Both the position numbers and the translations under genes were made by a program. Shown piece by piece: positions 1-64,000 of a DNA stretch of 64,000 nt (positions within the stretch are counted from its first letter, which is position 1; the number at the start of each line of letters is the position of its first letter). The DNA comes from Methanobacteriota archaeon. Lineage in GTDB: Archaea; Methanobacteriota; Methanobacteria; Methanobacteriales; Methanobacteriaceae. The stretch spans positions 640,001 to 704,000 of the forward strand of contig CAWBCJ010000029.1 in NCBI GenBank assembly GCA_963787255.1, given 5' to 3'. The notes below the pieces were generated by a model. That model did not search any database and was not told the DNA's origin. It saw only the letters and a program-made list of their open reading frames with translations.

Positions 1-19
1 CATAAATGGAGGAAAGAAT

Positions 20-487
20 ATGGATTGGTTTTTAATATTGCTAGCGGTTACCGTGGCGGTCCGTGGTCTAGGGGCGGGTATTATTTATGACGTGGCGCTG
101 GTAAGTCTACCTGTACGGCGGCAAATTGGCGTGATTCCTTATGCCCATTATGTCCGAGCTACTTATCATGGTAATGGCGTCAAGACATACACAACAGTCT
201 CGATTCTAGGGGCATTGCTTACAATTGCTATCACAATTGGCGCGTTTGTTGGGGGAGAATCAGCAATAGTAATTTGGTCGATAGTAATTTCCCTTATAGC
301 AACATTTATAGCATTTATTGGCACTTCTAAAGCCCTTCCAGCCATGTTAAGTCTGCAGGAAGCTCCAGATGACGAAGCAAGTCTTTCAAAAATTTTGGAT
401 CGCTTTGCACGCTGGCACACTTTTAGTACATTATGGCAAGTGGTTGCATTCATTGCTCTTGTCGTTGCATTAGCGTACCAATCATGA
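20..487 (+). CDS. Four-TM membrane protein, DUF1772/anthrone-oxygenase-like
   Basis: GGAGG SD upstream; four hydrophobic helices; C-terminal 'RFARWH..R/S'-type motif; GC looks higher than the flanks. Confidence 0.55.
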   Translation: MDWFLILLAVTVAVRGLGAGIIYDVALVSLPVRRQIGVIPYAHYVRATYHGNGVKTYTTVSILGALLTIAITIGAFVGGESAIVIWSIVISLIATFIAFIGTSKALPAMLSLQEAPDDEASLSKILDRFARWHTFSTLWQVVAFIALVVALAYQS

Positions 488-804
488 ATGACAATTAGAT
501 TGGCGGTATCTTCATTACACTGCCCCTTTCTTTTTTCGTTTTATTAATACTTCTTTCAACCACATTTTTCCTCTTGTTTTTCGGCTTTATTTTTGGGATA
601 TTATCTATTTTAACAGGTTTTAGTTAATACTTTACAAAAAAATAGAATATATGAGTTTTACTGTAATATAGAAGACTATTTTTAGCCACAAGGTCGCTTA
701 TTAAAAAAAAATAAAATAAAAGAAAGATAACATTATAATTAAGGATTAGCATGTTTTGTAAAAAATGACATAACTTTAAAAAACATCACGGAGAAAGGCA
801 AAAA

Positions 805-1269
805 ATGCGAGATAAACGATTTATAGCGGAACATCGGGGCGGACCTCTAAAAAAGGAACAGCATTACCAGCTAATTCAATGGGCTTGTGACTGCTCGGAG
901 CATGTACTACATCTTTTCGGTGAAAAAATAGATGAACGACTAAAAAATGCACTAAATGTGGCTAAAAAGTGGAAACAAGGAAATGCTTCAGTTGGTGATG
1001 CAAGAAAAGCTTCATTAGGTGCAATTACGGTAGCAAACGAATCTTCAAACTTGACTGCAATTGCAGTGGCTCGTTCTGTTGGACACGCTGTTGCAACTGC
1101 TCATATGGCTGACCATTCATTAGGAGCAGCGTGGTATGCTTTGAAAGCAGTAAAAAATGCAGGTAAATCAATAGATGCAGAAAGAAAATGGCAAGATGAA
1201 CAATTACCCTCAGAAATTAAGGAGCTAGTCTTAACTGCAAGGAAAGCAAAAAAATTTAAAAAGATATAG
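805..1269 (+). CDS. Imm5-like helical putative immunity protein
   Basis: WACDCSEHVL ... ARSVGHAVATAHMADH ... ERKWQ pattern typical of the Imm-5-like family. Confidence 0.6.
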   Translation: MRDKRFIAEHRGGPLKKEQHYQLIQWACDCSEHVLHLFGEKIDERLKNALNVAKKWKQGNASVGDARKASLGAITVANESSNLTAIAVARSVGHAVATAHMADHSLGAAWYALKAVKNAGKSIDAERKWQDEQLPSEIKELVLTARKAKKFKKI

Positions 1270-1466
1270 ATGAAAAAAAGTAATATGTTTCGATTCACTA
1301 TTATTTCTGAGCTATAAGTCGAGAGCAAGTTTTGGTTATTTACTTCTCTAACTCCTATTTTAGCCATAATTGTCGTTATAGTTTGAGAGAATTAATTAAA
1401 ATAAAGAATTATAGATGAATAATATTCCTATATTCCTTTAGAAAAATATTCATCCATAGAATTGTA

Positions 1467-1694
1467 TTAAATTGTTTTTTCTATTTCATCAAGGTAAGTA
1501 ACTCTTTCTATTTTGGCGCCTACATTTTCTAGAGTTTTTTGTACAGATTTTGATTCCATGTACTTTTTTGTATTTTCCTTATTGTCCCACTTAAATAAAA
1601 TCTCAACTTCATGGGGGTCATCGGAGTTACGGAAGAGACGAGCTTCTTCTTCGCCATTTTCTTTACGTGCAGTTGATCTTTCATTAAAAACGGA
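1467..1694 (-). pseudogene. 5'-truncated ABM/cyclase-like (dimeric alpha-beta barrel) gene fragment
   Basis: Manual translation SVFNERSTARKENGEEEARLFRNSDDPHEVEILFKWDNKENTKKYMES...; in-frame TAA directly upstream and no start codon at the 5' end. Confidence 0.5.
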
Positions 1695-1997
1695 TTAATA
1701 TTCAAATATTATAATGAAATTTAAACAAAATAATTCAAAATTAGAATTTATTAGAATTAGAACGATAATTAAAATTAGAATTCACTTTAATTTCTTCTTT
1801 CGCTCTCTTTTTATATCAGTTTTTAAATAGCCACTAGGTTTTTAATATAGAAATATTATCGTTAGATATCTGAATTTCATTCTGTTAGGATTTAGATTTT
1901 ATTTTTGAAAGAGAAGTAATATATCAAAAGTTAAACATAACATTATTAAATTTAGTAATACAATTAAATTGAAAATTAATTATTTAGAGGTTAAATA

Positions 1998-2759
1998 ATG
2001 AAAAAAACTGATTATTACGACTCCATATTTAAAAGAAAGTCAGTTAGAAATTACGACTTAACTCCACTTGATGGTGATACACTTACAAAGATTTCGGAGC
2101 ATTTAGATAACCTGGAACCCATGTATTATGACATCAAAACTGAAGTAAAGATTATATCCTCAGATGAGGTTGAATCCAGGAAAATGAAAAAATCAAGGCA
2201 TTATATTGCTGTATTTTCAGACACCAGTGGAGATTATTTAACTAATGTGGGTTTTATGCTGCAGCAAACGGATCTATATCTATCTGCAAATGGAATTGGA
2301 TGTTGCTGGCAAGGATCTCCTCAACCAAAAGAAGAAGTGTTTGAAACTTCAGATCTGGAATTTATCATTTTACTGGCGTTTGGTAAACCTAATGAACCTC
2401 TGCACAGGGATATTTCAGAATTTAGGAGAAAATCTCTTCAGGAGATAACTGACATTGAAGGTGCAGATGATTTTCTGGAAGCAGCGCGTCTTGCCCCATC
2501 CGCAGGTAACAGTCAACCGTGGTTTTTTAAAGGTAATAAAAGCTTAATTCATGCTTACACCTCTAAAGCATATCCTGTTAAGAAATATCCTGCAGAAATA
2601 GTAAAAAAATACAACACCATAAGTATGGGCGCTGCTATTTATCATTTGAATGTTACGGCAGAGCATTTTGGGAAAAATATGGATATTTTGTTTGATAAAA
2701 CTGCAAAAGAGAATGTTCCTGAGGGGTATGAGTATACTGCAAGTCTAAAAATTGGCTAG
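1998..2759 (+). CDS. Nitroreductase family protein
   Basis: RKSVRNY and ARLAPSAGNSQPW motifs. Confidence 0.85.
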   Translation: MKKTDYYDSIFKRKSVRNYDLTPLDGDTLTKISEHLDNLEPMYYDIKTEVKIISSDEVESRKMKKSRHYIAVFSDTSGDYLTNVGFMLQQTDLYLSANGIGCCWQGSPQPKEEVFETSDLEFIILLAFGKPNEPLHRDISEFRRKSLQEITDIEGADDFLEAARLAPSAGNSQPWFFKGNKSLIHAYTSKAYPVKKYPAEIVKKYNTISMGAAIYHLNVTAEHFGKNMDILFDKTAKENVPEGYEYTASLKIG

Positions 2760-3068
2760 AAAATATTCTTTAAATTATTCTAGTATAAAAACATTCTAAA
2801 ATTTGATTAGTTTTAGGATATGCAAGTATGATTAAAGTGTTTCTTTTAATCATTAGTATTTCATACTTAAATCACATAACTTTTCATCCTGTTATAGCTA
2901 AGATGTCTTATTAATAATTTTATTGCTCATGCTTTGAATTTTAGCCAATCAATTTTTATCATTCATTTTCTTTATAGTTCCAGTACATACTGACGGTTTA
3001 TTGACTATTATTGAAATTTTCTAAACTATAAATGCCGTGTAAAATGATAAAAGAAATGGTGAATAAAT

Positions 3069-3689
3069 TTGATCAAAAATAAACCAATTGCAATTATCTT
3101 AGCAGTTTTAACATTTATAGTTGGAAGTATTTTACTGACATGGATTATCTTTTATCTTGCTAAAATACCTCTTTCTTCTATCTGGGAAGGTCAGAATCAG
3201 CTCTATGTATTCACTGCAATTCTAGCGAGTGTAATACTTGCATCTATGGTTTATGGTCGCGGTAGCAAGCAAAGAGCATCTGATGTCACAAAATTTTTAA
3301 ATGAATCTTTAGAATTGGAGCTTAAAGAGAAGGATGTTTATGGATGGTTGCGGAAGTTTGAGCGAATTCCTATATTCGTAGTAAATTTGTATATTTCTAT
3401 GAATATAAATGTAGTAAAGGAATTTGAAGGTCAAATGGAAGAAAATTATGGGCATCTAACTGATGAAAGCATTTTAAAAATAAAGAAAGTAATGAATGAA
3501 CTGACTGATGAAGACCTTTTAAAAATAAGGAAAATTCTGGAAATGCCTGTTCCAGAACTTCAAAATTTATTGAATGAACTCTATTTGATAACTAACATCG
3601 AACAGTTTAAGATATTGGCTGAACCCAAAGCAGAGTCATTAATTGAACTAAACGTGGAAGAACTAAAAAGGATTCTATTTAATGATTAA
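3069..3689 (+). CDS. Hypothetical membrane protein (two N-terminal TM helices)
   Basis: TTG start after GGTGA SD; two hydrophobic segments followed by a helical soluble domain. Confidence 0.6.
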   Translation: MIKNKPIAIILAVLTFIVGSILLTWIIFYLAKIPLSSIWEGQNQLYVFTAILASVILASMVYGRGSKQRASDVTKFLNESLELELKEKDVYGWLRKFERIPIFVVNLYISMNINVVKEFEGQMEENYGHLTDESILKIKKVMNELTDEDLLKIRKILEMPVPELQNLLNELYLITNIEQFKILAEPKAESLIELNVEELKRILFND

Positions 3690-3918
3690 ACTTCTACTAA
3701 ATTAAGATATAATATAAAAGGGTATGAATTTTGAAAAACTGAATCTATCTAATTACAATAAGACTTAAAGAAGGTAAAAACATATGAAGATTTTCGTAGG
3801 GTATGGTACCATACTGTCGGGTTTGGAACTTCCAGTAAACTATTGTCGCGCTTAATGTCCATATGCGATGGTTTAAAGAAGTATTTAAAACTAGAAAAAA
3901 AATGTTTTTATAATGTGG

Positions 3919-4004
<86 letters not shown>

Positions 4005-4030
4005 AAAAGAGTATATAAAGCTAAAGGGTA

Positions 4031-4339
4031 TTAGCTTTTGAGTTCTATTTCTATACTTACGTTATCAGGAACGTTTACTTTCATGACCTGTCTCATTGCC
4101 CTTTCATCAGCTTCGATTCCGACAAGTCTTTTATGTATTCTAAGTTCCCATTTTTCCCATGTAGCTTTCCCTTCTCCATCTGGAGATTTTCTGGTTGGTA
4201 CTACTAATTTTTTGGTTGGGAGTGGGATTGGACCTGACATATCTACACCTGTTCTTTCTGCGATTCTTCTTAATTGTTCGCATACGTAGGCGAGTTTGTC
4301 TGGGTCTGTCCCTGTAAGTTTAATTCTTGCTTTATGCAT
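4031..4339 (-). CDS. rps10: 30S ribosomal protein S10 (uS10)
   Basis: GPIPLPTK and RIHKRL motifs; position after EF-1a. Confidence 0.97.
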
Positions 4340-4392
4340 TTAAATCCTCCATAAAAATAAAAAGAAGGTTTAGGAAATAGTTCCTATAACTT

Positions 4393-5634
<1,242 letters not shown>

Positions 5635-5802
5635 TTAATTAACCTCCATTCTAAATCTATATATCGATTAGTTTGAGAATATCATTATTTTGGAATGATC
5701 TCATTTAAAATTTATGGTTTTGATTCCAAAAATTTTCCTTTTGGGCGAGGACAAAATTTTTTTTTGTCTGATCCAAAAAAAAGGGTGATATGGATTTTTT
5801 TA

Positions 5803-7995
5803 TTAGCCTATGTAATGGTCAGGACCATATGGTTCTGGGCTTAATCCTTTCCTATCTCTTATTTGTCTTACAATTTGCTTTTGAAGCTCAACAGGTAATC
5901 TTTCGAAACCTGCACTTTCTGTTGACCATAAACATCTACCTTCAGTTGCAGATCTTATGTCTCCAGCAAATCCGAACATTTCTGCGACAGGGACTTTTGA
6001 TTCTAGTGTCATCATGTCACCTTCTTGTTCCATATCCAGGATTTGGCCTCTTCTGTTTTGGACTTCTCTTGTTGCTGAACCCATGTAGTCTTGTGGAGTA
6101 TTGATGAATACTTTTTGTTTAGGTTCGAGTAGTGTTGGGTTTGCTAGCATGATGGATCCGTATACTGCTTTTCTTATTGCTGGTAGAACCTGTGCCGGTC
6201 CTCTGTGCACTGCATCTTCGTGAATCTTTGCATCCATGAGCCTTATTTTTATACCCATAACCCTTTCCCTTGCGATTGGGCCGTCATCCATTGCACTTTC
6301 GAAACCTTCAAGGAGAAGTTCTTTAATTTCGTCCAGGTACTGTATACCACGGGTCATGTTTATGAATAAACTGCGCTCGTACACATCCCATACCCTTCTA
6401 GCTTCATCTTTTTCCAGACCGTATTCCATGAATGTTGATGCCATTTCTTTTCCTTTTACTCTGCCTTCTTTGATCTTCTTATCCTGCAGGGCCTGGAACA
6501 TTTCGTCTTCTAATGGTTCAATTTCAATGTAGAATCTGTTGTGCTTGTTAGGTGATTTACCTTCAACTGGTCCGGCTTTACCGGCAATTGTTTCTCTGTA
6601 AACAACAATTGGTGGTGAAGTTTCTATTTCCACACCTTTTTCATCGATTCTGTAAGTGATGATTTCAAGGTGGAGTTCACCCATACCTGCTATGAGGTGC
6701 TCACCTGTTTCTTCATTAATTTCAATCCGTACTGTTGGGTCTTCCTTTCCAACCTGTCTTAAAACTTCTATAAGTTTTGGAAGATCTTTGGTATTTTTAG
6801 CTTCAACAGCAACTGTAACTACTGGCTCGGATATGTGTTCTAATCCTTCAAACGCTTTAATTTTTCTTTCTGGCTCGGAGACTGTTTCTCCTGCAACCGC
6901 GTTTCTTGCACCGGTAATTGCTACAATATTTCCTGCTGGAACCTTGTCGGTATTGATCCTTTCTGGACCCATGTACACTCCAACTTGCTGAGTTCTTGCT
7001 TTACCCATGGAACCTACGAAGTAGATTTCAGTACCTTTTTCTATTGTTCCACCGTAAACACGACCGGTTGCAATTTCACCAGCATGCTTGTCTATACTGA
7101 TGTTGGTAACCATTACAGCTAAGGGTGAGTCTGGATCGGTATTTATCATACCCTGTCCTTCTTCACTTTCAATATCTCCGTTCCATATGCTTGGAACTCT
7201 GTATCTTTGTGATATGTCAGGGCTTGGTAAGTGCTCTATAACCATATCAAGTAAAACATCGGTAATTGGTGCCTTTTCAGCTAATTCTTTCTGGTTTTCA
7301 CCTTTACAGTATTCATAAATATCTTTAAAAGTTATACCTGTTAGCTTCATAATCGGGACATTTATAGCCCAGTTATGGTATGCAGAACCAAAAGCAACAC
7401 TTCCATCTTCTACCTTGGCAAGCCAGTCCGCTCGAAGTTCTTCTGGAGCCATTGATTTTATAATCTTATTTGCAGAAGCAATGATTTTTATAAATCTCTG
7501 TTGAAGTTCTTCACTGTCTAATTTTAACTCATTTATGAGACGATCAACCTTGTTAATAAATAACACTGGTTTAACGTTTTCTTTAAGAGCCTGTCTTAGT
7601 ACAGTTTCTGTTTGGGGCATAATTCCTTCAACAGCACATATTACAACTACTGCACCGTCAACTGCCCTCATTGCACGTGTCACGTCTCCACCAAAGTCAA
7701 CGTGACCTGGTGTATCGATAAGGTTAATTAGGTATTCTCCATTTTTGTATTTGTGCACCATGGACACGTTTGCCGCGTCGATGGTAATTCCTCTTGCCTG
7801 TTCTTGCTCGTCAAAATCAAGGAATCTTTGATCTCCTGCAAGTTCAGCGGATATCATTCCTGCACCAGCAAGTAAGTTATCAGAAAGTGTAGTTTTCCCG
7901 TGATCGATGTGGGCTACAATCCCAATATTTCTTATGTTTTTGGGCTGATACATCAACTCTTTAATCTTATTAATCATTTTAGTACGTCTACTCAC
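5803..7995 (-). CDS. fusA: Translation elongation factor EF-2
   Basis: [18 protein letters not shown], diphthamide loop HEDAVHRG; GTG start after GGTGA SD. Confidence 0.98.
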
Positions 7996-8129
7996 TATAA
8001 TCACCTGGTAATTATAAAATAGTTAAAAAGCAGATATTTAAGGCATTATATTCATTGATTTTATAGTATAATTAATAGGTTGATATGCCTTGTCTTTACT
8101 GTATATACATTAACTTATATATTTTAGCC

Positions 8130-8155
8130 CCAGTTTAGATTGCAATCTAAACTGG
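8130..8155. repeat. Perfect 26-bp palindrome in the rps7-fusA intergenic region
   Basis: CCAGTTTAGATTG|CAATCTAAACTGG. Confidence 0.85.
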
Positions 8156-8222
8156 ATTAAATATTATTTGCACTGGTTTTTTTATACCTTAAGTATCAGC
8201 TTAATTTTTAAGATTTAATTTA

Positions 8223-8783
8223 TTAGTGCGCAGATCTTGCAATTCTTTCTTTTTCGTCTTTCTTTCCAATTGCAAAACTTCTTGTATCATATTCAGCTGC
8301 AAGTAATAATTCATCAGCTAAACATTCTGCTGCAGATCTTTTCCTTTTAAATGAGGACTGTAGAGCGCCTCTTGTTATAAATCCAAGTGCTAAATCCACT
8401 CTTCTTTGAGGAGCAATATCTACGGCTACCTGGTATCCTATACCACCGTATTTTACCCTTGTGATTTCTTCCCTTGGGGCAGCGTTTTCAACTGCTTTAA
8501 CCAATATCTTCACAGGGTTTTCCTTTGATTTTTTACTTACCACTTCAAGAGATTCTTTCACGATGCTGTAAGCTTTATTTTTCTTTCCTGAGTTTATATG
8601 TGTCCTCATGACTTTATTCATTAGTCTTTCCACGATTGAAACTCTTGATTTTGCGAACTGTCTCTTGACGTGTCTTCCTAAGGTGTGTGGAACTAGTATT
8701 TCGTCTAAGCAAATATAATTTACGAGACCAAAGTCCTCTACTTTCACCTCTTCTAAATCCCATTTATCAAAAACCTTACTCAT
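8223..8783 (-). CDS. rps7: 30S ribosomal protein S7
   Basis: Archaeal uS7 motifs (IVERL, PREE, ERIARS); operon position. Confidence 0.97.
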   Translation of the reverse strand: MSKVFDKWDLEEVKVEDFGLVNYICLDEILVPHTLGRHVKRQFAKSRVSIVERLMNKVMRTHINSGKKNKAYSIVKESLEVVSKKSKENPVKILVKAVENAAPREEITRVKYGGIGYQVAVDIAPQRRVDLALGFITRGALQSSFKRKRSAAECLADELLLAAEYDTRSFAIGKKDEKERIARSAH

Positions 8784-8829
8784 TAAATTACCTCACTGGT
8801 TTTCTTTTATTAGTGTAAATTCAGTTAGT

Positions 8830-9255
8830 TTATCTAACTGGTTTTTCAATTTTACCTTTAACCATTTGTTCTAAGGATACGTTGTTTACTTTGGTAACCT
8901 TCCATCTTACTCCAGGAATATCTCCCATGGATCTTCCGGATGGTCCTCCGATTCCTTCAATCATAACTTCATCGTGCTCATCAATAAATCCGATAGCGCC
9001 GTCTCCAGGAGCAAATGCAGTTAGCTGCTTCCCGTTTTTTATGAGTTGAACCCTTACACATTTCCTTATAGCTGAGTTAGGCTGTTTTGCTTCAATACCC
9101 ACTTTTTCAATAACGATTCCTCTTGCTTGAGGTGCGCCTTCTAATGGGTCAGCTTTAACATCTAACCGTAGTGCTTTCCTTTTGTATTCTACATCCTTCC
9201 ATCTGAAGTTCTGTCTATTTTTTTTAAGTTTCTTTGCTGCAAAAAGTCCCGGCAA
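8830..9255 (-). CDS. rps12: 30S ribosomal protein S12
   Basis: [11 protein letters not shown] and GDIPGVR; TTG start after GGAGG SD. Confidence 0.97.
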
Positions 9256-9329
9256 ACGTGATTCCTCCTTAATTAGCATTATTATTAGCAAAATAGCATG
9301 TTAGTATCATTAACTAAATGGTATCTAAA

Positions 9330-9761
9330 TTATTTTATCACAATGTTATTTATATTGTGCTGTCTTTTTGCTAAAAGTCTTGCTCTTTCTATATTTTTAC
9401 CGCCTTTTCCGATGGCAGTCCTTTTATTCCTTGGATCTGTCTCTATTGTGGCGATTTTTTCTCCATTTTCCTTTTGAAGTATTCTGATACTTCTAACTTT
9501 GGCTGGAGCCATTAAATTAGTGATAAATTCCACAGGATCTTCGGAGTGTTCTATGACTTCAACACCTTTATCAACGGTTTTTTGAACTTTAGTAACGGTA
9601 CTTCCTCTTTTTCCAATTGCAAGTCCCATATCTCCTCTTTTAACGAGAAAAGTTATTTTACCGCCTTCTTCATCAACAATACAGTCCTTGACCATTGCAC
9701 CGGTCATACTCTCAAAGAGAGCTATGTATCTTATATCGTTTGTTGTAAATTTTATAGTCAC
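9330..9761 (-). CDS. nusA: Archaeal NusA-like transcription factor
   Basis: Two KH GxxG motifs (AIGKRG, AIGKGG); operon position. Confidence 0.95.
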   Translation of the reverse strand: MTIKFTTNDIRYIALFESMTGAMVKDCIVDEEGGKITFLVKRGDMGLAIGKRGSTVTKVQKTVDKGVEVIEHSEDPVEFITNLMAPAKVRSIRILQKENGEKIATIETDPRNKRTAIGKGGKNIERARLLAKRQHNINNIVIK

Positions 9762-9765
9762 AGAA

Positions 9766-10062
9766 TTACCCCATAACTTCTAATATTGTAGAATCTCCTT
9801 GATCCCTAATAATAAGTGTAGCAACAGTAAATGGTTTACCGCATACTGAACCAAGATCTACACTTGAACCTTCGTATGTGTAAACAGGAATTTCTGATAA
9901 TTTTGAATAGTACATTACATCTTCCCTAACTTCTTCAGGGCAATTCTTTGCAATGATCACCAGTTTTCCTTTGCCTAACTTTAAAGCCTGAACAGATTTA
10001 TCAGACCCTAATGTAACGGTTCCTGTATCCACAGCAACCCTAACTCCTCTATCTACGTCCAT
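9766..10062 (-). CDS. rpl30e: 50S ribosomal protein L30e
   Basis: LGSVCGKPF; L7Ae-type fold; operon position. Confidence 0.95.
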   Translation of the reverse strand: MDVDRGVRVAVDTGTVTLGSDKSVQALKLGKGKLVIIAKNCPEEVREDVMYYSKLSEIPVYTYEGSSVDLGSVCGKPFTVATLIIRDQGDSTILEVMG

Positions 10063-10123
10063 GTATTGCCTCCTATCTCTCGTTTGTCATGAGTCATTTG
10101 AATAAGCTTTCACTTATGCATTT

Positions 10124-11269
10124 CTACTCTTTTTGTTTCATAATGACGCCAACAGAACCTGTTCCGAGAGGTATCGGTTGACCTATTATAATATTTTCAA
10201 TTATTCCGGTAAGATGATCAATTTCTCCTCTTATACTGGCCCTTAAGAGGTGTTTTCCAGTCTCTTCAAAAGAAGCTCTTGCCAGTACACTTGCTTTCTC
10301 ACCGCTTATACCATGTCTTCCTATGGATTTTACAGAACCATCTGCAGTCATCATATCTGCAACCAGCATGATATGCCTTACATCCACCGTAAGACCTTGT
10401 TCTTCCATTGTATTTTGAGCTTCCAGTATTACTGAGTTTCTGGCAGCTTCAATTCCTAGAACTTTTTCGACTTCATGAATGTCATTTGTACTGGTTCTGA
10501 CTTTATCAATACCTTCCATTTTTAAAACGGATCCAAGATTTGAACCTTCTGTGTGTATAACCCACTCAACACCTTCTTTACTAATAACTACCTTACCAAT
10601 GTTTTTTACACCACTGATTTGAAGGTCTCGGACTTTGTCAGCAAGAAGTCTTAATTCTCTTATACTTGGTGCTGGAGGTTCAAAACTTAGTATATTGTTA
10701 TCTATTTGAACTCTTTTAAAAGCTTTTTCTATCCTCTTCATGATGTCATCAAGATCAAGTCTTTTGTCCTCGATCTTTTCTAAATCGAGTTCAACCACAA
10801 TATTCATATCAGCATAATTGAGGTTAAAGCTGCTTAAAATATCATTCATATTACTTTTACCAATCTGGTTGGCTATCCTTCTTACAAACTCTTCATCAGT
10901 TCCATATTCTTCTTCAAAATAGATAGCCATAGTTGGTGTTGATATTTTCTTTCTGGCATCCACAATTTCAATCAGTCTTGGAAGACCGAGAGTAACGTTT
11001 AATTCTGCTACCCCTGCATAGTGAAATGTTCTCATGGTCATCTGAGTACCAGGTTCACCAACAGATTGAGCTGCAACTGTACCTACAGCTTCCCCGTCTT
11101 CAACGGTCGCTCTGTCGTAGGCTTTTTTAATTATGTCAATTAACTCGTCCAGTTCGGCTTTATTCAGCTTATGCCTTTCACTGGCATCAGCAATTTCTTC
11201 GATCAAGCTTTCAGGAAAGTCAGCCTTCTTCTTCTTCAAAATTCTAGTGATACTTTTTACATCCGGCAC
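10124..11269 (-). CDS. rpoA2: DNA-directed RNA polymerase subunit A''
   Basis: [17 protein letters not shown]; ARASFE. Confidence 0.97.
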
Positions 11270-11282
11270 AATAACCACCCAC

Positions 11283-13895
11283 CTATTTACCTGATTTAAT
11301 CCTTATCTCTTCAATTACCCTGTCAATATCCACTACTCTACCGTAATCACTCTTTGCAGGATCCACTTTATCTTCACCATACATGGTCTGGATTATAACG
11401 CCTCTGTTATCCCTCACGGTTCCGTCAGGTTTAACACTTAAATCCTGGAGAGCGTTTACAAGTCTACGCTGCATGTAACCACTTTGCGCGGTACGTATCG
11501 CTGTATCTACAAGACCTTCTCTACCACCCATAGCGTGGAAGAAAAATTCCAGCGGATCAAGCCCGGTCTTGTAACTTGAATGAACAAATCCACGTGCCTT
11601 CGCACCTAATTCACGTTTCTTAAAGTGTGGAAGTGTCCTTTCACTGTAACCTCTTTCAATACGGCCACCACGAACAGATTGTTGACCTACACATGCTGCT
11701 ATCTGAGTAAGGTTAAGCATTGAACCTCTTGCTCCTGTAAGTGCCATAATTACAGCATGGTTTTCGTTAATATCAAAGTAACTTTCTGCTAATACACCCG
11801 ATTTGTCCCTCGCTTCTCCAAGCTCCTGCATTATCTTCATCTCAAGGGTTTCCTCAAGACTTCTTCCAGGGAGAGCTTCAAGTTCCTCGTTTTCGTATGC
11901 TTCAATGAGCAGTTCAACCCTTCCTTCAGCCCGGGATAAAAGTTCTTCAATTCTCTCTTTTGCTTCTTGAGGAATCTCTTCATCGTCGGTACTGGTTGTA
12001 AATCCTTTCTTCATTATTCCAGAAATTGCAAGTTTGGTCGCTGAATCAAGGAATTCCCTGGCCCTGTCAGTACCATATTCTTTAACTATAGAGTCGAGAA
12101 TCTTACCTGAAAATGATCCGAATGCTTTATCGTCCATTACACCGCTCTTTAAATTACCGTCTTCAATTACAACATATGCATCGTTTTTACATTCTTGTTT
12201 AAGGCATTCATCACATTTTCTGCAGATTTCTGCCTGGTAAACCATGTTCATATCTTCAGGGAGTAAAAATGAGAATATTTCTTTTCCAGTCCATGAAGTA
12301 CCTCTTGGGTCAGGTAGAGGTATATTTGCTCTTTTTAGAATCTGGAAAACTTCATCATCTTCAAATACACTGCTTTGTCTAGTTAAAAGATAAGCACCTG
12401 ATATGTGGTCGTGTATTCCACCAATAATCGGGCCCCCGAATCTTGGTGAAAGAATGTGTTCTTGAACCCTCATTAATGATTTTGCTTCTGCACGTGATTC
12501 TTCTGTCTGGAAAACGTGCATGTTCATTTCGTCACCGTCAAAATCAGCGTTGTAAGGAGGACATACACAAAGGTTAAGTCTGAAAGTCTTGTGTGGTAAA
12601 ACTCTAACTTCATGAGCCATCATCGACATTCTGTGCAGTGAAGGCTGTCTGTTGAATAATACAATATCCCCATCTATTAAATGTCTTTCAACTCTGAAAC
12701 CAACCTCTAATTTTTCAATTATGGCTTCTTTAGTTTCTTCGTATACTCTTACCTTTCTTCCGTCAGGTCTTTCTACATAGTTTGCTCCAGGGTGTACGCT
12801 GGGACCGTTTCTGATGTAATCTTTCATCTTTTCAATATTCCATGGAGTCACGTATATTGGCACGGTGACTTCTGTGGCAATCATTTTAGGAACACCGACT
12901 TCGTTAATACTTATGTTTGGATCAGGGGATATAACCGTCCTTGCGGAGAAGTTAACCCTTTTACCTGATAAGTTACTTCTGAAACGTCCTTCTTTACCTT
13001 TAAGCCTCTGAGCAAGTGTTTTTAGAGGTCTTCCTGACCTGTGTCTTGCTGGAGGTACACCTGATGCTTCGTTATCAAAATAAGTTGTAACGTGATATTG
13101 TAAAAGTTCCCAGAGGTCCTCTACAATGAGTTGAGGAGCCCCAGCTTCCATATTCTCCTTTAATCTCTGGTTAATTCTTAAAATATCCACTAATTTGTGA
13201 GTTAAATCATCCTCAGATCTTTCACCGGTTTCCAGTGTAATTGATGGTCTTACAGTAACTGGAGGAACTGGTAAAACAGTTAGAACCATCCATTCCGGTT
13301 TTGCAACCTTTGGGTTTATTCCCAGGAGCAGATGATCTTCTTCTGGTATTTTTTCGAGCCTTTCCCTTACTTCACTTGGAGTTAACTTGTAACTTCCTTC
13401 AACAATGGATACGGGCTTGTCAATTTTGACATCTTCCTGTTCTTCTTCGCAGTGGGGACATTTATCCCTTCTTGCAACAGTGTATATCTCTTTAATGATA
13501 GCGGTCAAGCTTTCTTCATTCTTGATCATTGCATTCATTTTGTCTTTATAATCAACAATCTCTGTATCAGTTAATAAAACTCTTGCACATTCTTTACATG
13601 ATGATCTGAGTATTTTATGAATTGTATCAGCAAAACCAACGTGAATTACAGGCCTTGCTATATTTATGTGACCAAAGTGCCCCTGACAGTCTCCACCTTT
13701 TGAACCACAGGACCTACATTTGAGTCCTGGGTCGATAACTCCGAGTCTTGGATCCATTAGCCCTGCTTCAATTGGATATCCATCCTCGTCGTAGGTATCT
13801 GGAGTTACTATCTTGGTAACTGACATTTTCCTTATGTCTTCTGGAGACATCAGACCAAAATTAATCTGAGCGATTTTCTTTAAAATTCCTTTCAA
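11283..13895 (-). CDS. rpoA1: DNA-directed RNA polymerase subunit A'
   Basis: Catalytic NADFDGD; Zn-binding cysteines; probable TTG start. Confidence 0.98.
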
Positions 13896-13995
13896 AATAT
13901 TCACTCCTCCCCTCTATAATATCAAATATTTGAAATTTGTGATTTCGATTCCACGAAAGCATAAACTTTCGTAGGTTATCTTTAAATTAATCATA

Positions 13996-15810
13996 TTATG
14001 CTTTATCTTCAAGTACAAGCTTTGGGAATATGCATAGGCTCTTAAGCTCGTCTAATAAAAGCTTAAATGCGTATGAAATCTCAACTGGGAATGAATCTGA
14101 GTCCCCGCATATTGGACAGTACTTTCTTCCTCTTATTCTGTCGAAAACACCAATCATACCACACTCGTCACATACAATAGCTTCATATTTATCTGATTCA
14201 TCAAGAAGCCTTTCTTTAAGTGATAATGCAGCACCATGAGCAATAAGACAGTCTCTTTCCATTTCCCCAAACCTTAAACCACCTTCTCTGGCTCTACCTT
14301 CTGTAGGTTGCCTTGTTAAAACCTGCACAGGTCCTCTTGACCTTGCATATACCTTATCTGAAGTCATGTGGTGTAATTTCTGGTAGAAAGCAACTCCTAT
14401 GAATATTTCAGCTTCAATTCTTTCACCGGTTATTCCGTTGTAGAGTGATTCACGACCTGCGGTTTCAAATCCGTTTTCTTTAAGAAGGTCTTTAATCAAC
14501 TCTTCTCCATCCGCCCCGGTAAATGGAGTTCCATCCATTCTTCTCCCTTCCATTGCGCCTGCTTTTCCTGCAAGCATCTCAATAACCTGACCAACGGACA
14601 TCCTTGATGGGATAGCGTGTGGGTTTACAATTAAATCTGGAACCACACCGTCGGCGGTGAATGGTACGTTTTCCTGTGAAACTATGAGTCCTACAACACC
14701 CTTCTGACCGTGCCTTGATGCGAATTTATCACCAAATTCAGGTTGTCTCTGGTCACGGACCCTTATTTTGGTGAGTTTACTTCCTTCAACGGTTTCTGTA
14801 ACCAGTACAGCGTCAATAGTACCTTTTTCACCGTGTCTTACAGTAATGGATGTTTCACGTCTTCGCTCTGCAGGTGTTCCAAATTCGTCTATTTCTTCAA
14901 GGAACCTTGGAGGTGAAGTTTTACCAATTAAAACGTCTCCTGATTTAACTACTACTTCTGGATTTATTATACCGTCTTCGTCTAGATGCCTGTAAACTTC
15001 TTCTGATCTATATCCTCTAACAGTTTTTTCTGGTAATTCGAACTTATCTTCCTGTCCACCAGGATATCTTCTCTCTGAAGCTTCATATGATCTAAAGAAT
15101 GATGATCTTGAAAGTCCCCTTTCAATAGATGCCTTGTTAAGTATCAATGCATCTTCCATGTTGTATCCTTCGTAAGACATAACCGCAACCACGAAATTCT
15201 GGCCGGACGGCCTTGCATCGTAATTTGTAGCGTCTATTGACCTTGTTTTAACCAAGGGTAACTGGGGATGATGTAAAAGATGGGCTCTTGTATCTGTTCT
15301 TAAACTGTAATTTGAAACGTAAAGACCTAAAGCTTGTTTTGTCATCCCTGCTTCCATTGTATTTCTTGGGGATGAGTTATGGTTAGCGTAAGGAATGATA
15401 CCCGCACATATTCCAAGCATTGTGGATGGGTCAATTTCGAGATGTGTATGCTCTTCAGTTAACCAGTCATCAAACATGGCAATATAAGTGTTTTCCTCTT
15501 CTTCAGCGTCAAGATATTCAATTATACCTTGATTTACAATGTCATCCCAGTTCATTTCGCCAGATTCAAGAGCGTCAATGTGTTCATCTTTAAATGTTGA
15601 TTCCCCGTCTTTGACTACAATGAGTGGCCTTCGTGTTCTTCCGGGATCGTTGAAAATAAAAATTTCATCTGTTTCTGGATAATAGGTGATGTTCATTTCG
15701 TGGGAAATTTCCCCACTCCGCCTTTTTTCCCTCATTTCTTCAACAAAAATGTCGGGATCGTCACAAACTCCTATGAGCTTACCGTTAATATAAATTTTGC
15801 ACTTTTTCAC
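13996..15810 (-). CDS. rpoB1: DNA-directed RNA polymerase subunit B'
   Basis: [12 protein letters not shown]; [10 protein letters not shown]. Confidence 0.98.
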
Positions 15811-15822
15811 GCTTTAACCCCT

Positions 15823-17316
15823 TTATTTAGAACTTAAAACTCCCATTTTCTTAATCACGTTTTCAATTTCCTTTGGATCAGACCCTTCAGATATCTTGGC
15901 CAGCAGTGCCAGGTTTTTAACGAGCCCACAATTTGGTCCCTCTGGGGTCTCGTTTGGACATATCTTTCCAAACTGTGTTGGATGCAAATCACGAGCTTCA
16001 AAGTGAGGTTGGCTCCTGCTTAAAGGGGATACAACCCTTTTAAGGTGGGATAATGTTCCCATGTAACTGGTTCTGTCCAGCAACTGGCTTACACCTGCCC
16101 TTCCACCAACCCAGTTTCCTGTGGCGATGGCGTGTTTAATATTTTCTGTTAGAACATCAGATCTCACAGCCTGCTTTACAGAAGGTTCTTTACCTCTAGC
16201 AAGGCTTCTTTCAAGCTGATAAGTCATGTCTCTAGTCAAACTGGTAAATGCAACTCTGAATAAATCTTCCATGAGATCTCCGGATACTCTGAGCCTTTTG
16301 TTAGCGTAATGATCCTTGTCGTGTGGTTCACGTTTTTCAAAAATAACTTGAAGTAACATTTCGGTCATTTCAGCTAAATAAGTAGATTTATCTGCTCTAT
16401 CTTCAGGAGTAACTCCCATATGAGGTAGTAGATATCTGTCAATTACGTCTTCCGCTCTTTTAATTCTGTATTCTTCAGTCATACCTTTAGCGACCCTGTT
16501 ACCGATGTATTTAACAGCGTCGTACCTGTTCATTACTTCTGAAGTTTGTATATCGTCTATAAGAAGGAATTGTAAGTCACTTTTGTCTGAAACACTGGTT
16601 ACTAATTCTTCGTCAGTTTCCAGTCCTAGCGCACGTAATAAAACAACAAGTGGTATTTCTCCTGGAACGTAAGGGAATGATATTCTAAGGAATACACCTT
16701 TTTTCCTTGGCTTTCTGTATTCAAGGGTTATTCTAGCTCTAAATCCACTTTTAATTGAAGTAACAATTGCTCTTGCTCTTCTATCTCCTTTTTCACCAAT
16801 ACGTTCAAGAATGATCTTATTTGGAGCTATTTCTTCCATGGTAACGATTGCTCTTTCAGAACCGTTTACAATGAAATATCCACCAGGATCCTGTGGATCT
16901 TCTCCTTTTTCTTCTAATTCTTTTTCATTTAATCCATTTAGATGGCATATATTTGATTTAAGCATTACTGGCAGTTCACCAATATATACAGGTTCTAAAG
17001 TTGGATTTTCTTCCCCTTGTTTGACCAAGGCCATTTCAAGGTACATATGTGCAGAATAAGTTAAGTTTCTAAGTCTTGCTTCTGTTGGATATATTACACT
17101 TTTTGATCCGTCAGCTTCTTTAATAAATGGCTTTCTAATCTCTAATTTACCTGTTTCTACTCTGTATTCGCCCTGTTCAAGAACAATGTTTTCTGTAATG
17201 TCAATTATGTCCTGTATTCTGTGGTTTACAAAGTCGTTGTAGGATTTTATATGATGATCTACCAGATTGTACTGATCAAAAAATGCATCAACCAGTCCCC
17301 ATGCATTTTTTTCCAT
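15823..17316 (-). CDS. rpoB2: DNA-directed RNA polymerase subunit B''
   Basis: GGYFIVNGSER; ETPEGPNCGLVKN. Confidence 0.97.
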   Translation of the reverse strand: MEKNAWGLVDAFFDQYNLVDHHIKSYNDFVNHRIQDIIDITENIVLEQGEYRVETGKLEIRKPFIKEADGSKSVIYPTEARLRNLTYSAHMYLEMALVKQGEENPTLEPVYIGELPVMLKSNICHLNGLNEKELEEKGEDPQDPGGYFIVNGSERAIVTMEEIAPNKIILERIGEKGDRRARAIVTSIKSGFRARITLEYRKPRKKGVFLRISFPYVPGEIPLVVLLRALGLETDEELVTSVSDKSDLQFLLIDDIQTSEVMNRYDAVKYIGNRVAKGMTEEYRIKRAEDVIDRYLLPHMGVTPEDRADKSTYLAEMTEMLLQVIFEKREPHDKDHYANKRLRVSGDLMEDLFRVAFTSLTRDMTYQLERSLARGKEPSVKQAVRSDVLTENIKHAIATGNWVGGRAGVSQLLDRTSYMGTLSHLKRVVSPLSRSQPHFEARDLHPTQFGKICPNETPEGPNCGLVKNLALLAKISEGSDPKEIENVIKKMGVLSSK

Positions 17317-17341
17317 TAAATTCCTCCAAAAAATAAATCAA

Positions 17342-17575
17342 TTAGTCTAATACTAGTCGATAAGTTACAAACTTTCCGGCAGTATGGCTTTTTCGTGTTA
17401 TTTTTAAAATATCTCCTGATTTAGCTTCAATTGCCTTACAAACAGGATCGTCCTGTTTTATCTTGGGAAGCTGTTCGGGATGAATATCTAATTCTTTTAT
17501 TACTTTATTTATTTCAGATTTTGACAAAATAGTATGTTCTGGAACTAATTTGTGTTTTAAGATATCTTTTTTCAC
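17342..17575 (-). CDS. rpoH: DNA-directed RNA polymerase subunit H
   Basis: HKLVPEH...LPKI...DP...YRLV. Confidence 0.96.
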   Translation of the reverse strand: MKKDILKHKLVPEHTILSKSEINKVIKELDIHPEQLPKIKQDDPVCKAIEAKSGDILKITRKSHTAGKFVTYRLVLD

Positions 17576-17604
17576 ACTTTATCCTCCAGTTAAAAATCAA
17601 AGAA

Positions 17605-17678
<74 letters not shown>

Positions 17679-17689
17679 ATATAATACAA

Positions 17690-17761
17690 CGCCCTGGCCG
17701 GGATTTGAACCCGAGTCGTGGGCTCGACAGGCCCACATGATAGCCCCTACACCACCAGGGC
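17690..17761 (-). tRNA. tRNA-Asp(GTC)
   Basis: Cloverleaf; TGGGC-CT GTC GA-GCCCA. Confidence 0.95.
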
Positions 17762-17875
17762 AGCTCTTAAGAATGAGAGTATAATTGGATATACGTATAC
17801 ATACTTAAATACTTTTCTAATTCTTCTAGTATATAACTTTTGTTATTTATTTTCCGGAGTATTTTAATAATAAAA

Positions 17876-17949
17876 TCCCGCCTGCCGGACTTGAACCAGC
17901 AACCCTCGGATCTACAGTCCGATGCTCTGCCAAATTGAGCTAAGGCGGG
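17876..17949 (-). tRNA. tRNA-Tyr(GTA)
   Basis: C1-G72 acceptor typical of archaeal Tyr; TCGGA-CT GTA GA-TCCGA. Confidence 0.95.
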
Positions 17950-17988
17950 AATATGAAATTATTTTTTGACTCCAACTATAAAAAATGG

Positions 17989-18064
<76 letters not shown>

Positions 18065-18102
18065 AAATGAAGTTCACTTATACTGTTATTAAATGGAACT
18101 AA

Positions 18103-18180
<78 letters not shown>

Positions 18181-18310
18181 ATAGGTATCTTGTATTTTCA
18201 CTTATAAAGTTTTGGGTATTCAATCAAAGACTACTACATAATTACAGTAAATAGTAAGTTTGGAATTTAATAATTTACTGCTTTAGGTATAAAAAGTTAA
18301 TGGTAAATTT

Positions 18311-19540
18311 TTATTTTAATCCCTTTGATGCTACTTCCTGAAGCACTTCCACCACCGGAAGTTTTTCACCAGCAAGTAAATTAATGGATGCCCCGCCGCC
18401 GCTGCTTATATGGGTTATGCCTGAAGACAAGCCCATATGACTGGCTGCCGCAGCTAAATGCCCCCCTCCAATTATAGAATTTGCATTTGACGAAGCAATT
18501 GCATTTAAAAGGTCTTCTGTACCTATATTAAACCCTTCTTTCTCGAAAACTCCTGCAGGACCGTTTGCAAATATGGTTTTTGCATGCCTAATACATTTAG
18601 CATATTCAGTAATGGTATCAGTCCCTATATCAAATATAGGATTGTTTGGAATATTTTCAACGTTGTATTCTTCTCTTTTATCGTCTATACAAACAGCAAC
18701 ATCTATAGGAATTTTTATCTGACCTTTAAATTCCTTTAGCATCTTTTTACCCTTTTTAACAAAGTCACAGTAGTCTCTATCTTTTATAAACTCCTTATTA
18801 TACTTTCTTATGTTAATTCCAGATGCCCATAAAAATATATTGGCAACCAGACCAGTTGTGAGTATATAATCTGCACTCCCGTTTCTTAAAACGTTTTCCA
18901 TAACCATTATGGAGTCATCTACCTTTACACCACCCAGTACATAAACACAAGGTTTTTCAGCATTATTCATGGCATTATATAAAGAATTAAGTTCAGTTTC
19001 CATTACTCTTCCTGCACCTGAGGGTAACGTTAATGCAAATCCCACAAGTGATGGCTGTGATCTATGTGCAGCTGCAAAAGCATCATTTATGAAATAATCT
19101 GCAACAGGCGTTAATTTCTGAACCATATGAGTTTTAGCCTGCTCCTTAGGATCTCTTTTAAGAATTTCCTCAGAATAAAAACGAACATTCTCTAAAAGAA
19201 GAATATCTCCCTTTTTCATTTTCTTTATTCTTCCCCTGGCGTTACTTCCAAATATGTCATCAACGTAATCTACGGGCCGTTTTAAAAGATTAGAAAGGGA
19301 ATGAGCATGCTGCTGGAGAGTAGTAAAATCATTTTTACCAGGACGGCTCTGGTGAGCAAGTATAACAGTTTTTGCACCCTTCTTTGAAATTTCATCAATG
19401 GTCCCAGCGTGCAGTTTGATTCTGGTATCATCTAGAAGAGATCCCGTATTTGGATCTACCGGCGAATTAATATCCACCCTTACCAGAACAGTCTTATCAT
19501 TCATATCAAAGTCGTCAATGGTATAAAATTGAAGGGACAT
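18311..19540 (-). CDS. pgk: Phosphoglycerate kinase
   Basis: VRVDINSP, LLENVRF, NDAFAAAHR, GGG motifs. Confidence 0.96.
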   Translation of the reverse strand: MSLQFYTIDDFDMNDKTVLVRVDINSPVDPNTGSLLDDTRIKLHAGTIDEISKKGAKTVILAHQSRPGKNDFTTLQQHAHSLSNLLKRPVDYVDDIFGSNARGRIKKMKKGDILLLENVRFYSEEILKRDPKEQAKTHMVQKLTPVADYFINDAFAAAHRSQPSLVGFALTLPSGAGRVMETELNSLYNAMNNAEKPCVYVLGGVKVDDSIMVMENVLRNGSADYILTTGLVANIFLWASGINIRKYNKEFIKDRDYCDFVKKGKKMLKEFKGQIKIPIDVAVCIDDKREEYNVENIPNNPIFDIGTDTITEYAKCIRHAKTIFANGPAGVFEKEGFNIGTEDLLNAIASSNANSIIGGGHLAAAASHMGLSSGITHISSGGGASINLLAGEKLPVVEVLQEVASKGLK

Positions 19541-19554
19541 TTTTTTCCTCACCA

Positions 19555-20238
<684 letters not shown>

Positions 20239-20485
20239 TTATCCTCCAAAAACAGATATGCTAATTATATTATGATATTATATTTTTTCAACATAAAAAT
20301 ATTTGTGGAAATAAATTTTTTTTTAAATTATCAAATATAAACCATTAATTGGTTATAATGCTGATTTTGGCTTTAAAATGTAAAAATAAGCCTATTCTAT
20401 AAAAAAAAGAAAATTAAAAAAGAAAGTAAGTTTAAATCATTGATAATTATTGTGATTTATCGAGTGTATCAGAAGTTATCAGTTA

Positions 20486-21184
20486 TTATACGAATAGATA
20501 ATTGTATCCGTAACTTCTGTAAGGAACTGTTTGCCATGCGCCATTTAAGAATACTTGAACGGATCTGTGTTGGCTTGAGTAGCTTGTTGCATATTGAATA
20601 ATTCTTGACTGATATCCTGCTGCCTGGAATTTACTGTTCAGATAATCGCTCATTGCCCAGCAATCACCAGCACCATACTTTGCTATGTCAGCACCTGTGT
20701 GATAAGCACTGCTGTATCCAAATCCACTACCTGATCTCATTATAGCGTCTAAAGTTGGATCATTACTCCATGATCCTGAACTGCTTGTTGGTGTATTGAC
20801 GGTTTTTGTTGTTGAATAAGCAGAAACACTGCTGTAGGATTTTTTATAAACCCATTTGTATCTCCATTTACCTTTGTATCGGTACTTGACCCTAACTTTG
20901 GTGTACTTAACTTTCGCTTTCTTGTAAGTTTTCTTGTAAGTCTTTTTAGTGGCTTTTACTTTCTTTGTGGCTTTTTTAGTCTTTGCCTTGACTTTTTTCT
21001 TTTTAGAAGCTGCATTAACTTCTAAAACATTTTTATCTTCTTTTAAACCAATTTTTGCAATATTGTCCGATGCAACCTGGTTTTCTGTCCCTACTGCTGA
21101 GGGAATTATGCACATTGTCATACAAATTATTAGTAGCAATGCACATGATGTGTGTCGCTTAATTGTACCGCCTCCGAGTTCCAT
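20486..21184 (-). CDS. Secreted Lys-rich protein with C-terminal transglutaminase-like Cys-His domain
   Basis: Signal-like hydrophobic stretch; K-rich repeats; GDCWAMS ... QHRSVQV; true start uncertain (possibly ATT at 21163). Confidence 0.6.
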   Translation of the reverse strand: MELGGGTIKRHTSCALLLIICMTMCIIPSAVGTENQVASDNIAKIGLKEDKNVLEVNAASKKKKVKAKTKKATKKVKATKKTYKKTYKKAKVKYTKVRVKYRYKGKWRYKWVYKKSYSSVSAYSTTKTVNTPTSSSGSWSNDPTLDAIMRSGSGFGYSSAYHTGADIAKYGAGDCWAMSDYLNSKFQAAGYQSRIIQYATSYSSQHRSVQVFLNGAWQTVPYRSYGYNYLFV

Positions 21185-21667
21185 AGTACTTAATGCACTC
21201 GTTGGAACGTTTTGGACAATATTTAATCAAATTAAGATCATATATAAATCTTTTGATTTAATTTTCCATAAAAGGCGCTTACAAAGTCGTTTTTTCGATA
21301 TAACGCACGCTTAGAGTCATTTTATGATTTATATTAAGAAGAAAGAAACTTGTTTTCATTTTATAATTAACTAGCTTCATTTAAACTTCATTTCTTAAAA
21401 AAAGGAATATCCGATGTTATATCATATTCACTTAATTCTTTCAAATTATACCTTAATGTTTATAGAAACCTATATATTGCATTAAGAGGTATTTATCCAT
21501 TTCTTTTGATAAATAACCATTATCAGTGCTATATATGTCATAAGGACAATTTATATTCAAAATTTAAGAAACAAGGCATTACTTTAAATTTAATGTTATA
21601 TATTAATTGAATTGACTGAAAATTTATAAAAATTTTATAAAAATAAATTGAACAGGTAATAATTATT

Positions 21668-22582
21668 ATGTCACTTTCAGATGAAGATCTCCAAAAACTA
21701 GAAAAAATGGGTTACCGATTTGTGGGTAATAATCGGCATGCAGCAGCAAAAGTATGTCATTGGACCAAAAAAAGCATTCTTGATGATGGAGAGTGCTACA
21801 AACAGAAATTTTATGGTATAGAAAGTCACAGATGCTTGCAAATGTCTCCAAGTATTCCATTCTGCCATCAGAAGTGTTTATTCTGCTGGAGAGATCTTTC
21901 AGTTACTGAGACTAAGTGGAAAGGAGAATATGATGAACCGAGAGAAATAATTGACGGGTGCATCAGTGCCCAGAGAGACCTTCTCTGCGGGTTTTTTGGA
22001 AATGAAAAAGCCAATAAAAAGAAGCTGGATGAATCACAGGATCCTAAAAATGCTGCAATTTCCCTTGCAGGAGAACCGATGATTTACCCCCAAATAGAAG
22101 GATTAATTGAGGAATTTCACAGGAGAGACTTTACAACATTCCTGGTTACAAATGGAATGACACCAGAGAAGCTTGAAAATTTAAGGGAAGAACCAACACA
22201 GCTTTACATTTCCCTTGATGCACCTCATAAAAAAATATTTGAAAAATTATGCAATCCTCAAATTGAAAATGGCTGGCAAAATCTAAATAAAAGCCTTGAT
22301 TTACTTTCAAGCTTTGATTGCAGGAAAGTATTGAGGATGACCTGTGTTAAGGACTTTAACATGCAAAATGCTGATGAATACGCCAGTATCATTAAAAAAA
22401 GCAGTCCTGACTTTGTTGAGATCAAAGCATACATGTTTGTGGGATATTCCAGAAGGAGATTAAAATGGGAGAATATGCCTTCAAATCAGGAAATATATGA
22501 TTTTGCAAGTTCTGTTGCGGAAAAATGCGATCTTGAAATAATTGACAAAGCTTACGAAAGCAGAGTAGTGCTTTTGGGTTAA
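21668..22582 (+). CDS. taw1: 4-demethylwyosine synthase (radical SAM, Taw1/TYW1)
   Basis: CHWTKK, CYKQKFYGIESHRC, CxxxCxxC, SLAGEP. Confidence 0.93.
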   Translation: MSLSDEDLQKLEKMGYRFVGNNRHAAAKVCHWTKKSILDDGECYKQKFYGIESHRCLQMSPSIPFCHQKCLFCWRDLSVTETKWKGEYDEPREIIDGCISAQRDLLCGFFGNEKANKKKLDESQDPKNAAISLAGEPMIYPQIEGLIEEFHRRDFTTFLVTNGMTPEKLENLREEPTQLYISLDAPHKKIFEKLCNPQIENGWQNLNKSLDLLSSFDCRKVLRMTCVKDFNMQNADEYASIIKKSSPDFVEIKAYMFVGYSRRRLKWENMPSNQEIYDFASSVAEKCDLEIIDKAYESRVVLLG

Positions 22583-22686
22583 AGAAGAAATTCAGCAAAT
22601 TAATAAATGAAATTGTTAAAATCATATCTTAAAACCACATTATTTTTATTAAAGTAGCGTATAAAAGAAAATTTAGAGGTGGTTTA

Positions 22687-23550
22687 ATGAAAAAACTGAT
22701 AGTGGGGATTTTAATTATATTCATGGCTTTAAGCCCCATATACGGAGCTTCAGGATTTGCAATAACATTTGGAGAAACTACTTATGCTAATCCTCAATGG
22801 AAAAGCTCAACATTGGATTATTTCCAGTCACATACTGATAAAAAGGTTACCAATGCTACAACTAAGGTTATAACCGCATCTGAAGTAAACCAAATAGCTA
22901 AAGGCATTACTGGAAGAACATATTCTTCAAAACAAATATTTTCGTGTGCAATGGTTGATTTAAGCTACAATCAAGGAATTAAAATAATTGTAGATAAAAG
23001 TAAAATCGGCGTTGTTACACCAAAAATGTATGCAAATGCTTTAAAATCCTCTGGAATTGAAAATGGATACGTTGTCGTCACAGCCCCAGTTCAATCCTCT
23101 GGAGAAGCAGCCTTAACCGGAGTTTTAAAATCTTATGAGACTGCAGTAGGTGCTCCAATACCAGAGAGCGCTAAAAAAGCTGCAACAGAAGAATTATACA
23201 CTGAAGATCAAATAGCAAATCAAACAGGTCAAAATCCTGATAAAGTTGCGGATCTATTTGAACAAGTTAAAAATGAAGTTCAAAAACAAAATTTACAGGA
23301 TCCAGCTCAGATTAAGATTATTGTAATTAATATAGCCAACAATATGAATATCAATATAAACGACCAGCAAGCCCAGCAAATTGCAGATTCCATTGCAAAT
23401 TCTCAGAAAGTTCAGGCCGATCTTGCAGGATTTAAACAACAGCTTCAAAGTGTTTCAAGTCAGGTTAATCAGTCTGGAATTCTGGATCAAATAATGGCAT
23501 ATTTCCAGGCCGCTGTTGATTACATCAAAGGATTGATATATGGACAATAA
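22687..23550 (+). CDS. Secreted DUF1002-family protein
   Basis: Signal peptide; MYANAL..SGI, SGEAALTGVLKSYE. Confidence 0.8.
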   Translation: MKKLIVGILIIFMALSPIYGASGFAITFGETTYANPQWKSSTLDYFQSHTDKKVTNATTKVITASEVNQIAKGITGRTYSSKQIFSCAMVDLSYNQGIKIIVDKSKIGVVTPKMYANALKSSGIENGYVVVTAPVQSSGEAALTGVLKSYETAVGAPIPESAKKAATEELYTEDQIANQTGQNPDKVADLFEQVKNEVQKQNLQDPAQIKIIVINIANNMNININDQQAQQIADSIANSQKVQADLAGFKQQLQSVSSQVNQSGILDQIMAYFQAAVDYIKGLIYGQ

Positions 23551-23727
23551 AAAAAACTTATGTTGATTGATATGTGCAGTAGAGAATAAATGTACTGAAA
23601 CTGCATCTATCAGTAAAATTTTCTCTTTATTTACGGATAAGATTATATTCTACTAAAAACAAGATTACTTACAAAATATTAAGAATTAAAGAATTATCTG
23701 GGATGCTCAGACAATCAGTGTGATAAC

Positions 23728-24810
23728 ATGTTACTTGCAGAGAATCATCTTCAACTTATACTCGAATTCGCGATTATTGTACATCTGGGAGTTATACTCC
23801 TTTTCAATGTCATTTCAATACCTTTAAGTATGGTACTTTTCATTGCACTTGTTTTAACTGTTCTTCTTGCGGTTGTTTTTGGAGTTGATGCAAGTTTTCT
23901 TTTCCTTCCATTTGTTTCTCATCATGAATTCACACATCCATTTGGGGCAATTGCAGTTTTTGCATGGGTAACTCTTGCAGCATCTGCAAGTCTCTTAAGC
24001 GAAGTAGAAATCAAATCCACATCAATTCATGCATTATCACTCATTCTTTTTGGAGTAATAGCTATTGTAGGTGGATTAATGCACCAATCATTTTTAATTC
24101 TCTGGTTCCTGGGATGGATAATTGGAACTCTTATCATGTCTAAGAGCTTTAAAAGGAGCTCAAGGTTAACTCCCAAAACAATTATGGCAGTAGGAGTAGC
24201 AGCAATAGCTGGTTTTGGAATTTTGGAATTATTATCCCGGGTTTTTAACGCGGCCATATTAAGTCCACTTTTAAGATTTACAAGAATTGAGGAATATTCT
24301 CTTCCAAGCATTACCATGGTATTAAAAAATACCACCATTTGGGGTCATGTTCAGGGGTCCTGTTATTGGGGAGCGCAATGTCTGGGAGGATCAGATGGAT
24401 ACGTTTCGCTGCCGATGGGTCTTCTTCACTTTTTAACCTTGCCTTTTCCTCTCTTTTATGGTGTTCTAGTCACAAAAAAAGATTATATTGATTACATGTT
24501 GCCCGGAATATTTGGTATTTCATTTGATTTCGGATACATAGCGTTGTTGGCGCTGATTGGCTGGATAATGGTGGTAGTTTGCACAGGGTTCTTTATTCTA
24601 AGAAAATATCGGAGTAAAAGGAAAAATGGGAGCCGAATGTACCTTGGAAGGGAAGCTATGCTTATTGGGGCGCTTGCCGCGTTTATAACTCAGACAATTG
24701 TGGGTCTTTTCATATTTAACAGGACTTTTAACGGTGCTGCAATGATAGGCTTCATATTTCTTTCTGCGTTGGTTATGGCACATGCAGTAACTATAAGAAG
24801 AACTCTTTAA
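23728..24810 (+). CDS. Multi-pass membrane protein of unknown function
   Basis: About 10 hydrophobic helices with one larger extramembrane loop. Confidence 0.7.
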   Translation: MLLAENHLQLILEFAIIVHLGVILLFNVISIPLSMVLFIALVLTVLLAVVFGVDASFLFLPFVSHHEFTHPFGAIAVFAWVTLAASASLLSEVEIKSTSIHALSLILFGVIAIVGGLMHQSFLILWFLGWIIGTLIMSKSFKRSSRLTPKTIMAVGVAAIAGFGILELLSRVFNAAILSPLLRFTRIEEYSLPSITMVLKNTTIWGHVQGSCYWGAQCLGGSDGYVSLPMGLLHFLTLPFPLFYGVLVTKKDYIDYMLPGIFGISFDFGYIALLALIGWIMVVVCTGFFILRKYRSKRKNGSRMYLGREAMLIGALAAFITQTIVGLFIFNRTFNGAAMIGFIFLSALVMAHAVTIRRTL

Positions 24811-25170
24811 ACACTTTTTTAGGGCATTAATTTTATTTGAATATTTTACAGATAGTATCTATTTTAAATAAAGTCTATGAATTATAATATAAAGTGTTAA
24901 TTAGATGTATATTACATAATTCTAAATGTTAATGGCGTTAATTAGTCAATTACGTCTGCATCTATCTTTTCTGCACTTTAAATTTAAATTGCATTTTTAA
25001 TACTATTATTTAGCAAGAAACAGCAATAAACTAAACCCAATCCAAACAGTTATATACTTCTGTATAAGATTTTTTTTAAAAGTATAACGAATTATTGGTG
25101 CCAAATAAGTGATTAGTAATGAAAATCTGACTTTCGATATTAATTATACAATCTAATTAAGGGGTTTAAG

Positions 25171-25965
25171 ATGAAAAAACAGGGAAAAATTATAATTTTA
25201 GTAGCATCATTGATTATTTTACTTTCTACAGTTGCAGTGTTTTCATTTTTCCCGCAACTAACAAATACAGATTTTAAATTTATGGATAACGGAGCTACTA
25301 ATAATACAAATTCAGATAACTTAAATAAAACAAGTAATGAATCAGGACAGGGTACAGTTACCCCAGAAAGGACTTCCAGCCCTTCTAACAATATACTTGG
25401 AACTAGGGAGTATGGAATGGTTGTAAAAGAAGGACCTTATGGTAATAAGAATTCTGCTATAAAAGTGGCTTATATAGTTGGAGTACATCCCTTGGAGTCC
25501 AATGCTCATAGAGCTGCCATTGAATCAATTAAAAGTGATGATAATTCCTTAAAAAAATGTTATTACATATATAATGTTGTAGTTACTCAAAATGCAAACG
25601 ATTACAATAAAGGACGAATGAATGGCCAATTGCTGGCTAATGCATTTATTGTGCCAGACATTAAAAGCCAGGGCTTCCAGCTTGCAGTGGATGTACACTC
25701 TAACAGAGGAAATTATGGGGAAAATAGATTTGTATTCGCTCCTGTTCAAGGAGGTAAGTCTGAATCCATTGCACGAAACGTTGTAAACAGTATTCCCGGA
25801 TTAGCATATCACGTTCCTTTCTCACAGACAAGTCCGCAATATGTGACTATTCCTCTTATTAACGCAGGAACACCAGCCATCATCTTTGAAACGCTTATTA
25901 ATGAGCCTTACAGCACAACAAAAAGCTATGTTGACAGATTAGTTCGGGCAGTGGATAATATATGA
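25171..25965 (+). CDS. Membrane-anchored putative M14-like zinc carboxypeptidase/deacylase
   Basis: N-terminal TM; N/S/T-rich linker; GVHPLE (HxxE), DVH, FET. Confidence 0.55.
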   Translation: MKKQGKIIILVASLIILLSTVAVFSFFPQLTNTDFKFMDNGATNNTNSDNLNKTSNESGQGTVTPERTSSPSNNILGTREYGMVVKEGPYGNKNSAIKVAYIVGVHPLESNAHRAAIESIKSDDNSLKKCYYIYNVVVTQNANDYNKGRMNGQLLANAFIVPDIKSQGFQLAVDVHSNRGNYGENRFVFAPVQGGKSESIARNVVNSIPGLAYHVPFSQTSPQYVTIPLINAGTPAIIFETLINEPYSTTKSYVDRLVRAVDNI

Positions 25966-26037
25966 TCAAAAAATTTTGAAGTCTTAATATTCCAATTAGT
26001 TTTTTTGCACCTCCAATGAAAAAAAAATAAATTAGTT

Positions 26038-26844
26038 TTAATTTTTCTTTTTTAATTTAATTAAAATGATCTCTGGAGGTGCAAAAATCCTTAAAGGTGC
26101 TATAATGGTTCCGATACCATTACTTATCACTAAAGTTGTGTTGTCTAACTTTTTTACTCCAGTTAAGTACTGCTGCCCGTATTTAGAGTGTGTAATTGGC
26201 GCCCATAATCCCAATAAAGTAATTTGTCCACCGTGTGTATGCCCTGAAAGCATTAAATCAACTCTTGATTTATCTACTTCTGGAAAATAGTCAGGATTGT
26301 GGGATACAAGTATTACAAAGTCATTTTTATCTGCATCACCTATTGCCATGCTCTGGTCTTGGGAATCCCGTATATAATCTCCCACACCACCAGCACGGAT
26401 TTTTGCACTATTATTTTTAATCTATAACCCTTTATTTCCGATGTATGTTATATTTGCATTTTTCATGGCAATAATTGATAATTCAGGAGGATCATTATTT
26501 CATAAAACTCCATAAACGCCTAGAGGAGCTTTTAATTTTGATAATTTATTAAAGCAAGAATTTACTTCAGGCGAATCATCACTTACATAATCCCCTCCAA
26601 GAAGGATCATGTCTGGATTTAGTTCATTCACTTGGCTAACCAGATCTTCTGTTCGGCGATCATTAAAAAATAAGCTTTGATGAATATCAGTTATAAAAAC
26701 AATTTTCTTACCGTCAAAATCTGTGGGAATGTCATTTGATTCTATAATTATTTCTTTTGTTTGAATAAAGTAAGGTTCCATTAAACCATAAATTAAAAAT
26801 GTAATCATAATAATTATGAGAGCTGTAATGATTTTTTTGAGCAT
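26038..26844 (-). pseudogene. Metallophosphoesterase (YkuE-like) with two in-frame stops
   Basis: DIH, GGD, SHNPD, GHTHGGQ; TGA at 26500-26502 and TAG at 26422-26424 in one continuous frame. Confidence 0.85.
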
Positions 26845-27005
26845 ATCTTATCCCTTACTTATTTTCACTGTTTGGCATCTTCATCAAAATTATAAATTAA
26901 TTCATAAATCATTATAAAAGACTCTAATTTCATGAATATTTATATAATATTTTCTATTAATTGAAAATATTCATATTATTTAAAACATATTAATTTTAGA
27001 AAAGC

Positions 27006-27377
27006 ATGAATAACAGGAATTCAGGAAATAAAAGTAAAGATTCTAATAAAAAGTATAAAAAATCATTAATATGTCATAGAAGACCTGATAGGACATTTAA
27101 AATTAAGGATTATTATTTTCCAGTTTGTTCAAGATGCACAGGAATATATATTGGCGCGATTTCATTTTTTGTTTATTCCTATATATTTGAAGTAGATTAT
27201 AGCATATTTACACTTTTAACCTCTGTTTTAATATTAATTCTTGCATTTTTGGATGCATTAACTCAATATTATAGTATTAGAAATAGTAATAACACAATAC
27301 GATTCGTTACAGGCCTAATTGCAGGAATTGGAGTTATTATTTTCATTAAATCATTAAAATTTGTTTCAATTGGTTAA
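27006..27377 (+). CDS. DUF2085-family membrane protein
   Basis: CHRRPDRTF...PVCSRCTGIY...R.SNN..R..TG. Confidence 0.85.
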   Translation: MNNRNSGNKSKDSNKKYKKSLICHRRPDRTFKIKDYYFPVCSRCTGIYIGAISFFVYSYIFEVDYSIFTLLTSVLILILAFLDALTQYYSIRNSNNTIRFVTGLIAGIGVIIFIKSLKFVSIG

Positions 27378-27454
27378 TGTAACTTTTTTTTGTTAATAAA
27401 AAATTTTTCTTGTTTAAAAAATAAAGATATATATTAGTTTTAGAGGTAGTACAA

Positions 27455-27874
27455 ATGTTTGGAATGACAAAAAAACAGTTTTTAAAGAGAAGTAAAAAAA
27501 CTTTGAATCAAACTGGTGGTTTGCTTCTTTTAATTAGAGGAATAATGGATAAAGAAAGTAGCGGAAATATCAATAATGAAGAGATCTCTAAACAAATTGA
27601 TAGTATCCGGAAAAACATAGAATCTATTTTTTTTGAATTTGAAAAAATAAATCCTCCCTCTAAATATGTTACAATGCATTTGAGGATTTTAAGGGCGCTA
27701 GTTGATCTGCAGGAAGTTGTAACTTTGAATTCTGAATATTTATCTGCCGCTAAAGATGGTTTAGAAGAAAAAGCGAAGGATAAATTAAAAGAATCCCGAA
27801 ATCGGCTGGAAAAATTCAGAAAAGAGTTCCATAGCATAGCTAATGAGGTCAACACTCTTTTACTAGAAAAATGA
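27455..27874 (+). CDS. Hypothetical helical-bundle protein
   Basis: GAGGT SD; 139-aa ORF with no recognisable motif. Confidence 0.6.
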   Translation: MFGMTKKQFLKRSKKTLNQTGGLLLLIRGIMDKESSGNINNEEISKQIDSIRKNIESIFFEFEKINPPSKYVTMHLRILRALVDLQEVVTLNSEYLSAAKDGLEEKAKDKLKESRNRLEKFRKEFHSIANEVNTLLLEK

Positions 27875-28117
27875 CTGTTTTTATGATTACATGATATAAG
27901 GCTTTCTATTTAAGTGGAATAGTAAATTATGGTATTATTAAAATTTAAATGAATTATAAGAAATAGATGTAATACCAGAAAAGGCGTATTTGCAGCTAAT
28001 AATATGATGAAAACTCTTTCAAAGCCTTAAAATTAAAATATCAGCATTAAATTTAAGAATAACTCAACTGACAGCGAATTCAGTCATTTTCATTATTACA
28101 AATTATGAAATTGGGAA

Positions 28118-28777
28118 TTGGTGCAGATGTTAAGAGATCTTTTAATTAACAAGGAATTATTTGATAAAATCAGAGAAAAAGCTTTAAAGGAATGGGAAGA
28201 AGATGATGCACTCCTAAAAGTGGAAGCACTGGAAAAGAGGGTCTTTAAGAAACTAAGAAAGAAGAGATCACTTAAAAAACTAAAAAAAATAGGAATTAAA
28301 AAAACAGATCTTAAACAAATAATAGAACTTTCAGATATTGTAAGTTTAGAGCTATTTGGAGATCTTTCTGATTATCAGATTACAGAAGAACACCCCGAAT
28401 GGTGTAGTCACTGTGGCACCTGCTGCACTCAATCGTCTCCAATATTTATTCATAGAGATGAAATAAATCCCATACTTCTTTTTAGTCCCAATTTAAAAGG
28501 GGAAATAGTAAAAAATAAGGATTATCCTGAGCACTTCATGTTTAAAGAGGATTTACCCTGTAAATTCCATAATTCGGAGACTAAAAGGTGCAAAATATAT
28601 GATGTCAGGCCGCAAGTTTGTAGAACTTATCCTTTAGTCTTGATTGGGGATGATAAGCCACGTTATATTATTGATTTACGTCATAAATGTGATTATTCAA
28701 CGAGGATAGTATTAGAAAAAGCTATAATATTGTTTGACGAGGCAGTAAAGCGTCTTGAAAGGGTCAATAAAAAATAA
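28118..28777 (+). CDS. YkgJ-family CxxCxxCC zinc/iron-chelating protein
   Basis: CSHCGTCC...PCKF...CKIYDVRPQVCRTYP. Confidence 0.85.
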   Translation: MVQMLRDLLINKELFDKIREKALKEWEEDDALLKVEALEKRVFKKLRKKRSLKKLKKIGIKKTDLKQIIELSDIVSLELFGDLSDYQITEEHPEWCSHCGTCCTQSSPIFIHRDEINPILLFSPNLKGEIVKNKDYPEHFMFKEDLPCKFHNSETKRCKIYDVRPQVCRTYPLVLIGDDKPRYIIDLRHKCDYSTRIVLEKAIILFDEAVKRLERVNKK

Positions 28778-28792
28778 AATAACTGATTAAAA

Positions 28793-29899
28793 TTAATTTA
28801 AACTCTCACACAGCTCAACAGCTTTCTTTGCAGCGGCTTCCATTGAGGTTTCATAGGAAACGCCCGCTTCAGTTAAAATACGCTGTCCTTCTTCTTCATT
28901 AGTGCCAGTAAGCCTTATAACAAGTGGAACTTTACGTTCAGCACCATTTAAAACATCTATAACTCCGTTTGCGACATCATCTGCACGAGTTATCCCACCA
29001 AGCACGTTTAAAAAGATTACTTTAACATTGGGTTCGTTGAGTACAAGATTTAATGCCTTGGCGATATTTTCCTGGGATGAACCACCACCGATATCTAAAA
29101 ATGTGGCTGGTTTCCCACCATATAGGTTAATCATGTCCATTCCAGTTAAAGTAAGCCCTGCACCGTTTCCTATAACTGCAATGTCGCCGTCAAGGGTTAC
29201 ATATGCAAATTCATCTTTCCTGGCTTCTTCAAGCTCTGCAAACTCTTTATGTCTCCACAGCGAATCATCGTCAATTTCAAGCTTTGCATCAGCTGCAATA
29301 AGTCCTTCAGGAGTTAAAACAAGTGGATTTATTTCGGCTATGGTAGCGTCATATTTTTGAAATACATTGAACAATTTCCAAATGAATCCGCCCATTTGTG
29401 AAATCATTTGGTTTGAAACTCCCATTTTTCTGGCTATTTCACGTGCTTCGTAAGGCATAAATACTTCCAAAGGATTTACATGACATTTAACAATTTTTTC
29501 AGGAGTGTTACTTGCAACTTCCTCAATATCAACGCCTCCTTGAAGACTTGCCATTATAAGCGGTTTTTTAGCGGATCTATCCATAACAACGCTTATATAA
29601 AATTCTGATTGAATATTGATTTTTTCTTCAACAAGAACTTTATTGACCTTCTCTCCTTTAATTTCCATTCTTAAAAGCTCTTTTGCAACATTCTTAGCAT
29701 CTTTGGGAGAATTTGCAAATTTTATTCCTCCAGCTTTTCCCCTTCCACCAATAAGAACCTGAGATTTTAATGCAACTGGTTTGTTTATCTTTGCTGTGGC
29801 CTTTCGTGCCTCTTTTACATTTACTGCAACATAACTTTCTGGCACGGGAATTCCTTCCCTTTTAAATATCTCTTTCGCGCTGTATTCAAAGAATTTCAA
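28793..29899 (-). CDS. sucC: Succinyl-CoA synthetase beta subunit
   Basis: GGRGKAGG, EINPL, GNGAGL, FLDIGGG. Confidence 0.93.
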   Translation of the reverse strand: MKFFEYSAKEIFKREGIPVPESYVAVNVKEARKATAKINKPVALKSQVLIGGRGKAGGIKFANSPKDAKNVAKELLRMEIKGEKVNKVLVEEKINIQSEFYISVVMDRSAKKPLIMASLQGGVDIEEVASNTPEKIVKCHVNPLEVFMPYEAREIARKMGVSNQMISQMGGFIWKLFNVFQKYDATIAEINPLVLTPEGLIAADAKLEIDDDSLWRHKEFAELEEARKDEFAYVTLDGDIAVIGNGAGLTLTGMDMINLYGGKPATFLDIGGGSSQENIAKALNLVLNEPNVKVIFLNVLGGITRADDVANGVIDVLNGAERKVPLVIRLTGTNEEEGQRILTEAGVSYETSMEAAAKKAVELCESLN

Positions 29900-29902
29900 C
29901 TT

Positions 29903-30457
29903 TTAACCCCCATCTATAAGTTCCAACCCGGCTTCAAAGGCAGCAATATTTTTCTTTTCTGTTCCTGGCGGCACACTTTCAGCTATAGCATTTCTTGCAG
30001 CCTCTTCAGACACAACTCTAGTTGCCCTTGTTATGGCCCCAATCATAACAATATTGGCTACTATGCCAAGTCCAATTTTTTCAGTGGCAGTTTTTGTTGC
30101 TGGAGCTTTAAAATAATTAATATTATGTTTTTCAATAAATGGAAGTATTTCTTCTTCCTTAATCATATCCGGATCAACTATTAATATTCCACCGTCTTTC
30201 AAGTCGTCTAAATATTTTATTAATGCCTCATGGGACATGGCAACGAATATATCTGGATGCTGTACCTTTGGATAATCTATTTCACTGTCACTGATCACTA
30301 CTTCTGTCCTTGAAGCCCCTCCTCTTGCTTCTGGACCGTAAGACTGTGTTTGAACAGCAAATACATTATCATAAATGGAAGCAGCTTTACCTATGACAAT
30401 TCCGGCAAGAATTATCCCTTGTCCACCAAATCCTGCAATTCTTATATCTTTTCGCAA
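29903..30457 (-). CDS. korC: 2-oxoglutarate:ferredoxin oxidoreductase gamma subunit
   Basis: AGFGGQG; SYGPEARGG. Confidence 0.9.
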   Translation of the reverse strand: MRKDIRIAGFGGQGIILAGIVIGKAASIYDNVFAVQTQSYGPEARGGASRTEVVISDSEIDYPKVQHPDIFVAMSHEALIKYLDDLKDGGILIVDPDMIKEEEILPFIEKHNINYFKAPATKTATEKIGLGIVANIVMIGAITRATRVVSEEAARNAIAESVPPGTEKKNIAAFEAGLELIDGG

Positions 30458-30487
30458 TTTAAACCCTCTTATGATTAGTTAAATGTA

Positions 30488-31360
30488 TTAGAATTCAGTT
30501 TTATAAGCTGATTTACGGGATGCAGGTGTTCCATTTTCGCATTGTTGATTAACCATTTCACATAGTCCTTCTGAAAACTCAAGCCTGCTTCTATCTGCAA
30601 AATCACCTACAATAATCTTTCCTTCAAGCTCTTCTTCGCTCATTGTGTCAGCTTTTCTTTTAACCACACTATTTTCTTTCATCCATTTCATCATGTCAAC
30701 TGGAGACCGCATTTTATTTTTTCGCCCAAAGTAAGTTGGACACTGGGATATAACTTCAATAAATGAAAATCCTTTATTCTGTAGGCCCTTTTTAATGGCA
30801 TTTGAAAGCTGTACTGGATGTGCAGTAGTCCATCTTGAAACGTAGCTTGCCCCCGCAGCAGTTACAAGTTCTGCTAAATCAAAAGGTGATTCAAGCGCTC
30901 CATAAGGCGCTGTACTTCCAAAACTTCCTTTTGGTGATGTAGGACTTATTTGTCCTCCGGTCATTCCGTAAATACTGTTGTTTATACAAATTACTGTAAG
31001 GTCTATGTTTCTTCTTGCACCGTGAATTAAATGATTTCCTCCAATTGCTGCAGTGTCACCGTCTCCACTTATTACTACAACATCCATTTCGGGATTTGCT
31101 AATTTAACTCCTGTTGCAAATGCAATTGGCCTTCCATGTGTGGTATGAAGTGAATCGCATCTAATGTAACCAGGTATTCTTGAGGAACATCCTATTCCTG
31201 AAACCATTGTAATGTTATCAAGGTCTTTTTCTGCCAGTTCCATGCCGTTAAAGAATGTGTTTATGACAATTCCATTTCCACATCCAGCACAAAAGATGGT
31301 AGGCATCCTTTCTCTTCTTAAATAGCTCATAAAACGATTTCCTTTCGTTTTATCATTCAT
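30488..31360 (-). CDS. korB: 2-oxoglutarate:ferredoxin oxidoreductase beta subunit
   Basis: CAGCG, GIGCS, TPP motif GDGD...NN. Confidence 0.92.
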   Translation of the reverse strand: MNDKTKGNRFMSYLRRERMPTIFCAGCGNGIVINTFFNGMELAEKDLDNITMVSGIGCSSRIPGYIRCDSLHTTHGRPIAFATGVKLANPEMDVVVISGDGDTAAIGGNHLIHGARRNIDLTVICINNSIYGMTGGQISPTSPKGSFGSTAPYGALESPFDLAELVTAAGASYVSRWTTAHPVQLSNAIKKGLQNKGFSFIEVISQCPTYFGRKNKMRSPVDMMKWMKENSVVKRKADTMSEEELEGKIIVGDFADRSRLEFSEGLCEMVNQQCENGTPASRKSAYKTEF

Positions 31361-31396
31361 TTCTTCATCTCCTAATAGATTAAGTAAACAGACTGT

Positions 31397-32531
31397 TTAT
31401 TTGCATGATTCAATTTCTTTTAGAATTTCATCTGGACGGTGCATTTCTCCACCTATTTTTGGAAGTAGAGATACTTCAGCATCACATTTCGCAACTCTTT
31501 CCACTTCATGAACAATTTGACCAAGGTTCATTTCAGCAACAATAATATGATTCGCATGCTTGGCTACAGAATCTAATGACTTTATCTGGGAAAGGCCACA
31601 CAATTTCTAATTTAACATGCCCTGCCTTAATACCTTCATCACGTGCTTTTTTTACTGCAGTAATTGCAGATCGAGATGGTGCCCCGTATGATACTACAAT
31701 AACATCTGCGTCTTCGGTATAAAGCTCCTTAACTTGAGTTAATTCATCTCTATGCTTAAGTATTTTATTACACAATCTTTTAACAAGTTTTGAATGAGTT
31801 TCAGGATTTGATGCATCAGGATAACCCCTTTCATCATGAGTAAGTCCTGTAATATGCATTTTATAACCCGCTCCAAATGGTGGCATTGGTGAAACTCCAT
31901 CAGGCTCTGCCTTATATGGTAAAAACGTTTCTGGCCCTTCTTCAGGCATTTTCCGTGGAATAATATCTACAGTCTCAGGTATGACTATTTTTTCTCTCAT
32001 ATGGCCCGCAGTTTCATCACTCATAACCATAACTGGAACTCTATATTTTTCTGCTAAATTGAAGGCTTCCACAGTAAAATCAAAGCACTCCTGTACTGAT
32101 GCTGGTGCTAAAGCTATTATTTCATAATCACCATGTGATCCCCACCGTGCTTGCATCATATCACTTTGAGAGGTCATTGTGGGCTGTGCAGTTGAAGGAG
32201 AACCTCTCTGTACATCTACAATAACAAGAGGTGTTTCTGTCATGGCAGCATAACCAATATGTTCCTGCATCAAAGAAAAACCAGGTCCAGAGGTCGCTGT
32301 CATACATTTCATTCCTCCCCAAACGGCACCTATAACTGCACCAAGTGCTGAAATCTCATCTTCCATTTGTATGAATGATCCACCTTCTTTGGGTAGAAAT
32401 ATGGCCATATCTTCTGCAATTTCAGTAGAAGGTGTAATAGGATAACCAGCAAAAAATCTGCAGCCTGCTTTAATGGCTCCTCTTGCACAGGCTTCGTTTC
32501 CTTGTATAAAATAATGAGTGATTTTTTCCAT
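31397..32531 (-). CDS. korA: 2-oxoglutarate:ferredoxin oxidoreductase alpha subunit (apparent 1-nt insertion near 31571)
   Basis: GYPITP, ATSGPG; C-terminus (EMNLGQ) continues in another frame. Confidence 0.88.
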
Positions 32532-32546
32532 TTTAATTCTCCTGAA

Positions 32547-32762
32547 TTATTTTTCTTCTGCTTCAGCTTCATCTACTTTTATAGCCTGATCTGGACACAT
32601 AAGAGCGCAAAGATTGCATTTAGTACACTTTTCTTCGTTTTTAGGTACTGGAAGATGTACTCCTTTTTTATCCAGTTCTTTTGACTGTTCGTAAACCTTG
32701 CGGGGGCAAAATTCTGTGCAAATGTTGCACCCTTTACATAAATTTTCGTCCACTTTTATCAT
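32547..32762 (-). CDS. korD: 2-oxoglutarate:ferredoxin oxidoreductase delta (ferredoxin) subunit
   Basis: Two CxxCxxCxxxCP motifs. Confidence 0.9.
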   Translation of the reverse strand: MIKVDENLCKGCNICTEFCPRKVYEQSKELDKKGVHLPVPKNEEKCTKCNLCALMCPDQAIKVDEAEAEEK

Positions 32763-33018
32763 GGTATCCCTTAATAAAATTTAATTTAAAAGAGCAATTC
32801 TATTGAATGAATATATCGTTGATTATATAAATACGCTATTTCTTTGATCACTGTTGTTATAAAAAAAAATCACGTTTTTAATAAGATTTTAAACTATCTC
32901 TTGCCCTATGACTTTATTTACATCATCTACACATCTAGTAGCGAATTTCAAATCTTCATACATTGTAAACTATTTAAATTCACCATTAAAATGAAAATTT
33001 CATTAAAAGACATTTATC

Positions 33019-33391
33019 TTATTCATCTGCTTCTTTAACATACATTAAAGGATATTTAAGCTCTTCTATATATTCCATCATTAAAACTGCCTTTTTATCC
33101 TCATATTTTGAAATAACTTTTATATTCATCATTTCCCCACTTAAAGATACATAATCAAACTCACTTTTAGATTCTTCAAGTATTTTTCTATTTATTTTTA
33201 CTTCAACTTCATCAATACAAGGCTGAAGCTCCATGGCAGTTTTTATAGATTTTTCCAAGTTAGGATGCACTTTCTAAATTTACAGGAGTCCCAACAAACT
33301 GATGAAATAGGGCACCCATAGTAATTGCACCTTCAAATATTGCTCTTTCCCTATTTGAAATGTTTTTAAAGTATTTTTCGTCAATATCCAT
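33019..33391 (-). CDS. mptD: Archaeal dihydroneopterin aldolase (apparent 1-nt insertion near 33262)
   Basis: RERAIFEGAITMGALFHQFVGTPV in the upstream frame; QP...YPLMYV downstream. Confidence 0.8.
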
Positions 33392-33511
33392 TAAATCACC
33401 GGATAATCTTTCAACCTCTAAAATTAATTATTTTTTAATTATTAATTAATATAGGTTAATTTTTTACATCTTAGTTGAACCGATTTTAAATATTTAGAAA
33501 GTTTCTACAGT

Positions 33512-34249
33512 TTAAAATTCAAACCAACTCTTAATATTGGATATTTCGGATGTTATGTTATTTGGAGGTATTGGAAAGACATATGCATAGATTAGAAACA
33601 GAGTAAGCGCAACAATGGCTAATTAATAAAATTATTTTATCATCATTAACCGGATAGAAGATAGGTTAATATTAATCCAAATCCTAAAAAGAGGCTTATA
33701 TACAAGATGGAATATGGAATTTGAGTATTCGAATCTGGGTTAGTATCGCCCACATAGCTAAATGGATGTACCTCTGTTTGATTGGCCTGAATAATTAGTC
33801 TTCCTTGGTTGATCCCAAAGGGTAACAGGTAATTAAAAATAGAGGTTTTTCCTTGTTCTACAGATAACTATAAGATGCTGGAACAATGTATGACTTAACT
33901 ACATTATACTCAACATTTCCTATGCCTGGCCACGATAAAGTTATATTATCTCCTTTCTTAAGCTTGTCAAGATTTAGAAAAGGAGAACCGTAAAATGTTC
34001 TATGGCCAAATAAAATAACCGTTCCTAATCCTGGTATAGGATGATTCTAGGCTCGTGATATATGCCGTAATCAATGGATTTGTTATTTATGCTTTGATCA
34101 ATCCCAATTGATGGAATTTTTAAGTAAGGAACAGTGGTTTGATTTTCATCAACATTAGTTTCTGCAGCTGCATAATAACTTACTTCAACTAAAAAATAGA
34201 GGGATATTATCAACATCCCTGCTATAATAAAAACTGTAGATAATTTCAT
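33512..34249 (-). CDS. Sortase (class E-like) with C-terminal TM helices; several frameshifts in this sequence
   Basis: Reconstructed across frames: LKIPSIG, GIYH, LFGHRTFYGSPFLNLDKLKKGD, LFLITCYP, KERL (His/Cys/Arg triad); 3' end approximate. Confidence 0.75.
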
Positions 34250-34295
34250 GTGTACTATCGTTTTGTCGTTGATTTTATTTGTAATTATCTGTTGC

Positions 34296-35225
34296 TTATC
34301 TCATGAATCTGGCGTAAACTAAACCACCTGCAGCTAATACGCCTCCAATTACAAATAGACCGTATGGAAGTCCTGTTTCTTTGGTTGGTACTGATGGAGT
34401 TGAGGCTGCGCTTGTTTTTGGAATAGATGAAGATGCTTTTCCAGTTCCGGATGATGAAGATGAAGTAGAAGGCCATTGATAGATATAAGTTATTCCCTGT
34501 GATCCGCCTGCAGCTAAATTAAGATCCCATGCAGCGACTTTTCCATTCAGTACAAAGTCTTTGTCTAAAAACGTTACTTTTGGATTACTGTATATCAGTT
34601 TTGAATCAACAGGTACAATTGGGGCTCTTATTATCCCTGAAACAGCATGTGCATCTCTATTTACAACTAATAAACAGAATTTACCTCTCCAGTATTGAAG
34701 ATCTAAATCTGGATTAAGCATTTCTATTTCATTTGGTTGGAACCAAGATGAGCCTAGTCCTGGATCTGGAATTAGGGGCCAGTAAATGTTTGGTTGGGAA
34801 GCCTGATTTAATATAGCAAAAATCAACGGTTGGTCAGTTGAATTTCCAATGGCTCTAAGTTTGAAACTTACAGTTTTTGTTTCACCTGGTTGTATCTTCC
34901 AACCATAATCTCCACCAAGTTCTGGAGAAACAGCATCTATCATTTTAAGTGCTTGAGGGTCTGTCCAGTCAATTACCCAATTAATTGTACCGTTTAAATT
35001 AGCAGTGTATTTTTGACTTATTTTAAAATACTGAACGTGATCTTTGTTATTTTTTATTTTAACAGTTATTACTGAAGCTAGATCAGTCATATATACACTT
35101 ACGTTACTTGGAGTTATCCATGTTTCTGCACCATATGCCACATTATTATTTGATATAATCCCACATGTTACACCTAAAACTGCCAATAAAACTATCAGTC
35201 CCACACTTATCCTATTTAGATCCAT
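34296..35225 (-). CDS. Secreted beta-rich surface protein with C-terminal sortase-type sorting signal
   Basis: N-terminal signal; S/T linker; VPTKETG motif + TM helix + basic tail (RFMR). Confidence 0.75.
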   Translation of the reverse strand: MDLNRISVGLIVLLAVLGVTCGIISNNNVAYGAETWITPSNVSVYMTDLASVITVKIKNNKDHVQYFKISQKYTANLNGTINWVIDWTDPQALKMIDAVSPELGGDYGWKIQPGETKTVSFKLRAIGNSTDQPLIFAILNQASQPNIYWPLIPDPGLGSSWFQPNEIEMLNPDLDLQYWRGKFCLLVVNRDAHAVSGIIRAPIVPVDSKLIYSNPKVTFLDKDFVLNGKVAAWDLNLAAGGSQGITYIYQWPSTSSSSSGTGKASSSIPKTSAASTPSVPTKETGLPYGLFVIGGVLAAGGLVYARFMR

Positions 35226-35299
35226 TATATCCCCTTTTTTTATTTAATCCTGATTTTATAAGATTCCTAATTTTAAGTGGTTATTTATTTTTATTCTTT

Positions 35300-36592
35300 T
35301 TAACCGTATATTGCTGTAAGCTCTTTTATCATCCATTGTGGGGCTTGCTGAGTTGGGACTGTCAATATGACATTGTTCATATTCTGTATAAGGAATATTG
35401 CATTTTCCCTTGGAACTTCTAGCAATATCAAGTACTGTGCATCAAGCTCTCCTAGATTTGAAGCTCTTTCAAAGTCTGATAATCTCCATCCATAAGCATT
35501 TAATGTTGAACTTACCTCGCTTTCATCCCAATTTCTAGAAGCAGCCGCCCTTAAAAGCTGTTCAACGTCATTTGACGCTGATTCACTACGTGCACTAGAT
35601 TGAATTAACGTGTTAATGGCAATGTCTTGAGCATGTGATTTATTAGCTGTAACCACGCCGCTGTCTCTTGCTCTTAAGATTGCAAGAACAGTGGCACCGC
35701 TTATGTTAGGGGTGTTGTTTGAAACGGTTTGATTTGATGTAGTATTCATTAAATAAACATCAACTGAGTTTCCAACATTAATAAGACCTCCTGCTGCCTG
35801 TAATCTTGAAATAATCATTGGAATAGCTATGGTGTCTGGAGTTTTTATTAGCATGTTAGATAAAACGCTTGCATCTGCTTCATTTACTAATTTCTGTGCA
35901 TCTACAACTTTCATTATTATATTCTTTTGACTACTTGCAGAATAAACTATCATAACTCTGCCATAGGGATCTTTTTGAGTTTCAATCTGTTGATTTTGAT
36001 ATTCTCTCCAGGCCTGTGTTGCAGGGCCAAGTACATCAACAGCAAGTGCCTGTTCTGGAGTTTCTGCGCTATCTATCTGAAGTCTAAGGTCTATTCCTCT
36101 AGGATCTGTTGCTAAAGCTCCTGTGAAGTATGTATTTACTTCATTAATCTTTGTTTGTTTTGCGCTTCCTAGTGCATCTTGATAAGGTGCATAAACTAAA
36201 AAATAATAACCGGCTCCAACAAGTACGATAAGAATAATTGCAAAAACTGCCGCACCTACAATTGTTCTTTGATCATCGTCAGGGATTCTTTTTCCAAAAC
36301 CACCCATACCTCCTTTTTCGGGTTTTTTGCGGTCTGACCTCTTTTGTGGAGGTTTAAGCCTTGGTTTTTCGCCAGGTTTGGCCATAGGCTTTGGTATTGG
36401 CCGTGGTATCTTTCTTTCGGGAGGGGCTTTCTTTTCATCTTTTTTTTCAGTATCCTTTTTGCCAGATACTTTGCTAACCATGCCCTTAAGACGCCCTCCT
36501 ATATCGGAATTACTCTTCTTTTTGTTATTTCCACGAAGATCAGGAGTATCTTTATCTTCGTCGCTTTTTTTTCCTCTTATTTTATCTAACAT
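35300..36592 (-). CDS. DUF515-family bitopic membrane protein with CpaB/RcpC-like motif
   Basis: K/P-rich cytoplasmic N-terminus, single TM, AAGGLINVGNSVDVY and TVLAI; start overlaps pssA end. Confidence 0.7.
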   Translation of the reverse strand: MLDKIRGKKSDEDKDTPDLRGNNKKKSNSDIGGRLKGMVSKVSGKKDTEKKDEKKAPPERKIPRPIPKPMAKPGEKPRLKPPQKRSDRKKPEKGGMGGFGKRIPDDDQRTIVGAAVFAIILIVLVGAGYYFLVYAPYQDALGSAKQTKINEVNTYFTGALATDPRGIDLRLQIDSAETPEQALAVDVLGPATQAWREYQNQQIETQKDPYGRVMIVYSASSQKNIIMKVVDAQKLVNEADASVLSNMLIKTPDTIAIPMIISRLQAAGGLINVGNSVDVYLMNTTSNQTVSNNTPNISGATVLAILRARDSGVVTANKSHAQDIAINTLIQSSARSESASNDVEQLLRAAASRNWDESEVSSTLNAYGWRLSDFERASNLGELDAQYLILLEVPRENAIFLIQNMNNVILTVPTQQAPQWMIKELTAIYG

Positions 36593-37292
36593 GTGGACCA
36601 CTTCTTAGGAATCTGGTGTATAAATCTATAATTGGTACTGCTAATAAGTATAGTAGCATAACGATGAATAAAAGCTTTGTGGGAAAATATGCGATAATTG
36701 ATGAAATGCTTTGGGGTAAAAGTGCTGCAATAATTAATATGCTCCCTGCAACTAATGTTTTAACACCTTTGAATTTTGGATATTTTACTGTGCTAATCAT
36801 TAACAGTGAAACCAGGATCATGATAATAAGTGCTAAATCACTGTTGAAAAATCCTGAAAGGTAAAAAGATCCCAATATCAGTGCGGTTGAGGGGATTGGT
36901 AAACCAATAAAATGTTTATCTGAGGGATCCGTGATTACATTGAACCTGGAAAGTCTCAGTATACCGCAAATAACTATCAGGAGTGCTACAATGATACTAA
37001 AGTAGGGTATTCCAAAGTTTATACTAGTTGAGTATAAAAGCATCGCTGGTGCTACTCCAAATGAGATAATATCTGATAAAGAATCAATATTTTTTCCAAA
37101 TCCGCATTCATCTTCTCTGTTTAATTTTCTAGCAACCCAGCCGTCCATTGCGTCGAAAATAACTGCTAGTAACATAAATTTGGCAGCAAGCATAAAATTG
37201 CCCATTGATATCATTACTATAGATAGAAATCCTGAAGATGCGTTAGCAATTGAAACTAAATCTGCAATAGATGTATAAGATCTGATATTCAT
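36582..37292 (-). CDS. pssA: Archaetidylserine synthase (CDP-alcohol phosphatidyltransferase)
   Basis: DAMDGWVAR...FGKNIDSLSDIISFGVAPA; RLSRFN; FIGLP. Confidence 0.92.
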   Translation of the reverse strand: MNIRSYTSIADLVSIANASSGFLSIVMISMGNFMLAAKFMLLAVIFDAMDGWVARKLNREDECGFGKNIDSLSDIISFGVAPAMLLYSTSINFGIPYFSIIVALLIVICGILRLSRFNVITDPSDKHFIGLPIPSTALILGSFYLSGFFNSDLALIIMILVSLLMISTVKYPKFKGVKTLVAGSILIIAALLPQSISSIIAYFPTKLLFIVMLLYLLAVPIIDLYTRFLRSGPHVR

Positions 37293-37546
37293 GTTAACCC
37301 ACGATCAATCATTGACAATTGGTATAAATATACTTATGTAGGATTGTCCAGAATTAAAAAGCCAAATTGATGGCTTAGAGAATATTATTAATATTTTAAG
37401 CCAAATTTTTATTATTAAATTGTTGGTTTTGCATGGGCATTATATAAATCAACTTTTCAAAAGAAAGCAAAAAGTAGCAACGAAAATCATTAAAAAAATA
37501 CCGTAATTTAGTTTTTTGTTACTTGAAATCATTTATTTCTTAAAAA

Positions 37547-38212
37547 TTAGTCATCTATCATTTTTGCAATTATAGTTTCCGCTGCTTTAGGTTTGTCCCC
37601 TTCTTCAACCATTAATTTGCAATTTTTGTATGGTAATATTAAATCGACCCTGGAGCCAAATCTAATCATCCCTAAACGTTCCCCAATCTCAACTTCATCT
37701 CCTACATTAACATATTGCACAATACGTCTTGCTACAAACCCTGCAATCTGAATAACGCCAAATTTTCCGAATTTAGAATCTATTACCACTAAATTTTTTT
37801 CATTTTCCTTTTCAATATCTCCTTTTGCAATTTTAAATTTTCCAGGACAGTATATGGCATCTACTATTTTCCCTGAAATCGGAATTCTATTTACATGAAC
37901 ATCGAAGGGAGACATGAAAGTGCTTACTCGAATTCCTTTTTCTCCTTTATCTAAAACATGTTCCATTAGATGATGGTCGTATTCTACAATCTCTATTTTA
38001 TCTATTTGTCCTTTTAATATTCTGCCATCTGCAGGAGCTACAATAACTCCCTCCCCTTCAGGTACATTTCTTTTGGGATCTCTAAAAAATTGCATTAGAA
38101 ATGCAATAATTGAAAAAATTATGAAACTCAATAAGAAATATCCAAACAGAAGTGGTAAAATTGCTAAAGTTAAGAGCACTCCTACCTTTTTTAAAGTTCC
38201 TTTAACGAACAT
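37547..38212 (-). CDS. psd: Archaetidylserine/phosphatidylserine decarboxylase proenzyme
   Basis: FFRDP, APADG, DVHVNR, self-cleavage RFGSRVD. Confidence 0.93.
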   Translation of the reverse strand: MFVKGTLKKVGVLLTLAILPLLFGYFLLSFIIFSIIAFLMQFFRDPKRNVPEGEGVIVAPADGRILKGQIDKIEIVEYDHHLMEHVLDKGEKGIRVSTFMSPFDVHVNRIPISGKIVDAIYCPGKFKIAKGDIEKENEKNLVVIDSKFGKFGVIQIAGFVARRIVQYVNVGDEVEIGERLGMIRFGSRVDLILPYKNCKLMVEEGDKPKAAETIIAKMIDD

Positions 38213-38645
38213 TTGTATCACAAGTTTGTAAATTTGAATAATAATGAATTTTACTAAATATTTTTGTTTATTTATCTTTAATAGGTTTTTTTCACTTTTA
38301 TTATATGTTATATATAATATGAATAGTTTTTTAAATCCATTAACTGTTTAATACAATTACTACAACAAAAACAAAAACCTTTAAATATCTTTTTGTTAAA
38401 ATAATATTATTTAATTATCCTTTTTGCATCTTTTTAATCTATTAATATGCATTTAAGTTACTATTTTATCATTTTATAAAAGTTTATATAAGCATTCATC
38501 TTATAATTTGTCATATATTATAATATAAAAGATTTATAAATTTATACTGTATATTACATATAATGGATTCAAATATATCCCCAGTATCTAAAATATTATT
38601 ATTAAACTAAAATAACGGATCTTTACCATGAAGACGTGGTAGTTT

Positions 38646-39275
38646 ATGATTGAAAATAAAATTAAAACATTAAGACAGGCTGCAAAGGTATCCACTGTGC
38701 AGGATTCAGATAAAATATGGTGTGTTATAGCAGGTAATGAAGAAATGGTTAATAATATTGCCTATGAAGCCATAGTAAACAAAGAAAGAGTTAAAGTACT
38801 GTTTAGAGAGCATATTACCTCGAGAGAATCTTTCGTTACCAAAAAATTTGATTTTATCATGTTATATGGTGAAACCAGTAAAATTAGGGATCTGAGCTCT
38901 ATATCTAAAGAAAACGGTGGAGCATACCTTAAGATAGCCCCATATTACGTTAAGGAAGAATCTAATCTAATGCTGGTTGTAGGGCCTGAAGACAGCATTA
39001 AGAAGTTTCTAGGCGATATTGAAAAAAGCACAGTTAAGGCTTCTTTCCTTTTAGAAGATAAAACAACCGGTTTTATAGAATCTGATGTTTATATAACTCG
39101 ATGGATGCCTAATTTCGTTCGAAATGTGGCGGATCCATTATTTAAAATGGCGGATGTCGCATTATCAACAGTTCTAATATCAACTGAGGAAGAACACATC
39201 GAGAAAATCAAAGAAACAGCTAAGAATAATAAAATATTTGCTATAAGATTTAAAGATATTTTGAAGGAGGAATAA
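38646..39275 (+). CDS. Hypothetical protein coupled to the mreB-like gene
   Basis: 209-aa ORF ending 1 nt before the mreB start; the GGAGG SD lies in its 3' end. Confidence 0.7.
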   Translation: MIENKIKTLRQAAKVSTVQDSDKIWCVIAGNEEMVNNIAYEAIVNKERVKVLFREHITSRESFVTKKFDFIMLYGETSKIRDLSSISKENGGAYLKIAPYYVKEESNLMLVVGPEDSIKKFLGDIEKSTVKASFLLEDKTTGFIESDVYITRWMPNFVRNVADPLFKMADVALSTVLISTEEEHIEKIKETAKNNKIFAIRFKDILKEE

Positions 39276-39276
39276 A

Positions 39277-40350
39277 ATGAATCTTTTTGGAAAAAAGAAG
39301 GAAGAAGAAGAAATAAAGAAGGAAGGAATGGATAATACATTGGGAATTGATTTAGGTACACTTAACACTGTCGTTGCAAAACCATCAGGAGATAAATTTG
39401 ATCTTTATAAAATACCATCAGTAGTTGCCGTTAAAAAAGAAGATCCTTCATACGTGCTTGCAGTAGGTAACGATGCTAAATCTATGCTTGGAAGAACTCC
39501 GGAAGATATTGTAGCTGTAAGGCCTCTTAGAAAAGGAGTTATAGAAAGCGTGGCTCAAGCAGAAGCTCTATTAATCTACGCAATGGATAAAGGTGCAGGA
39601 GAGTCCATGGAACATATCGATAGGATTGTTATAGGTATTCCTGGAGACGCATCAGAAGTTGAAAAAAACGCTGTTGAGGAAATTGGTAGAAAAGCAGGGG
39701 CTAGTTATGTTTTAGTTATAAGTGAAGGGCTTGCAGCAGCCATAGGTGCAGGATTACCAATTGCAGAAGCATCAGGTACTATGGTTATTGACATAGGTGC
39801 AGGTTCAAGTGATATTGTTGTTATTTCACTTGGCGGAATTACAGATATCGAAACTGTAAGGCTTGGTGGAGATAACATTGATGATAATATCGTGGATAAA
39901 GTTAAAGAAATGTTCAAAGTTGAAATAGGAATTCACGAAGCTGAAAAAGCTAAAATGGAAGTAGGAATGGTGAATTCAGGTTCAGATCTTGAAATCGTAA
40001 AAACTACAGTAATTGGTAAGGATATGGAAACTAACAAGCCAAGAGAAGTGGAAATAGATTCAAAATTAGTTGCAGACGCTGCAGAACCTGTTGTTGCAAA
40101 ACTTATTGAAGCATTAGCACTAATTTTAGAAAGAATGTCTCCAGAACTTATATCTGGAGTTTACAGGGAGACAGTAGTTGTAGGTGGAACATCACAGCTT
40201 AGAGGATTAAAAGAAAGGATATTTGATGAAGTAGGCATCCCTGTTGAAATTTCAGATGATCCTATGACAGTTGTTGCTAAAGGAGCTGCCATTGTGGCTG
40301 CAGAGCCAAGGGCACTTGAACCAGAAGTACGTTTAAAAGCAATGAAATAA
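39277..40350 (+). CDS. mreB: MreB/Mbl-like actin-fold ATPase
   Basis: GIDLGT, RPLRKGVI, AAAIGAGLP, DIGAGSSD, VGGTSQL. Confidence 0.88.
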   Translation: MNLFGKKKEEEEIKKEGMDNTLGIDLGTLNTVVAKPSGDKFDLYKIPSVVAVKKEDPSYVLAVGNDAKSMLGRTPEDIVAVRPLRKGVIESVAQAEALLIYAMDKGAGESMEHIDRIVIGIPGDASEVEKNAVEEIGRKAGASYVLVISEGLAAAIGAGLPIAEASGTMVIDIGAGSSDIVVISLGGITDIETVRLGGDNIDDNIVDKVKEMFKVEIGIHEAEKAKMEVGMVNSGSDLEIVKTTVIGKDMETNKPREVEIDSKLVADAAEPVVAKLIEALALILERMSPELISGVYRETVVVGGTSQLRGLKERIFDEVGIPVEISDDPMTVVAKGAAIVAAEPRALEPEVRLKAMK

Positions 40351-40402
40351 ATTTCCTTTTTTTATACCTTTTTTTATTTTAACGAAATTTTTTAAAGATA
40401 AC

Positions 40403-41014
40403 ATGAAAATAATAGGCATAGACGAGGCAGGAAGAGGACCAGTAATAGGCCCTCTTGTTGTTGGTGGGGTTGCAGTTGAAGAAGAAAAACTGGAAAAACT
40501 AGAAAAGCTCCAGTTAAAGGATTCTAAAAGGTTAACTCCTGGAAGAAGGAAAGTAATGGCAAGAAGAATAGATAAGATAGCAGAATGCCATACAGTCCAC
40601 ATACAGGCCATGGATATAGATAATTTAAGGGCTAAAAACATCAATTTAAATGAAATTGAAAAAATTGCCATTAAAAAAGTTATTGGAATGTCTAATCCCG
40701 ATGTAGCTTACATAGATTGTCTAGATGTCAAACCTCAAAGATTTTGCAACGAAATGGAACTTTTTAGAGATGGTCTTAAAGTTATAGCCGAGCATAAAGC
40801 TGAGGATAAATATCCTATTGTCGCGGCGGCTTCCATTGTTGCTAAAGTCGAACGAGACATGGAAATTGAAAAACTAAAAAAAGAATACAGAGATATAGGA
40901 TCTGGATATCCAAGCGATCCTAAAACAATTGCATTTTTAAAGAGATTTTCCTATGAAAATCTACCTGATTTTGTTAGAAAGTCATGGGCTACGGTAAAAA
41001 AGAATCAGAAGTAA
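40403..41014 (+). CDS. rnhB: Ribonuclease HII
   Basis: GIDEAGRGP, DSK, AASIVAKV, GSGYPSD. Confidence 0.96.
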   Translation: MKIIGIDEAGRGPVIGPLVVGGVAVEEEKLEKLEKLQLKDSKRLTPGRRKVMARRIDKIAECHTVHIQAMDIDNLRAKNINLNEIEKIAIKKVIGMSNPDVAYIDCLDVKPQRFCNEMELFRDGLKVIAEHKAEDKYPIVAAASIVAKVERDMEIEKLKKEYRDIGSGYPSDPKTIAFLKRFSYENLPDFVRKSWATVKKNQK

Positions 41015-41112
41015 TCAGTATCATTAAATAACGAAAAGAAATACTAAAAACTGAATATACAGTAATTAAACAGATATCATGTCATAAAAAAATCAGCGGG
41101 AACTTAGATACA

Positions 41113-41952
<840 letters not shown>

Positions 41953-41969
41953 TTTCAGGAAGTAATCCC

Positions 41970-42368
41970 ATGGCTATGGACGTAAACAAGTATAGAAACA
42001 AATTACGAAATAATAACCCACGTTTCAACATGGTTCCATTTATTGATATTATTTTTACGATTCTAATTTTTTTAATGGTTACAAGCAGCTTCGGCGCTGC
42101 AGATCAAACCCAATCTGTTTCTGGAAAACCACAAGTATCACAGCAAACTGGTGGACCGTCTGAATATTATTTAATCCCAGTTGCAGGTTTAAAAAAGGTA
42201 ACGGTTAATGGAATAGACATGTCAAGCTATATAAGGAATGGTGCAATTGCAGTTCATACAACTGTAATTGATGAGGGTGAAATAATAATAAGGCCTAAAA
42301 ATGGAGAAATTATTATAACTACTCCTACTAATTTTCCTCCAAATGAGGCAGTAAAGGCATCAATATGA
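41970..42368 (+). CDS. ExbD/TolR-like protein
   Basis: NMVPFIDIIFTILIFLMV with the conserved TM Asp. Confidence 0.88.
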   Translation: MAMDVNKYRNKLRNNNPRFNMVPFIDIIFTILIFLMVTSSFGAADQTQSVSGKPQVSQQTGGPSEYYLIPVAGLKKVTVNGIDMSSYIRNGAIAVHTTVIDEGEIIIRPKNGEIIITTPTNFPPNEAVKASI

Positions 42369-42460
42369 TAATTTAAATAAATCTAAATCATAAATATGGT
42401 TATGGCTGAATAGATTTAACTATTATAATTATGTAATAGGTATTCAAAGGTGTAAAAAAA

Positions 42461-43063
42461 ATGTATCTTGGAAGAATATTAGCAGTGGGAAGTACAGAAA
42501 TGGGAAATTTCGTTGCATACAGAGTTTCAAGCAGGTCTTTTCCTAATAGAATGGTAAAAACGTTTGAAGAAAGGGCTGCGATTGTGCCCAAGGAAGGACA
42601 TGAGAAGGATGTTTTTAAAAATCCTTACATTGCCTATAACTGTATAAGAATTGTAGATGATATTGCAGTAGTATCAAACGGTGCTCATACAGATATAATT
42701 GCCGAAAAAATAGCTTCGGGCATGAATATCCGTGATTCAATTGCATTAACATTACTTACTATGGATTATGAGAAAGATGACTTCAACACTCCCCGAATTG
42801 CAGGAGCGACAACTTTAGGTGGAGATTCTTATATTGGAATAGTTACTCATGAAGATTTAATAGTTGAAAAAGTTAGAGCTGATGAAGCCTGTTATATTTC
42901 AACATACGAACATACCAAGCCAAATTATGTTGAATTTATATGCAGTGATGCAGAGGATGCCGCCAGATTCATATATGACGGTGGAAAATTTGAAGAATTT
43001 ACTAATCCTGTGGATTCAGTGGCTGCATTTGCAGATAAGAGATGGGAAATCAAATCTCTTTAA
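42461..43063 (+). CDS. purO: Archaeal IMP cyclohydrolase
   Basis: [37 protein letters not shown]. Confidence 0.93.
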
Positions 43064-43091
43064 TTTACTTCTTTTATTTTTAGGTGGATAA

Positions 43092-43853
43092 ATGGAAATA
43101 AGGGTCATTGGAATAGAAAATATCCCTCTTGTAGATGAAGGAGATGATATCGCTGCCTTGATATTAAACGCAATCTCAGACGAAAGTATCGAAGTTGAAA
43201 ACGACGATGTTATCGTTATAGCTGAAACAATAATATCCAAGGCAGAAGGAAATAAAATCATCCTTGAATCTATTGAACCCAGCTTAAAAGCATTAGAAAT
43301 AGCGGAAAAAACAGGAAAGGATCCTCAACTTGTAGAAGCAATTATCGAAAAATCAAATGAAATAATAAAAGTAGGGCCTGATTTTATAATTTCTGAAACA
43401 AAACATGGATTTGTATGCGCAAATGCGGGAATAGACGAATCAAATGTTGAAAAGGGCATTGCAACCCCAATTCCAGAGGATCCAGATAAAAGCGCTGAAA
43501 TTATAAGAAAAAAAATAGAAAAAACAGTTCAAAAAGAAATAGTTGTCATAATATCTGATACACAGGGAAGAGCATTTAGAGAAGGTGCTATTGGAACGGC
43601 TGTTGGAATATCGGGCATGGTTCCGTTGTGGGATAGGAAAGGAGAAAAAGATTTATACGATAGAGAACTTCAAACCACAAGCATTGCAGTTGCAGATGAA
43701 TTAGCATCAGCAGCATCTATTTTAATGGGGCAGGCTGATGAAGGGATACCTATTGTCATTATACGTGGAGTTAGCTACGTTCAAAGCTTAAGAAACAACA
43801 AAGGAACATCTAAAGATTTAATAAGACCTAAAAAATATGATGTTTTTAGATAA
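43092..43853 (+). CDS. cofE: Coenzyme F420:L-glutamate ligase
   Basis: [31 protein letters not shown]. Confidence 0.93.
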
Positions 43854-43927
43854 AATAACTTAACTTATATTATTTGCTTTAATTATTCACGGCTAGAAGT
43901 TTATTAAAAAATTTAAAAGAGGATTAA

Positions 43928-44824
43928 ATGATATCAGTACTTTCTGGCGGAACTGGAACGCCAAAATTAATTCAGGGAATGCTTGAAATACTTGATCCTG
44001 GTGATCTAAATATAATTGTAAATACTGTAGAAAATACATATATATCCGGAAACTATATAGCACCAGACATAGACACTGTGATGTATACTCTTGCCGGAAT
44101 TATTAATGAAAATACATGGTACGGTATCAAAGATGATACATTTATAACCCATGAAACATTAAAAAAAATCAGGCATGAGGAAGTTTTAAGAATTGGAGAC
44201 AAAGATCGCGCCATAAAAATTCAAAAAACAATGTTAATGGAGAGATATCCTCTTTCTAAGGTTGTGGATATTCAAAGAAAGAATTTGGGCGTTAAATCAA
44301 AGATCATTCCCATGAGTGATGATCAATCACATATCAAGATCATAACAGGCGAAGGAGAAATGGGTTTCCACAAATTTCTGGTTGAAAAAAGGGGAATGCC
44401 GGAAGTTGAAGACGTGATATACAATAACGTGGAACCTTCAGAAGATTTAATCAATACAATTGAATCTTCAGACATGGTTGTAATAGGGCCATCCAATCCC
44501 ATAACATCTATAGGGCCTATAATATCAATAAAAGGCGTCAAAAAAGCGCTTAAAAACGTTTATGTCGTTGCAGTTTCACCTATTATTGGTGGAAAACCTG
44601 TAAGCGGACCTGCAGCAAAGTTCATGAATGCATTGGACATTGAGGTGTCTAGCAGGGGAGTCGCATCACTTTACCAGGAATTTCTAGACAAGTTTATTAT
44701 AGATGTTGAGGATACTGAATCCAAGAAAAAAATAGAAAAACTAATATCTGATGTTAGTATAACAAAAACAAACATGAAGACCATCAATGATAAAGTTAAT
44801 TTAGCAAGATGTATTTTTGGGTGA
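43928..44824 (+). CDS. cofD: 2-phospho-L-lactate transferase
   Basis: [29 protein letters not shown]. Confidence 0.93.
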
Positions 44825-44830
44825 AATTGT

Positions 44831-45586
44831 ATGATACAAATGACTTTAATTCAAATCGATAATTACGGTCCATGGACTGTTACACCGGCGCCAAGGGCTG
44901 AAGCAGACCTTCAAATTTTACAAGCAGAACTTTACGCGGATCTTCAAAGACAATTTGCTGCCAAAGGTGGACTTGTTTTCTTCACCCGTTTTGACAATAT
45001 GCTTGCAATCACCAACAACGTGGACGTGGAAGATCACCTTAGAATTCAGAAATCAATTGGAAACAGATACCCTATAACTGTGAGTATGGGTGTGGGAGCA
45101 GCTGAAACACCTTATGAAGCTCAAAGAAATGCCACCGCAGCTCTTCAAAACTATGGGGGGGCGCAATCTGAAGATAGAACTGAGATTCTAGCAATAGATG
45201 GTCTTGTAAACAAGGAGAACAGCTTTGTTCAAATTGCTCATATTGATATAAATGGAATTACAGATTCCTTAACTGATATTATTCCTGCTTATGATACTTC
45301 TTTTATTGTAAATAGAGTTCAGCACTTTTTAATGAAAAAGTTAATTGAGAAAGGATCGCTTTTATTTTTCATAGGTGGGGATAACTTCATGTCTCCATGT
45401 AACGGTCTTAAACCAGAGGGAATTTTAAAAATAATTGAAGAAATTGAAGATGAAACTAATATAGCACTTAAAGCAGGTGTTGGAAAGGCTCCAACTGCTG
45501 AAAAAGCTGCTAATCTGGCGGATCTTGCTCTTGAAGAGATACGGGGTGGTTTCACATATGATCTTGTCCATGTCATGAAGGAGTAG
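44831..45586 (+). CDS. gch3: GTP cyclohydrolase III
   Basis: [23 protein letters not shown]. Confidence 0.92.
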
Positions 45587-45676
45587 ATATTCTTTATTAT
45601 TTTCCACATTTTTTATTACATTTATCAAATATTTTATGAAGTTCGGGAGTGGGATTCTATTAAAGTTTTAGCGCCA

Positions 45677-46399
45677 ATGGCAGGAATAACCGACGGGAAC
45701 TTCTGCAAAAAAATAGCCAATCAAGGCTTTGATGTAATGACAATTGGCGGCTACAATTTAGATAAAAAAACCATAGAAGCGGGCCGTAAAATTATTCAAA
45801 GAGGAAGGCATGAATTTGATATAGAAGAAGAGAATATAATATATTCTATTAAAAAGGAAGCAGCTTTAATAAAAAATTCATGGAAGGGTATTGTATCTGC
45901 AAACTTGCGTTCAACATCTCCCCAAAAAATAGTTGAAATATCAAAATTACCTGAAATCGATGTTGTAGAGATTAATGCACACTGCAGGCAACCGGAAATA
46001 ACAGAAATCGGTTGCGGACAAGCGCTTCTTTATGATACTGAAAGATTATATGATTATACAAAAACTGTAGTTGAAAATGCAGATAGCAAAGTATCAGTCA
46101 AAATCAGGGCAAACATTGAAAATGTAGACGATATAAACATTTCAAAGGCTATTCAAGAAGCAGGTGCAGATTTCCTGCACGTAGATGCCATGAAGCCAGG
46201 ATACAACTATGCAGACTACGAATTGATAAAATCAATTAAAGAAAAAACTGAAATATTTTTAATAGGCAACAATTCTATCCGCGATTTAGAATCTGCACAA
46301 AAAATGATTTCTGCAGGTGCAGATGGAATTTCAATTGCAAGAGCGGTAATGAATGGAAAAATTCCATTTGATCTTTCCAAAATAAAATTTTTAATATAA
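45677..46399 (+). CDS. MJ0144-family dihydrouridine-synthase-like TIM-barrel flavoprotein
   Basis: (LAP)MAGITD, EINAHCRQ, SVKIR, IGNNSI; start may lie upstream (ATT at 45659). Confidence 0.8.
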   Translation: MAGITDGNFCKKIANQGFDVMTIGGYNLDKKTIEAGRKIIQRGRHEFDIEEENIIYSIKKEAALIKNSWKGIVSANLRSTSPQKIVEISKLPEIDVVEINAHCRQPEITEIGCGQALLYDTERLYDYTKTVVENADSKVSVKIRANIENVDDINISKAIQEAGADFLHVDAMKPGYNYADYELIKSIKEKTEIFLIGNNSIRDLESAQKMISAGADGISIARAVMNGKIPFDLSKIKFLI

Positions 46400-46450
46400 A
46401 CCTTGAGATCATATATAATAATTGCAAACTATAATTTCGAAGGTGATTGC

Positions 46451-48046
46451 ATGTCTTTTATAGAATTAGAAAATGTCACTAAAACATTTAAAGGTATAGA
46501 CGTTTTAAAAAATTTGAATATTACCATAAATGAAGGCAAAGTATTGGGTATTTTAGGTAGAAGCGGCGCTGGAAAATCTGTATTGATAAACATGCTTCGT
46601 GGAACGAAGGAATACAAACCAGACAGCGGTAAAATTATTTATAATATTGCATTATGTCATAAATGTGTTTTAGTGGAAGCTCCTTCGAAAATAGGACAAA
46701 AATGCACATGCGGCGGCGAATTTGAAGCAGAACGTGTTGATCTTTGGAATACTGATAGAAAAATATACGCCGCAGTTAGAAGAAGGATTTCTATCATGCT
46801 CCAGCGAACATTTGCACTTTATGAAGATGACAGTGTTATTGACAATGTTTTAAAGTCCATTGACCATCACGATGACGAAGAAGGCATGTACATGGCCATA
46901 GATCTTCTTGAAATGACTCAGATGACCCACAGGATAACTCACATCGCAAGGGACCTGAGTGGTGGTGAAAAACAAAGAGTGGTACTTGCAAGACAAATAG
47001 CAAAAGAACCCATGATATTTCTTGCAGATGAGCCTACAGGTACTCTTGATCCAAAAACTGCCGAACTTATACATCATGCACTCCTTGAAGGTGTAAAAGA
47101 AAAAGGCACAACCATGATCATAACTTCTCACTGGCCAGAAGTCATGAGAAAACTTTCTGATCACGTAATATGGCTCGAAAAGGGTGAAATAGTTGACGAA
47201 GGCGATCCTGAATCTGTTGTAAAGAGATTTTTAGATCAAGTTCCACTGCCTAAAAAATCAGAAGATTACCAGACTGGTGGGCCAATGATCAAGCTTGAAG
47301 ACGTCAAAAAGCACTATTACTCCATAGAAAGAGGTGTAGTAAAAGCTGTTGATGGAATAGACCTTGTTGTTGATGAGGGAGAGATTTTCGGTATTGTGGG
47401 ATTAAGCGGAGCCGGTAAAACAACATTATCAAGAATTTTATATGGATTAACAGAACCAAGTATGGGAAACATAATTGTTAAGCTTGGAGACGACTGGGTG
47501 GACATGACTGAATCTGGCCCATTTGGAAGGGGAAGAATTAAGCCTTACTTGGGAATTCTTCACCAGGAATACAGTCTTTATCCTCACAGAACTGTTTTAG
47601 GGAATTTAACTGAAGCGATTAGTTTGGAACTTCCTGCAGAATTTGCAAAAATGAAAGCAACATACGTTCTTAAAGCGGTTGGTTTTGACGAAGAATATGC
47701 AGCTAGTCTTTTAAGCAAATATCCTGATGAATTAAGCGGTGGAGAACGTCACAGGGTGGCATTAGCCCAAGTTTTAATAAAAGAACCTAATATTATTATT
47801 CTTGATGAACCTACCGGAACAATGGACCCAATAACAAGGGTTCAAGTCACAGATTCCATACGAAAGGCGAGAGACGAATTAAGTCAAACTTTTTTAATTA
47901 TATCACACGACATGGACTTCGTGCTTGATGTCTGCGATAGAGCAGCACTCATGAGGGGTGGAAAAATCCTGAAAATTGGAGATCCAAATTCCATTGTGGA
48001 AGATTTGACACCAACTGAAAAGCATAAAATGCTTACAGACGAATAA
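46451..48046 (+). CDS. atwA: Methyl-coenzyme M reductase system component A2 (dual ABC ATPase)
   Basis: Two Walker A/LSGG cassettes; Zn-binding Cys insert; SHWPEV. Confidence 0.93.
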
Positions 48047-48089
48047 TTTCTTTTTTAAGATAACAATTGAATAAATTTGGAGGAATATA

Positions 48090-48569
<480 letters not shown>

Positions 48570-48592
48570 AGATTTTACTGGAGTTTTTAAAT

Positions 48593-49210
48593 ATGGGCTG
48601 GACCCCTCTTTTCCTGCAGATGAAAAATAAAAACGTTTTAGTTGTTGGTGCAGGAGAAGTAGGCGGCAGGAGAGCGCGTAGATTTATTGAAGCCGGCGCT
48701 AATGTTACTATAATTGGAAGGAAGACCTCAGAAGAACTTAGCGAACTGGGAGCTGCTATTAAACCTGTTCAGGAAGTTAAAGAATGGGTTGAATGGTCTG
48801 ATATTGTGATTGTAGCCACTGGAGACCATGAATTGAATGAAAATGTGGCAGAATTAGCTGCGCATAAACTTTTAAACCGTGCTGATTATCCTGAAGAAGG
48901 AAATTTAATTGTTCCATCTTCTTTTTTTATAGGAGATGTGCAGTTATGCATATTTACTGGTGGAAAGAGCCCTCTTATGGCTCGAGAGTTAAGAAAAAAG
49001 ATAGAAAAAGTAATAAAAGAGGAAGATATCTTACAACTTGAACTTCAAAATTTCACCAGAAATATTTTAAAAGAAAAGATCCATGACCAGAAAAAGCGTA
49101 GAGATTATCTATATGAAATACTAAATGATGAAAATATAAGTAAATTATTAGAGGAAGGAGATCTGGAAGGCGCTAAAAAATACATAAAATATCATTTAAA
49201 GTCCAGATAA
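48593..49210 (+). CDS. sirC: Precorrin-2 dehydrogenase (SirC/CysG N-terminal)
   Basis: [14 protein letters not shown]; adjacent to hemA. Confidence 0.88.
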
Positions 49211-49252
49211 TCAAATATTTATAAATATTACCTTGATTTTAGGGGTGATAAA

Positions 49253-50454
49253 ATGATTCTGAATATAAGAATCGACCATAAAACAGCGGATATTTGCACA
49301 ATTGAAAAATCTACTCGTCAAATGGACGAGCTCTTTGAAAAAATAAAGAGTGAATGTATTGTAGATGAGTATATTCAGATAAAAACATGCAATCGCGCCG
49401 AACTGTATATTTTTCTAGACAATATTAACCATAATAACATTGATTTTGATAATTTTATAGTTGAAACCGATGACGATGCCTTAAAACATCTTCTTAGATT
49501 GTCATGTGGCTTAGAATCCATGATAATAGGTGAGGATCAAATATTAGGACAAATAAAAGAGGCCAGAAAAAAAGCATTTCTACAGGTTGCTGCGGCCAAA
49601 TTTTAGATACTATTTTTACTAAAGCCATCCATGTTGGCCAGTCTGTAAGAAAAAGGACAAATATTAACAAGGGATCTATTTCTATTGGTTCTGCAGCGGT
49701 TGAACTTGCAGAGTCAGTTCACGGCGACTTGAAATGTAAAAAAGTCCTTGTTATAGGTGCTGGAAAAATGGGAACTCTGGTTGCAAAGGCTCTGGCGGAA
49801 AAACACCTTAAAGCAATTGTAGTGGCAAACAGGACATATGACCGAGCTAAGTGTCTTGCAAAGGAACTTGGAGGGTCAGCAATACATTTTGATAGACTTG
49901 ATGAATCCATGAGTGATGCTGATGTTATAATAAGTGCTACAGGAGCACCTCACGCTATTTTAAATCGTGATAAGGTTAAAAATGCAGTTCCGCATGAAAA
50001 TCTCCATAAACTGGTGATGGTGGATATTGCTAATCCGCGGGACATTGACGAAGATGTTAAAGAATTAGGTGTTAAATTATTTAATATTGATGATTTAAGG
50101 GGAATAGCAGATAAAAATAAGGAAATGAGGGAGTCTGAAGCTCTTGAAGCTGAAAAAATTATTGAAGAAGAAATTTTCCTTCTTAAAAAGTCTTTAAAAC
50201 ATCTTGAAGTTGAATCTCTTATTTCAAATATAAGGGGCAAGGCAGAGAAAATAAGGATTCATGAAACAGAAAAGGCAGTTAAGATGATGGGAGATATTAA
50301 CGGTAAAGAAAAAATAATTGACGACCTCACACACGTTATGATTGATAAAATCTTCTCTGATATCATAAAGAACATTAAAACTGCAGCTGAAAATGATGAT
50401 AAAAAAATAATTGAAACTGCAGAATGTCTTTTTGCAAGAGAAAATAGTAAATGA
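49253..50454 (+). CDS. hemA: Glutamyl-tRNA reductase (apparent 1-nt deletion near 49578)
   Basis: [25 protein letters not shown], split over two frames. Confidence 0.9.
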
Positions 50455-50591
50455 AGTAATTAAATTATTTTTGTTTAGTTTTATCCTTTTTACTAAACTA
50501 TTATGTATTACTACGTTTAGAAATAGTGTTTAAAGCGGATGTACTTAAATAAATCATTTAAGGAACTATTTTTCATACAAAAGTAAAATAA

Positions 50592-51269
50592 TTAAATTAA
50601 ATTAAATAACAGTATTAAAGAGCTACTAATAAACTCAGAATTCCTTTTTTCAAGACTTCCTTTTTTAACAGGATGTGAATTAATGATAGAGTCATGTATT
50701 GCATTATAAGATGCACTTGTACCGTTATTCAAATCATTTTGAATGTCAGAATTATTTTTTGATTTTAGCCAATCATTCCAGTTGGTTTTACCATTTATAC
50801 TCGCTTTGTTCATTGCTGAATGTAAATCATCATTTGATTGAATTACTCCGGGAGTTAAAAAACTGGCTTTTGTCTCATATAATGTGTGATTGGGTCCGCT
50901 GGCACCAGCACAGTGTGGGGCAGAAAAACTATCTGTAATATAATGGGAAGCTACGCCGTAGCAGTAACTGGCATAGTAGTAATCGCCAATTTCGTAGTAA
51001 TATTGTCCTTTATTCAGCCATTCTTCAGCTTTATCATAACTATTAGGGTAACTGTGGTATTTAAAATCAAAGAATTTAAAATCAGGATCCATTGAACCTT
51101 CTTTCATAGCATCTAAACTTAAATTTTGTTGAATGTCTGAAGGTAAGGAATTATAGTTATTTTCCACTATTTCTTCATGGGTATTCCAGTTCCAAGCTGA
51201 AGCAGCAGGAATTTGAACAAAAAATGCTCCGATTAAAAAAAGACATATTATTATTACTGTTTTATTCAT
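50592..51269 (-). CDS. Secreted zinc-dependent phospholipase C / S1-P1-like protein
   Basis: Signal peptide followed by W..TH; DPD; HYITD...H; H..YE. Confidence 0.8.
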   Translation of the reverse strand: MNKTVIIICLFLIGAFFVQIPAASAWNWNTHEEIVENNYNSLPSDIQQNLSLDAMKEGSMDPDFKFFDFKYHSYPNSYDKAEEWLNKGQYYYEIGDYYYASYCYGVASHYITDSFSAPHCAGASGPNHTLYETKASFLTPGVIQSNDDLHSAMNKASINGKTNWNDWLKSKNNSDIQNDLNNGTSASYNAIHDSIINSHPVKKGSLEKRNSEFISSSLILLFNLI

Positions 51270-51364
51270 GATTTCACATTATTTAAGATTTATTTTAAAT
51301 TTATTAGTATAATGAACTTATCTTGAAAGGAAACATTTATACTTTATGTATCAAAAAGAATTTA

Positions 51365-51394
51365 TATAACTATCGTTATATAACAATTGTAATA
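51365..51394. promoter_or_regulatory. Tandem palindromic operator (TATAACnATnGTTATA) upstream of the GMC gene
   Basis: TATAACTATCGTTATA (51365-51380) overlapping TATAACAATTGTAATA (51379-51394). Confidence 0.7.
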
Positions 51395-51427
51395 AAATTT
51401 TTTTAATTAATTTATAGAGTGAAATTT

Positions 51428-52756
51428 ATGACTTTTGACGTTGCAGTAATCGGAACAGGCGCTGGAGGCGCCACAGCAGCAAGGGAATTATCAAAAAAAG
51501 GACTTAAGGTCTTAATTTTGGAAAAAGGAAAACGCCACAAAACAGGTACATCCGCAAATCACATTAAAAACATCCCTATAAAACTAAAAATGGATTTAAT
51601 AGATAAAAATGAAGAAAATCTTGATTTTATCCAGCTTCCTGCAGAATTGATGTACATAGAAGATGTTGGAGGTACAACTCCAGTATCTCTTGCCAACGCA
51701 TGTTATGCTTGTAGTACATGTTATGCAAATTCTGCAACAACACAATTCCAAATCCACGACCTTGATCTCTTTAAAGAACTAATAGAAGCAAGTGGAGATT
51801 TAAAAGTTAACCCGTTTCCAGCAGATTTAATGGGACCTGCAACACGTAAAATAGTAGAATGTGGAGAAAGCCTCGGATTTTTCATGGAGCCTATGCCCAA
51901 ATTCATTGATTTTTCTAAATGTGATAGCTGTGGGCAGTGTATTCAAGGTTGTACAAGGGATGCAAAATGGGACTCAACACACTTTGTAAATGAAGCAGTA
52001 GCAAAAGGTGCAACTTTAATTTCAGATTTTAAAGTCACAAGAATTATCTCAGAAAATGGAGATGTAAAAGGAATAGAAGGCATATTTGGAGATAAAACAA
52101 AATATTTTGAAGTTAAAAAAGTTATAATTGCTTCAGGAGCATTAAATACTCCTCAAATTTTAAAAAATTCAGGAATTACAAAAAATGTAGGTGAAGGCTT
52201 ATTCTGTGATCTTTTTATAACCATTGGAGGATATTTAAAAGATATAAATTATTATAAAGAAATTCCTATGGGCGTAAAATCAGAATTCGGACCTTATTTT
52301 TTATCACCTCACTTTTCAAATCAGCTGATTGAATTACTGGAAAATAAGGGAGTCAACGCTAATCCTGAAGATATCGTTGGAATAATGGTTAAAATAGCAG
52401 ATGAAGCTAATGGAAAGGTTAATGAAGATAAATCAATTGAAAAAACACTTACTAAAAGAGATTTAGACCTTCTAAAAGAAGGATATGAAAAGAGCGTTAA
52501 AATACTTGTTGAAATGGGTGTAGATCCATCTTCTATAGTTGCAACGCCTATAAGAGGTGCACATCCTGGTGGAACCGCAGCAATGGGTAGTGTAGTTGAT
52601 AATAACTTAGAAACTGAAATTAAAGGACTATATGTAGCTGATGCCAGTGTAATTCCCCAAGCCCCGGGAAGACCTCCAATTTTAACTATAACTGCACTGG
52701 CAAAAAGACTTGCTAAAAACATCTCTAACGGCATGAAAGTAAAAATAGAGAACTAA
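51428..52756 (+). CDS. GMC-family flavoprotein oxidoreductase with [4Fe-4S] insert
   Basis: GTGAGG, CDSCGQCIQGC, HPGGT, VADAS, PILTITALA. Confidence 0.85.
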   Translation: MTFDVAVIGTGAGGATAARELSKKGLKVLILEKGKRHKTGTSANHIKNIPIKLKMDLIDKNEENLDFIQLPAELMYIEDVGGTTPVSLANACYACSTCYANSATTQFQIHDLDLFKELIEASGDLKVNPFPADLMGPATRKIVECGESLGFFMEPMPKFIDFSKCDSCGQCIQGCTRDAKWDSTHFVNEAVAKGATLISDFKVTRIISENGDVKGIEGIFGDKTKYFEVKKVIIASGALNTPQILKNSGITKNVGEGLFCDLFITIGGYLKDINYYKEIPMGVKSEFGPYFLSPHFSNQLIELLENKGVNANPEDIVGIMVKIADEANGKVNEDKSIEKTLTKRDLDLLKEGYEKSVKILVEMGVDPSSIVATPIRGAHPGGTAAMGSVVDNNLETEIKGLYVADASVIPQAPGRPPILTITALAKRLAKNISNGMKVKIEN

Positions 52757-52770
52757 AAAAACGTTTATAT

Positions 52771-53808
52771 GTGATGAAAATGGAAAATATAACCGAAAAT
52801 AGGTATTCAAGACAGGCAATTTTACACAACATTGGTAAAGAGGGTCAGGAAATACTGGGGAAAAGTCATGTTATCATTATAGGATGTGGGGCACTGGGAA
52901 CAGTGGCTGCAAATAATCTTGCGCGTGCAGGAGTAGGTAAAATCTCCATTTTAGACAGGGATTTTGTTGAACTAAACAACCTTCAGCGCCAGATGCTCTT
53001 CGATCAAAATGACGTAGGGGAACCAAAAGCAATAGCGGCAACCAGAAAACTGCAGTTAATTAATTCAGATATAGAAATAGTTCCCTTAGTTAAGGATTTA
53101 AACCATACTAACATCGATGAAATAATTAAGGATACAGATCTTGTTCTGGACGGAACAGATAACATCCAGACAAGAATGCTCCTTAACGATGTTTGCGTAA
53201 AGGAAAAAATTCCCTGGATTTACACCGGAGCAATTGGAACATCGGGCATGACAATGAATATTCTTCCGGATGCTGCATGTATCCGCTGTCTATATCCAAG
53301 CATTCCTAAACCCGGATCACTTCCAACATGCGATACAATGGGAGTTTTAAACACTGTAACAGTCATTATGGGTTCAATGGCCAGTACAGAGGCGATAAAA
53401 ATACTTCTTGGAAAAGCAAAACCTCGAAATAAACAGGACAGCAGCTTAATAGTCTATGATGCATGGAATAACTCATTCGACGAAATACTTGTAAGAAAAA
53501 ACGAAGAATGTGCATGCTGCATAGATGGAAGTTTCGATTATTTAAATGCTGAAGATAGAGAAGTTATTAGTTCGCTTTGCGGTCGAAATGCTATCCAAAT
53601 AACTCCTGCAGATGCAAAAGAGTTAGATTTACACGAATTAGCATCTAAACTTGAACATTTAGGCAATATCAAATGTGCAGATTTTATATTACTTTTTAAG
53701 ACCCAAAATTATGAAATATCTGTATTTCGTGATGGAAGAGCAATAATTAAAGGAACTGATAGTGAAAAAGTGGCAAGATCAATTTATGCAAGATTTATCG
53801 GTACTTAA
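52771..53808 (+). CDS. ThiF/MoeB/E1-family adenylyltransferase
   Basis: RYSRQ, GCGALG, NLQRQ, CxxC pairs, PTCD. Confidence 0.92.
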   Translation: MMKMENITENRYSRQAILHNIGKEGQEILGKSHVIIIGCGALGTVAANNLARAGVGKISILDRDFVELNNLQRQMLFDQNDVGEPKAIAATRKLQLINSDIEIVPLVKDLNHTNIDEIIKDTDLVLDGTDNIQTRMLLNDVCVKEKIPWIYTGAIGTSGMTMNILPDAACIRCLYPSIPKPGSLPTCDTMGVLNTVTVIMGSMASTEAIKILLGKAKPRNKQDSSLIVYDAWNNSFDEILVRKNEECACCIDGSFDYLNAEDREVISSLCGRNAIQITPADAKELDLHELASKLEHLGNIKCADFILLFKTQNYEISVFRDGRAIIKGTDSEKVARSIYARFIGT

Positions 53809-53936
53809 TATTTCAAAATATGAGATAATGTGTTCATTTAGGAAATTGGTTTTAATATATATACTTAAAGGGTCAAGTATTATAAGATCAAATTTTCGAG
53901 GAATTATTTTAATTTAATATGCGAGGTACAAACGAG

Positions 53937-54542
53937 ATGAAAACCCTTAAAATAGGTGAAAATACCTTTGAACTTGCAGAAATCATTATTAATGACTTAA
54001 AAGCATCAGAAAATATTGGAATTCTTAAATGCATCCAGTGCGGTATGTGCACATCAGTCTGTCCCGCAGCAAGACATACAGACTATGACTCACGAGAACT
54101 GGTTAAAAGAGTTCTAGATAAAGACGAAAGTTTAATTTCAGACCCCATAATTTGGGATTGTTTTTACTGCTACACCTGCCACAGCGTATGCCCTGTAAAT
54201 AATAGCCCATGCGAAATAAACCAAATAATAAGACAGAAAGCTATTGATAATGGAAACGGAAAATCCAAAATAGCCCCTTTTTCGGCATACGGCGATAGTT
54301 TCCTTGAATTTGGACTTGGAGCAATTCCAAACGATTTCTTCGACGACTTGTTAAAAGATTATGGAAAGGAATGGCTTGAATTAAAGATTAATTTGGAGGA
54401 TATCCGGGAAGAATTAGGTCTTGGCCCGATATTACTGCCAGAAAAGGATGTAAATGATATTAACAAAATTTTGGAGAAAACAGGATTCACTAAAAGACTG
54501 GATAGAATAAGGCGGTGTAAAGATGAAGAAAATACCAGATAA
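53937..54542 (+). CDS. hdrC: Heterodisulfide reductase subunit C-like
   Basis: CIQCGMCTSVCP and CFYCYTCHSVCP. Confidence 0.85.
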   Translation: MKTLKIGENTFELAEIIINDLKASENIGILKCIQCGMCTSVCPAARHTDYDSRELVKRVLDKDESLISDPIIWDCFYCYTCHSVCPVNNSPCEINQIIRQKAIDNGNGKSKIAPFSAYGDSFLEFGLGAIPNDFFDDLLKDYGKEWLELKINLEDIREELGLGPILLPEKDVNDINKILEKTGFTKRLDRIRRCKDEENTR

Positions 54543-55470
54543 GGAAATTTTACTCTTTAAAAGCTGCCTTGTAAATGTTGAATATCCGGGAGTAGAATCA
54601 TCAACCAAATTTCTATTCGATAAACTGGGAATAGAATACATTACAAGTGAAAGACAGTCCTGCTGCACTGGTTTAGGACATTACGCGGATTTATTTGACC
54701 AATTTTCAACAACTACACTTTCAGCAAGAAACTTTGGAATTGCAAGAGAAGAAGAACACAAAAATATAGCCACACTATGTGCTACCTGTTATGCAATACT
54801 AAAAAAATCAGCCAATATTTTAAATAAAAAAGAAGATGTTAGAAAAAAGGTAAATACGATTTTCGACGATACAGAAATTCCTAATTTGAAATATAATGCA
54901 GATGATATGGATTCAAGAGATAATATTTTCCATGTAGCTGAAATTCTTTATAATAAGGCCGAAGAAATTGAAAATCTTGTAGAAATAGATTTATCAGGCT
55001 TTAAAGTGGCTGCACATCACGCCTGCCATTATTGTAAAGTTCATCATAATGATACTATTGGAAATGTGAGAAATCCAATGGTTATAGAAACCCTTGCTAA
55101 AGCATGCGGTGTGGAAACAGTGGACTGGTATGATCGCAAAACAAATACCTGTGGTAACGGCTTCAGGCAGCGTTACATGAATAAAGATTTATCATTTTCC
55201 ATAACAGCAGAAAAGCTGCTTAGTTTAAAGGAGAATGAAGTTGATATTTTACTTCACATGTGTCCAAATTGTCAGCTGCAATTTGACAGAAACCAGAAAG
55301 TCATTGGAGAATCAATGGATACTGAATTCAATATTATGTGCCTTAACATTTCTCAATTTATAGCTCTTGCTCTTGGAGCCGACCCTTACAAAGTTGTAGG
55401 GATTCAGACACACTCAGTTCCTATAGAACCTATTTTAAAGAAAATAAAGCAGATTAACCTATGTTTATGA
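54523..55470 (+). CDS. hdrB: Heterodisulfide reductase subunit B-like
   Basis: CCG-domain motifs SCCTG/CATC and HHACH/CPNC..QFD. Confidence 0.85.
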   Translation: MKKIPDKEILLFKSCLVNVEYPGVESSTKFLFDKLGIEYITSERQSCCTGLGHYADLFDQFSTTTLSARNFGIAREEEHKNIATLCATCYAILKKSANILNKKEDVRKKVNTIFDDTEIPNLKYNADDMDSRDNIFHVAEILYNKAEEIENLVEIDLSGFKVAAHHACHYCKVHHNDTIGNVRNPMVIETLAKACGVETVDWYDRKTNTCGNGFRQRYMNKDLSFSITAEKLLSLKENEVDILLHMCPNCQLQFDRNQKVIGESMDTEFNIMCLNISQFIALALGADPYKVVGIQTHSVPIEPILKKIKQINLCL

Positions 55471-55479
55471 GGTAAGACA

Positions 55480-57855
55480 TTGAATAACTATAATTTTTCA
55501 AGATATGCACCAAAAAGCAGTATAGATATTGGTGTTTTTTTATGCCGTTGTGGAGGAAATATTTCCGATACAGTTGACATTGAAAGGCTTAAGTCTTCAA
55601 TAGACGCTAAAGTAGTGAAGGATTTCGAAAATCTCTGCTCAATCAAGTGCCAGAAGAATATCAGGGATATTATACTGGAAGAAGATTTAGACCGGGCAGT
55701 AATTGCAGCATGTTCACCGATTACTCACGAAAAAACCTTTAGAAACCATGTAGCTCCTCTAAATCCATATCTTTTAGAAATGGCCAATATAAGAGAACAG
55801 TGTTCATGGGTGCATTCTGATGTGGATAAGGCAACGGAAAAGGCAATATCACTTACGGGTGCTGCCATTGAACGGGTTAAATACGCCAGACCACTGGACA
55901 CAATAGTTCGAAAAACCAAAAAAAGCGTCGCTGTAATAGGTGGTGGAATATCTGGAATAACTACCGCGCTTTCAATGGCAAAACAGGGCATTAAAGTATA
56001 CATAATTGAAGAAAAGCCTACAGTCGGTGGAAATATGATAAAAATAGGCAAAGTATTCTCTCCAGAAAAACTTGCAGAAGAATGTGCGCTGTGTCTTTTC
56101 AATCCACTGATAAATGAGGCAGTACAGCATAAAAATATTGAAATGATCACCAATGCAGAGCTTAAATCATCCGAAAGGAAAGCTGGAAACTTTAACTTGA
56201 TTGTCGAAAGAAAACCAAGTTTTGTTAAGGAAGATAGATGTACAGCATGCGGTAACTGTGCGGAAGTCTGTCCAGTGGATGTTCCAAATGAATGGAACGA
56301 AAAATTGATGCTGAGAAAGGCTATTTACAAACCGTTCCCGCAGTCAGTTCCTGACGTATACACAATTGATGAAGAACACTGTATTAAGTGTGGAAAATGC
56401 CAGAAAGTCTGTACAATGGATGCTATTAATCTTTCGATGAAAGGGGAAATTATGCCTCTTAACGTTGGTTCTGTGGTTATAGCCACTGGCCATAAAGGAT
56501 TTAACCTTACAAAACGTCCTGAATATGGATATGCAAGATATGATGATGTAATAACTCAAATGGAGCTTGCGAGGATAATGGGGGTTAATGGACCGACAAA
56601 TGGTAAATTACTCCAACCTTCAACTGGTAAAATTCCAAGAAGAGTGGTTATGGTTCAATGCGCAGGTTCCAGGGACGAAAAGCCTGAAGGAAAACGATAC
56701 TGTTCAAAAGTTTGCTGCATGGTGGCTTTAAAGCATGCAAACTTTATCAAACGTTACTATCCAGATACAGAAGTTATAATCTGTTATACGGATATGAGAA
56801 CCCCGGGAATGTATGAAAATTATTTTAGACATGCACAATCAAAGGAGATTAAACTAATAAGGGGAAGACCTGGAGAAATAGCTAAGAAAGGGGAAAATCT
56901 CGTTGTCAGAGTTGAAGATACTTTGAAAGGGGAACAATTGGAAATAGAAACTGACATGGTTGTTTTATCTGAGGCAATGGAGCCTTCAGAGGGAACATTA
57001 AAAGTAGCAGAAACATTGAATGTCGGTCTTACCGAAGATCTCTTCGTAAAAGAGAAACATCCAAAGATAAAGCCAGTTAGCACAGATATAGAGGGAATCT
57101 ATGTTTGTGGAACTGCACAGGGTCCAAAAGATATTACTGATAGCGTTTCCCAGGCAAACGCAGCGGCATCTAAGGTTTCAGAAATTATGAATGGGGGATT
57201 AGAGATAGAACCGACCATAGCAGTTATTGACCCTTCCAACTGTCAAATCTGTGGGGACTGTGTAACAGCATGTAAATATAAAGCTATTTACATGCAAGAT
57301 GAGCGTATATCAGTTGATGCTATTGCCTGTACTGGCTGTGGAATATGTATGTCCAAATGTAAGCATGAAGCAGTTGAAATTATGGGCCAAACAGATAGTC
57401 AACTGTATGCAATGATTTCTGGTATGTTGAAGGGCAAAAAAGATGGTGAAAGGAGAATACTGGCATTTGTAGATTATATAGGCTACGTAGCATCTGATAA
57501 CATAGGAATAAACAGGATATCCTATCCACAATCAGTTAGAATCATTAGAATTTCATCAATTAACCGTTTAATGCCGAAACATATTATATATGCATTTGAA
57601 AACGGCGCAGATGGAATATTTTTGGGTGAATATCCTGATGATATAATGTATCCGAGTATTCAAGAAAAAGTGCAACAATTCCGCTCTGCACTTATAAAAA
57701 ATAGTATAGATCCAGATAGATTGATGTATTACAAGGTTTACGCACCGTACTTTAGAGGATTGGCCAATAAATTCTATGAATTTGATAAACAGGTTAGTAA
57801 TGCCCTTGATAAGCTTGAAGCGGTGTTATACAAAGCTTCTTCTAAAGATTTATAA
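55480..57855 (+). CDS. hdrA: Heterodisulfide reductase subunit A fused to a degenerate MvhD-like domain
   Basis: AACSP, NIREQCSWVH, GGGISG, ferredoxin inserts, YCSKVCC, GPKDI; C-terminal YPQSVRIIR...GADG. Confidence 0.9.
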   Translation: MNNYNFSRYAPKSSIDIGVFLCRCGGNISDTVDIERLKSSIDAKVVKDFENLCSIKCQKNIRDIILEEDLDRAVIAACSPITHEKTFRNHVAPLNPYLLEMANIREQCSWVHSDVDKATEKAISLTGAAIERVKYARPLDTIVRKTKKSVAVIGGGISGITTALSMAKQGIKVYIIEEKPTVGGNMIKIGKVFSPEKLAEECALCLFNPLINEAVQHKNIEMITNAELKSSERKAGNFNLIVERKPSFVKEDRCTACGNCAEVCPVDVPNEWNEKLMLRKAIYKPFPQSVPDVYTIDEEHCIKCGKCQKVCTMDAINLSMKGEIMPLNVGSVVIATGHKGFNLTKRPEYGYARYDDVITQMELARIMGVNGPTNGKLLQPSTGKIPRRVVMVQCAGSRDEKPEGKRYCSKVCCMVALKHANFIKRYYPDTEVIICYTDMRTPGMYENYFRHAQSKEIKLIRGRPGEIAKKGENLVVRVEDTLKGEQLEIETDMVVLSEAMEPSEGTLKVAETLNVGLTEDLFVKEKHPKIKPVSTDIEGIYVCGTAQGPKDITDSVSQANAAASKVSEIMNGGLEIEPTIAVIDPSNCQICGDCVTACKYKAIYMQDERISVDAIACTGCGICMSKCKHEAVEIMGQTDSQLYAMISGMLKGKKDGERRILAFVDYIGYVASDNIGINRISYPQSVRIIRISSINRLMPKHIIYAFENGADGIFLGEYPDDIMYPSIQEKVQQFRSALIKNSIDPDRLMYYKVYAPYFRGLANKFYEFDKQVSNALDKLEAVLYKASSKDL

Positions 57856-57887
57856 GCAATCTCTCAAAAATCAAAGATTTTTGCTAG

Positions 57888-58506
57888 CTACGATTTTTCA
57901 TGGATTGGAAGTGTAAAATAAAAAGTCGAACCCTTAACCAACTCTGATTCCACCCAAACACGACCACCATGGCGATCAATAATTCTTTTTACAATTGAAA
58001 GTCCAATTCCAGTTCCTTGATATTCTTCATTTGTGTGGAGCCTTTGGAATATGGTGAAAATTTGATCTTGATATGGGGAATTTATTCCAATTCCATTATC
58101 TTCTTGATCCTCTGCTAAAGCTTGAAAGAATAAATCAATGGGTCTTCTAAAACCATGAGGTTCTGAAGGTTTAATAAGGCCTAATACACCATTTACAATT
58201 CCTATGTCATTATTTGGGGGGATGACATACACTTTATTTGGTTTAACTGGCATGATTATCTTGAATTTCAAGTACTTCCATATCAGTATATCTTGCAATT
58301 AATTCTGCCATAGTGCTTTTATGTGTGGGATCTTAGATGTTGAATCAAAACAAATCCCATACCTGTATCTACTGAGGCATATTACTAAATAATTTCTCTA
58401 AAGCTTCCAGCCCACCTGCAGATGAACCAATACCTACTATGGGAAATTTGCCTTTTTCTTTGGAATTGACTTTTGATTTATTTAGAGTTTTATTCTGATT
58501 TTCCAC
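57888..58506 (-). pseudogene. CheB-methylesterase N-terminus joined to a histidine-kinase HATPase C-terminus (deletion remnant)
   Basis: GIGSSAGG and IQH (CheB); [23 protein letters not shown] (HATPase); frameshifts in the 5' part. Confidence 0.8.
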
Positions 58507-58805
58507 ATTAATTCCCCTTTAAGCTTAATTTGAATTAATTAGCTTCATTTAAACCTTTTTAGTGAATTGGATAAATAATTGAAATTTAATAAATTATTAT
58601 ATGTTATAATTCAACTGATTAATAATAGTATTCTAAGTAAAAAATAGAGTTATAAACAAATTTTAAACTATTTAGGCTAGATATGAACATTATTTAGTAA
58701 GATTAAGGATTTCATTTAATAATGGCTCATTATGCATGAAAGTTTAATTAGGCAATGATTATTATTAACAATTTTTTTATAATTATTGAAACATATAGTA
58801 TATTC

Positions 58806-59135
58806 ATGCCTCAAAAAGATTATAAAAAAATAATGGAAGAAAGCAACAAGCAGAAAAAAATCGAAGAAGAATTAAATAAAACTCGTATTAGTATAATTAG
58901 GACCATTAAAGACAGGAAAAGAGTTGAAATGGAATATTTGGATGCAGTAAAAAAACAAATGGGATACTGGAAAAGCCAAATAGAAAATACTGATCCTGAA
59001 AAAGATAAAGAAAGATATAATGTAATTAAAAAGAATATTGAAATGGAAAAAGCACATATTAAACAAATTCAAGATGAATTAAATAGAATAAACGAAGAAC
59101 TTAAAATGGCAAATGAATATCAAAAAATTAAATAA
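58806..59135 (+). CDS. Hypothetical coiled-coil protein
   Basis: E/K-rich heptad pattern. Confidence 0.55.
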   Translation: MPQKDYKKIMEESNKQKKIEEELNKTRISIIRTIKDRKRVEMEYLDAVKKQMGYWKSQIENTDPEKDKERYNVIKKNIEMEKAHIKQIQDELNRINEELKMANEYQKIK

Positions 59136-59173
59136 ACCATCAATAACTAATTATATTAACTATATTGGATAAT

Positions 59174-60116
59174 TTATATTGGATAATAATGGGTCGGCTC
59201 AGGGTGAACTTTTTTAATAAATTGTGTATTAAAAATATTTTCTTCTTTTAAATTTCCCTGCATGTAACCCAATTCATTTAATATAGGGATAAATTTGAGT
59301 GTAGATTCAATATACTCTTTTGAAATGCTTGCACAGTATTTTGGAGACACATTATACGTTTTAAGCACAAAATCTTTACTAACTACTCCAACTTCTTTTA
59401 AAACAATCTCTGCTGCTTTTTCAGGCTGTGTTCTTATTAAATTGGAAGCATCTTCGTGGGCTTTAAGGAAATCTATTATAAATTCTGGTGATTCATTGAT
59501 TAATTCTTCTTTTACAACTATTCCATAGCTTGGATTGTATGGCCAGAGTTTATTTGGAGGAATTACAACTTTAGAATCAAATCTGTTTGAAATAACTGTT
59601 GCAAGGGAAGGTGTTCCAACACCAGCAGCAATTTTACCCTCATCTATTGCATCGGGGATAAAATCTGCCCAATGGAAAATTTTCTAATGTTTATATTAAA
59701 ATCTTTGGTAATTTCATGTATAATTACATCGTGAATGCACCCTTTAGTTGGAGTTCCAATAGTCTTACCTTCAAACTGCTTTAAAACAGCTTCTAAACTT
59801 CCCAATTCCTCAAAAGATTTATAGAATTTGGGAGCAACCATTACAGTGCCTTCTACATGCCCTCCTCCGATGCATTTAATTTTTAAGCCATTTTCAATTC
59901 CTATCATAACTGGAGGAAGACCTATATAACCCACATCAATGTTTTCAGATTTGAATGCTTCTATCATTGCAGGTCCTGTTGCAAATAAAGACCATTTTAA
60001 ATCGTAATCATTTAAATATTTGGTAAATTACTATTTTTTAAGATAAATGATGTGTGATATATTGTTGAAAGGTAACCTATACGGATTTTAATTCCTCCTT
60101 TTTCTTTACATTTCAT
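59174..60116 (-). CDS. SsuA/TauA/NMT1-like substrate-binding-fold protein lacking a signal peptide (frameshifted here)
   Basis: IRIGYLSTIYHTS, ATGPAMIEAF, IGTPTKGCIHDV, NPSYGIVV, FLKAHEDA, reconstructed over several frames. Confidence 0.7.
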
Positions 60117-60118
60117 AA

Positions 60119-60134
60119 ATTAACAATTGTTATA
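60119..60134. promoter_or_regulatory. Operator copy directly upstream of the SsuA-like gene
   Basis: ATTAACAATTGTTATA, ending just before the ATG at 60116 on the minus strand. Confidence 0.65.
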
Positions 60135-60164
60135 TTTCAATAAAATAAAAAAAAAAAGGTATTT

Positions 60165-60440
60165 CTAGCCACCAGCTATAGTCTGGAAGATTACAATTTC
60201 ATCATCATCTTTCACTTCGCTTTCAAGGCCTCCTCCAGATTGTGCATCTTCTCCATTAACGAGAATTTTCATATAATCTCTTAATTCACCATTTTTATCA
60301 AATAAAGCATCTTTAAATTCATTTCCATACTTTTCAGTTAAAATATCAATTAAATCTGCAATATTTCCATTGTGATCAATATTTACAGATCTTTCTCCTG
60401 TGATATCTCTAAAACGTGCTAAAAACTTAATTTCTACCAT
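60165..60440 (-). CDS. MoaD/ThiS/SAMP ubiquitin-like sulfur carrier
   Basis: Beta-grasp pattern (KFLARFRDITG, ILVNG, DDDEI) and C-terminal GG. Confidence 0.92.
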   Translation of the reverse strand: MVEIKFLARFRDITGERSVNIDHNGNIADLIDILTEKYGNEFKDALFDKNGELRDYMKILVNGEDAQSGGGLESEVKDDDEIVIFQTIAGG

Positions 60441-60552
60441 AATATGTCTCCTGATACGTTTAAATTTAAAAATATTTATTAATATGATTTATTTTATATT
60501 TAAATCAATATTGGTCTATTTATAATCTAACTTTTAAGGTTAACTTTTGCTC

Positions 60553-60568
60553 TATAACTATTGTTATA
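60553..60568. promoter_or_regulatory. Operator copy between divergent moaD-like and hydrolase genes
   Basis: TATAACTATTGTTATA. Confidence 0.7.
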
Positions 60569-60719
60569 ATCCAGGTTATAAATTTTACTCATGAACATAG
60601 ATTCTATTGTTAGTGCTCCTGATTTTTTTGATACTGGATAAGCAAAAATTAAGATCATTATTTTAGCATGAGTAAAGTTATTACAAACAAAATATAACTT
60701 ATTAATATAAAGAACTGTA

Positions 60720-61697
60720 ATGGATGTGAAAAATATGACCCGTAAGATGGAATTGGAAAATGAAGTGTTGATACACGAGGACAAGGTCATTCGTCGTGAA
60801 ATAAGTTTTCCCAGCCAAAATGTACAGCTTAAAGGCTGGATTTATTTACCTGCAGATAGGGCGAGAAAGAAAAGCCCAGGGATAGTAACAGCCAACGCTT
60901 TAACGGCGGTCAAAGAGATTACATTACCGGGCTATGCCGAACGCTTTGCAGCAGCGGGTTTCGTAACTCTGGTATTTGACTACAGATTTTGGGGTGAAAG
61001 CGAAGGAGAACCCCGCAACCAGATAATACCCTACGAAATGCAGCAAGACCTGAAGAATGCCATCACATGGCTCGCTGAACAGCCAGAAGTTGATGCAGAT
61101 CGCATAGGAGGATGGGGTGTCTCTTTGGGTGGTGCACACATGCTTTATCTATCTGCATTCGAACGCCGGCTCAAAGCTGTAGTGGCCACGGCCACATCGG
61201 TTAATGGTATTGATACTTCAGAAATGATGATGGGAAAAGAAGCCATGCAGCAAATGATGCTCCAGCTGGCTCAGGATCGGGTGATGAGATATAAAACCGG
61301 CGCGCCTGCCACCTATAAAACTGCCTGGGGAAAATTTGGCGAAGATGTTCTATTCCCGGTGGAAGAGGCTCTGGATTTCTACATGAATGCTAAAAACACC
61401 ATAGCCCCAAACTTTGAAAATCGCGTCACTGTTCAGTCCATGGAGAATTTGAACGAATACAACCCAGACTTTGCCATCCACATGGCATCGCCTACTGCGG
61501 TACTTATTGTGCATGCTGAGCACGATGTTATACCTGTAGAGTTGGTACGTGATGTGTATGAGCGTGCCGAGGAGCCCAAGAAACTTGTGGTGAAAGACTG
61601 TAAACACACGGACCTTTATGATAAGGAGCCATGGATTACAGAATCATCAGATGAAGCTATTGGATGGTTTAGAAAATATTTAGTGAGTGTACCATGA
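60720..61697 (+). CDS. Alpha/beta hydrolase
   Basis: FDYRFWGESEG, nucleophile GVSLGG, HD, KH catalytic region. Confidence 0.85.
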   Translation: MDVKNMTRKMELENEVLIHEDKVIRREISFPSQNVQLKGWIYLPADRARKKSPGIVTANALTAVKEITLPGYAERFAAAGFVTLVFDYRFWGESEGEPRNQIIPYEMQQDLKNAITWLAEQPEVDADRIGGWGVSLGGAHMLYLSAFERRLKAVVATATSVNGIDTSEMMMGKEAMQQMMLQLAQDRVMRYKTGAPATYKTAWGKFGEDVLFPVEEALDFYMNAKNTIAPNFENRVTVQSMENLNEYNPDFAIHMASPTAVLIVHAEHDVIPVELVRDVYERAEEPKKLVVKDCKHTDLYDKEPWITESSDEAIGWFRKYLVSVP

Positions 61698-61859
61698 ACT
61701 GGCCTTTTTCACTGGTTTTTGGAGCATTTAAATAGTTTATGTATTGGTTGACTAAATATAATCTTTAAATCCTCAAATTAATTAATAATTTATGGGGTGG
61801 TTTAAATTATTTTAATTGACTGAATCTTTAAATAATTTATTTTTACAAAACTGTTATAT

Positions 61860-61875
61860 ATTCACGATTGTTATA
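61860..61875. promoter_or_regulatory. Degenerate operator copy upstream of the PNPOx-like gene
   Basis: ATTCACGATTGTTATA (right half perfect). Confidence 0.45.
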
Positions 61876-61895
61876 AATATTGGTAGGTGATTTAA

Positions 61896-62294
61896 ATGGT
61901 AATGACAGAAGAAATGATGGATGCAGTTGAAAAGGATAATGTAGTATTTTTTGCAACTGCAACTAAAGAAGGAGTGCCTAATGTTGTCCCAATTGGATTT
62001 GCAAGGCCAATTGACAATAAAACAATCATGATTGTGGACAATTACTTGAATAAGACTCGTAAAAATCTTGAAGATAACCCAAAAGCAAGTTTAGTACCAA
62101 GAGATGCTTCAAAGTGCCCTTATCAATTCAAAGGAACAGTTGAAATCTTAACTTCTGGAAAAATATTTGATGATGCAGTAGATTGGGCAACAAGTGTAAT
62201 GAGCAAACTCGCGCCTAAAGCAGCAGTTATACTAAACGTGGAAGAGATTTATACAGTGCAACCAGGTCCTGATGCAGGTTCAAAAGTGGATTAA
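61896..62294 (+). CDS. Pyridoxamine 5'-phosphate oxidase-like split-barrel flavin/F420-binding protein
   Basis: ATATKEGVPNVVP, KTRKNLEDNP, YQFKG, PGPDAG. Confidence 0.85.
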   Translation: MVMTEEMMDAVEKDNVVFFATATKEGVPNVVPIGFARPIDNKTIMIVDNYLNKTRKNLEDNPKASLVPRDASKCPYQFKGTVEILTSGKIFDDAVDWATSVMSKLAPKAAVILNVEEIYTVQPGPDAGSKVD

Positions 62295-62376
62295 TTTTTA
62301 AAATTATTTTTATTTTTCTTAAATCTAAAATAAGATGTATGGTTTAAAATAAAATTTTAATTAAGAAATTTTTAAG

Positions 62377-62733
62377 GTGATTTTAATATCAGCAAGAGTA
62401 GCTATTGCAAGTAGCGATGGAAAGTTTGTAAATCAGCATTTTGGTAGAGCGCAGCAGTTTTTAATTGTAGATATTAATGATGACGGCAGTTATGAATTTT
62501 TAGAAATTAGAGAGAATACTCCTTCATGTCATGTTGAAGGACATGATTCTTCAATTGAAGATACATTAGATTTAATTTCTGACTGTGATGGAGTATTAGT
62601 AAGTCAGGTTGGTCCTGGAGCAGCCGATAAGTTAATAGAAAGGGGAATTCAGCCCATAATAATACCAATGTTAATAGATGAGGCTATAAAGAAGGTTTAT
62701 TCGTTAATGCAGGAAAAAGATGATGAAAATTAA
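62377..62733 (+). CDS. NifB/NifX-family (FeMo-co-binding domain) protein
   Basis: VAIASSDG..VNQHFGRA..F; SDC...SQVGPGA. Confidence 0.88.
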   Translation: MILISARVAIASSDGKFVNQHFGRAQQFLIVDINDDGSYEFLEIRENTPSCHVEGHDSSIEDTLDLISDCDGVLVSQVGPGAADKLIERGIQPIIIPMLIDEAIKKVYSLMQEKDDEN

Positions 62734-62760
62734 TGGAACTAAAATTTTTTAATCACATAA

Positions 62761-62883
62761 TATAACGATCGTTAATTTTATATATGATGTTCTTTACTAA
62801 ATGAATATAACTATAGTTATATTATGGCATCCTCAGCCAATAAAATGTATAATCTGTAACAATGTTATATAACTATAGTTATA
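62761..62883. promoter_or_regulatory. Cluster of 3-4 operator copies upstream of cysK
   Basis: TATAACGATCGTTAAT 62761-62776; TATAACTATAGTTATA 62806-62821 and 62868-62883; TGTAACAATGTTATA 62855-62869. Confidence 0.8.
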
Positions 62884-62937
62884 TATTACATAAAAAACAA
62901 TAGAAAAAATAGATATAGTATTACAATGGTGAGAAAT

Positions 62938-63926
62938 ATGGTAAAAATACCAGAATTAAAAAGAGGAATAGCAAATAATGTAACAGAACTGATAGGAAAT
63001 ACTCCTCTTGTAAGGTTAAACAGAATTACCGAAGGGACAGACGCAGAGGTTGTAGCAAAGCTTGAATCATTCAACCCTTTAAGCAGCGTAAAAGACAGAA
63101 TAGGAGTTGCAATGATAGAATACGGGGAAGAACAGGGACTTATTAATAAAGATTCAGTTCTTAGTAGAACCTACAAGTGGAAATACCGGTATTGCACTTG
63201 CATTTGTTGCAGCAGCTAAAGGATACAAACTTATTCTTACAATGCCCGATACAATGTCCATAGAAAGAAGAAAGTTGCTTGCACTTCTCGGTGCCGAAAT
63301 TGTATTAACTCCTGGTGCAAATGGAATGAAAGGGGCTGTAGCCAAAGGCAGAAGAACTATCCGAAAGTATACCTAATGCAGTAATGCCTCAACAGTTTAA
63401 AAACCCTGCAAACCCAAAAATCCACAGGGAAACAACTGCACATGAAATATTAAGAGATACAGATGGTAAAGTAGATATATTAGTTGCAGGTGTAGGTACT
63501 GGTGGAACAATAACAGGTATTGCAGAAGTTTTAAAAGAAAAAAACCCTGATTTTAAGGCAGTAGCAGTCGAACCAATATCCTCTCCAGTATTATCTGGAG
63601 GAAAACCCGGACCGCATAAAATTCAGGGAATAGGGGCAGGATTTGTTCCTGATATTCTTAGAACGGATTTAATAGATGAAATCATTCAAGTAAAGGACGA
63701 AGACGCTGCAAGTACATTATTAAGACTTGCAAGAGAAGAAGGAATACTTGCAGGTATATCATCAGGGGCTGCAACATGGGCTGCCATTGAACTTGCAAAA
63801 AGAGAAGAAAATGAAGGTAAAAGGATAGTAGTAATTCTACCAGATACAGGAGAAAGATACTTAAGTATGGACTGGGTATTTGAAGAAGTTTTCCATACCT
63901 ACAATCAAAAGGATTTCTCCAACTAA
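62938..63926 (+). CDS. cysK: Cysteine synthase A (two apparent 1-nt insertions near 63163 and 63346)
   Basis: [43 protein letters not shown]. Confidence 0.9.
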
Positions 63927-64000
63927 GGTCATAGAATATCCATTTATTTCTATTTTTATTTTTCAACGAAAATTCCTGAAATGGAGGCGTGCAAATGTTT

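Follow-up and report, generated by a model that had tools for sequence, protein, structure and literature searches.

Gene content of the locus

The window, that is, the whole 64,000-nt stretch of Methanobacteriaceae DNA that was analyzed, carries on its minus strand a string of genes that reads, from its open reading frames (ORFs) and their profile matches, psd, pssA, DUF515, a surface protein, and a sortase. These genes, the spacer behind psd, and the neighbors on both sides are as follows.

38646..40350, plus strand: divergent pair of a 209-aa protein and an MreB-like protein, the other arm of the published "cluster C"
37547..38221, minus strand: psd, archaetidylserine decarboxylase (224 aa from the GTG at 38221; ATG at 38212)
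37293..37546, minus strand: psd-to-pssA spacer (254 nt)
36582..37292, minus strand: pssA, archaetidylserine synthase, a CDP-alcohol phosphatidyltransferase (236 aa)
35300..36601, minus strand: DUF515 protein (433 aa; start at GTG 36601 or ATG 36592)
34296..35225, minus strand: putative dedicated sortase substrate (309 aa)
33512..34249, minus strand: sortase of the archaeal three-helix type, interrupted by seven single-nucleotide indels, pieces in three frames
33019..33427, minus strand: dihydroneopterin aldolase (DHNA, PF04038), directly after the sortase, split; used as an unrelated-neighbor control

The order and four of the five genes in the string (psd, pssA, DUF515, and the substrate, all with intact reading frames) are as described in the initial annotation, but the sortase that it also listed has no intact ORF here. 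The MreB-like protein of the divergent arm matches PF06723 (MreB_Mbl, 338.2 bits), and no Pfam or NCBIfam family was matched by the 209-aa protein. As the same gene order recurs in related genomes, the arrangement is, judged by these comparisons, not a chance feature of the window.

Lipid headgroup genes and the DUF515 protein

The psd product, 89% identical to the orthologue at the related locus L035, matches PF02666 (164.3 bits) and passes the archaetidylserine decarboxylase model TIGR00164 (231.6 bits, cutoff 230) but fails NF038088 (anchor_synt_D, the "protein sorting system" decarboxylase; 129.6 vs 240). Likewise, PssA matches PF01066 (60.6 bits) and passes the archaetidylserine synthase model NF038087 (305.4 bits vs 240) but fails NF038086 (anchor_synt_A, the "protein sorting system" synthase; 118.1 vs 200). 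On these profiles, both lipid enzymes match housekeeping families and neither matches the ArtA-linked "anchor" families. The biochemically characterized archaetidylserine synthase MTH_1027 (PMC7157517) seems to be part of this gene string in M. thermautotrophicus, going by the accession numbering in the supplement of Lupo et al.

The first 80 nt behind psd contain three T-runs (T5, T7, and T5), and a perfect TTTATATA occurs ~150 nt upstream of pssA in the same spacer, which could possibly hold a terminator and a promoter of pssA's own. Across the related loci this spacer has a median length of 41.5 nt and a maximum of 618.

The overlap of the DUF515 start with the pssA end, which had been noticed at the outset, was borne out, at 20 nt for the GTG or 11 nt for the ATG start in the window, and among 72 loci, 69 show an overlap of the two ORFs, which is −20 nt in 48. 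The pssA gene is probably co-transcribed with DUF515. In the window, the gaps that separate DUF515, substrate, sortase, and DHNA hold no T-run of at least 5, a picture consistent with a single transcript that begins at pssA.

The DUF515 protein itself matches PF04415 (70.7 bits, gathering score 29). Besides an N-terminal region rich in Lys, Pro, and Glu, it has a single membrane helix and an external part that includes an RcpC/CpaB-like beta domain (predicted structure, pLDDT 73.4). The resemblance to CpaB proposed earlier is only partly upheld: RcpC (9gzr_B) is the top PDB match of the model in Foldseek, but the match is weak (E 0.18, probability 0.72, TM 0.21/0.33), and the RcpC/CpaB profiles score below their cutoffs (PF16976, 22.1 vs 28.8 bits, E 1.5e-4; TIGR03177, 20.6 vs 71), so that every score falls short of curated or significance thresholds. 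With 132 relatives at E ≤ 1e-3 among 1.84 billion representatives, the family is, by this search, confined to a small archaeal group. The DUF515 gene of Methanothermus fervidus adjoins PdxS and class III signal-peptide proteins, far from the sortase, an order taken from accession numbering only.

The sortase and its interrupted frame

A 62-aa sortase piece from the window matches PF04203 with 32.3 bits, and the intact orthologue at L035 matches it with 65.3 bits (threshold 26.6). All 27 aligned archaeal sortases share His82, Cys141, and Arg150. The catalytic triad ascribed to the window gene is encoded in full (His in FGHRT, Cys in LITCYP, Arg in RLIIQ), although the frame of the Arg codon is not that of the His and Cys codons. 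The archaeal enzymes have one N-terminal and two C-terminal membrane helices, the two extra C-terminal ones bearing invariant YP and FP.P motifs, and short linkers tie the catalytic domain to the membrane at both ends. NCBI and CDD (cd05830) name these proteins class E sortases. Four intact archaeal orthologues reach 43.5, 32.0, 34.9, and 43.1 bits with the class E model NF033747, whose cutoff is 160; scores with the class C (pilus) model NF033745, which has the same cutoff, are 33.9–42.1 bits. Among solved structures, the closest in sequence is a class C sortase (8t28_A, E 2.8e-8). The protein belongs to an archaeal branch of its own within the sortase superfamily.

The longest sortase ORF piece in the window is 74 aa. 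When aligned, with frameshifts allowed, to P0138, an intact relative of 244 aa, the gene required seven single-nucleotide indels, which were placed by this alignment and a DNA alignment to three relatives: +1 near 34045, 34032, 33840, 33654, and 33614, and −1 near 33868 and 33802. An apparent TAG at 33860–33858 lies in a shifted frame and is thus not a nonsense substitution. The read-through is identical to P0138 at 223 of 244 residues (91%) and, by eye, keeps all 29 invariant columns of the 27-sequence alignment.

Further split genes in the window include hemA and a gene for a PALP enzyme.

The DHNA gene is split by a 1-nt insertion near 33269, leaving PF04038 positions 1–31 and 33–108 on two ORFs, and the gene for the 2-oxoacid:ferredoxin oxidoreductase alpha subunit carries a 1-nt insertion too. 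Because these two neighboring housekeeping genes also carry such indels, those of the sortase are probably an assembly error. It is rather unlikely, though worth weighing, that the sortase is instead a true, recent pseudogene here, leaving the substrate unprocessed or in another role. Seven frameshifting indels within 738 bp would speak for this, as would their distribution: 6 or 7 of the 8 or 9 indels between 31.4 and 34.3 kb fall inside the 0.74-kb sortase, more than an even spread would give, and most lie outside long homopolymer runs. The split hemA and PALP genes make a decaying genome conceivable, but methanopterin, haem/F430, and 2-oxoacid enzymes are expected to be necessary for a methanogen, and their being split points to sequence error. 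Decay is also hard to reconcile with damage that consists solely of single-nucleotide indels, with no nonsense substitution or larger deletion, with the retained invariant residues and high read-through identity, or with pieces 81% and 89% identical to L035, comparable with the intact neighbors (65–94%). An uninterrupted ORF of 196–265 aa is present at each of the 75 related loci where a sortase was matched (that of L054 runs into masked bases).

The candidate substrate

The 309-aa protein encoded upstream of the sortase has a signal-like N-terminal helix, two beta-sandwich domains, a Ser-rich disordered linker, the sequence VPTKETG, a membrane helix, and a terminal RFMR. Its predicted structure (pLDDT 78.7, residues 255–287 disordered) gave no PDB fold match at E ≤ 0.001, and no Pfam or NCBIfam family was matched. 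Across 30 orthologues, T284 and G285 do not vary. An invariant lysine, K68, lies within a conserved YFKIS stretch.

Among the ORFs between DUF515 and the sortase at the related loci, 66 of 69 have a TG followed by a hydrophobic tail of 18–32 residues that ends in K or R. Proline is found at −4 in 58 of these 66, Thr or Ser at −3 in 63, and proline at +3 after the TG in 65, giving the consensus sorting signal [VIL]P[TS]xxTG; the canonical LPxTG and LAxTG were each found in 0 of 66. The 309-aa protein is the sole ORF in the window with such a signal. Its tail runs from the TG straight into the helix and holds no PGF motif. Only ~2 residues separate the TG site from the membrane helix, and the catalytic domain of the sortase is also close to the membrane, so that the reaction must occur at the membrane surface, the site of lipid headgroup amines.

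Conservation of gene order and the published cluster C

We compared 80 loci, all from Methanobacteriaceae. The linkage of psd and pssA to the sortase, for which the initial annotation had proposed a survey, is conserved within this family: psd, pssA, DUF515, and sortase are in order in 55 of the 61 loci readable on both sides, and 51 of these 61 also have the substrate. DUF515 is followed by the sortase in 73 of 74 loci and preceded by pssA in all 71 that reach far enough and by psd in 58 of 65; in the other 7, from two lineages, psd is gone from the locus. Two rearranged Methanobrevibacter loci (L075 and L078) keep pssA, DUF515, and the sortase and have lost psd and the substrate.

However, the control adjacency of sortase and DHNA is found in 63 of 63 loci, L075 and L078 included, and RNaseHII–MreB (58/58) and fer4–korA (49/49) are just as constant. 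Since unrelated neighbors are equally well kept, conservation of the linkage does not discriminate between explanations, and we propose that psd and pssA owe their place at the locus to a long block of synteny that rearranges only slowly.

The DUF515–sortase–MreB cluster has already been described as "cluster C" by Lupo et al. (2025, mSystems; PMC11915815), one arm of which holds the DUF515 group OG0001177 and "Sortase E" OG0001178, the other the coiled-coil group OG0001176 and MreB/DnaK-like OG0000094. Its bidirectional layout is seen in the window (38646–40350, plus, against 38221–33512, minus) and across the loci, and the 209-aa protein, adjacent to MreB in 61 of 61 loci, belongs to the "coiled coil" group. 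The class-I aminotransferase of cluster C (OG0001210) was found in none of the 75 window ORFs scanned. As stated in the article text, the sortase and DUF515 groups are specific to pseudomurein-containing archaea, and the cluster was assigned to "pilus assembly and/or surface proteins" and judged probably unrelated to pseudomurein synthesis (PMC11915815). The terms "phosphatidylserine", "archaetidylserine", and "DUF515" have 0 occurrences in its main text, and "CDP-alcohol" and "phosphatidylserine" have 0 in the five supplement files searched; in this text, psd and pssA are not named as part of cluster C.

Nature of the acceptor

The reading we favor, to which we give about an even chance, is that a dedicated sortase anchors one conserved protein to pseudomurein, within an envelope cluster found throughout the Methanobacteriaceae, with ordinary lipid enzymes beside it and with indels in the window that are likely errors. 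The genes pssA, DUF515, substrate, and sortase, usually with psd in front, would form one arm of cluster C. The sortase would cleave the protein encoded upstream of it between the T and the G of the sorting signal, hold it as a thioester, and then pass it to an amine, which by analogy with bacteria would be provided by a pseudomurein peptide or by its lipid-linked precursor. The outcome would be a single conserved two-domain protein fixed to the wall, and psd and pssA would supply the cell's ordinary archaetidylserine and archaetidylethanolamine enzymes. In every characterized sortase known to us, the acceptor amine belongs to the cell wall, and we know of no member of the superfamily that uses a lipid headgroup amine in nature; a literature search of titles and abstracts likewise found no natural use of a phosphatidylethanolamine nucleophile by a sortase. 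The adjacency of pssA and psd alone does not make the lipid genes part of the anchoring chemistry, and the restriction of the sortase and DUF515 groups to pseudomurein-containing archaea is no less consistent with a wall acceptor than with a lipid acceptor. Against this, sortase and pseudomurein are not strictly co-distributed, 0 sortases being listed for Methanosphaera stadtmanae (PMC2812497). The pssA/DUF515 overlap and the core that survives rearrangement also run counter to a wall acceptor.

These last two observations are among the arguments for the alternative that the initial annotation had put forward, in which the thioester is resolved by the amine of archaetidylethanolamine or archaetidylserine made by Psd and PssA, so that the substrate is lipid-anchored under the wall, convergent with the chemistry proposed for ArtA and rhombosortase. 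In this reading, pssA would be coupled in translation to DUF515. Its premise, that ArtA processing in Haloferax needs PssA and PssD, stands (PMC7157517). That link was found through artA-pssA-pssD synteny in Methanosarcina, which is synteny of exactly the kind seen here, and archaetidylethanolamine has been proposed as the ArtA nucleophile (Abdul Halim et al. 2020, PMC7157517). The invariable adjacency of pssA and DUF515, the lack of T-runs from DUF515 to DHNA, and the membrane-surface position of both cleavage site and catalytic domain would suit a lipid acceptor as well. We nevertheless hold it to be unlikely: DHNA follows the sortase just as faithfully, even in L075 and L078, psd, the presumed source of the ethanolamine amine, can be absent from the locus while the rest stays, both lipid enzymes pass housekeeping models and fail the "protein sorting system" ones, and the M. 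fervidus DUF515 gene lies, by its accession number, far from the sortase. Very unlikely, in our view, is a role in fiber or pilus assembly, with the sortase polymerizing the substrate head to tail through a conserved lysine and DUF515 acting as an assembly or alignment factor. Class C sortases polymerize Gram-positive pilins head to tail in this way, and the class C enzyme found as best solved relative, the two beta-sandwich domains with invariant K68, the weak RcpC/CpaB likeness of DUF515, and the pilin-like class III signal-peptide proteins beside it in M. fervidus, by accession number, would agree with such a role. However, the class C model scores stay far from the cutoff, no PDB pilin fold was matched by the substrate at E ≤ 0.001, a single substrate gene is present with no tip or base subunit adjoining, the RcpC likeness is below every curated cutoff, and the role given to K68 is conjecture based on the resemblance of a motif.

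Significance

Our literature search found no experimental work on an archaeal sortase. Where earlier genome papers listed sortases without an LPxTG substrate, as in the Methanothermobacter table with 2 sortases and 0 LPxTG proteins (PMC2812497), the conserved neighbor with [VIL]P[TS]xxTG provides a concrete enzyme–substrate pair. As this pair is present in cultivable species, one of them, by accession order, M. thermautotrophicus, the choice between a wall-peptide and a lipid-amine acceptor is directly testable. If pseudomurein is the acceptor, the substrate would be the first wall-anchored protein to be defined in these archaea. A lipid acceptor would be a first for the sortase fold, changing the view of what the fold does, and a third independent invention of C-terminal anchoring through an amide to a lipid, beside archaeosortase and rhombosortase. 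The pair may also be of use in studies of methanogens from the gut and the rumen.

Comparison with known systems

The genes and layout described here are those of cluster C. Like RcpC/CpaB of Tad/Flp pili, the DUF515 protein is bitopic with an outside beta domain, but it differs from them in that no Tad/Flp genes lie nearby in the window. The ArtA system likewise combines a catalytic-Cys enzyme for C-terminal processing, encoded beside pssA/psd homologs, with a tripartite C-terminal substrate signal. However, its enzyme is an archaeosortase and its signal PGF-CTERM, whereas the gene string here has a sortase fold and a substrate tail with a TG signal and no PGF motif, and the psd and pssA products of the window fail the ArtA-linked models NF038088 and NF038086.

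Class E sortases recognize an LAxTG substrate motif and have a housekeeping role. The bacterial enzymes share with the archaeal one the sortase fold family, the His-Cys-Arg triad, and the character of a membrane-tethered transpeptidase, and their substrates also end in a motif, a membrane helix, and a basic tail. The archaeal signal, in contrast, is [VIL]P[TS]xxTG, and the archaeal enzyme has two added C-terminal membrane helices. While bacterial class E sortases serve many scattered substrates, the archaeal sortase has one putative dedicated substrate encoded next to it.

Gene string and sortase reading frame

The initial annotation had placed psd, pssA, a DUF515 gene, a surface-protein gene and a sortase gene in one string on the same strand. 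This string is real, and its first four genes are intact and share 65–89% identity with the matching genes of Methanobacterium sp. ACI-7 (locus L035), but the sortase reading frame is broken in the window. The organism itself is a Methanobacterium near the genome of locus L002 (91%, from DUF515 identity and a quick tree).

Genes of the string
38221 or 38212 to 37547, minus strand: psd (PF02666, 164.3 bits; TIGR00164, archaetidylserine decarboxylase, 231.6 bits against a cutoff of 230)
254 nt: psd–pssA spacer
37292..36582, minus strand: pssA (PF01066; NF038087, archaetidylserine synthase, 305.4 bits against 240)
36601..35300, minus strand: DUF515 protein (PF04415, 70.7 bits against 29)
35225..34296, minus strand: substrate, 309 aa, no family; C-terminus with VPTKETG, a hydrophobic helix and RFMR
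34249..33512, minus strand: sortase-coding sequence

From its GTG start, the DUF515 gene overlaps the end of pssA by 20 nt, and from an ATG three codons downstream by 11 nt. TATA-like boxes and T-runs were sought by eye and with regular expressions, sigma-70 models being unsuited to archaeal promoters. The region 3′ of psd carries T5, T7 and T5 runs, followed by a perfect TTTATATA ahead of pssA, and in the window the same searches returned no run of at least five Ts between the DUF515, substrate, sortase and dihydroneopterin aldolase genes. A single transcription unit from pssA through the sortase is plausible on these signals, and psd may be transcribed separately in this organism.

The longest sortase ORF in the window spans 74 aa, and three-frame translation showed the protein passing through all three frames. 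Using DNA alignment to three relatives and frameshift-aware alignment to P0138, an intact sortase relative of 244 aa, we found that seven single-nucleotide indels are required: +1 near 34045, 34032, 33840, 33654 and 33614, and −1 near 33868 and 33802. An in-frame TAG at 33860–33858, considered as a stop or a recoding site, was ruled out by the DNA alignment: it sits between a −1 and a +1 indel and is therefore not a nonsense mutation. The read-through is identical to P0138 at 223 of 244 residues and, by eye, retains all 29 invariant columns of 27 archaeal sortases, including H82, C141 and R150. At every one of the 75 related loci where a sortase was matched, the frame is open.

Three of the 23 L035 genes that match the window are split over frames, and these three are contiguous: the sortase, the dihydroneopterin aldolase and a 2-oxoacid:ferredoxin oxidoreductase subunit. 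Split or fragmentary genes also occur elsewhere.

Other split or fragmentary genes in the window
31397-32531: 2-oxoacid:ferredoxin oxidoreductase alpha subunit, split, +1 nt near 31574
33019-33427: dihydroneopterin aldolase, directly downstream of the sortase, split, +1 nt near 33269
49253-50454: glutamyl-tRNA reductase hemA, two ORFs in different frames, 122 nt apart
62926-63926: PALP enzyme, two ORFs, profile positions 54-130 missing
26038-26844: phosphoesterase, possibly split
57888-58298: HATPase fragment, 136 aa

The RNA polymerase subunits, EF-2 and similarly long genes are intact, and the split genes look like local patches of assembly indel error. Every lesion is a one-base indel, the rest of the protein sequence is undamaged, and genes required by a methanogen are also affected, which points to assembly error in the sortase as well. 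Real, recent decay of the gene in this organism, with which the crowding of indels within the sortase would agree, appears unlikely.

Conservation of the gene order

The DUF515 family is small (132 relatives at E ≤ 1e-3 among 1.84 billion representatives). We scanned one genome per species with an alignment of 22 DUF515 sequences, an earlier one of 38 being too diverse for the scan, and used the best 80 of 191 relatives. All 80 belong to Methanobacteriaceae: Methanobacterium supplies most of them, Methanobrevibacter four, and Methanothermobacter-like genomes one or two, while Methanothermus, Methanosphaera and Methanopyrus fall outside the sample. Neighbours were counted by tblastn with the window proteins, over the loci reaching far enough.

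Within this sample, the proposed linkage of psd and pssA to the sortase proved to be conserved, with psd, pssA, DUF515 and sortase in order at 55 of 61 loci, and with the substrate as well at 51 of 61. Taken singly, pssA lies upstream of DUF515 at 71/71 loci, psd upstream at 58/65 and the sortase downstream at 73/74, the sole exception being M. cuticularis (L071), which has cobalt-transport genes there instead. The pssA and DUF515 ORFs overlap at 69 of 72 loci, by exactly 20 nt in 48. Two lineages lack psd at this locus: a subclade of Methanobacterium (L040, L052, L053, L068) and a Methanobrevibacter clade (L071, L075, L078); in L075 and L078, the substrate gene is also missing, and the sortase directly follows DUF515. 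In L075 (Methanobrevibacter sp. DSM 116169), an 1821-aa adhesin-like protein with beta-helix, Big_1 and CarboxypepD_reg domains (3362-8827, minus strand) lies between the 209-aa/MreB pair and pssA, the position of psd in other genomes.

Control neighbours were equally constant: sortase to dihydroneopterin aldolase (63/63 loci), RNase HII to MreB (58/58), MreB to the 209-aa protein (61/61) and fer4 to the oxidoreductase alpha subunit (49/49), with frequent breaks only at the junction of the aldolase and fer4 (41/62). The sortase–aldolase gap (median 34 nt) is as short as those within the string. Since unrelated neighbours are as constant and as closely spaced, conserved adjacency here is by itself no sign of shared function.

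Two genes at 38646-40350 (plus strand) diverge from psd, one for a 209-aa protein without a family match and one for an MreB-like protein (PF06723, 338 bits); they form the other arm of the published cluster C. In Haloferax, ArtA, PssA and PssD co-localise at midcell, and the position of this cell-shape protein beside an envelope-anchoring string bears an analogy to that. Just past RNase HII, genes for MotA/ExbB-like and ExbD-like proteins form a pair (41113-42368, plus strand). This archaeal genome also encodes a putative Imm-5-like immunity protein (PF21805, 138.9 bits), close to the window's left end (805-1269, plus strand).

For deeper branches, the accessions that the PMC11915815 supplement lists give an inferred gene order, with neighbours of DUF515 listed for Methanothermus fervidus but not for Methanopyrus. 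In M. thermautotrophicus, the coiled-coil protein (WP_010876656), DUF515 (..659) and sortase (..661) are numbered with gaps that, read this way, could accommodate psd, pssA and the substrate without a change of order. DUF515 and sortase accessions are consecutive in M. smithii, four numbers apart in Methanopyrus KOL6, and far apart in Methanothermus fervidus (WP_013413444 and WP_013414141), where DUF515 is numbered next to PdxS (..443) and two class III signal-peptide (pilin-like) proteins (..445, ..446) (PMC11915815). If this numbering reflects gene order, DUF515 can act apart from the sortase, and it may have a pilus-related role.

Features of the sortase, substrate and DUF515 proteins

Archaeal sortases of this group have about 240 aa: one helix precedes the catalytic domain, and two more, carrying invariant YP and FP.P motifs, come after it. 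The archaeal sortase passes the Pfam sortase model (65.3 bits against 26.6), and its scores against the bacterial sortase class models all fell below the cutoffs (best 32–43.5 bits against 140–165). Public records nevertheless label these proteins class E; among solved structures, a class C sortase is closest in sequence (E 2.8e-8).

The substrate family has 178 relatives at E ≤ 1e-3, called "hypothetical protein" wherever the source gives a name. In the structure model (pLDDT 78.7), the substrate folds into two beta-sandwich domains, and its Ser-rich linker is disordered. No PDB entry matched this fold at E ≤ 0.001, the highest-ranked ones (seed storage proteins, PapG; TM 0.10–0.14) being meaningless, and the best ESM Atlas score was 0.87 (a DUF11 cluster), under the lead threshold of 0.9. 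At the C-terminus, 66 of 69 neighbouring ORFs share the tail [VIL]P[TS]xxTG[VLI]P[YFW][GA], followed by a helix and then K or R, and none of these 66 tails contains LPxTG or LAxTG. Such a signal would explain why LPxTG scans turned up no substrate in Methanothermobacter, as tabulated in PMC2812497. The substrate tail is the sole signal of this kind in the 64-kb window. In the substrate ORF of locus L010 (11049-12008), KEAG replaces the otherwise invariant xxTG, a T-to-A change at the presumed cleavage residue, next to an intact sortase.

DUF515 proteins begin with a variable N-terminal stretch rich in Lys, Pro and Glu, followed by a single helix and an outside part. The model (pLDDT 73.4) best matched RcpC in the PDB, not significantly (E 0.18). 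When the sortase (27-row alignment) was modelled in complex with residues 112-444 of DUF515 (24 rows), without controls, the prediction scored 0.01 against a mark of 0.32, which counts neither for nor against a contact.

Mechanism and acceptor

The system combines a sortase with a conserved triad, a dedicated neighbour whose conserved TG signal adjoins a membrane helix, and a conserved gene order. The sortase would cleave the substrate after Thr, leaving a thioester intermediate that would then pass to an amine. To our knowledge, every characterised sortase uses a peptide amine, and the psd and pssA of the window are of the housekeeping type and fail the ArtA-linked models. Because of this, because psd can leave the locus, and because the sortase and DUF515 groups are specific to pseudomurein-containing archaea (Lupo et al. 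2025, PMC11915815), we favour pseudomurein as the acceptor, with about even confidence.

A lipid amine, as the initial annotation had proposed, seems to us unlikely. It would be in keeping with the conserved pssA–DUF515 overlap, with a pssA–DUF515–sortase core that outlasts rearrangement and with a cleavage site and enzyme at the membrane surface; the ArtA–PssA–PssD link itself started from the same kind of synteny (PMC7157517). Pilus-like polymerisation of the substrate is a weaker third option.

Comparison with known systems

The DUF515–sortase and MreB arrangement seen in the window has already been published as cluster C, which Lupo et al. judged probably unrelated to pseudomurein synthesis (PMC11915815). 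The main text of that paper contains neither "phosphatidylserine" nor "archaetidylserine", and five of its supplement files, PDF figures aside, contain neither "CDP-alcohol" nor "phosphatidylserine". Literature searches on archaeal sortases, and on sortases with pseudomurein, Methanobacteriales or Methanopyrus, yielded no experimental study of an archaeal sortase. What characterises the present system is that its signal is unusual, its enzyme has three helices, its substrate is dedicated and its DUF515/pssA context is conserved; its main value is a concrete enzyme–substrate pair that makes the acceptor question testable.

Follow-up and report, generated by a model that had tools for sequence, protein, structure and literature searches.

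The CysO-CysM-MoeZ-Mec system of Mycobacterium and the HcyS-HcyF-MetY system of Wolinella are protein-thiocarboxylate routes to cysteine and homocysteine. In the thiamin synthesis of E. coli, ThiF-ThiS passes through an acyl-disulfide intermediate. The bacterial sHdr-LbpA system is sulfur-oxidising and Hdr-like, and the Fe-S GMC dehydrogenases of Gluconobacter and Burkholderia are FAD enzymes with a 3Fe-4S cluster passing electrons to a partner subunit. Operon types related to the CysO and HcyS routes are tabulated in PMC1779556, the main text of which contains neither “heterodisulfide” nor “sulfonate”. According to excerpts of PMC5296606 the HdrA-MvhD fusion of Methanosarcina acetivorans is an F420H2- and ferredoxin-dependent heterodisulfide reductase, and the HdrA2 homologs retrieved there are stated to include none from obligate CO2 reducers.

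Here we describe a locus in which an E1 enzyme, a ubiquitin-like protein (Ubl) and an Hdr paralog occur together; our literature searches returned no description of such a cluster. It lies in a stretch of 64,000 nucleotides of a Methanobacteriota archaeon (GCA_963787255.1, contig CAWBCJ010000029.1), referred to as the window. The combination of a Ubl sulfur-carrier system and a spare heterodisulfide reductase in one operon points to an undescribed way of sulfur handling in methanogens. As explanation of the whole we lean towards the locus being part of a sulfur regulon shared across the Methanobacteriaceae lineage, including the E1-Ubl-Hdr mechanism proposed below.

Gene content of the locus

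The original prediction listed a GMC flavoprotein, an E1, HdrCBA, an SsuA-like protein, a Ubl, a PNPOx-like and a NifX-like protein and cysK. By profile matches GMC, E1, HdrCBA, Ubl, PNPOx-like and NifX-like proteins are as described (Table 1). The inventory had to be amended in three respects: the SsuA-like protein is encoded by the minus strand, its gene and cysK are each split over three frames, and three features had been overlooked. The frame breaks correspond to two 2-nt insertions relative to orthologs in the SsuA-like gene and to two 1-nt insertions in cysK (near 63160 and 63349). Intact SsuA-like orthologs comprise 299–315 aa, and on these the predicted SsuA/TauA fold lacking a signal peptide was borne out (TM 0.75–0.76 to TauA and SsuA). 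The GG terminus of the Ubl is present in 17 of 17 sequences, i.e. the window and 16 orthologs.

Table 1. Genes and palindromic sites of the module (coordinates in the window; a dot marks sites given no strand).
Feature	Position	Strand	Remarks
Paired overlapping operators TATAACTATCGTTATA, TATAACAATTGTAATA	51365..51394	.	sites 51365 and 51379; 47 and 33 nt 5’ of GMC start codon
GMC-family FAD protein	51428..52756	+	442 aa; GMC_oxred_N 76 bits, GMC_oxred_C 50 bits
ThiF/MoeB-type E1 adenylyltransferase	52771..53808	+	345 aa; ThiF 262 bits; C-terminal extension of ~90 aa
HdrC paralog	53919..54542	+	NCBIfam hdrC_Methbact 310.6 bits (cut-off 270)
HdrB paralog	54523..55470	+	second CCG motif variant C168xxC171 ... 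T-C210-G ... C247xxC250
HdrA fused to MvhD/FlpD	55480..57855	+	791 aa; C-terminal MvhD/FlpD domain, residues 660–773
CheB/histidine-kinase remnant	57888–58518	-	overlooked in original prediction
Small ORF, no family	58755–59135		overlooked in original prediction
Cytoplasmic SsuA/TauA-fold (NMT1_2) gene	59174..60119	-	split over three frames
Operator	60119..60134	.	2 mismatches, PWM score 21.8; Ubl-SsuA gap, directly 5’ of SsuA-like ATG; orthologous sites in relatives
ThiS/MoaD/SAMP1-like Ubl	60165..60440	-	91 aa; GG end; profile matches
Operator pair	60553..60580	.	sites 60553 and 60565; Ubl/hydrolase divergent gap, upstream of Ubl
Alpha/beta-hydrolase	60720–61697		46% GC (GC-rich); between Ubl and PNPOx genes; overlooked in original prediction
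Degenerate operator ATTCACGATTGTTATA	61860..61875	.	PWM score 14.5; 20 nt 5’ of PNPOx-like start
PNPOx-like split-barrel flavoprotein	61896..62294	+	132 aa; profile matches
NifX/NifB-C-terminal-like (Nitro_FeMo-Co) protein	62377..62733	+	118 aa; profile matches
Three operators	62761..62883	.	62761 (2 mismatches), 62806, 62868; 5’ of cysK
cysK (O-acetylserine sulfhydrylase type)	62926..63926	+	split over three frames

The GMC protein carries two cysteine motifs, C92xxC95xxC98 and C165xxC168xxC171xxxC175. All seven cysteines are invariant in an alignment of 12 sequences; in a set of 55 this holds for six of them, the conservation of C95 being at least 90%. These residues likely constitute an Fe-S insert. 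The predicted model (pLDDT 80.6) finds its best folds among Fe-S-containing GMC dehydrogenases: Gluconobacter fructose dehydrogenase (8jej, TM 0.75, and 7w2j) and Burkholderia FAD-GDH alpha (6a2u, 8grj), with TM values of 0.68–0.75 overall, whereas sequence identity is just 16–18% and the protein is shorter (442 aa versus 530–541 residues in the matched chains). Unlike these enzymes, the window protein has seven cysteines in two ferredoxin-like motifs and is accompanied by neither a cytochrome nor a small subunit.

In the E1, Cys170, 173, 187, 247, 249, 250 and 270 are invariant in all 44 orthologs and a rhodanese domain is absent. Like E. coli ThiF it belongs to the ThiF family (149 bits to 1zfn) and has a conserved cysteine at 187, which may be the equivalent of ThiF Cys184; a thiG, thiH or thiC context is absent here.

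A conserved palindrome precedes several of the genes

Allowing up to one mismatch, the palindrome TATAAC-N4-GTTATA occurs 8 times in the window against 0.34 expected matches, and none of 100 shuffles reached 8. Six of the eight fall inside the module (51365–62883). The operator consensus reads aTATAAC-wATw-GTTATAt, the unconstrained central bases being A/T in 92% of the sites. At the GMC gene the left half-site of the operators overlaps the TATA-like box TTTATATA. Because copies sit on or just 3’ of the TATA region, we read them as repressor operators; judged from position, this would be the archaeal layout. The earlier claim that the upstream regions of the genes share one palindrome thus stands for GMC, SsuA-like, Ubl and cysK and weakly for PNPOx, but has to be withdrawn for ThiF, HdrC and NifX, upstream of which the window scan gave no site. 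In relatives the gap holding the Ubl operators faces the PNPOx gene instead.

We extended the search to 80 related loci and found 217 sites, compared with 6–13 in five Markov simulations. All 10 cysK orthologs have an operator 21–45 nt upstream. The PNPOx-like gene has an operator in its upstream 250 nt in 22 of 27 loci (at 3–22 nt in 12 of them), and the orthologous position upstream of GMC is occupied in 42 of 70 loci. The Ubl is preceded by an operator in 7 of 16 loci and SsuA in 9 of 34, while the control genes atwA, marker 9, cysG-N and hemA had none upstream (0 of 8 each). In relatives the operator also precedes metY (19 loci), iscS-like genes (8), cysS (4) and metX (3), a larE-like gene in 19 Methanobrevibacter loci, and iscU, thiI, thi4, a DsrE-rhodanese-TusA fusion, fdhD and moaE in one to two loci each.

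As binder of the palindrome a small HTH_3 protein of 125–131 aa with six cysteines is a likely candidate, judging from sequence and gene context. In relatives (six loci) its gene follows cysK-cysE, and in one Halobacteria MAG it adjoins a GMC homolog. From this adjacency, the regulator gene of the present genome would sit just past the window edge.

Conservation of the neighborhood and the place of HdrCBA

Of 34 Methanobacterium-like loci that extend 7 kb or more downstream, 30 keep the order GMC-ThiF-HdrC-HdrB-HdrA, and this synteny persists across proteins that are just 55–85% identical. Since the genes are co-conserved and classical sulfur genes of relatives likewise stand behind the conserved operator, the term co-regulated sulfur-handling module can be retained; from the sequence data, we regard a co-regulated sulfur regulon as highly probable.

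The stop codon of ThiF overlaps the start of HdrC (ATGA) in 8 of 41 loci; the distance is 13–544 nt in 31 loci and kilobases in two more. An operator ahead of hdrC itself is present in just 2 of 44 loci, and in Methanobrevibacter Hdr follows GMC in 0 of 15 loci, so that Hdr is not obligatory for the GMC/E1 part and HdrCBA is assigned to the module by operon structure only. In M. oryzae GMC-ThiF-SsuA-Ubl is kept, yet HdrC is the only Hdr match.

HdrB of the window is a paralog of the canonical subunit, as judged from its sequence. It scores 531 on NF041780 (cut-off 450) and fails the canonical model TIGR03288 (203, cut-off 345). In the tree a 100/100 branch separates it from the canonical representatives. 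This agrees with the divergent Hdr originally proposed, and the grouping with canonical HdrB that was to refute the original prediction does not occur. Its second CCG motif variant is kept in 38–39 of 39 orthologs. HdrA fails the HdrA2 model (778, cut-off 1100) and passes the Methanobacteria-specific one. Compared with canonical MvhAGD-HdrABC (5odc, 8rvu, 9sfi) the HdrA core is alike (569 bits to 9sfi_A), as is the HdrB fold with two CCG domains, but HdrB reaches just 142–170 bits to these structures (170 bits for the canonical Methanobacteriales-type HdrB in 8rvu). Its second motif reads C-x2-C ... T-C-G ... C-x2-C, MvhD is fused to HdrA, and a hydrogenase or Fdh neighbor is absent from the window.

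These data bear on the strongest alternative, that the genes are neighbors lacking a shared pathway: HdrCBA(MvhD) would be an alternative CoM-S-S-CoB reductase that serves energy metabolism and is comparable to Methanosarcina HdrA2B2C2, E1 and Ubl a MoeB/MoaD pair for molybdopterin or tRNA thiolation, and the regulon would comprise ordinary sulfur-consuming genes only. NCBI models do label the three subunits CoB-CoM heterodisulfide reductase, with names and cut-offs reached by HdrA, HdrB and HdrC, and in the excerpts of PMC5296606 the HdrA-MvhD fusion of M. acetivorans is characterised as just such an enzyme. Because the Ubl passes the cut-offs of MoaD_arch (69.3 versus 49.5) and SAMP1 (64 versus 60), it could simply be a molybdopterin carrier; operators at moaE and fdhD in Methanobrevibacter loci, the rare hdrC operator and the lack of Hdr next to GMC in the loci of that genus point the same way. 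Against this stand the persistent synteny, the ThiF/HdrC overlap, the conserved HdrB motif variant and the failed canonical HdrB and HdrA2 models. We consider this alternative rather unlikely.

Discussion

For the preferred reading, a sulfur regulon, we envisage four transcription units, each presumably headed by one to three palindrome copies: the GMC-like FAD/Fe-S dehydrogenase with the ThiF-type E1, HdrC, HdrB and HdrA(MvhD); the GG-ending Ubl followed by the cytoplasmic SsuA-fold protein; the PNPOx-like followed by the NifX-like gene; and cysK. The E1 would adenylate the C-terminal glycine of the Ubl, and sulfur loading would yield the Ubl thiocarboxylate via the invariant Cys187, at which an acyl-disulfide or acyl-persulfide would form. 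The Hdr paralog could be the electron source that resolves this bond or reduces the incoming sulfur source, with the Fe-S GMC dehydrogenase as electron entry or exit module. When free sulfide is scarce, the thiocarboxylate may act as a protected, ATP-activated form of sulfide from which Cys, Met and cofactors are made. Against this reading count the disrupted SsuA-like gene and cysK of the window, the E1 devoid of a rhodanese domain, the lack of a JAMM-type protease among the ORFs scanned and a CysK of the cysK rather than the cysM type. That the Hdr paralog serves sulfur mobilisation rather than core methanogenesis has about an even chance of being correct, and its specific role as an acyl-disulfide reductase is doubtful. 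For organosulfur scavenging there are hints from Methanobrevibacter, in which sulfonate-binding proteins of the SsuA family adjoin the GMC homolog in an operator-bearing neighborhood (locus L042).

Those proteins (181 and 170 bits, model cut-off 163.5) would also fit a hydroxyl-to-thiol pathway or a salvage of sulfonates, in which GMC oxidises a hydroxy compound (e.g. isethionate to sulfoacetaldehyde), a sulfonate is bound by the SsuA-fold protein, the Ubl thiocarboxylate donates sulfur and Hdr returns two electrons for reductive thiolation, e.g. to coenzyme M. Methanogen cofactor synthesis includes aldehyde-to-thiol steps, and the GMC fold with its conserved C-terminal His H379 and the SsuA/TauA fold agree with such a scheme. 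However, com genes were not seen in the loci, and the SsuA-like protein stays below the cut-off of the SsuA model (50 and 43 bits versus 163.5) and is just 13–17% identical to the structural matches listed, which makes this scheme quite improbable. Still more remote is a sulfur supply for complex metalloclusters, in the assembly of which a HesA-like E1 would cooperate with the NifX-like carrier and with NifE/D-like proteins, Hdr and GMC giving redox assistance: the module does contain a NifX-like gene, a NifE/NifD-like gene stands behind operators in 3 loci and Paenibacillus nif clusters contain hesA of the ThiF family (PMC6361004, abstract), but only 9 of 32 loci have NifX at a distance of up to 10 kb, an operator precedes it in 2 of 13, and nifH and nifB are absent nearby.

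With the proposed sulfur regulon in mind, the locus can be placed among known systems. Like HdrA2B2C2 of M. acetivorans, as far as described in the excerpts of PMC5296606, it encodes an HdrA-MvhD fusion in a soluble HdrABC-type complex distant from canonical Hdr; here the Hdr genes follow an E1 gene within the probable sulfur regulon. With sHdr-LbpA it shares the idea of an Hdr-like complex acting on protein-bound sulfur outside methanogenesis. In contrast to that system, HdrA is of the methanogen type with MvhD, the direction is probably reductive and assimilatory, and a lipoate-binding protein, DsrE3 and TusA were not found in the window. In the CysO-CysM-MoeZ-Mec and HcyS-HcyF-MetY systems, too, an E1 and a ThiS/MoaD-like carrier with a GG end share one neighborhood or regulon with MetY or an enzyme of the CysK fold. 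Compared with these, the E1 is devoid of a rhodanese domain, the window ORFs that were scanned included no JAMM-type protease, and CysK, which in relatives has cysE as its partner, is of the cysK rather than the cysM type. Additional components here are an Hdr complex, the Fe-S flavoprotein of the GMC family and the protein with the SsuA fold.

Gene content of the module

The original prediction had grouped the genes at 51361-63926 into one co-regulated sulfur-handling module. The genes it named were recovered, but its list omitted an alpha/beta-hydrolase gene, a kinase remnant and a small ORF, and the breakage of the SsuA-like gene and of cysK had been overlooked. The module is flanked by methanogen housekeeping genes (atwA, methanogenesis marker 9, cofE/cofD, RNA polymerase, EF-2). 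Elsewhere in this methanogen window we noticed an Imm5-like immunity protein (805-1269), an MreB-like actin (39277-40350) and an ExbB/ExbD-like pair (41113-42368). When 50400-64000 was scanned against Rfam at the gathering thresholds, 0 matches resulted, so the module contains neither a riboswitch nor any other known RNA.

Genes of the module and features of related loci (L handles denote related loci holding a GMC homolog)
Feature	Sequence	Position	Strand	Remarks
GMC-family flavoprotein	window	51428-52756	+	
ThiF/MoeB-type E1	window	52771-53808	+	
HdrC	window	53919-54542	+	
HdrB	window	54523-55470	+	
HdrA	window	55480-57855	+	fused MvhD/FlpD domain
CheB/histidine-kinase remnant	window	57888-58518	-	pieces of 136 and 49 aa
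Lysine/glutamate-rich ORF	window	58755-59135	+	126 aa, 22.8% GC, family-less
SsuA-like gene	window	59174-60119	-	three frames
ThiS/MoaD/SAMP1-like Ubl	window	60165-60440	-	GG end
Alpha/beta-hydrolase	window	60720-61697	+	Peptidase_S15/UilS-like, 127 bits, below cut-off
PNPOx-like gene	window	61896-62294	+	
NifX-like gene	window	62377-62733	+	
cysK	window	62926-63926	+	three frames
HTH_3/six-Cys protein	L005	1544-1936		113-131 aa
HTH_3/six-Cys protein	L016	10890-11267		113-131 aa
HTH_3/six-Cys protein	L040	17284-17658		113-131 aa
HTH_3/six-Cys protein	L078	11289-11630		113-131 aa
GMC neighbourhood	L042	12180-13118, 15696-16667, 8617-9630		

The hydrolase gene has a GC content of 46% compared to 35% for the window and is absent from the same positions in relatives, which have just a divergent promoter gap where it separates the Ubl and PNPOx genes. 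It therefore looks like an insertion, apparently acquired horizontally and now located behind the Ubl-side operators. Matches to the kinase fragments also lie downstream of HdrA in L006, L018, L036 and L069, at the same place as in the window. The small lysine/glutamate-rich ORF is kept at 58-66% identity in L002 and L008, again between HdrA and the SsuA-like gene.

Five genes are disrupted within the 64 kb. Compared to orthologs, the SsuA-like gene carries two 2-nt insertions and cysK two 1-nt insertions near 63160 and 63349; the intact ORFs of relatives comprise 299-315 aa (n=11) and 328-346 aa, respectively. Furthermore hemA (49253-50454) has lost 1 nt from an A-run at 49566, korA (31360-32531) has a frameshift near 31540 and the gene of an LpxG-like metallophosphoesterase (26038-26844) contains two in-frame stops. 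These breaks are due either to an indel-prone assembly, as the damage to hemA and korA would suggest, or to real decay of the genome, for which the two nonsense codons and the crowding of four indels into two neighboring genes speak. Programmed frameshifting or recoding of the split genes was dropped, the breaks being simple insertions of 1-2 nt relative to orthologs. In the L001, L020 and L065 assemblies, too, the SsuA-like gene is damaged by a frame break, truncation or stop codons, which may reflect recurrent loss or errors of these MAGs.

Conservation of gene order

One genome per species was scanned for proteins related to GMC. From the 92 relatives obtained, 80 loci were retained, which belong to Methanobacterium-like and Methanobrevibacter assemblies, one Halobacteria MAG and one short contig labelled Bipolaricaulota. 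The window derives from a Methanobacterium. Named relatives most similar to the window GMC protein (itself excluded) are from Methanobacterium, the closest with 86% identity. ThiF, HdrC, HdrB and HdrA follow GMC on the same strand in 30 of the 34 Methanobacterium-like loci with at least 7 kb of downstream sequence, and in 0 of 15 Methanobrevibacter loci. The ThiF stop and HdrC start codons overlap as ATGA in 8 of 41 loci, a mark of translational coupling. Among the other 33 loci the gap amounts to 13-544 nt in 31 cases, to 1.6 kb in L027 and to 5.3 kb in L040. The genes for GMC, E1 and HdrCBA stay together as a conserved string, with translational coupling in some species. The other genes were located within 10 kb at varying frequency (32 loci): SsuA-like 17, Ubl 14, PNPOx 22, NifX 9 and cysK 8.

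The operator palindrome

A palindrome shared by the upstream regions had been part of the original prediction. Allowing at most one mismatch, TATAAC-N4-GTTATA occurs 8 times in the window (0.34 expected; 0 of 100 shuffles reached 8), with six of the eight sites inside the module. If two mismatches are allowed, three sites are added within 51365-62883, at 60119, 62761 and 62216; the last is inside the PNPOx-like coding region and was taken as chance. A weight matrix built from the related loci yielded one further site, a weak one at 61860, which precedes the PNPOx-like start by 20 nt. The palindrome is thus present upstream of GMC, the SsuA-like gene, Ubl (in the divergent gap), the PNPOx-like gene and cysK, but missing before ThiF, HdrC and NifX. 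Two sites elsewhere were set aside: one at 17832 (1 mismatch) between tRNA-Asp and tRNA-Tyr, probably chance, and one at 32846 upstream of korD, probably chance or weak. The former lies in a minus-strand cluster of five tRNA genes (Lys, Asp, Tyr, Pro, Thr) at 17604-18176.

Upstream of GMC the left half-site overlaps the TTTATATA box and a second operator copy sits where transcription should start. Judging by position, this layout would suit a repressor.

The related loci contain 217 operators in 1.28 Mb, compared to 6-13 in five simulations. In the 250 nt before the gene a site was present in 10 of 10 loci for cysK, in 22 of 27 for PNPOx, in 42 of 70 for GMC, in 7 of 16 for Ubl and in 9 of 34 for the SsuA-like gene. 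The corresponding values are 2/44 for HdrC, 0/43 for ThiF, 0/42 for HdrB and 1/40 for HdrA, and four unrelated control genes had an upstream operator in 0 of 8 loci each. The central bases are constrained as well, with A and T occupying positions 8 and 9 in 92% of sites, and the consensus reads aTATAAC-wATw-GTTATAt.

The regulon in relatives and a candidate regulator

Clustered and annotated ORFs starting at most 300 nt from an operator site in related loci were compiled as a regulon list. Homocysteine synthase MetY (19 loci) and a LarE-like sulfur transferase (19 Methanobrevibacter loci, divergent from GMC) are the most frequent members, followed by an EgtC-like amidotransferase (13), a cysteine desulfurase-like aminotransferase (8), methanogenesis marker 8 (5), CysS (4), MetX (3) and a NifE/D-like protein (3). 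IscU, ThiI, Thi4, FdhD, MoaE and a rhodanese-TusA-DsrE fusion were found in one to two loci each. Sulfur is the common theme of the regulon, which spans cysteine, methionine, Fe-S clusters, thiolated tRNA and thio-cofactors. The conserved operator joins the units of the module to classical sulfur genes, and it is this arrangement in relatives that supports a co-regulated sulfur module most strongly. One less probable alternative assigns the module to sulfur supply for metalloclusters. Another, likewise a lesser one, sees a salvage pathway for sulfonates or from hydroxyl to thiol. In the operator-bearing Methanobrevibacter locus L042 two SsuA-family sulfonate-binding proteins, both above the model cut-off, adjoin the GMC homolog, and the window SsuA-like fragments stay below the cut-off of TIGR01728 (50 and 43 vs 163.5). 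The L042 GMC homolog also has a LarE-like sulfur transferase, a short ThiF, FdhD and an EgtC-like amidotransferase on its flanks, and the locus is without Hdr.

One operator-preceded ORF of M. oryzae (L005) carries an HTH_3 domain. Homologs of this protein are encoded downstream of cysK in L005, L011, L012, L016, L032 and L040, in L016 directly after the annotated cysE. In L078, the Halobacteria MAG, the homolog adjoins the GMC homolog; the locus has no operator site and its remaining neighbors are uninformative. No such gene was detected by tblastn in the window, which stops 74 nt past cysK. In the protein collection the family counts 598 members, which bear no more specific name than “transcriptional regulator”, and it is covered by no NCBIfam model. 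All 13 aligned proteins share Cys5, Cys89, Cys92 and Cys102, and conservation reaches at least 90% for Cys115 and Cys118. We consider the protein a candidate regulator acting on the palindrome; that its cysteines form a metal or Fe-S site sensing the sulfur status is no more than a fair guess.

The Hdr paralog

All three Hdr subunits exceed the curated cut-offs of NCBIfam models: HdrA with 1424.5 vs 1300 (NF041891), HdrB with 530.9 vs 450 (NF041780) and HdrC with 310.6 vs 270 (NF041890). Two of the three models are Methanobacteria-specific, and their name “ferredoxin:CoB-CoM heterodisulfide reductase” is an annotation, not a tested function. The main alternative to a sulfur-handling role follows this name: the Hdr would be an ordinary alternative heterodisulfide reductase, and E1 and Ubl would be MoeB and MoaD. 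The E1 is ThiF/MoeB-like (149 bits to E. coli ThiF); it is extended by 90 residues, and its invariant Cys residues include Cys187, present in 44 of 44 orthologs. The Ubl, which ends in GG in 17 of 17 sequences, scores above the cut-offs of both MoaD_arch TIGR01687 (69.3 vs 49.5) and SAMP1 NF041918 (64 vs 60). The window module has no MoaE, and an operator-preceded MoaE was found in just two Methanobrevibacter loci.

HdrB remains below the canonical equivalog model TIGR03288 (203 bits vs a cut-off of 345), reaches 142-170 bits against five canonical HdrB sequences with solved structures, and just 31 of 1.84 billion library representatives match it at E <= 1e-30. In a maximum-likelihood tree of 38 rows, arbitrarily rooted and without named Methanosarcina sequences such as M. 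acetivorans HdrB2, the window protein and seven cluster orthologs fall within a 13-row clade (100/99), and a 100/100 branch parts that side from the side with three representatives passing TIGR03288. By this branch and the failure against TIGR03288 HdrB is distinct from the canonical copies, as had been predicted; judged by its sequence, it is not the canonical enzyme.

Canonical HdrB has two CCG motifs, C...CC...CxxC, which bind noncubane 4Fe-4S clusters. The first motif is complete in all 39 orthologs (C15, C47, C48, C86, C89). Within the second, T-C210-G replaces CCG in 38-39 of 39, and 38 of 39 have an extra C171 three residues past the first Cys.

The FlpD domain PF02662 at residues 660-773 of HdrA (79.5 bits) reveals MvhD/FlpD fused to the C-terminus, as in the HdrA2 type; HdrA is below the HdrA2 model NF040770 (778 vs a cut-off of 1100), and its core is near canonical HdrA (569 bits). 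These loci show that MvhD-fused HdrA exists in Methanobacteriaceae. Of the MvhD-fused HdrA homologs that Yan et al. (PMC5296606) retrieved, none was reported to come from an obligate CO2 reducer.

Proposed mechanism and its implications

Synteny and the overlapping stop and start codons are genetic evidence that the Hdr paralog works with the E1 enzyme. The E1 would adenylate the Ubl, sulfur may then be loaded via an acyl-disulfide or persulfide with the Hdr paralog delivering electrons, and the GMC enzyme could couple sulfur loading to a redox partner, organic or otherwise. A thiocarboxylate would result and feed sulfur to biosynthesis when sulfide is scarce. A complex prediction of GMC with HdrA residues 572-791 (the ferredoxin plus MvhD part) had a score of 0.00; made without controls, it argues neither for nor against binding. 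The boldest form of this model is a reductive sulfur activation, in which noncubane Fe-S chemistry of the Hdr paralog, fed by the Fe-S GMC dehydrogenase, acts on a protein acyl-disulfide or persulfide to give the Ubl thiocarboxylate, all under a new Cys-rich XRE-type master sulfur regulator. We regard this full version as improbable.

Every protein family of the module is already known. The operator and the candidate regulator seem to be undescribed, as does the joining of an E1/Ubl pair to Hdr and an Fe-S GMC protein. A search of full texts outside supplements and subscription journals found no paper on the cluster, palindrome or regulator, nor on a sulfur regulator of Methanobacteriales. The words “heterodisulfide” and “sulfonate” are absent from the main text of a survey of ThiS/MoaD neighborhoods (PMC1779556).

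Little is understood of how sulfur is acquired, carried and rationed in methanogens. The locus offers a concrete operator with a candidate regulator and a regulon list comprising Cys, Met, Fe-S, tRNA and cofactor sulfur genes as well as five or six proteins of unknown role. If Hdr does work with the E1, Hdr chemistry would extend from energy conservation to sulfur assimilation, and the occurrence of MvhD-fused Hdr in hydrogenotrophic methanogens, where Yan et al. had not found it, would be explained.

Comparison with known systems

The GMC protein matches GMC_oxred_N (76.2 vs a cut-off of 23) and GMC_oxred_C (49.6 vs 24.6) in Pfam and has the N-terminal FAD fold. The best folds for its model (pLDDT 80.6, pTM 0.84) are the FAD subunits of Gluconobacter fructose dehydrogenase (TM 0.75) and Burkholderia FAD-glucose dehydrogenase. 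These enzymes have cytochrome and small subunits and a single 3Fe-4S Cys cluster, which hands electrons to a partner. The window protein differs from such Fe-S GMC dehydrogenases in its smaller length, its two ferredoxin-like motifs with seven conserved Cys and the lack of cytochrome or small-subunit neighbors.

The SsuA-like protein is predicted to adopt the type II periplasmic-binding fold of TauA/SsuA/Thi5. A PDB sequence search with an intact ortholog gave no match at E up to 0.01, and placement came from the fold search alone, in which the model of the L011 ortholog (pLDDT 85.4) reached TM 0.75-0.76 to 6ssy, 2x26 and 3ksx. Orthologs begin at the first beta strand, in agreement with the expected signal-less SsuA/TauA-fold protein. 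Unlike the periplasmic SsuA/TauA binders it has no signal peptide, and the module has no ABC permease or ATPase genes. Since many of its His and Cys residues are invariant, an enzyme or carrier is as likely as a plain binding protein.

Synthesis of cysteine or homocysteine from a protein thiocarboxylate, of the CysO/CysM type, differs from the module in several respects. The module E1 is without rhodanese, ThiF being its sole domain, and no JAB/MPN match indicative of a JAMM (Mec-type) protease was found among the 18 window ORFs scanned. The module CysK is not a CysM-type sulfhydrylase: its fragments score higher with the cysK model TIGR01139 (65, 111 and 270 bits) than with cysM (56, 72 and 130), and cysE follows cysK in L016, with an ORF matching by size alone at this place in L040. 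Common to both systems are a GG-ending Ubl and an E1 adenylyltransferase.

Follow-up and report, generated by a model that had tools for sequence, protein, structure and literature searches.

A 16-bp palindrome (family consensus TATAACAATTGTTATA), which recurs between genes in a 64,000-nucleotide stretch of DNA (the window), is probably the operator of a repressor of a cysteine and sulfur regulon, a reading to which we assign a probability of roughly 0.6. Computation shows the motif to be non-random, spacer-specific, intergenic, conserved before orthologues and tied to a coherent gene set. The palindrome would be the DNA operator of a dimeric helix-turn-helix (HTH) transcription factor, and this factor would control a cysteine, methionine and sulfur-mobilisation (sulfur-carrier) regulon in Methanobacterium and close Methanobacteriaceae. 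A search of the literature found no description of this operator.

Copies of the palindrome in the window

The source genome is Methanobacterium-like. Eight intergenic copies of TATAAC-N4-GTTATA lie between positions 51365 and 62883 of the window; the features of this part are as follows.

50592..51269, strand -: Zn-dependent phospholipase C-like gene (Pfam), divergent from the GMC operon, operator-bearing intergenic region in common
51365..51380, unstranded: predicted operator copy TATAACTATCGTTATA, 0 mismatches, 21.9 bits
51379..51394, unstranded: predicted operator copy TATAACAATTGTAATA, 1 mismatch, 18.6 bits, overlapping the 51365 copy at a 14-bp offset
51428..57855, strand +: GMC-ThiF-Hdr-like operon (Pfam, NCBIfam; gene order conserved in related loci)
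51428-52756, strand +: GMC/FAD oxidoreductase with Fe-S insert, first gene of the operon
52771-53808, strand +: ThiF/MoeB-type E1, GMC operon
53919-54542, strand +: HdrC-like, GMC operon
54523-55470, strand +: HdrB-like CCG protein, GMC operon
55480-57855, strand +: HdrA-like protein fused to MvhD/FlpD, GMC operon
59186..60092, strand -: NMT1/SsuA-like substrate-binding protein gene (tblastn; Pfam of orthologue)
60119..60134, unstranded: predicted operator copy ATTAACAATTGTTATA, 2 mismatches, 18.9 bits
60165..60440, strand -: ThiS/MoaD/SAMP1-like sulfur-carrier protein gene (Pfam; NCBIfam SAMP1/moaD_arch)
60553..60568, unstranded: predicted operator copy TATAACTATTGTTATA, 0 mismatches, 19.8 bits, on the ThiS side of a divergent region
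61860..61875, unstranded: degenerate predicted operator copy ATTCACGATTGTTATA, 3 mismatches, 10.8 bits
61896-62294, strand +: PNPOx-like flavoprotein (Pfam, NCBIfam)
62377-62733, strand +: NifX/NifB-C-like Nitro_FeMo-Co protein (Pfam, NCBIfam)
62761..62776, unstranded: predicted operator copy TATAACGATCGTTAAT, 2 mismatches, 16.9 bits, distal in the cysK promoter
62806..62821, unstranded: predicted operator copy TATAACTATAGTTATA, 0 mismatches, 21.3 bits, cysK promoter
62868..62883, unstranded: predicted operator copy TATAACTATAGTTATA, 0 mismatches, 21.3 bits, proximal in the cysK promoter
62926..63926, strand +: cysK (O-acetylserine sulfhydrylase, PALP family; Pfam; tblastn in three frames)
63995..64000, strand +: cysE, first two codons (ATG TTT), cut by the window end (context in relatives)

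Matches with up to three mismatches numbered 23 in the window, compared with 8.86 +/- 3.16 in 100 dinucleotide shuffles, none of which reached 23 (largest count 17). The TAAC-N4-GTTA core occurred eight times, and each other spacer from N0 to N9 zero to two times. A matrix was built from sites of other genomes only and scanned against a background of window intergenic composition (A 0.36, T 0.38). It returned nine intergenic matches of at least 10 bits, eight of them within 51365 to 62883, against an expected mean of 0.22 (largest 3) from 300 first-order Markov copies of the window intergenic DNA. The recurrent intergenic palindrome described in the initial annotation is therefore real, specific for the N4 spacer and far above AT-matched background in both shuffles and matrix scan. 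Some details of that description changed. A copy listed at 62855 has a 3-base spacer (TAAC-N3-GTTA at 62857), scores below 8 bits and was rejected, so that only one of two supposed overlapping tandems is left, the 51365/51379 pair with its offset of 14. The first 51 kb, thought to hold no good copy, contain a middling one at 17832 (TATAACTTTTGTTATT, 13.8 bits), flanked by tRNA-Tyr and tRNA-Asp in a tRNA cluster; this is compatible with chance, given the one or two chance matches of other spacers.

Conservation of the motif in related loci

The comparison set consisted of 80 related Methanobacteriaceae loci (20-kb loci, 1.27 Mb in total). Here the TAAC-N4-GTTA core was found 239 times, compared with 10-43 times for every other spacer and 15-41 times for the inverted arrangement. 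With at most one mismatch in the 12 half-site positions, N4 gave 173 matches (165 intergenic) versus 4-21 for N1-N3 and N5-N8. Although about 80% of this DNA is coding, 239 of 258 motif matches were intergenic. The unbiased family consensus is itself the perfect palindrome, with half-site centres 10 bp apart; among sites chosen on the core alone, the spacer was AATT in 111 of 239, and the centre positions were A in 94% and T in 91%. Twenty-two of the 80 loci, including Methanobrevibacter loci, termite-associated lineages and short contigs, had no match with two or fewer mismatches, and the Methanobrevibacter acididurans locus (L060) had one weak two-mismatch match only, inside an ORF.

A palindrome that reads TATA at both ends, in a genome of about 35% G+C with intergenic DNA of 74% A+T, might have arisen by chance or from base composition, as a TATA-box variant of AT-rich promoters, or be what is left of a small mobile repeat. 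However, the G and C positions and the 4-base spacer are nearly invariant, and AT-matched controls give 20-40 times lower expected counts. The flanks of the sites are not conserved, and the genes downstream belong to one pathway. We regard an origin of this kind as vanishingly improbable.

DNA operator or RNA hairpin

The palindrome can fold into a hairpin with 6 bp in the stem and 4 nt in the loop, and the PNPOx site, 20-36 nt before the start codon, is close to the ribosome-binding site; both features would suit a short 5'-leader hairpin controlling translation, stability or termination. Several observations speak against this. Half-site mismatches were uncompensated in 135 of 140 sites, with complementarity kept in just 5, and the sequence itself is conserved beyond mere pairing. 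Copies at a 14-bp offset, an arrangement seen 18 times in relatives, overlap by 2 bp, so hairpins formed by them would be mutually exclusive. In addition, the stem is weak and A/U-rich, the site ahead of a tRNA gene coincides with the TATA box, and a scan of the window and loci L001 and L016 at Rfam gathering scores returned tRNAs only. An RNA function is highly improbable. Uncompensated mismatches and overlapping copies point instead to a DNA operator and, together with the perfect 16-bp palindrome, fit the binding site of a dimeric regulator predicted in the initial annotation. That the palindrome is bound by a protein we consider very likely.

Genes behind the predicted operator

Within the window, the regulon is best read as comprising the GMC-ThiF-HdrCBA-like operon, the SsuA-like gene, the ThiS/SAMP-like gene, the PNPOx-like and NifX-like genes and cysK(-cysE). 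The 51365 copy is the distal one of the tandem before the GMC operon, and the 51379 copy is centred 41 nt upstream of the ATG at 51428; loci L001 and L013 have the same tandem. The 60119 copy is located some 34 nt before the SsuA-like start, and L001 has a copy at the same position. The copy at 60553, previously ascribed to moaD and a hydrolase, most likely belongs to the ThiS-like gene, the hydrolase being an insertion peculiar to this window. The 61860 copy, directly 3' of TTATATAT (61853-61860), is centred 28.5 nt upstream of the PNPOx ATG and closely precedes a GGTGA ribosome-binding site. In the cysK promoter, the 62761 copy recurs with identical sequence and placement in L001, L003 and L007, and the 62868 copy has its centre 50 and 62 nt upstream of the ATGs at 62926 and 62938, respectively. 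Both the SsuA-like gene and cysK can be read through only across two frameshifts each. The truncated cysE was recognised from L001 and L003, in which cysE (TIGR01172) begins MFDR.../MFER... in the same ggaggc...ATGTTT context.

The motif was conserved upstream of orthologues, being kept in 58 of the 80 related loci. It preceded O-acetylhomoserine sulfhydrylase in 21 of 21 cases, cysK in 13 of 14, the PNPOx-like gene in 26 of 32, the ThiS/SAMP-like gene in 16 of 19, cysS in 22 of 40, cysteine desulfurase in 5 of 10, the SsuA-like gene in 8 of 19 and, within 300 nt, the GMC gene in 21 of 40. The phospholipase C-like orthologues also had a motif within 300 nt (9/9), an association that may be due simply to the spacer shared with the GMC operon. 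A tRNA-Cys(GCA) gene lies 5' of cysS in 33 loci, and 23 of these carry the motif at the tRNA (TATTTATATAACAATTGTTAAY, 25-72 nt upstream); the tRNA-Cys promoter has no site in one clade (L015, L017-L022). The best reading of the relatives thus adds the tRNA-Cys-cysS unit, O-acetylhomoserine sulfhydrylase, cysteine desulfurase and others. The earlier proposal of a 'local regulon' holds as to the regulon; 'local' is too narrow, as relatives carry the operator before tRNA-Cys-cysS, a metY-like gene, cysteine desulfurase and other genes.

Repression or activation

At tRNA-Cys the site overlaps a canonical TTTATATA box and extends downstream of it, and in the window a TTTATATA box at 51361-51368 overlaps the left half of the 51365 copy. 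At PNPOx, the site fills the gap that separates a TATA-like box from the ribosome-binding site, and in 17 loci its centre lies 24-29 nt before the start codon. When the flanks of 106 gene-proximal sites were oriented, they revealed no consistent upstream TATA box (22 upstream versus 20 downstream); overlap with TATA boxes, proposed in the initial annotation, is therefore clear for tRNA-Cys and a few promoters only. Distances of 120-290 nt to the called start codon also occur, one example being the metY-like gene.

A protein bound to sites on or just downstream of a TATA box, near start codons and often in 14-bp overlapping tandems, would most likely keep TBP/TFB or RNA polymerase away and thereby close the promoter. 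The position of the sites in the sequence is consistent with repression, and the bound factor probably acts in this way. Under a shortage of cysteine or sulfur the repressor would leave the DNA, following the logic by which cysteine starvation induces cysE-cysS in Bacillus. It is also possible, but unlikely, that the protein activates transcription or plays a dual role, recruiting TBP/TFB at weak promoters under sulfur limitation: the site ends in TATA on both sides, many sites are more than 100 nt from the start codon, and the TATA box has no fixed position in the flanks. Archaeal activators, on the other hand, usually bind upstream of BRE/TATA, and the tRNA-Cys and PNPOx sites run downstream of the box or sit between it and the ribosome-binding site.

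Candidate regulator

As noted initially, no cognate regulator is visible in the window; tblastn found no homologue of the candidate described here, and the scanned ORFs contained no transcription-factor domain. The leading candidate, somewhat more likely than not to be the regulator, is an XRE/Cro-type HTH protein of 126-132 aa whose gene comes immediately behind cysK-cysE in relatives; in this genome the gene probably lies about 0.8 kb beyond the window end, past base 64000. Nine of 14 cysK copies are followed by cysE-HTH, and 10 of 11 HTH copies directly follow cysE. In the Pfam recurrence search (64 of 75 gene clusters with at least three members), this was the only DNA-binding family recurring in the related loci. 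The window's three closest loci have TATAAC-N4-GTTATA with perfect half-sites 84-90 nt before the HTH start. Of the 11 regulator genes, only 3 have their own site; the others would have to rely on read-through from cysK-cysE, over gaps of 76-137 nt.

HTH_3 matches 60 of 68 members of the candidate family, and the HTH part matches the lambda-repressor-like chain 28tn_A (E 1.9e-7). Seven residues are invariant in 18 sequences, C5 near the N-terminus and C89, C92, C102, H105, C115 and C118 in the C-terminal half. This Cys/His-rich, all-helical half had no Pfam, NCBIfam, PDB-sequence or Foldseek match. An AlphaFold model of moderate confidence (pLDDT 73; below 50 for the presumed recognition helix, residues 43-51) matched no solved fold. 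We tentatively suggest that the C-terminal half may bind an Fe-S cluster or metal, or act as a thiol switch reporting sulfur status; the pattern could also be a structural zinc site without a sensing role.

The proposed link between regulator and motif is drawn from gene neighbourhood in 20-kb loci. Such loci are a small part of each genome, and a genuine cysteine/sulfur operator might be bound by another transcription factor encoded elsewhere, with the HTH protein doing something else. The scarcity of HTH genes with their own site is in keeping with this, as is the spread of the family, which is archaea-wide (1901 representatives at E <=0.001) while the motif was found only in Methanobacteriaceae loci. 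The location of the HTH gene inside the regulon and the lack of a second recurring DNA-binding family among the Pfam-searched clusters argue against it, as does the HTH segment, invariant across the clades that have the invariant motif. We judge another regulator rather unlikely, and the HTH protein is the candidate compared below.

Comparison with known systems

Archaeal repressors such as MDR1, LrpA, Phr, NrpR and TrmB/Tgr have palindromic binding sites that coincide with the TATA box or lie immediately downstream of it. The proposed system resembles them in its short core-promoter palindrome, sometimes in tandem, and in the presumed steric exclusion of TBP/TFB or RNA polymerase. It differs in sequence and spacing from known motifs such as TATCAC-N5-GTGATA and GGAA-N6-TTCC, in its cysteine and sulfur gene set, and in its candidate, a small XRE-type HTH protein and not a member of the DtxR, Lrp, ArsR or TrmB families. 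SurR, the sulfur-response regulator of Thermococcales, recognises GTT-N3-AAC and has a CxxC redox switch; a short GTT/AAC palindrome tied to sulfur via cysteines is likewise proposed here, but in the opposite arrangement and with other spacing (AAC-N4-GTT). SurR is a winged-helix ArsR-type protein; its signal is elemental sulfur, and its targets are hydrogenase and sulfur-reduction genes instead of cysteine biosynthesis. The candidate is of the HTH_3 type by Pfam, and its best match among solved structures is lambda-repressor-like.

Dimers of the Cro/C1 type usually recognise 16-bp palindromes whose half-site centres are one helical turn apart. The N-terminal half of the candidate is akin to these repressors (XRE, HTH_3; lambda, 434); its C-terminal half and a conserved N-terminal PPCE-VVWYVIP segment are additions. 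In bacteria, CymR (Rrf2 family) and CysB are master regulators of cysteine metabolism, and IscR carries a [2Fe-2S] cluster with Cys3His ligation. A single DNA-binding regulator over cysK, sulfur uptake and cysteine desulfurase, as proposed here, parallels CymR and CysB, and the C102/H105/C115/C118 pattern is reminiscent of the IscR ligands, cluster binding being putative. The candidate has no Rrf2 or LysR match in Pfam or NCBIfam, and no Rrf2 or LysR genes recur in the related loci. Bacillus cysE-cysS is under T-box control, in which an RNA leader reads tRNA charging. Co-regulation of a cysteine aminoacyl-tRNA synthetase with cysteine synthesis is common to both systems; here, a DNA operator is predicted at the tRNA-Cys-cysS promoter in place of an RNA leader, and the Rfam scan of the window, L001 and L016 found no T-box. 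If true, the operator and its uncharacterised repressor would be the first handle on the regulation of sulfur metabolism in these methane-producing archaea.

A palindrome of fixed spacing in the window and in related loci

The gene content of the window was typical of a Methanobacteriaceae methanogen in Pfam searches (split RNA polymerase B subunit, F420 biosynthesis, MreB and Hdr-like proteins), its G+C content was about 35%, and its HdrB-like protein (54523-55470) was 88% identical to the counterparts from Methanobacterium sp. MBAC-AD1 and ACI-7. The initial annotation had proposed that a palindromic operator recurs between 51365 and 62883. A scoring matrix was trained on sites from other genomes only, with the expectation taken from Markov copies of the intergenic DNA of the window. 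Nine intergenic matches of at least 10 bits were found where 0.22 were expected, far above the matched background, and eight of the nine lay inside the proposed interval, which bears out the proposal. The copies compare with the TATAACNATNGTTATA consensus as follows.

51365, 60553, 62806 and 62868: no mismatch
51379: one mismatch
60119 and 62761: two mismatches
61860: three mismatches

With up to three mismatches allowed, the window held 23 matches compared with 8.9 +/- 3.2 in shuffled sequences, and the TAAC-N4-GTTA core occurred eight times compared with zero to two times for every other spacer. A further copy claimed at 62855 failed, its spacer being three bases. In the first 51 kb, where no good copy had been seen by eye, there is a middling copy of 13.8 bits at 17832-17847 (two mismatches, TTTT spacer), flanked by tRNA-Tyr and tRNA-Asp, which is probably a chance match. 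Five tRNA genes (Thr, Pro, Tyr, Asp and Lys) are clustered there, on the minus strand at 17604-18176, between pgk and rpoH.

The motif was then sought in 80 related loci, all from Methanobacteriaceae, each up to 21 kb and 1.27 Mb in total, which had been found by scanning reference genomes with the HdrB-like protein. TAAC-N4-GTTA occurred 239 times, in 56 loci, compared with 10-43 times for other spacers; the inverted arrangement, GTTA-Nx-TAAC, gave 15-41 occurrences, a background level. Allowing at most one mismatch over the 12 half-site positions, the N4 spacing returned 173 sites (165 intergenic), as against 4-21 for N1-N3 and N5-N8. At two or fewer mismatches the 16-mer had 258 matches, including the nine of the window; 239 of the 258 were intergenic, in DNA that is about 80% coding, and 58 of the 80 loci carried at least one. 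When sites were chosen on the eight core bases alone, the free positions were still TA on the 5' and TA on the 3' side of the core, and the spacer was AATT in 111 of 239 sites; the consensus of the family is thus a perfect palindrome, TATAACAATTGTTATA.

No match at two or fewer mismatches was found in 22 of the 80 loci, among them Methanobrevibacter, termite-associated lineages and short contigs, and the M. acididurans locus (L060) had a single weak match, within an ORF. A search of the 22 motif-less loci for a variant palindrome gave nothing convincing: TCATG-N8-CATGA proved to be one tandem repeat in locus L055, and occurrences of GAAAA-N7-TTTTC were scattered. At the end of L055 (20807-20920), a tandem array with a 12-bp unit, TTCATGATTGTG, lies upstream of a P-type ATPase gene.

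The alternative that the palindrome acts in RNA, as a regulatory hairpin, T-box or riboswitch, was rejected. Among 140 intergenic sites in which a half-site deviates from the consensus, only 5 kept complementarity, and Rfam at gathering score returned tRNAs only from the window and from loci L001 and L016. Pairs of sites were found at a 14-bp offset, with a two-base overlap (n = 18), and 28 bp apart (n = 5). The motif seems to be read as sequence and not through base pairing, as expected of DNA bound by a protein. It combines inverted-repeat symmetry, a fixed N4 spacing, an excess over background, confinement to intergenic DNA, conservation at orthologues and a coherent gene set, as an operator would.

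Genes behind the proposed operator

To name the genes concerned, 1282 ORFs were clustered and the clusters named from Pfam and NCBIfam, Pfam covering 64 of the 75 clusters with at least three members; orthologues were counted when the motif lay no more than 300 nt upstream of the gene. Conservation upstream of orthologues, which had been put forward as a test of the motif, was upheld, for instance at metY-like genes and cysK.

Orthologues with the motif within 300 nt upstream
O-acetylhomoserine sulfhydrylase-type PLP enzyme (metY-like): 21/21
cysK: 13/14
PNPOx-like flavoprotein: 26/32
ThiS/SAMP1-like carrier: 16/19
GMC-type flavoprotein, first gene of a ThiF-HdrC-HdrB-HdrA/MvhD-like operon: 21/40
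cysS: 22/40
HdrC-like gene: 11/78
SsuA/NMT1-like binding protein: 8/19
Cysteine desulfurase: 5/10
MetX-CBS, HcyBio, NifH-like and NifD/K-like genes: occasionally

The gene set behind the motif is a putative cysteine/methionine/sulfur-carrier regulon. Its members in the window include the following.

51428-57855, plus strand: GMC operon (GMC, ThiF, HdrC-like, HdrB-like and HdrA-MvhD-like genes)
59186-60092, minus strand: SsuA/NMT1-like binding protein
60165-60440: ThiS/SAMP-like carrier
62926-63926: cysK

Judged by domain content only, the GMC operon, the ThiS/SAMP-like carrier and cysK, together with the metY-like gene of relatives, suggest a protein-thiocarboxylate-dependent synthesis of cysteine and homocysteine that an Hdr-like reductase would feed. 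Intact orthologues aligned to three genes of the window only across frameshifts, in three frames for cysK and the SsuA/NMT1-like gene and in two for hemA (49253-50454). Since hemA should be indispensable to a methanogen, sequencing or assembly errors seem likelier than pseudogenes as the source of these frameshifts.

The motif matches before cysS in fact belong to the gene for tRNA-Cys(GCA), which lies directly 5' of cysS in 33 loci (e.g. L016:17745-17815, minus strand, and L023:4990-5060). In 23 of these 33 loci TATTTATATAACAATTGTTAAY is placed 25-72 nt before the mature tRNA-Cys end, and the operator therefore begins within the canonical TTTATATA box; the tRNA-Cys promoter of one clade is without an operator site. 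One amino-acid-specific operator thus appears to be common to a tRNA gene and its synthetase.

The region that follows the GMC operon holds several other features. A second intergenic palindrome, CAAAAATC-N3-GATTTTTG, is found at 57868-57886, just past the stop codon of the HdrA-like gene; AAATC-N3-GATTT had 39 matches, that of the window and 38 more places in the loci, and the element may be terminator-like or a repetitive extragenic element. A HATPase_c/CheB-like fragment follows (57888-58298, minus strand), at a place where loci L002 and L013 hold intact histidine kinase and CheB/CheR-PAS genes, of which it appears to be a remnant. The stretch from 58.3 to 60.1 kb is A+T-rich and degraded. 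Sixteen small ORFs of about 100-126 aa form a family, with members at 58755-59135 on the plus strand and at L002:19096-20208 and L013:18960-20108, several of them in tandem in the latter two loci; the family had no match in Pfam or NCBIfam, and in L001 the small ORF overlaps an ORF on the opposite strand.

Position of the proposed operator and probable direction of control

The centre of the proximal PNPOx site lies 24-29 nt 5' of the start codon in 17 loci, and the PNPOx site of the window occupies the space from TTATATAT (61853-61860) to the GGTGA ribosome-binding site. The tandem sites of the GMC operon start in the TTTATATA box (51361-51368) and reach to 34 nt before the ATG. Such positions are typical of the operators of archaeal repressors, and from them we infer that control through the operator would be by repression. 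For some sites the distance to the called start codon exceeds 120 nt. A TATA box on the promoter-distal half-site was discarded as a general rule, with 22 upstream vs 20 downstream among 106 oriented sites.

An alpha/beta-hydrolase gene (Peptidase_S15-like, 60720-61697) had no counterpart in the 80 loci, forming a cluster of one, and its G+C content, judged by eye, is above that of its surroundings. In loci L001 and L003 two operator sites flank a divergent ThiS-PNPOx promoter, and in the window the hydrolase gene is placed between the counterparts of these two; it is therefore probably a recent insertion.

A candidate regulator encoded after cysK and cysE

The initial annotation saw no cognate regulator in the window, and none emerged here, either as a transcription-factor gene (Pfam) or as a homologue of the candidate described below. 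In relatives, the order operator-cysK-cysE-HTH recurs: cysE and an HTH protein of 126-132 aa come after cysK in 9 of 14 cysK copies, and the HTH gene is directly preceded by cysE in 10 of 11 copies. A separate TATAAC-N4-GTTATA lies 84-90 nt upstream of the HTH gene in the three loci that are closest to the window. The copy of the HTH gene in L003, from the complete Methanobacterium sp. ACI-7 genome, is at 20185-20583. At 63995 the last bases of the window read ggaggcgtgcaaATGTTT, which matches how cysE begins in L001 and L003. The gene for the regulator is accordingly expected some 0.8 kb past the window end, and the order predicted there is cysE, a TATAAC-N4-GTTATA site and a gene with roughly 130 codons that begins with MRPPCE. 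Among the clusters covered by Pfam (64 of the 75 with at least three members), the HTH protein represents the sole recurring DNA-binding family in the loci.

The candidate belongs to the XRE/Cro-C1 HTH_3 family. The L001 protein matched HTH_3 (PF01381) weakly (23.4 bits, cut-off 23), as did 60 of 68 diverse family members, and a broad profile matched a lambda-repressor-like chain in the PDB (28tn_A, E 1.9e-7) over profile positions 20-72, the HTH part only; with a narrow profile the best E value against PDB sequences was 0.047. NCBIfam has no family for the protein, and outside the HTH part there was no match in Pfam, NCBIfam, PDB or Foldseek. An AlphaFold2 model from 18 sequences was of moderate confidence (pLDDT 73.3) and had six helices; Foldseek of this model against the PDB gave no match at E <=0.001 (best 1.6). 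A homodimer prediction scored 0.04 (mark 0.42), a result that bears neither way on dimerisation.

C5, C89, C92, C102, H105, C115 and C118 were invariant in the 18 sequences; among the 68 diverse members C115 and C118 were invariant and C102 was conserved in at least 90%. Conserved Cys/His ligands of this kind are found in Fe-S and metal-sensing regulators such as IscR, and a metal, Fe-S or thiol sensor would be a reasonable reading of the protein; homology to Rrf2 was not found in Pfam or NCBIfam. The family has 577 close homologues, annotated merely as 'transcriptional regulator' or similar, and 1901 representatives at E <=0.001. Its clusters in a protein atlas were 'hypothetical' or HTH_3 only, all of them archaeal, and with HTH_3 clusters excluded the atlas gave no match.

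The most far-reaching reading, to which we give a probability of roughly 0.3, is that this Cys/His-rich XRE-type protein is an Fe-S-cluster or thiol/persulfide sensor and acts as a repressor at TATAACAATTGTTATA; the tRNA-Cys-cysS unit and the rest of the network that supplies Methanobacterium with cysteine, homocysteine, sulfur carriers and Fe-S would then all be under its repression.

Relation to known systems and significance

To our knowledge, the sensing and regulation of sulfur and cysteine supply in methanogens is largely unknown. Archaeal repressors that bind palindromic core-promoter operators work in the same manner as proposed for the operator here, and bacterial cysteine regulators (CymR, CysB and the T-box on cysE-cysS) follow the same logic as its regulon. 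None of the archaeal repressors or bacterial cysteine regulators compared matches in motif, gene set or protein family. SurR-type operators are GTT-N3-AAC, whereas the sites here are AAC-N4-GTT and do not have the SurR arrangement. The listings from a full-text literature search contained no description of the motif, the regulon or the regulator family. AmzR was set aside, the preprint on it (10.1101/2025.05.05.652248) describing another family and another regulon.

The operator defines, by sequence, a testable regulon. It ties the GMC-ThiF-HdrCBA-like operon, the ThiS/SAMP-like carrier and the PNPOx-like and NifX-like proteins to cysK, cysE, metY-like, cysS and tRNA-Cys, links that suggest that sulfur is mobilised by way of a protein thiocarboxylate or by an Hdr-like route. 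A transcription factor controlling a tRNA gene plus its cognate synthetase would have some general interest. The operator also supplies a concrete regulator candidate from an uncharacterised archaea-wide family, and there is a real chance that this protein may open an uncharacterised family of archaeal sensors. If the far-reaching reading above is true, the regulator would be the first sulfur-assimilation master regulator described in archaea. With it an archaea-wide family, which comprises about 1900 representative clusters at 50% identity, would gain its first characterised member, and in many lineages the proteins of this family would probably be sensors of metal or sulfur status.

What the first reader, a model, noticed from the sequence alone, without database searches (positions are those of the whole stretch)
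57400..57855. HdrA carries an MvhD-like domain that has lost its [2Fe-2S] cysteines
Seen: the C-terminal domain ILAFVDYIGYVASDNIGINRISYPQSVRIIRISSINR...AFENGADGIFLGEYP follows the MvhD pattern (F-C-C-x-W-C...YP..VRIIRV-x-C-S-G-R...GADG...GC...C) but contains no Cys. Established: MvhD's [2Fe-2S] cluster is the electron entry point from Mvh hydrogenase or Fdh. Inference: this Hdr cannot use the normal electron input. The domain may be a docking scaffold, and the co-encoded GMC-FeS protein is a candidate partner.
Basis: partly seen in the sequence, partly recalled or inferred. Interest (0 to 1): 0.7.

Follow-up and report, generated by a model that had tools for sequence, protein, structure and literature searches.

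The report
Cofactor-less MvhD domain on HdrA
A second heterodisulfide reductase of a Methanobacterium carries a well-conserved MvhD-type domain that has lost every cysteine needed for its iron-sulfur cluster, a trait shared with Methanosarcina HdrA1, so this enzyme class probably cannot take electrons the way the textbook hydrogenase-linked enzyme does.

Summary
HdrA (window 55480-57855, 791 aa) ends in a true MvhD/FlpD domain: Pfam PF02662 gives E 2.7e-22, and the AlphaFold model superposes on MvhD/ElpC chains at TM 0.73-0.83. There is no Cys after residue 627. All five conserved MvhD Cys columns are replaced.

This is not strain decay. None of 115 Methanobacteriaceae orthologues keeps the ligand set. 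The domain shows dN/dS of about 0.09 and is found in 122 of 151 family genomes.

On an HdrA-core tree the Cys-less forms make one strongly supported clade. That clade also holds Methanosarcina HdrA1, plus proteins named by their sources as Methanoperedenaceae and Syntrophoarchaeum.

The rest of HdrA keeps its FAD and [4Fe-4S] motifs, so the MvhD-type electron entry is most likely closed (inferred).

The GMC-FeS neighbour is only an accessory. An orthologue occurs in about 49 of the 122 genomes and lies in the cluster in 35-39.

In Methanobrevibacter-like genera the neighbours are instead comA and MMP16/ComF. Fourteen of 16 comA-less genomes also lack this HdrA.

The partner HdrB has a clade-wide Thr-for-Cys change in its second CCG motif.

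Verdict: a new variant of a known kind. The complex prediction with GMC could not be run.

The parts
55480..57855 (+). hdrA of the second soluble Hdr: N-terminal Fe-S domain, FAD/thioredoxin-reductase domain, inserted ferredoxin domain, C-terminal ferredoxin domain, then the Cys-less MvhD-like domain
   Evidence: NCBIfam NF041891 hdrA_Methbact scores 1424.5 bits against a cut-off of 1300. The protein aligns to solved HdrA chains over aa 16-654 (9sfi_A E 1.6e-169, 5odc_A, 8rvu_a). Cys clusters lie at 22/24/53/57/78, 202/205, 254-264, 301-311, 408/412/413 and 588-627.
57457..57798 (+). MvhD/FlpD-fold domain (aa 660-773) without any of the five conserved MvhD cysteines
   Evidence: Pfam FlpD E 2.7e-22. 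Foldseek top four hits are MvhD/ElpC chains. At the canonical Cys columns, 115 orthologues show L/V/M, I/V/T, S (113), E (114) and L/P/I/V; 8 have Cys at the last column. dN/dS is 0.09 against the closest locus.
54523..55470 (+). hdrB, with T-C-G in place of C-C-G in the C-terminal CCG domain
   Evidence: NF041780 scores 530.9 bits against a cut-off of 450, and Pfam finds CCG twice. The alignment to 8rvu_b and 18 clade HdrB sequences show the change.
53919..54542 (+). hdrC (two [4Fe-4S] motifs)
   Evidence: NF041890 hdrC_Methbact scores 310.6 bits against a cut-off of 270. It overlaps hdrB by 20 nt.
52771..53808 (+). ThiF/MoeB-type E1-like adenylyltransferase, an accessory neighbour
   Evidence: Pfam ThiF E 6.5e-78. 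NF009123 scores 332 bits, below its cut-off of 510. It lies between GMC and hdrC in 3 of 14 fetched loci (L008, L009, L021).
51419..52756 (+). GMC-family flavoprotein with seven invariant Cys (C95, C98, C101, C168, C171, C174, C178), an accessory neighbour
   Evidence: Pfam GMC_oxred_N and GMC_oxred_C. The Cys are invariant in 22 orthologues. The best structural matches are the fructose dehydrogenase large subunit and the FAD-glucose dehydrogenase alpha subunit.

Best explanation
The window encodes the second, non-canonical soluble heterodisulfide reductase (hdrC-hdrB-hdrA) of a Methanobacterium. Its HdrA is fused to a domain that descends from the electron-connector subunit MvhD but has no ligands for the [2Fe-2S] cluster. 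The loss is old and fixed. It marks a whole HdrA clade: the Methanobacteriaceae second Hdr, Methanosarcina HdrA1, and relatives whose sources name them Methanoperedenaceae and Syntrophoarchaeum. The domain is kept under purifying selection as a structural part of the enzyme. In the solved complexes, electrons from Mvh, Fdh or Elp reach the bifurcating FAD only through the MvhD/ElpC cluster. This enzyme class is therefore most likely disconnected from those donors. The fused apo-domain probably fills the MvhD site on the HdrA mobile arm. Electrons would then enter through ferredoxin at the inserted ferredoxin domain (ferredoxin:CoB-CoM heterodisulfide reductase, as NCBI names the family), or by direct hydride transfer to FAD, and leave through HdrC and HdrB. 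Shown here: domain identity, loss of Cys, clade-wide conservation, and intact FAD and [4Fe-4S] motifs elsewhere in HdrA. Inferred: absence of a cluster, closure of the MvhD route, occupation of the MvhD site, and the ferredoxin or hydride donor.
For: Domain identity and Cys loss are shown. The trait is family-wide. The 120 best database hits have 57-95% identity, and every one that carries a name is Methanobacterium, Methanobrevibacter or Methanobacteriaceae. In the 115 full-length sequences no canonical Cys column holds Cys, except one column in 8 of 115. A strong match occurs in 122 of 151 family genomes, spread over most of 27 genera. Constraint is clear: the domain has 63% mean identity to the query, against 53-76% for the other HdrA domains; 24 residues are >=98% conserved; dN/dS is 0.09 against 0.045 for the core. 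On the clade question, a tree built on HdrA core columns only puts 13 of 16 Cys-less rows in one clade (SH-aLRT 99) that includes Methanosarcina HdrA1. A second Cys-less clade has 3 rows. P0127 scores 1492 bits on NF041778 (cut-off 1400). Its 82-88% relatives lie in Methanosarcina and Methanosarcinaceae MAG contigs in the order hdrA-hdrC-hdrB, and they lack the canonical Cys. The rest of HdrA aligns with solved HdrA, including the C202/C205 pair. The genome also has a canonical HdrA and HdrB and two Cys-bearing MvhD genes, one beside MvhG and one beside FrhB/FdhB-type genes. The normal route is thus served by another enzyme. From passages in papers: electrons pass the [2Fe-2S] of ElpC/MvhD on the way to FAD' (PMC12350162, PMC13580544). 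HdrA2, which keeps the Cys, was assigned one Fe2S2 (PMC5296606).
Against: No biochemistry exists for this family. The enzyme name is NCBI's annotation, not a test. Four conserved non-Cys residues stand at or beside the old ligand columns: Ser in 113/115, Glu in 114/115, Tyr/Phe, and Asp/Asn/Glu. A different bound metal or cofactor is therefore not excluded. Placement of the domain on the HdrA arm was not modelled. HdrA2 of M. acetivorans oxidises F420H2 without other subunits yet keeps its cluster (PMC5296606), so loss of the cluster is not required for hydride-driven activity. HdrB of the clade has an altered second CCG motif, so even the substrate may differ from CoM-S-S-CoB.
Confidence: 0.6

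Rival explanations
1. One reading: the apo-MvhD domain is a docking platform for the co-encoded GMC-FeS flavoprotein. GMC oxidises an unknown alcohol or hydroxy-acid substrate and feeds electrons into this Hdr.
For: By my hand comparison, GMC lies within about 7 kb upstream on the same strand as the HdrA C-terminus in 35 genomes. In 4 more it is about 11 kb away; in the one locus inspected (L010) it sits directly before hdrCB. Together these cover 8-9 genera. Seven Cys are invariant in 22 orthologues. The best structural matches are the fructose dehydrogenase large subunit (9jqa_A, TM 0.76) and Burkholderia FAD-glucose dehydrogenase alpha (8grj_B, 6a2u_B). These enzymes, as I recall, carry an Fe-S cluster that passes electrons to a partner subunit.
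Against: An orthologue (>=52% identity) is present in only about 49 of the 122 genomes with this HdrA, and 3 genomes have it without the HdrA. It is absent from 10 of the 14 fetched loci and from the Methanosarcina loci. The Cys-less state predates the association. A 110-nt gap with a TATA-like stretch separates GMC-ThiF from hdrCBA. Without a cofactor in the domain, docking there gives no obvious path to the FAD.
Confidence: 0.15
2. The clade is a thiol- or coenzyme-M-biosynthesis Hdr rather than an energy-metabolism enzyme. It would supply electrons to, or reduce a disulfide or persulfide product of, MMP16/ComF (or another sulfur-transfer step). The apo-MvhD domain insulates it from the bifurcating donors.
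For: comA and MMP16 (TIGR03287, 522-551 bits against a cut-off of 364) lie directly beside hdrCBA on the same strand in 5 of 14 fetched loci. Two different gene orders occur, upstream and downstream. comA lies within about 7 kb of the HdrA C-terminus in 26 genomes of 6 genera. The co-occurrence counts are: both genes 120, HdrA only 2, ComA only 15, neither 14. Thus 14 of the 16 comA-less genomes also lack this HdrA. Other neighbours are a ThiF E1, a ThiS-like gene, a cysteine-desulfurase-like Aminotran_5, CysS and SufBD. From passages in papers: a delta-MMP16 M. acetivorans starved of CoM up-regulates hdrABC (PMC12068725). Sulfide, or CoM plus acetate, rescues the delta-hdrABC mutant (PMC9963511).
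Against: Fifteen genomes keep ComA without this HdrA, so it is not required for CoM synthesis. Where the genes are adjacent, co-loss may be a single deletion. The genomes are related (8 of the 16 comA-less ones are in one genus), so the 2x2 table overstates the association. In the window's own genome comA and MMP16 lie 59-68 kb away. The cited papers explain their data by heterodisulfide recycling.
Confidence: 0.18
3. The domain still carries a redox or metal cofactor through non-Cys ligands and relays electrons as MvhD does.
For: The replacement residues at or beside the old ligand columns are themselves conserved: Ser 113/115, Glu 114/115, and Asp/Asn/Glu at the column of MvhD Asp70/71. H701 and D665 are >=98% conserved.
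Against: As far as I recall, no Fe-S cluster is known with all Cys ligands replaced by Ser, Glu, Val/Leu and Ile/Val. Two of the replacement columns are aliphatic.
Confidence: 0.04
4. The domain is a functionless relic of a former fusion.
For: It has lost the only cofactor for which MvhD is known.
Against: dN/dS is 0.09. It is more conserved than the C-terminal ferredoxin domain. It is retained at full length in 114 of the 120 listed hits and across orders.
Confidence: 0.03

Closest known systems
Methanosarcina acetivorans HdrA1B1C1 (MA3126-MA3128; NCBIfam NF041778/NF041779/NF041780)
   Same: It falls in the same HdrA clade on the core tree. It has the same Cys-less FlpD-like C-terminal domain (Pfam E 2.2e-13 in P0127). 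It has the same HdrB family and the same T-C-G change. It is likewise a soluble Hdr alongside another main Hdr.
   Different: HdrA identity is about 42%. The query scores 841 bits on NF041778, below the cut-off of 1400. Gene order is hdrA-C-B rather than hdrC-B-A. It lacks the extra Cys in HdrB (A-C-H-Y-Y-K) and has no GMC, ThiF or comA neighbours in the five loci examined. I examined Methanosarcina MAG loci, not the MA3128 sequence itself.
M. acetivorans HdrA2 (HdrA-MvhD fusion, NF040770), the F420H2- and ferredoxin-dependent bifurcating HdrA2B2C2
   Same: HdrA is fused to an MvhD-type domain at the C-terminus, and length and domain order are similar.
   Different: HdrA2-type proteins keep five conserved Cys in the domain (11 of 11 such rows). 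HdrA2 was assigned one Fe2S2 (PMC5296606, passages). The query scores 778 bits, below the cut-off of 1100. These proteins sit in other parts of the tree.
MvhD / VhuD / ElpC, the free [2Fe-2S] connector subunits of the Mvh-Hdr, Fdh-Hdr-Fmd and Elp-Hdr complexes (5odc_D, 7bkb_F, 8rvu_F)
   Same: The fold is the same (TM 0.73-0.83). Conserved stretches are shared (YP.S.RII.., GADG). An acidic residue is mostly kept at the column of MvhD Asp70/71.
   Different: The domain is fused rather than free, has no Cys ligands, and is not encoded next to a hydrogenase, Fdh or FrhB-type gene. The genome's own two free MvhD genes are.
Gluconobacter fructose dehydrogenase large subunit and Burkholderia FAD-glucose dehydrogenase alpha subunit (comparison for the GMC neighbour)
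   Same: GMC fold, with best Foldseek matches at TM 0.70-0.78. Both have a Cys-rich insertion in a flavoprotein dehydrogenase.
   Different: Identity is 16-18%. The query has seven invariant Cys in two motifs (C-x2-C-x2-C and C-x2-C-x2-C-x3-C). Substrate and partner are unknown. That the solved enzymes hold a 3Fe-4S cluster is recalled, not taken from a call.

Membership tests
MvhD/FlpD (Pfam PF02662) | Sequence match above the curated Pfam threshold | tested here: met
   79.5 bits against a cut-off of 22.3, E 2.7e-22, profile positions 1-120 of 123.
MvhD/FlpD (Pfam PF02662) | MvhD three-dimensional fold | tested here: met
   The AF2 model has pLDDT 91.2. The top 4 PDB matches are MvhD/ElpC chains at TM 0.73-0.83.
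MvhD/FlpD as functional [2Fe-2S] electron connector | Conserved cysteines that ligate the [2Fe-2S] cluster, plus the extra conserved Cys | tested here: not met
   No Cys occurs in aa 628-791. All five conserved Cys columns are replaced in the query, and in 115 of 115 orthologues apart from one column in 8 of them.
MvhD/FlpD as functional [2Fe-2S] electron connector | Encoded with, or bound to, an electron-donating module (MvhAG, FdhAB, ElpAB) | tested here: not met
   No such gene lies in the cluster. Those genes sit beside the two free MvhD genes elsewhere in the genome. Physical binding is not testable here.
NCBIfam NF041891 (ferredoxin:CoB-CoM heterodisulfide reductase subunit HdrA, Methanobacteria type) | Score above the curated equivalog cut-off | tested here: met
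   1424.5 bits against 1300, profile positions 2-760 of 762.
NCBIfam NF041891 (ferredoxin:CoB-CoM heterodisulfide reductase subunit HdrA, Methanobacteria type) | Adjacent hdrC and hdrB of the matching families | tested here: met
   NF041890 scores 310.6 against 270 and NF041780 scores 530.9 against 450. hdrC-hdrB-hdrA is found in 14 of 14 fetched loci.
NCBIfam NF041891 (ferredoxin:CoB-CoM heterodisulfide reductase subunit HdrA, Methanobacteria type) | [quoted passage not shown] | not testable with these tools
   This needs an enzyme assay. In the passages I read I saw no biochemical work on this family; no search was aimed at that question.
HdrA2 (NF040770) | Score above the cut-off, and an MvhD domain with cluster-binding Cys | tested here: not met
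   778.3 bits against 1100. The Cys are absent.
Flavin-based bifurcating HdrA core | FAD-binding fold, N-terminal cluster Cys, inserted and C-terminal 2x[4Fe-4S] ferredoxin domains, and the Cys pair near FAD | tested here: met
   Aligns to 9sfi_A over aa 16-654 at E 1.6e-169. Cys lie at 22/24/53/78, 202/205, 254-311, 408/412/413 and 588-627. I did not map the FAD-stabilising Lys and Glu named in PMC12054007 residue by residue.
HdrB (two CCG domains with non-cubane [4Fe-4S]) | Five Cys in each CCG domain (C...CCG...CxxC) | tested here: inconclusive
   The N-terminal domain is complete. The C-terminal domain has T-C-G instead of C-C-G, with an extra Cys nearby (A-C-H-Y-C-K). Whether that Cys substitutes is unknown.

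The most novel reading that the evidence does not exclude
A deep clade of soluble Hdr is defined by two features: an apo-MvhD domain on HdrA, and a Thr-for-Cys change in the second non-cubane cluster site of HdrB. This clade would not be a spare catabolic heterodisulfide reductase. It would be the redox partner of coenzyme-M (thiol) biosynthesis, giving electrons to, or reducing a disulfide or persulfide product of, MMP16/ComF or a ThiF/ThiS-type sulfur relay. That would explain three things: the comA-MMP16-hdrCBA gene clusters, the joint loss of comA and this Hdr in CoM-dependent Methanobrevibacter-like genomes, and the CoM- and sulfide-linked phenotypes of M. acetivorans hdrABC.
Probability: 0.18. 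Interest if true: 0.8.

Novelty: new variant of a known kind. Interest (0 to 1): 0.58.

Why it matters
HdrABC is the core of energy coupling in methanogens, and MvhD's [2Fe-2S] cluster is the last known station before the bifurcating flavin. A whole, widespread Hdr clade keeps the MvhD fold but has discarded the cluster. That gives a structural reason why HdrA1-type enzymes are not hydrogenase- or formate-linked.

It also corrects two views in the passages I read: that HdrA1 has no MvhD-like extension (PMC6019823), and that fused MvhD domains simply improve electron transfer (PMC12054007).

It provides a simple sequence marker, the five Cys columns, for sorting the many 'HdrA-MvhD fusions' in genomes into cluster-bearing and apo classes.

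The link to comA and MMP16, and the joint loss with comA, turns the unclear physiological role of this enzyme into a testable question. That question is relevant to rumen and gut Methanobrevibacter, where CoM supply is a target for methane mitigation.

Tried and rejected
**Ideas rejected**
- Strain-specific decay. All orthologues lack the Cys.
- 'Not MvhD-homologous'. Sequence and fold both say it is.
- GMC-FeS as an obligatory partner. The distribution argues against it.

**Steps that could not be run**
- Complex prediction of the HdrA arm (aa 1-140 and 570-791) with GMC. At the tool was declared unavailable. Nothing was folded.

**Steps that gave little**
- Expression. Only one RNA-library run held about 5% of the sampled words. 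Ten short contigs, 90-99% alike, lie on GMC, ThiF, hdrC, hdrB and hdrA. They are contigs of a relative in a soil metatranscriptome and do not show transcription of this locus.
- ESM Atlas search for GMC gave only generic 'GMC oxidoreductase' clusters.
- dN/dS for more distant pairs was saturated, with dS undefined.

**Rows dropped**
- L015 was dropped from the domain alignment A1 because my coordinate script failed on it.

**Literature searches**
- Seven searches looked for any note of a Cys-less MvhD domain or of this Hdr in Methanobacteriales.
- I read passages of 13 papers. None mentions it in the passages shown.
- I did not see Buan and Metcalf 2010.
- I did not see supplementary alignments that may display the missing Cys without comment: Figs S1 and S3 of PMC5296606, S8 Fig of PMC9012536, and the tables of PMC12054007.
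Full report
**What is in the window.** On the + strand lie five closely spaced genes:
- a GMC-family flavoprotein (51419-52756);
- a ThiF/MoeB-like E1 (52771-53808);
- hdrC (53919-54542);
- hdrB (54523-55470);
- hdrA (55480-57855, 791 aa).

The gaps between them are 14 nt, 110 nt, -20 nt and 9 nt. The 110-nt gap before hdrC is AT-rich with a TATA-like stretch, so hdrCBA may have its own promoter; that is inference. NCBIfam places all three Hdr subunits above curated cut-offs: NF041891 scores 1424.5 against 1300, NF041890 scores 310.6 against 270, and NF041780 scores 530.9 against 450. All three are named subunits of ferredoxin:CoB-CoM heterodisulfide reductase. The closest database proteins, 82-95% identical, are named Methanobacterium, for example M. 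oryzae at 90%. The window is therefore from a Methanobacterium.

The same genome has a canonical HdrA without the extra domain (42% identity, aligned to aa 16-664) and a canonical HdrB (32%). It also has two canonical MvhD genes. One lies beside the [NiFe] small and large subunit genes. The other lies between FrhB/FdhB-family genes, an Elp/Flp-like arrangement. The cluster in the window is thus a second, paralogous Hdr.

**Check of the observation.** Pfam finds FlpD (PF02662) at aa 660-773 with E 2.7e-22. phmmer against PDB sequences finds six MvhD-type sequences at E 7e-11 to 1.5e-5. HdrA has 30 Cys, none after residue 627. The alignments show all Cys motifs of MvhD replaced. An AlphaFold2 model of aa 645-791 was built on 17 sequences (alignment A1; L015 was dropped after a script failure). 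It has pLDDT 91.2. Its four best PDB matches are MvhD or ElpC chains at TM 0.73-0.83, and the fifth match drops to TM 0.38.

**Is it decay in one strain?** No. I aligned the 114 full-length members among the 120 best hits, plus the query. I dropped 6 hits shorter than 760 aa or longer than 810 aa. The columns of the five conserved MvhD Cys hold the following residues:
- L/V/M;
- I/V/T;
- Ser in 113 of 115;
- Glu in 114 of 115;
- L/P/I/V, with Cys in 8 of 115 at this last column.

The domain is 63% identical to the query on average. The other HdrA domains run from 53% (C-terminal ferredoxin domain) to 76%. Twenty-four residues are at least 98% conserved. Against the closest fetched locus, dN/dS is 0.09 for the domain and 0.045 for the core; more distant pairs were saturated.

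A six-frame search of 151 genomes of the family (27 genera, including the window's genome) gave a strong match in 122. Strong here means E <= 7e-40 and 45-100% identity, nearly all inside open frames of about 770-800 aa. Twenty-seven genomes gave only weak hits of about 1e-8 to 1e-10, the level of their canonical MvhD. Two gave none. These counts are my hand reading, and some genomes have withheld bases.

**How far does it reach?** A HMMER scan of 1.84 billion cluster representatives collapsed the whole family into one representative. Among the 150 best, 29 proteins carry a FlpD-type domain. Eight further representatives lack the ligand Cys: P0122, P0129, P0127, P0136, P0263, P0148, P0125 and P0226. 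P0179 and P0190 keep only two of the Cys columns. Eighteen keep at least four of the five conserved Cys, P0191 lacking one.

Source names are MAG annotations. P0122 is Methanoperedenaceae, P0129 is Baldrarchaeia, and P0125 is Syntrophoarchaeum. The Cys-bearing P0169 is Methanothrix 'HdrA2'.

P0127 scores 1492 bits on NF041778, above its cut-off of 1400. Its 82-88% relatives lie on Methanosarcina and Methanosarcinaceae MAG contigs in the order hdrA-hdrC-hdrB. That is the order of the M. acetivorans hdrA1C1B1 operon MA3126-3128 (PMC9963511, section 1). Those proteins lack all canonical Cys; they have a single Cys at a non-canonical place.

I built a quick IQ-TREE tree on HdrA core columns only, with the domain columns removed. 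It used 38 rows chosen by hand from the hits. I left out all proteins of 900 aa or more, the fragment P0226, and most canonical HdrA rows. Thirteen of 16 Cys-less rows form one clade (SH-aLRT 99) that joins the Methanobacteriaceae proteins, a second Methanobacteriaceae paralogue (L020), the Syntrophoarchaeum and Methanoperedenaceae proteins, and Methanosarcina HdrA1. The other three form a second clade (SH-aLRT 99). At least two losses are needed. The root is uncertain because the canonical rows are not one side of a branch.

[quoted passage not shown] Electrons reach the [2Fe-2S] cluster of MvhD/ElpC and from there the bifurcating FAD of the partner HdrA. A conserved HdrA Cys pair lies in between (PMC13580544, PMC12350162). 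The query keeps that pair (C202, C205) and all other cluster motifs and aligns to solved HdrA over aa 16-654. Only the MvhD station is gone.

The simplest reading is that this enzyme class is cut off from Mvh, Fdh and Elp. The fused apo-domain would keep the architecture of the arm and perhaps block free MvhD. Electrons would come from ferredoxin, or from a hydride donor acting directly on FAD. HdrA2, which keeps the Cys, was assigned one Fe2S2 and oxidises F420H2 (PMC5296606, passages). No experiment on the Methanobacteria family came up in the passages I read.

**The GMC neighbour.** GMC orthologues (>=52% identity) occur in about 52 of the 151 genomes. I compared by hand:

| Situation of the GMC orthologue | Genomes |
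|---|---|
| Within about 7 kb upstream of the HdrA C-terminus, same strand | 35 |
| About 11 kb away (directly before hdrCB in the one locus inspected, L010) | 4 |
| On the same contig but not adjacent | 4 |
| On another contig | 6 |
| In a genome without this HdrA | 3 |

About 73 genomes with the HdrA have only a 40-49% paralogue elsewhere.

Among 14 fetched loci, hdrC-hdrB-hdrA is invariant. GMC plus ThiF precede it in 3 loci, and GMC alone in 1. GMC has seven invariant Cys. Its model (pLDDT 81.8, with the Cys loops at low confidence) matches best the fructose dehydrogenase large subunit and FAD-glucose dehydrogenase alpha. GMC is therefore a plausible lineage-specific electron donor. It is not the reason for the Cys loss, nor a general partner. 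The complex prediction could not be run.

**An unexpected context.** In 5 of the 14 loci, from five other genus-level groups, hdrCBA is flanked on the same strand by comA (phosphosulfolactate synthase) and a COG1900 protein. The closest named HdrA proteins for these loci are Methanobrevibacter or Methanobacteriaceae MAGs. The COG1900 protein is methanogenesis marker 16, scoring 522-551 bits on TIGR03287 against a cut-off of 364. The genes are separated by a few bases in three loci. Two different orders occur. MMP16 is the CoM synthase ComF according to PMC12068725 (passages).

Across the 151 genomes, comA lies within about 7 kb of the HdrA C-terminus in 26 genomes of 6 genera. Sixteen genomes lack comA, and 14 of them also lack this HdrA. 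The full counts are:

| | ComA present | ComA absent |
|---|---|---|
| This HdrA present | 120 | 2 |
| This HdrA absent | 15 | 14 |

Several caveats apply. The genomes are related, and 8 of the 16 comA-less ones are in one genus. Adjacent genes can be lost in one deletion. Fifteen genomes make do with comA but without this HdrA. In the window's own genome comA and MMP16 lie 59-68 kb away.

Other neighbours also have to do with sulfur: a ThiF E1, a ThiS-like gene (60165-60440, minus strand), a cysteine-desulfurase-like gene, cysS and sufBD. Two published results bear on this. M. ruminantium lacks comADE and needs CoM (PMC10658910, passage). In M. acetivorans, CoM starvation of a delta-MMP16 strain raises hdrABC transcripts (PMC12068725), and sulfide, or CoM plus acetate, rescues delta-hdrABC (PMC9963511, abstract and two sections). 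I keep a biosynthetic or thiol-homeostasis role as the boldest reading not excluded, at about 0.18.

**A second clade marker.** The query HdrB and all 18 other HdrB partners of Cys-less HdrA that I examined have T-C-G where canonical HdrB has C-C-G in the C-terminal CCG domain. These are 13 Methanobacteriaceae and 5 Methanosarcina loci; canonical HdrB here means 8rvu_b and the genome's own canonical copy. The Methanobacteriaceae members have an extra Cys nearby. The Methanosarcina members do not. The active-site cluster may therefore be ligated differently in this clade.

**Novelty.** The protein family is known and named by NCBI, so it is not a new kind. In the papers I could read, HdrA1 is said to lack the MvhD extension (PMC6019823, passage). 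The 2025 classification describes fused forms as carrying MvhD 'with one [2Fe-2S] cluster' whose fusion 'may improve electron transfer' (PMC12054007, section 5 and passages). Seven full-text searches found no mention of a Cys-less MvhD domain. Subscription papers and supplementary alignments were not seen. I rate it a new variant of a known kind, with interest 0.58.

Noticed in passing
window 54523-55470 (hdrB), aa 209-211; also L008-L019, L021-L026: The second CCG motif reads T-C-G instead of C-C-G in the query HdrB and in all 18 other HdrB partners of Cys-less HdrA examined. Methanobacteriaceae members have an extra Cys (A-C-H-Y-C-K). Methanosarcina HdrB1 members do not. A third Hdr set in L020 shows the reverse pattern: S-C in the first motif and C-C-G in the second.
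   Followed up: partly
L013, L014, L015, L017, L018 (loci from five other genera): comA and methanogenesis marker 16 (ComF) lie directly beside hdrCBA on the same strand, in two different gene orders. Fourteen of 16 comA-less family genomes also lack this HdrA.
   Followed up: partly
L020 (G108:C1:551200-563700): Eight genomes in three genera carry a second Cys-less HdrA copy (about 45% identity in the domain). In the one locus fetched (L020) it has its own divergent hdrC and hdrB and is flanked by FecCD/ABC-transporter and periplasmic-binding-protein genes.
   Followed up: partly
window 60165-60440 (-): A ThiS/MoaD/Urm1-like small protein ending in Gly-Gly lies 2.3 kb downstream of hdrA. The same gene sits downstream in L010 and L021. 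It is a possible substrate of the ThiF-like E1 in the cluster.
   Followed up: no
window 49253-49606 and 49729-50454; 62926-63219 and 63384-63926; 57888-58298 (-): Several genes appear split or truncated. hemA is in two ORFs (GlutR_N, then Shikimate_DH plus the dimerisation domain). A cysK-like PALP enzyme is in two ORFs. There is also a lone HATPase_c/CheB fragment. These may be frameshifts, pseudogenes or assembly errors of a draft genome (95% complete, 4.6% contamination).
   Followed up: no
G000:C29:185977-189345 (L002) and G000:C29:58791-62159 (L001): The genome has two canonical Cys-bearing MvhD genes. One lies beside the MvhG and MvhA genes. The other lies between two FrhB/FdhB-family genes plus a ferredoxin-like gene, an arrangement like the Elp (F420-dependent electron-donating) module described for Methanothermobacter.
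   Followed up: partly
G000:C25:318974-320152 and all but one of the other family genomes searched: A 39-49% identical paralogue of the GMC-FeS protein is present in the family genomes I read (150 of 151 genomes had some GMC match), away from the Hdr cluster. Its function is unknown.
   Followed up: no
window 53809-53918: The 110-nt AT-rich gap between ThiF and hdrC holds a TATA-like stretch (TTTTAATATATATAC). This suggests that hdrCBA is transcribed separately from GMC-ThiF.
   Followed up: no
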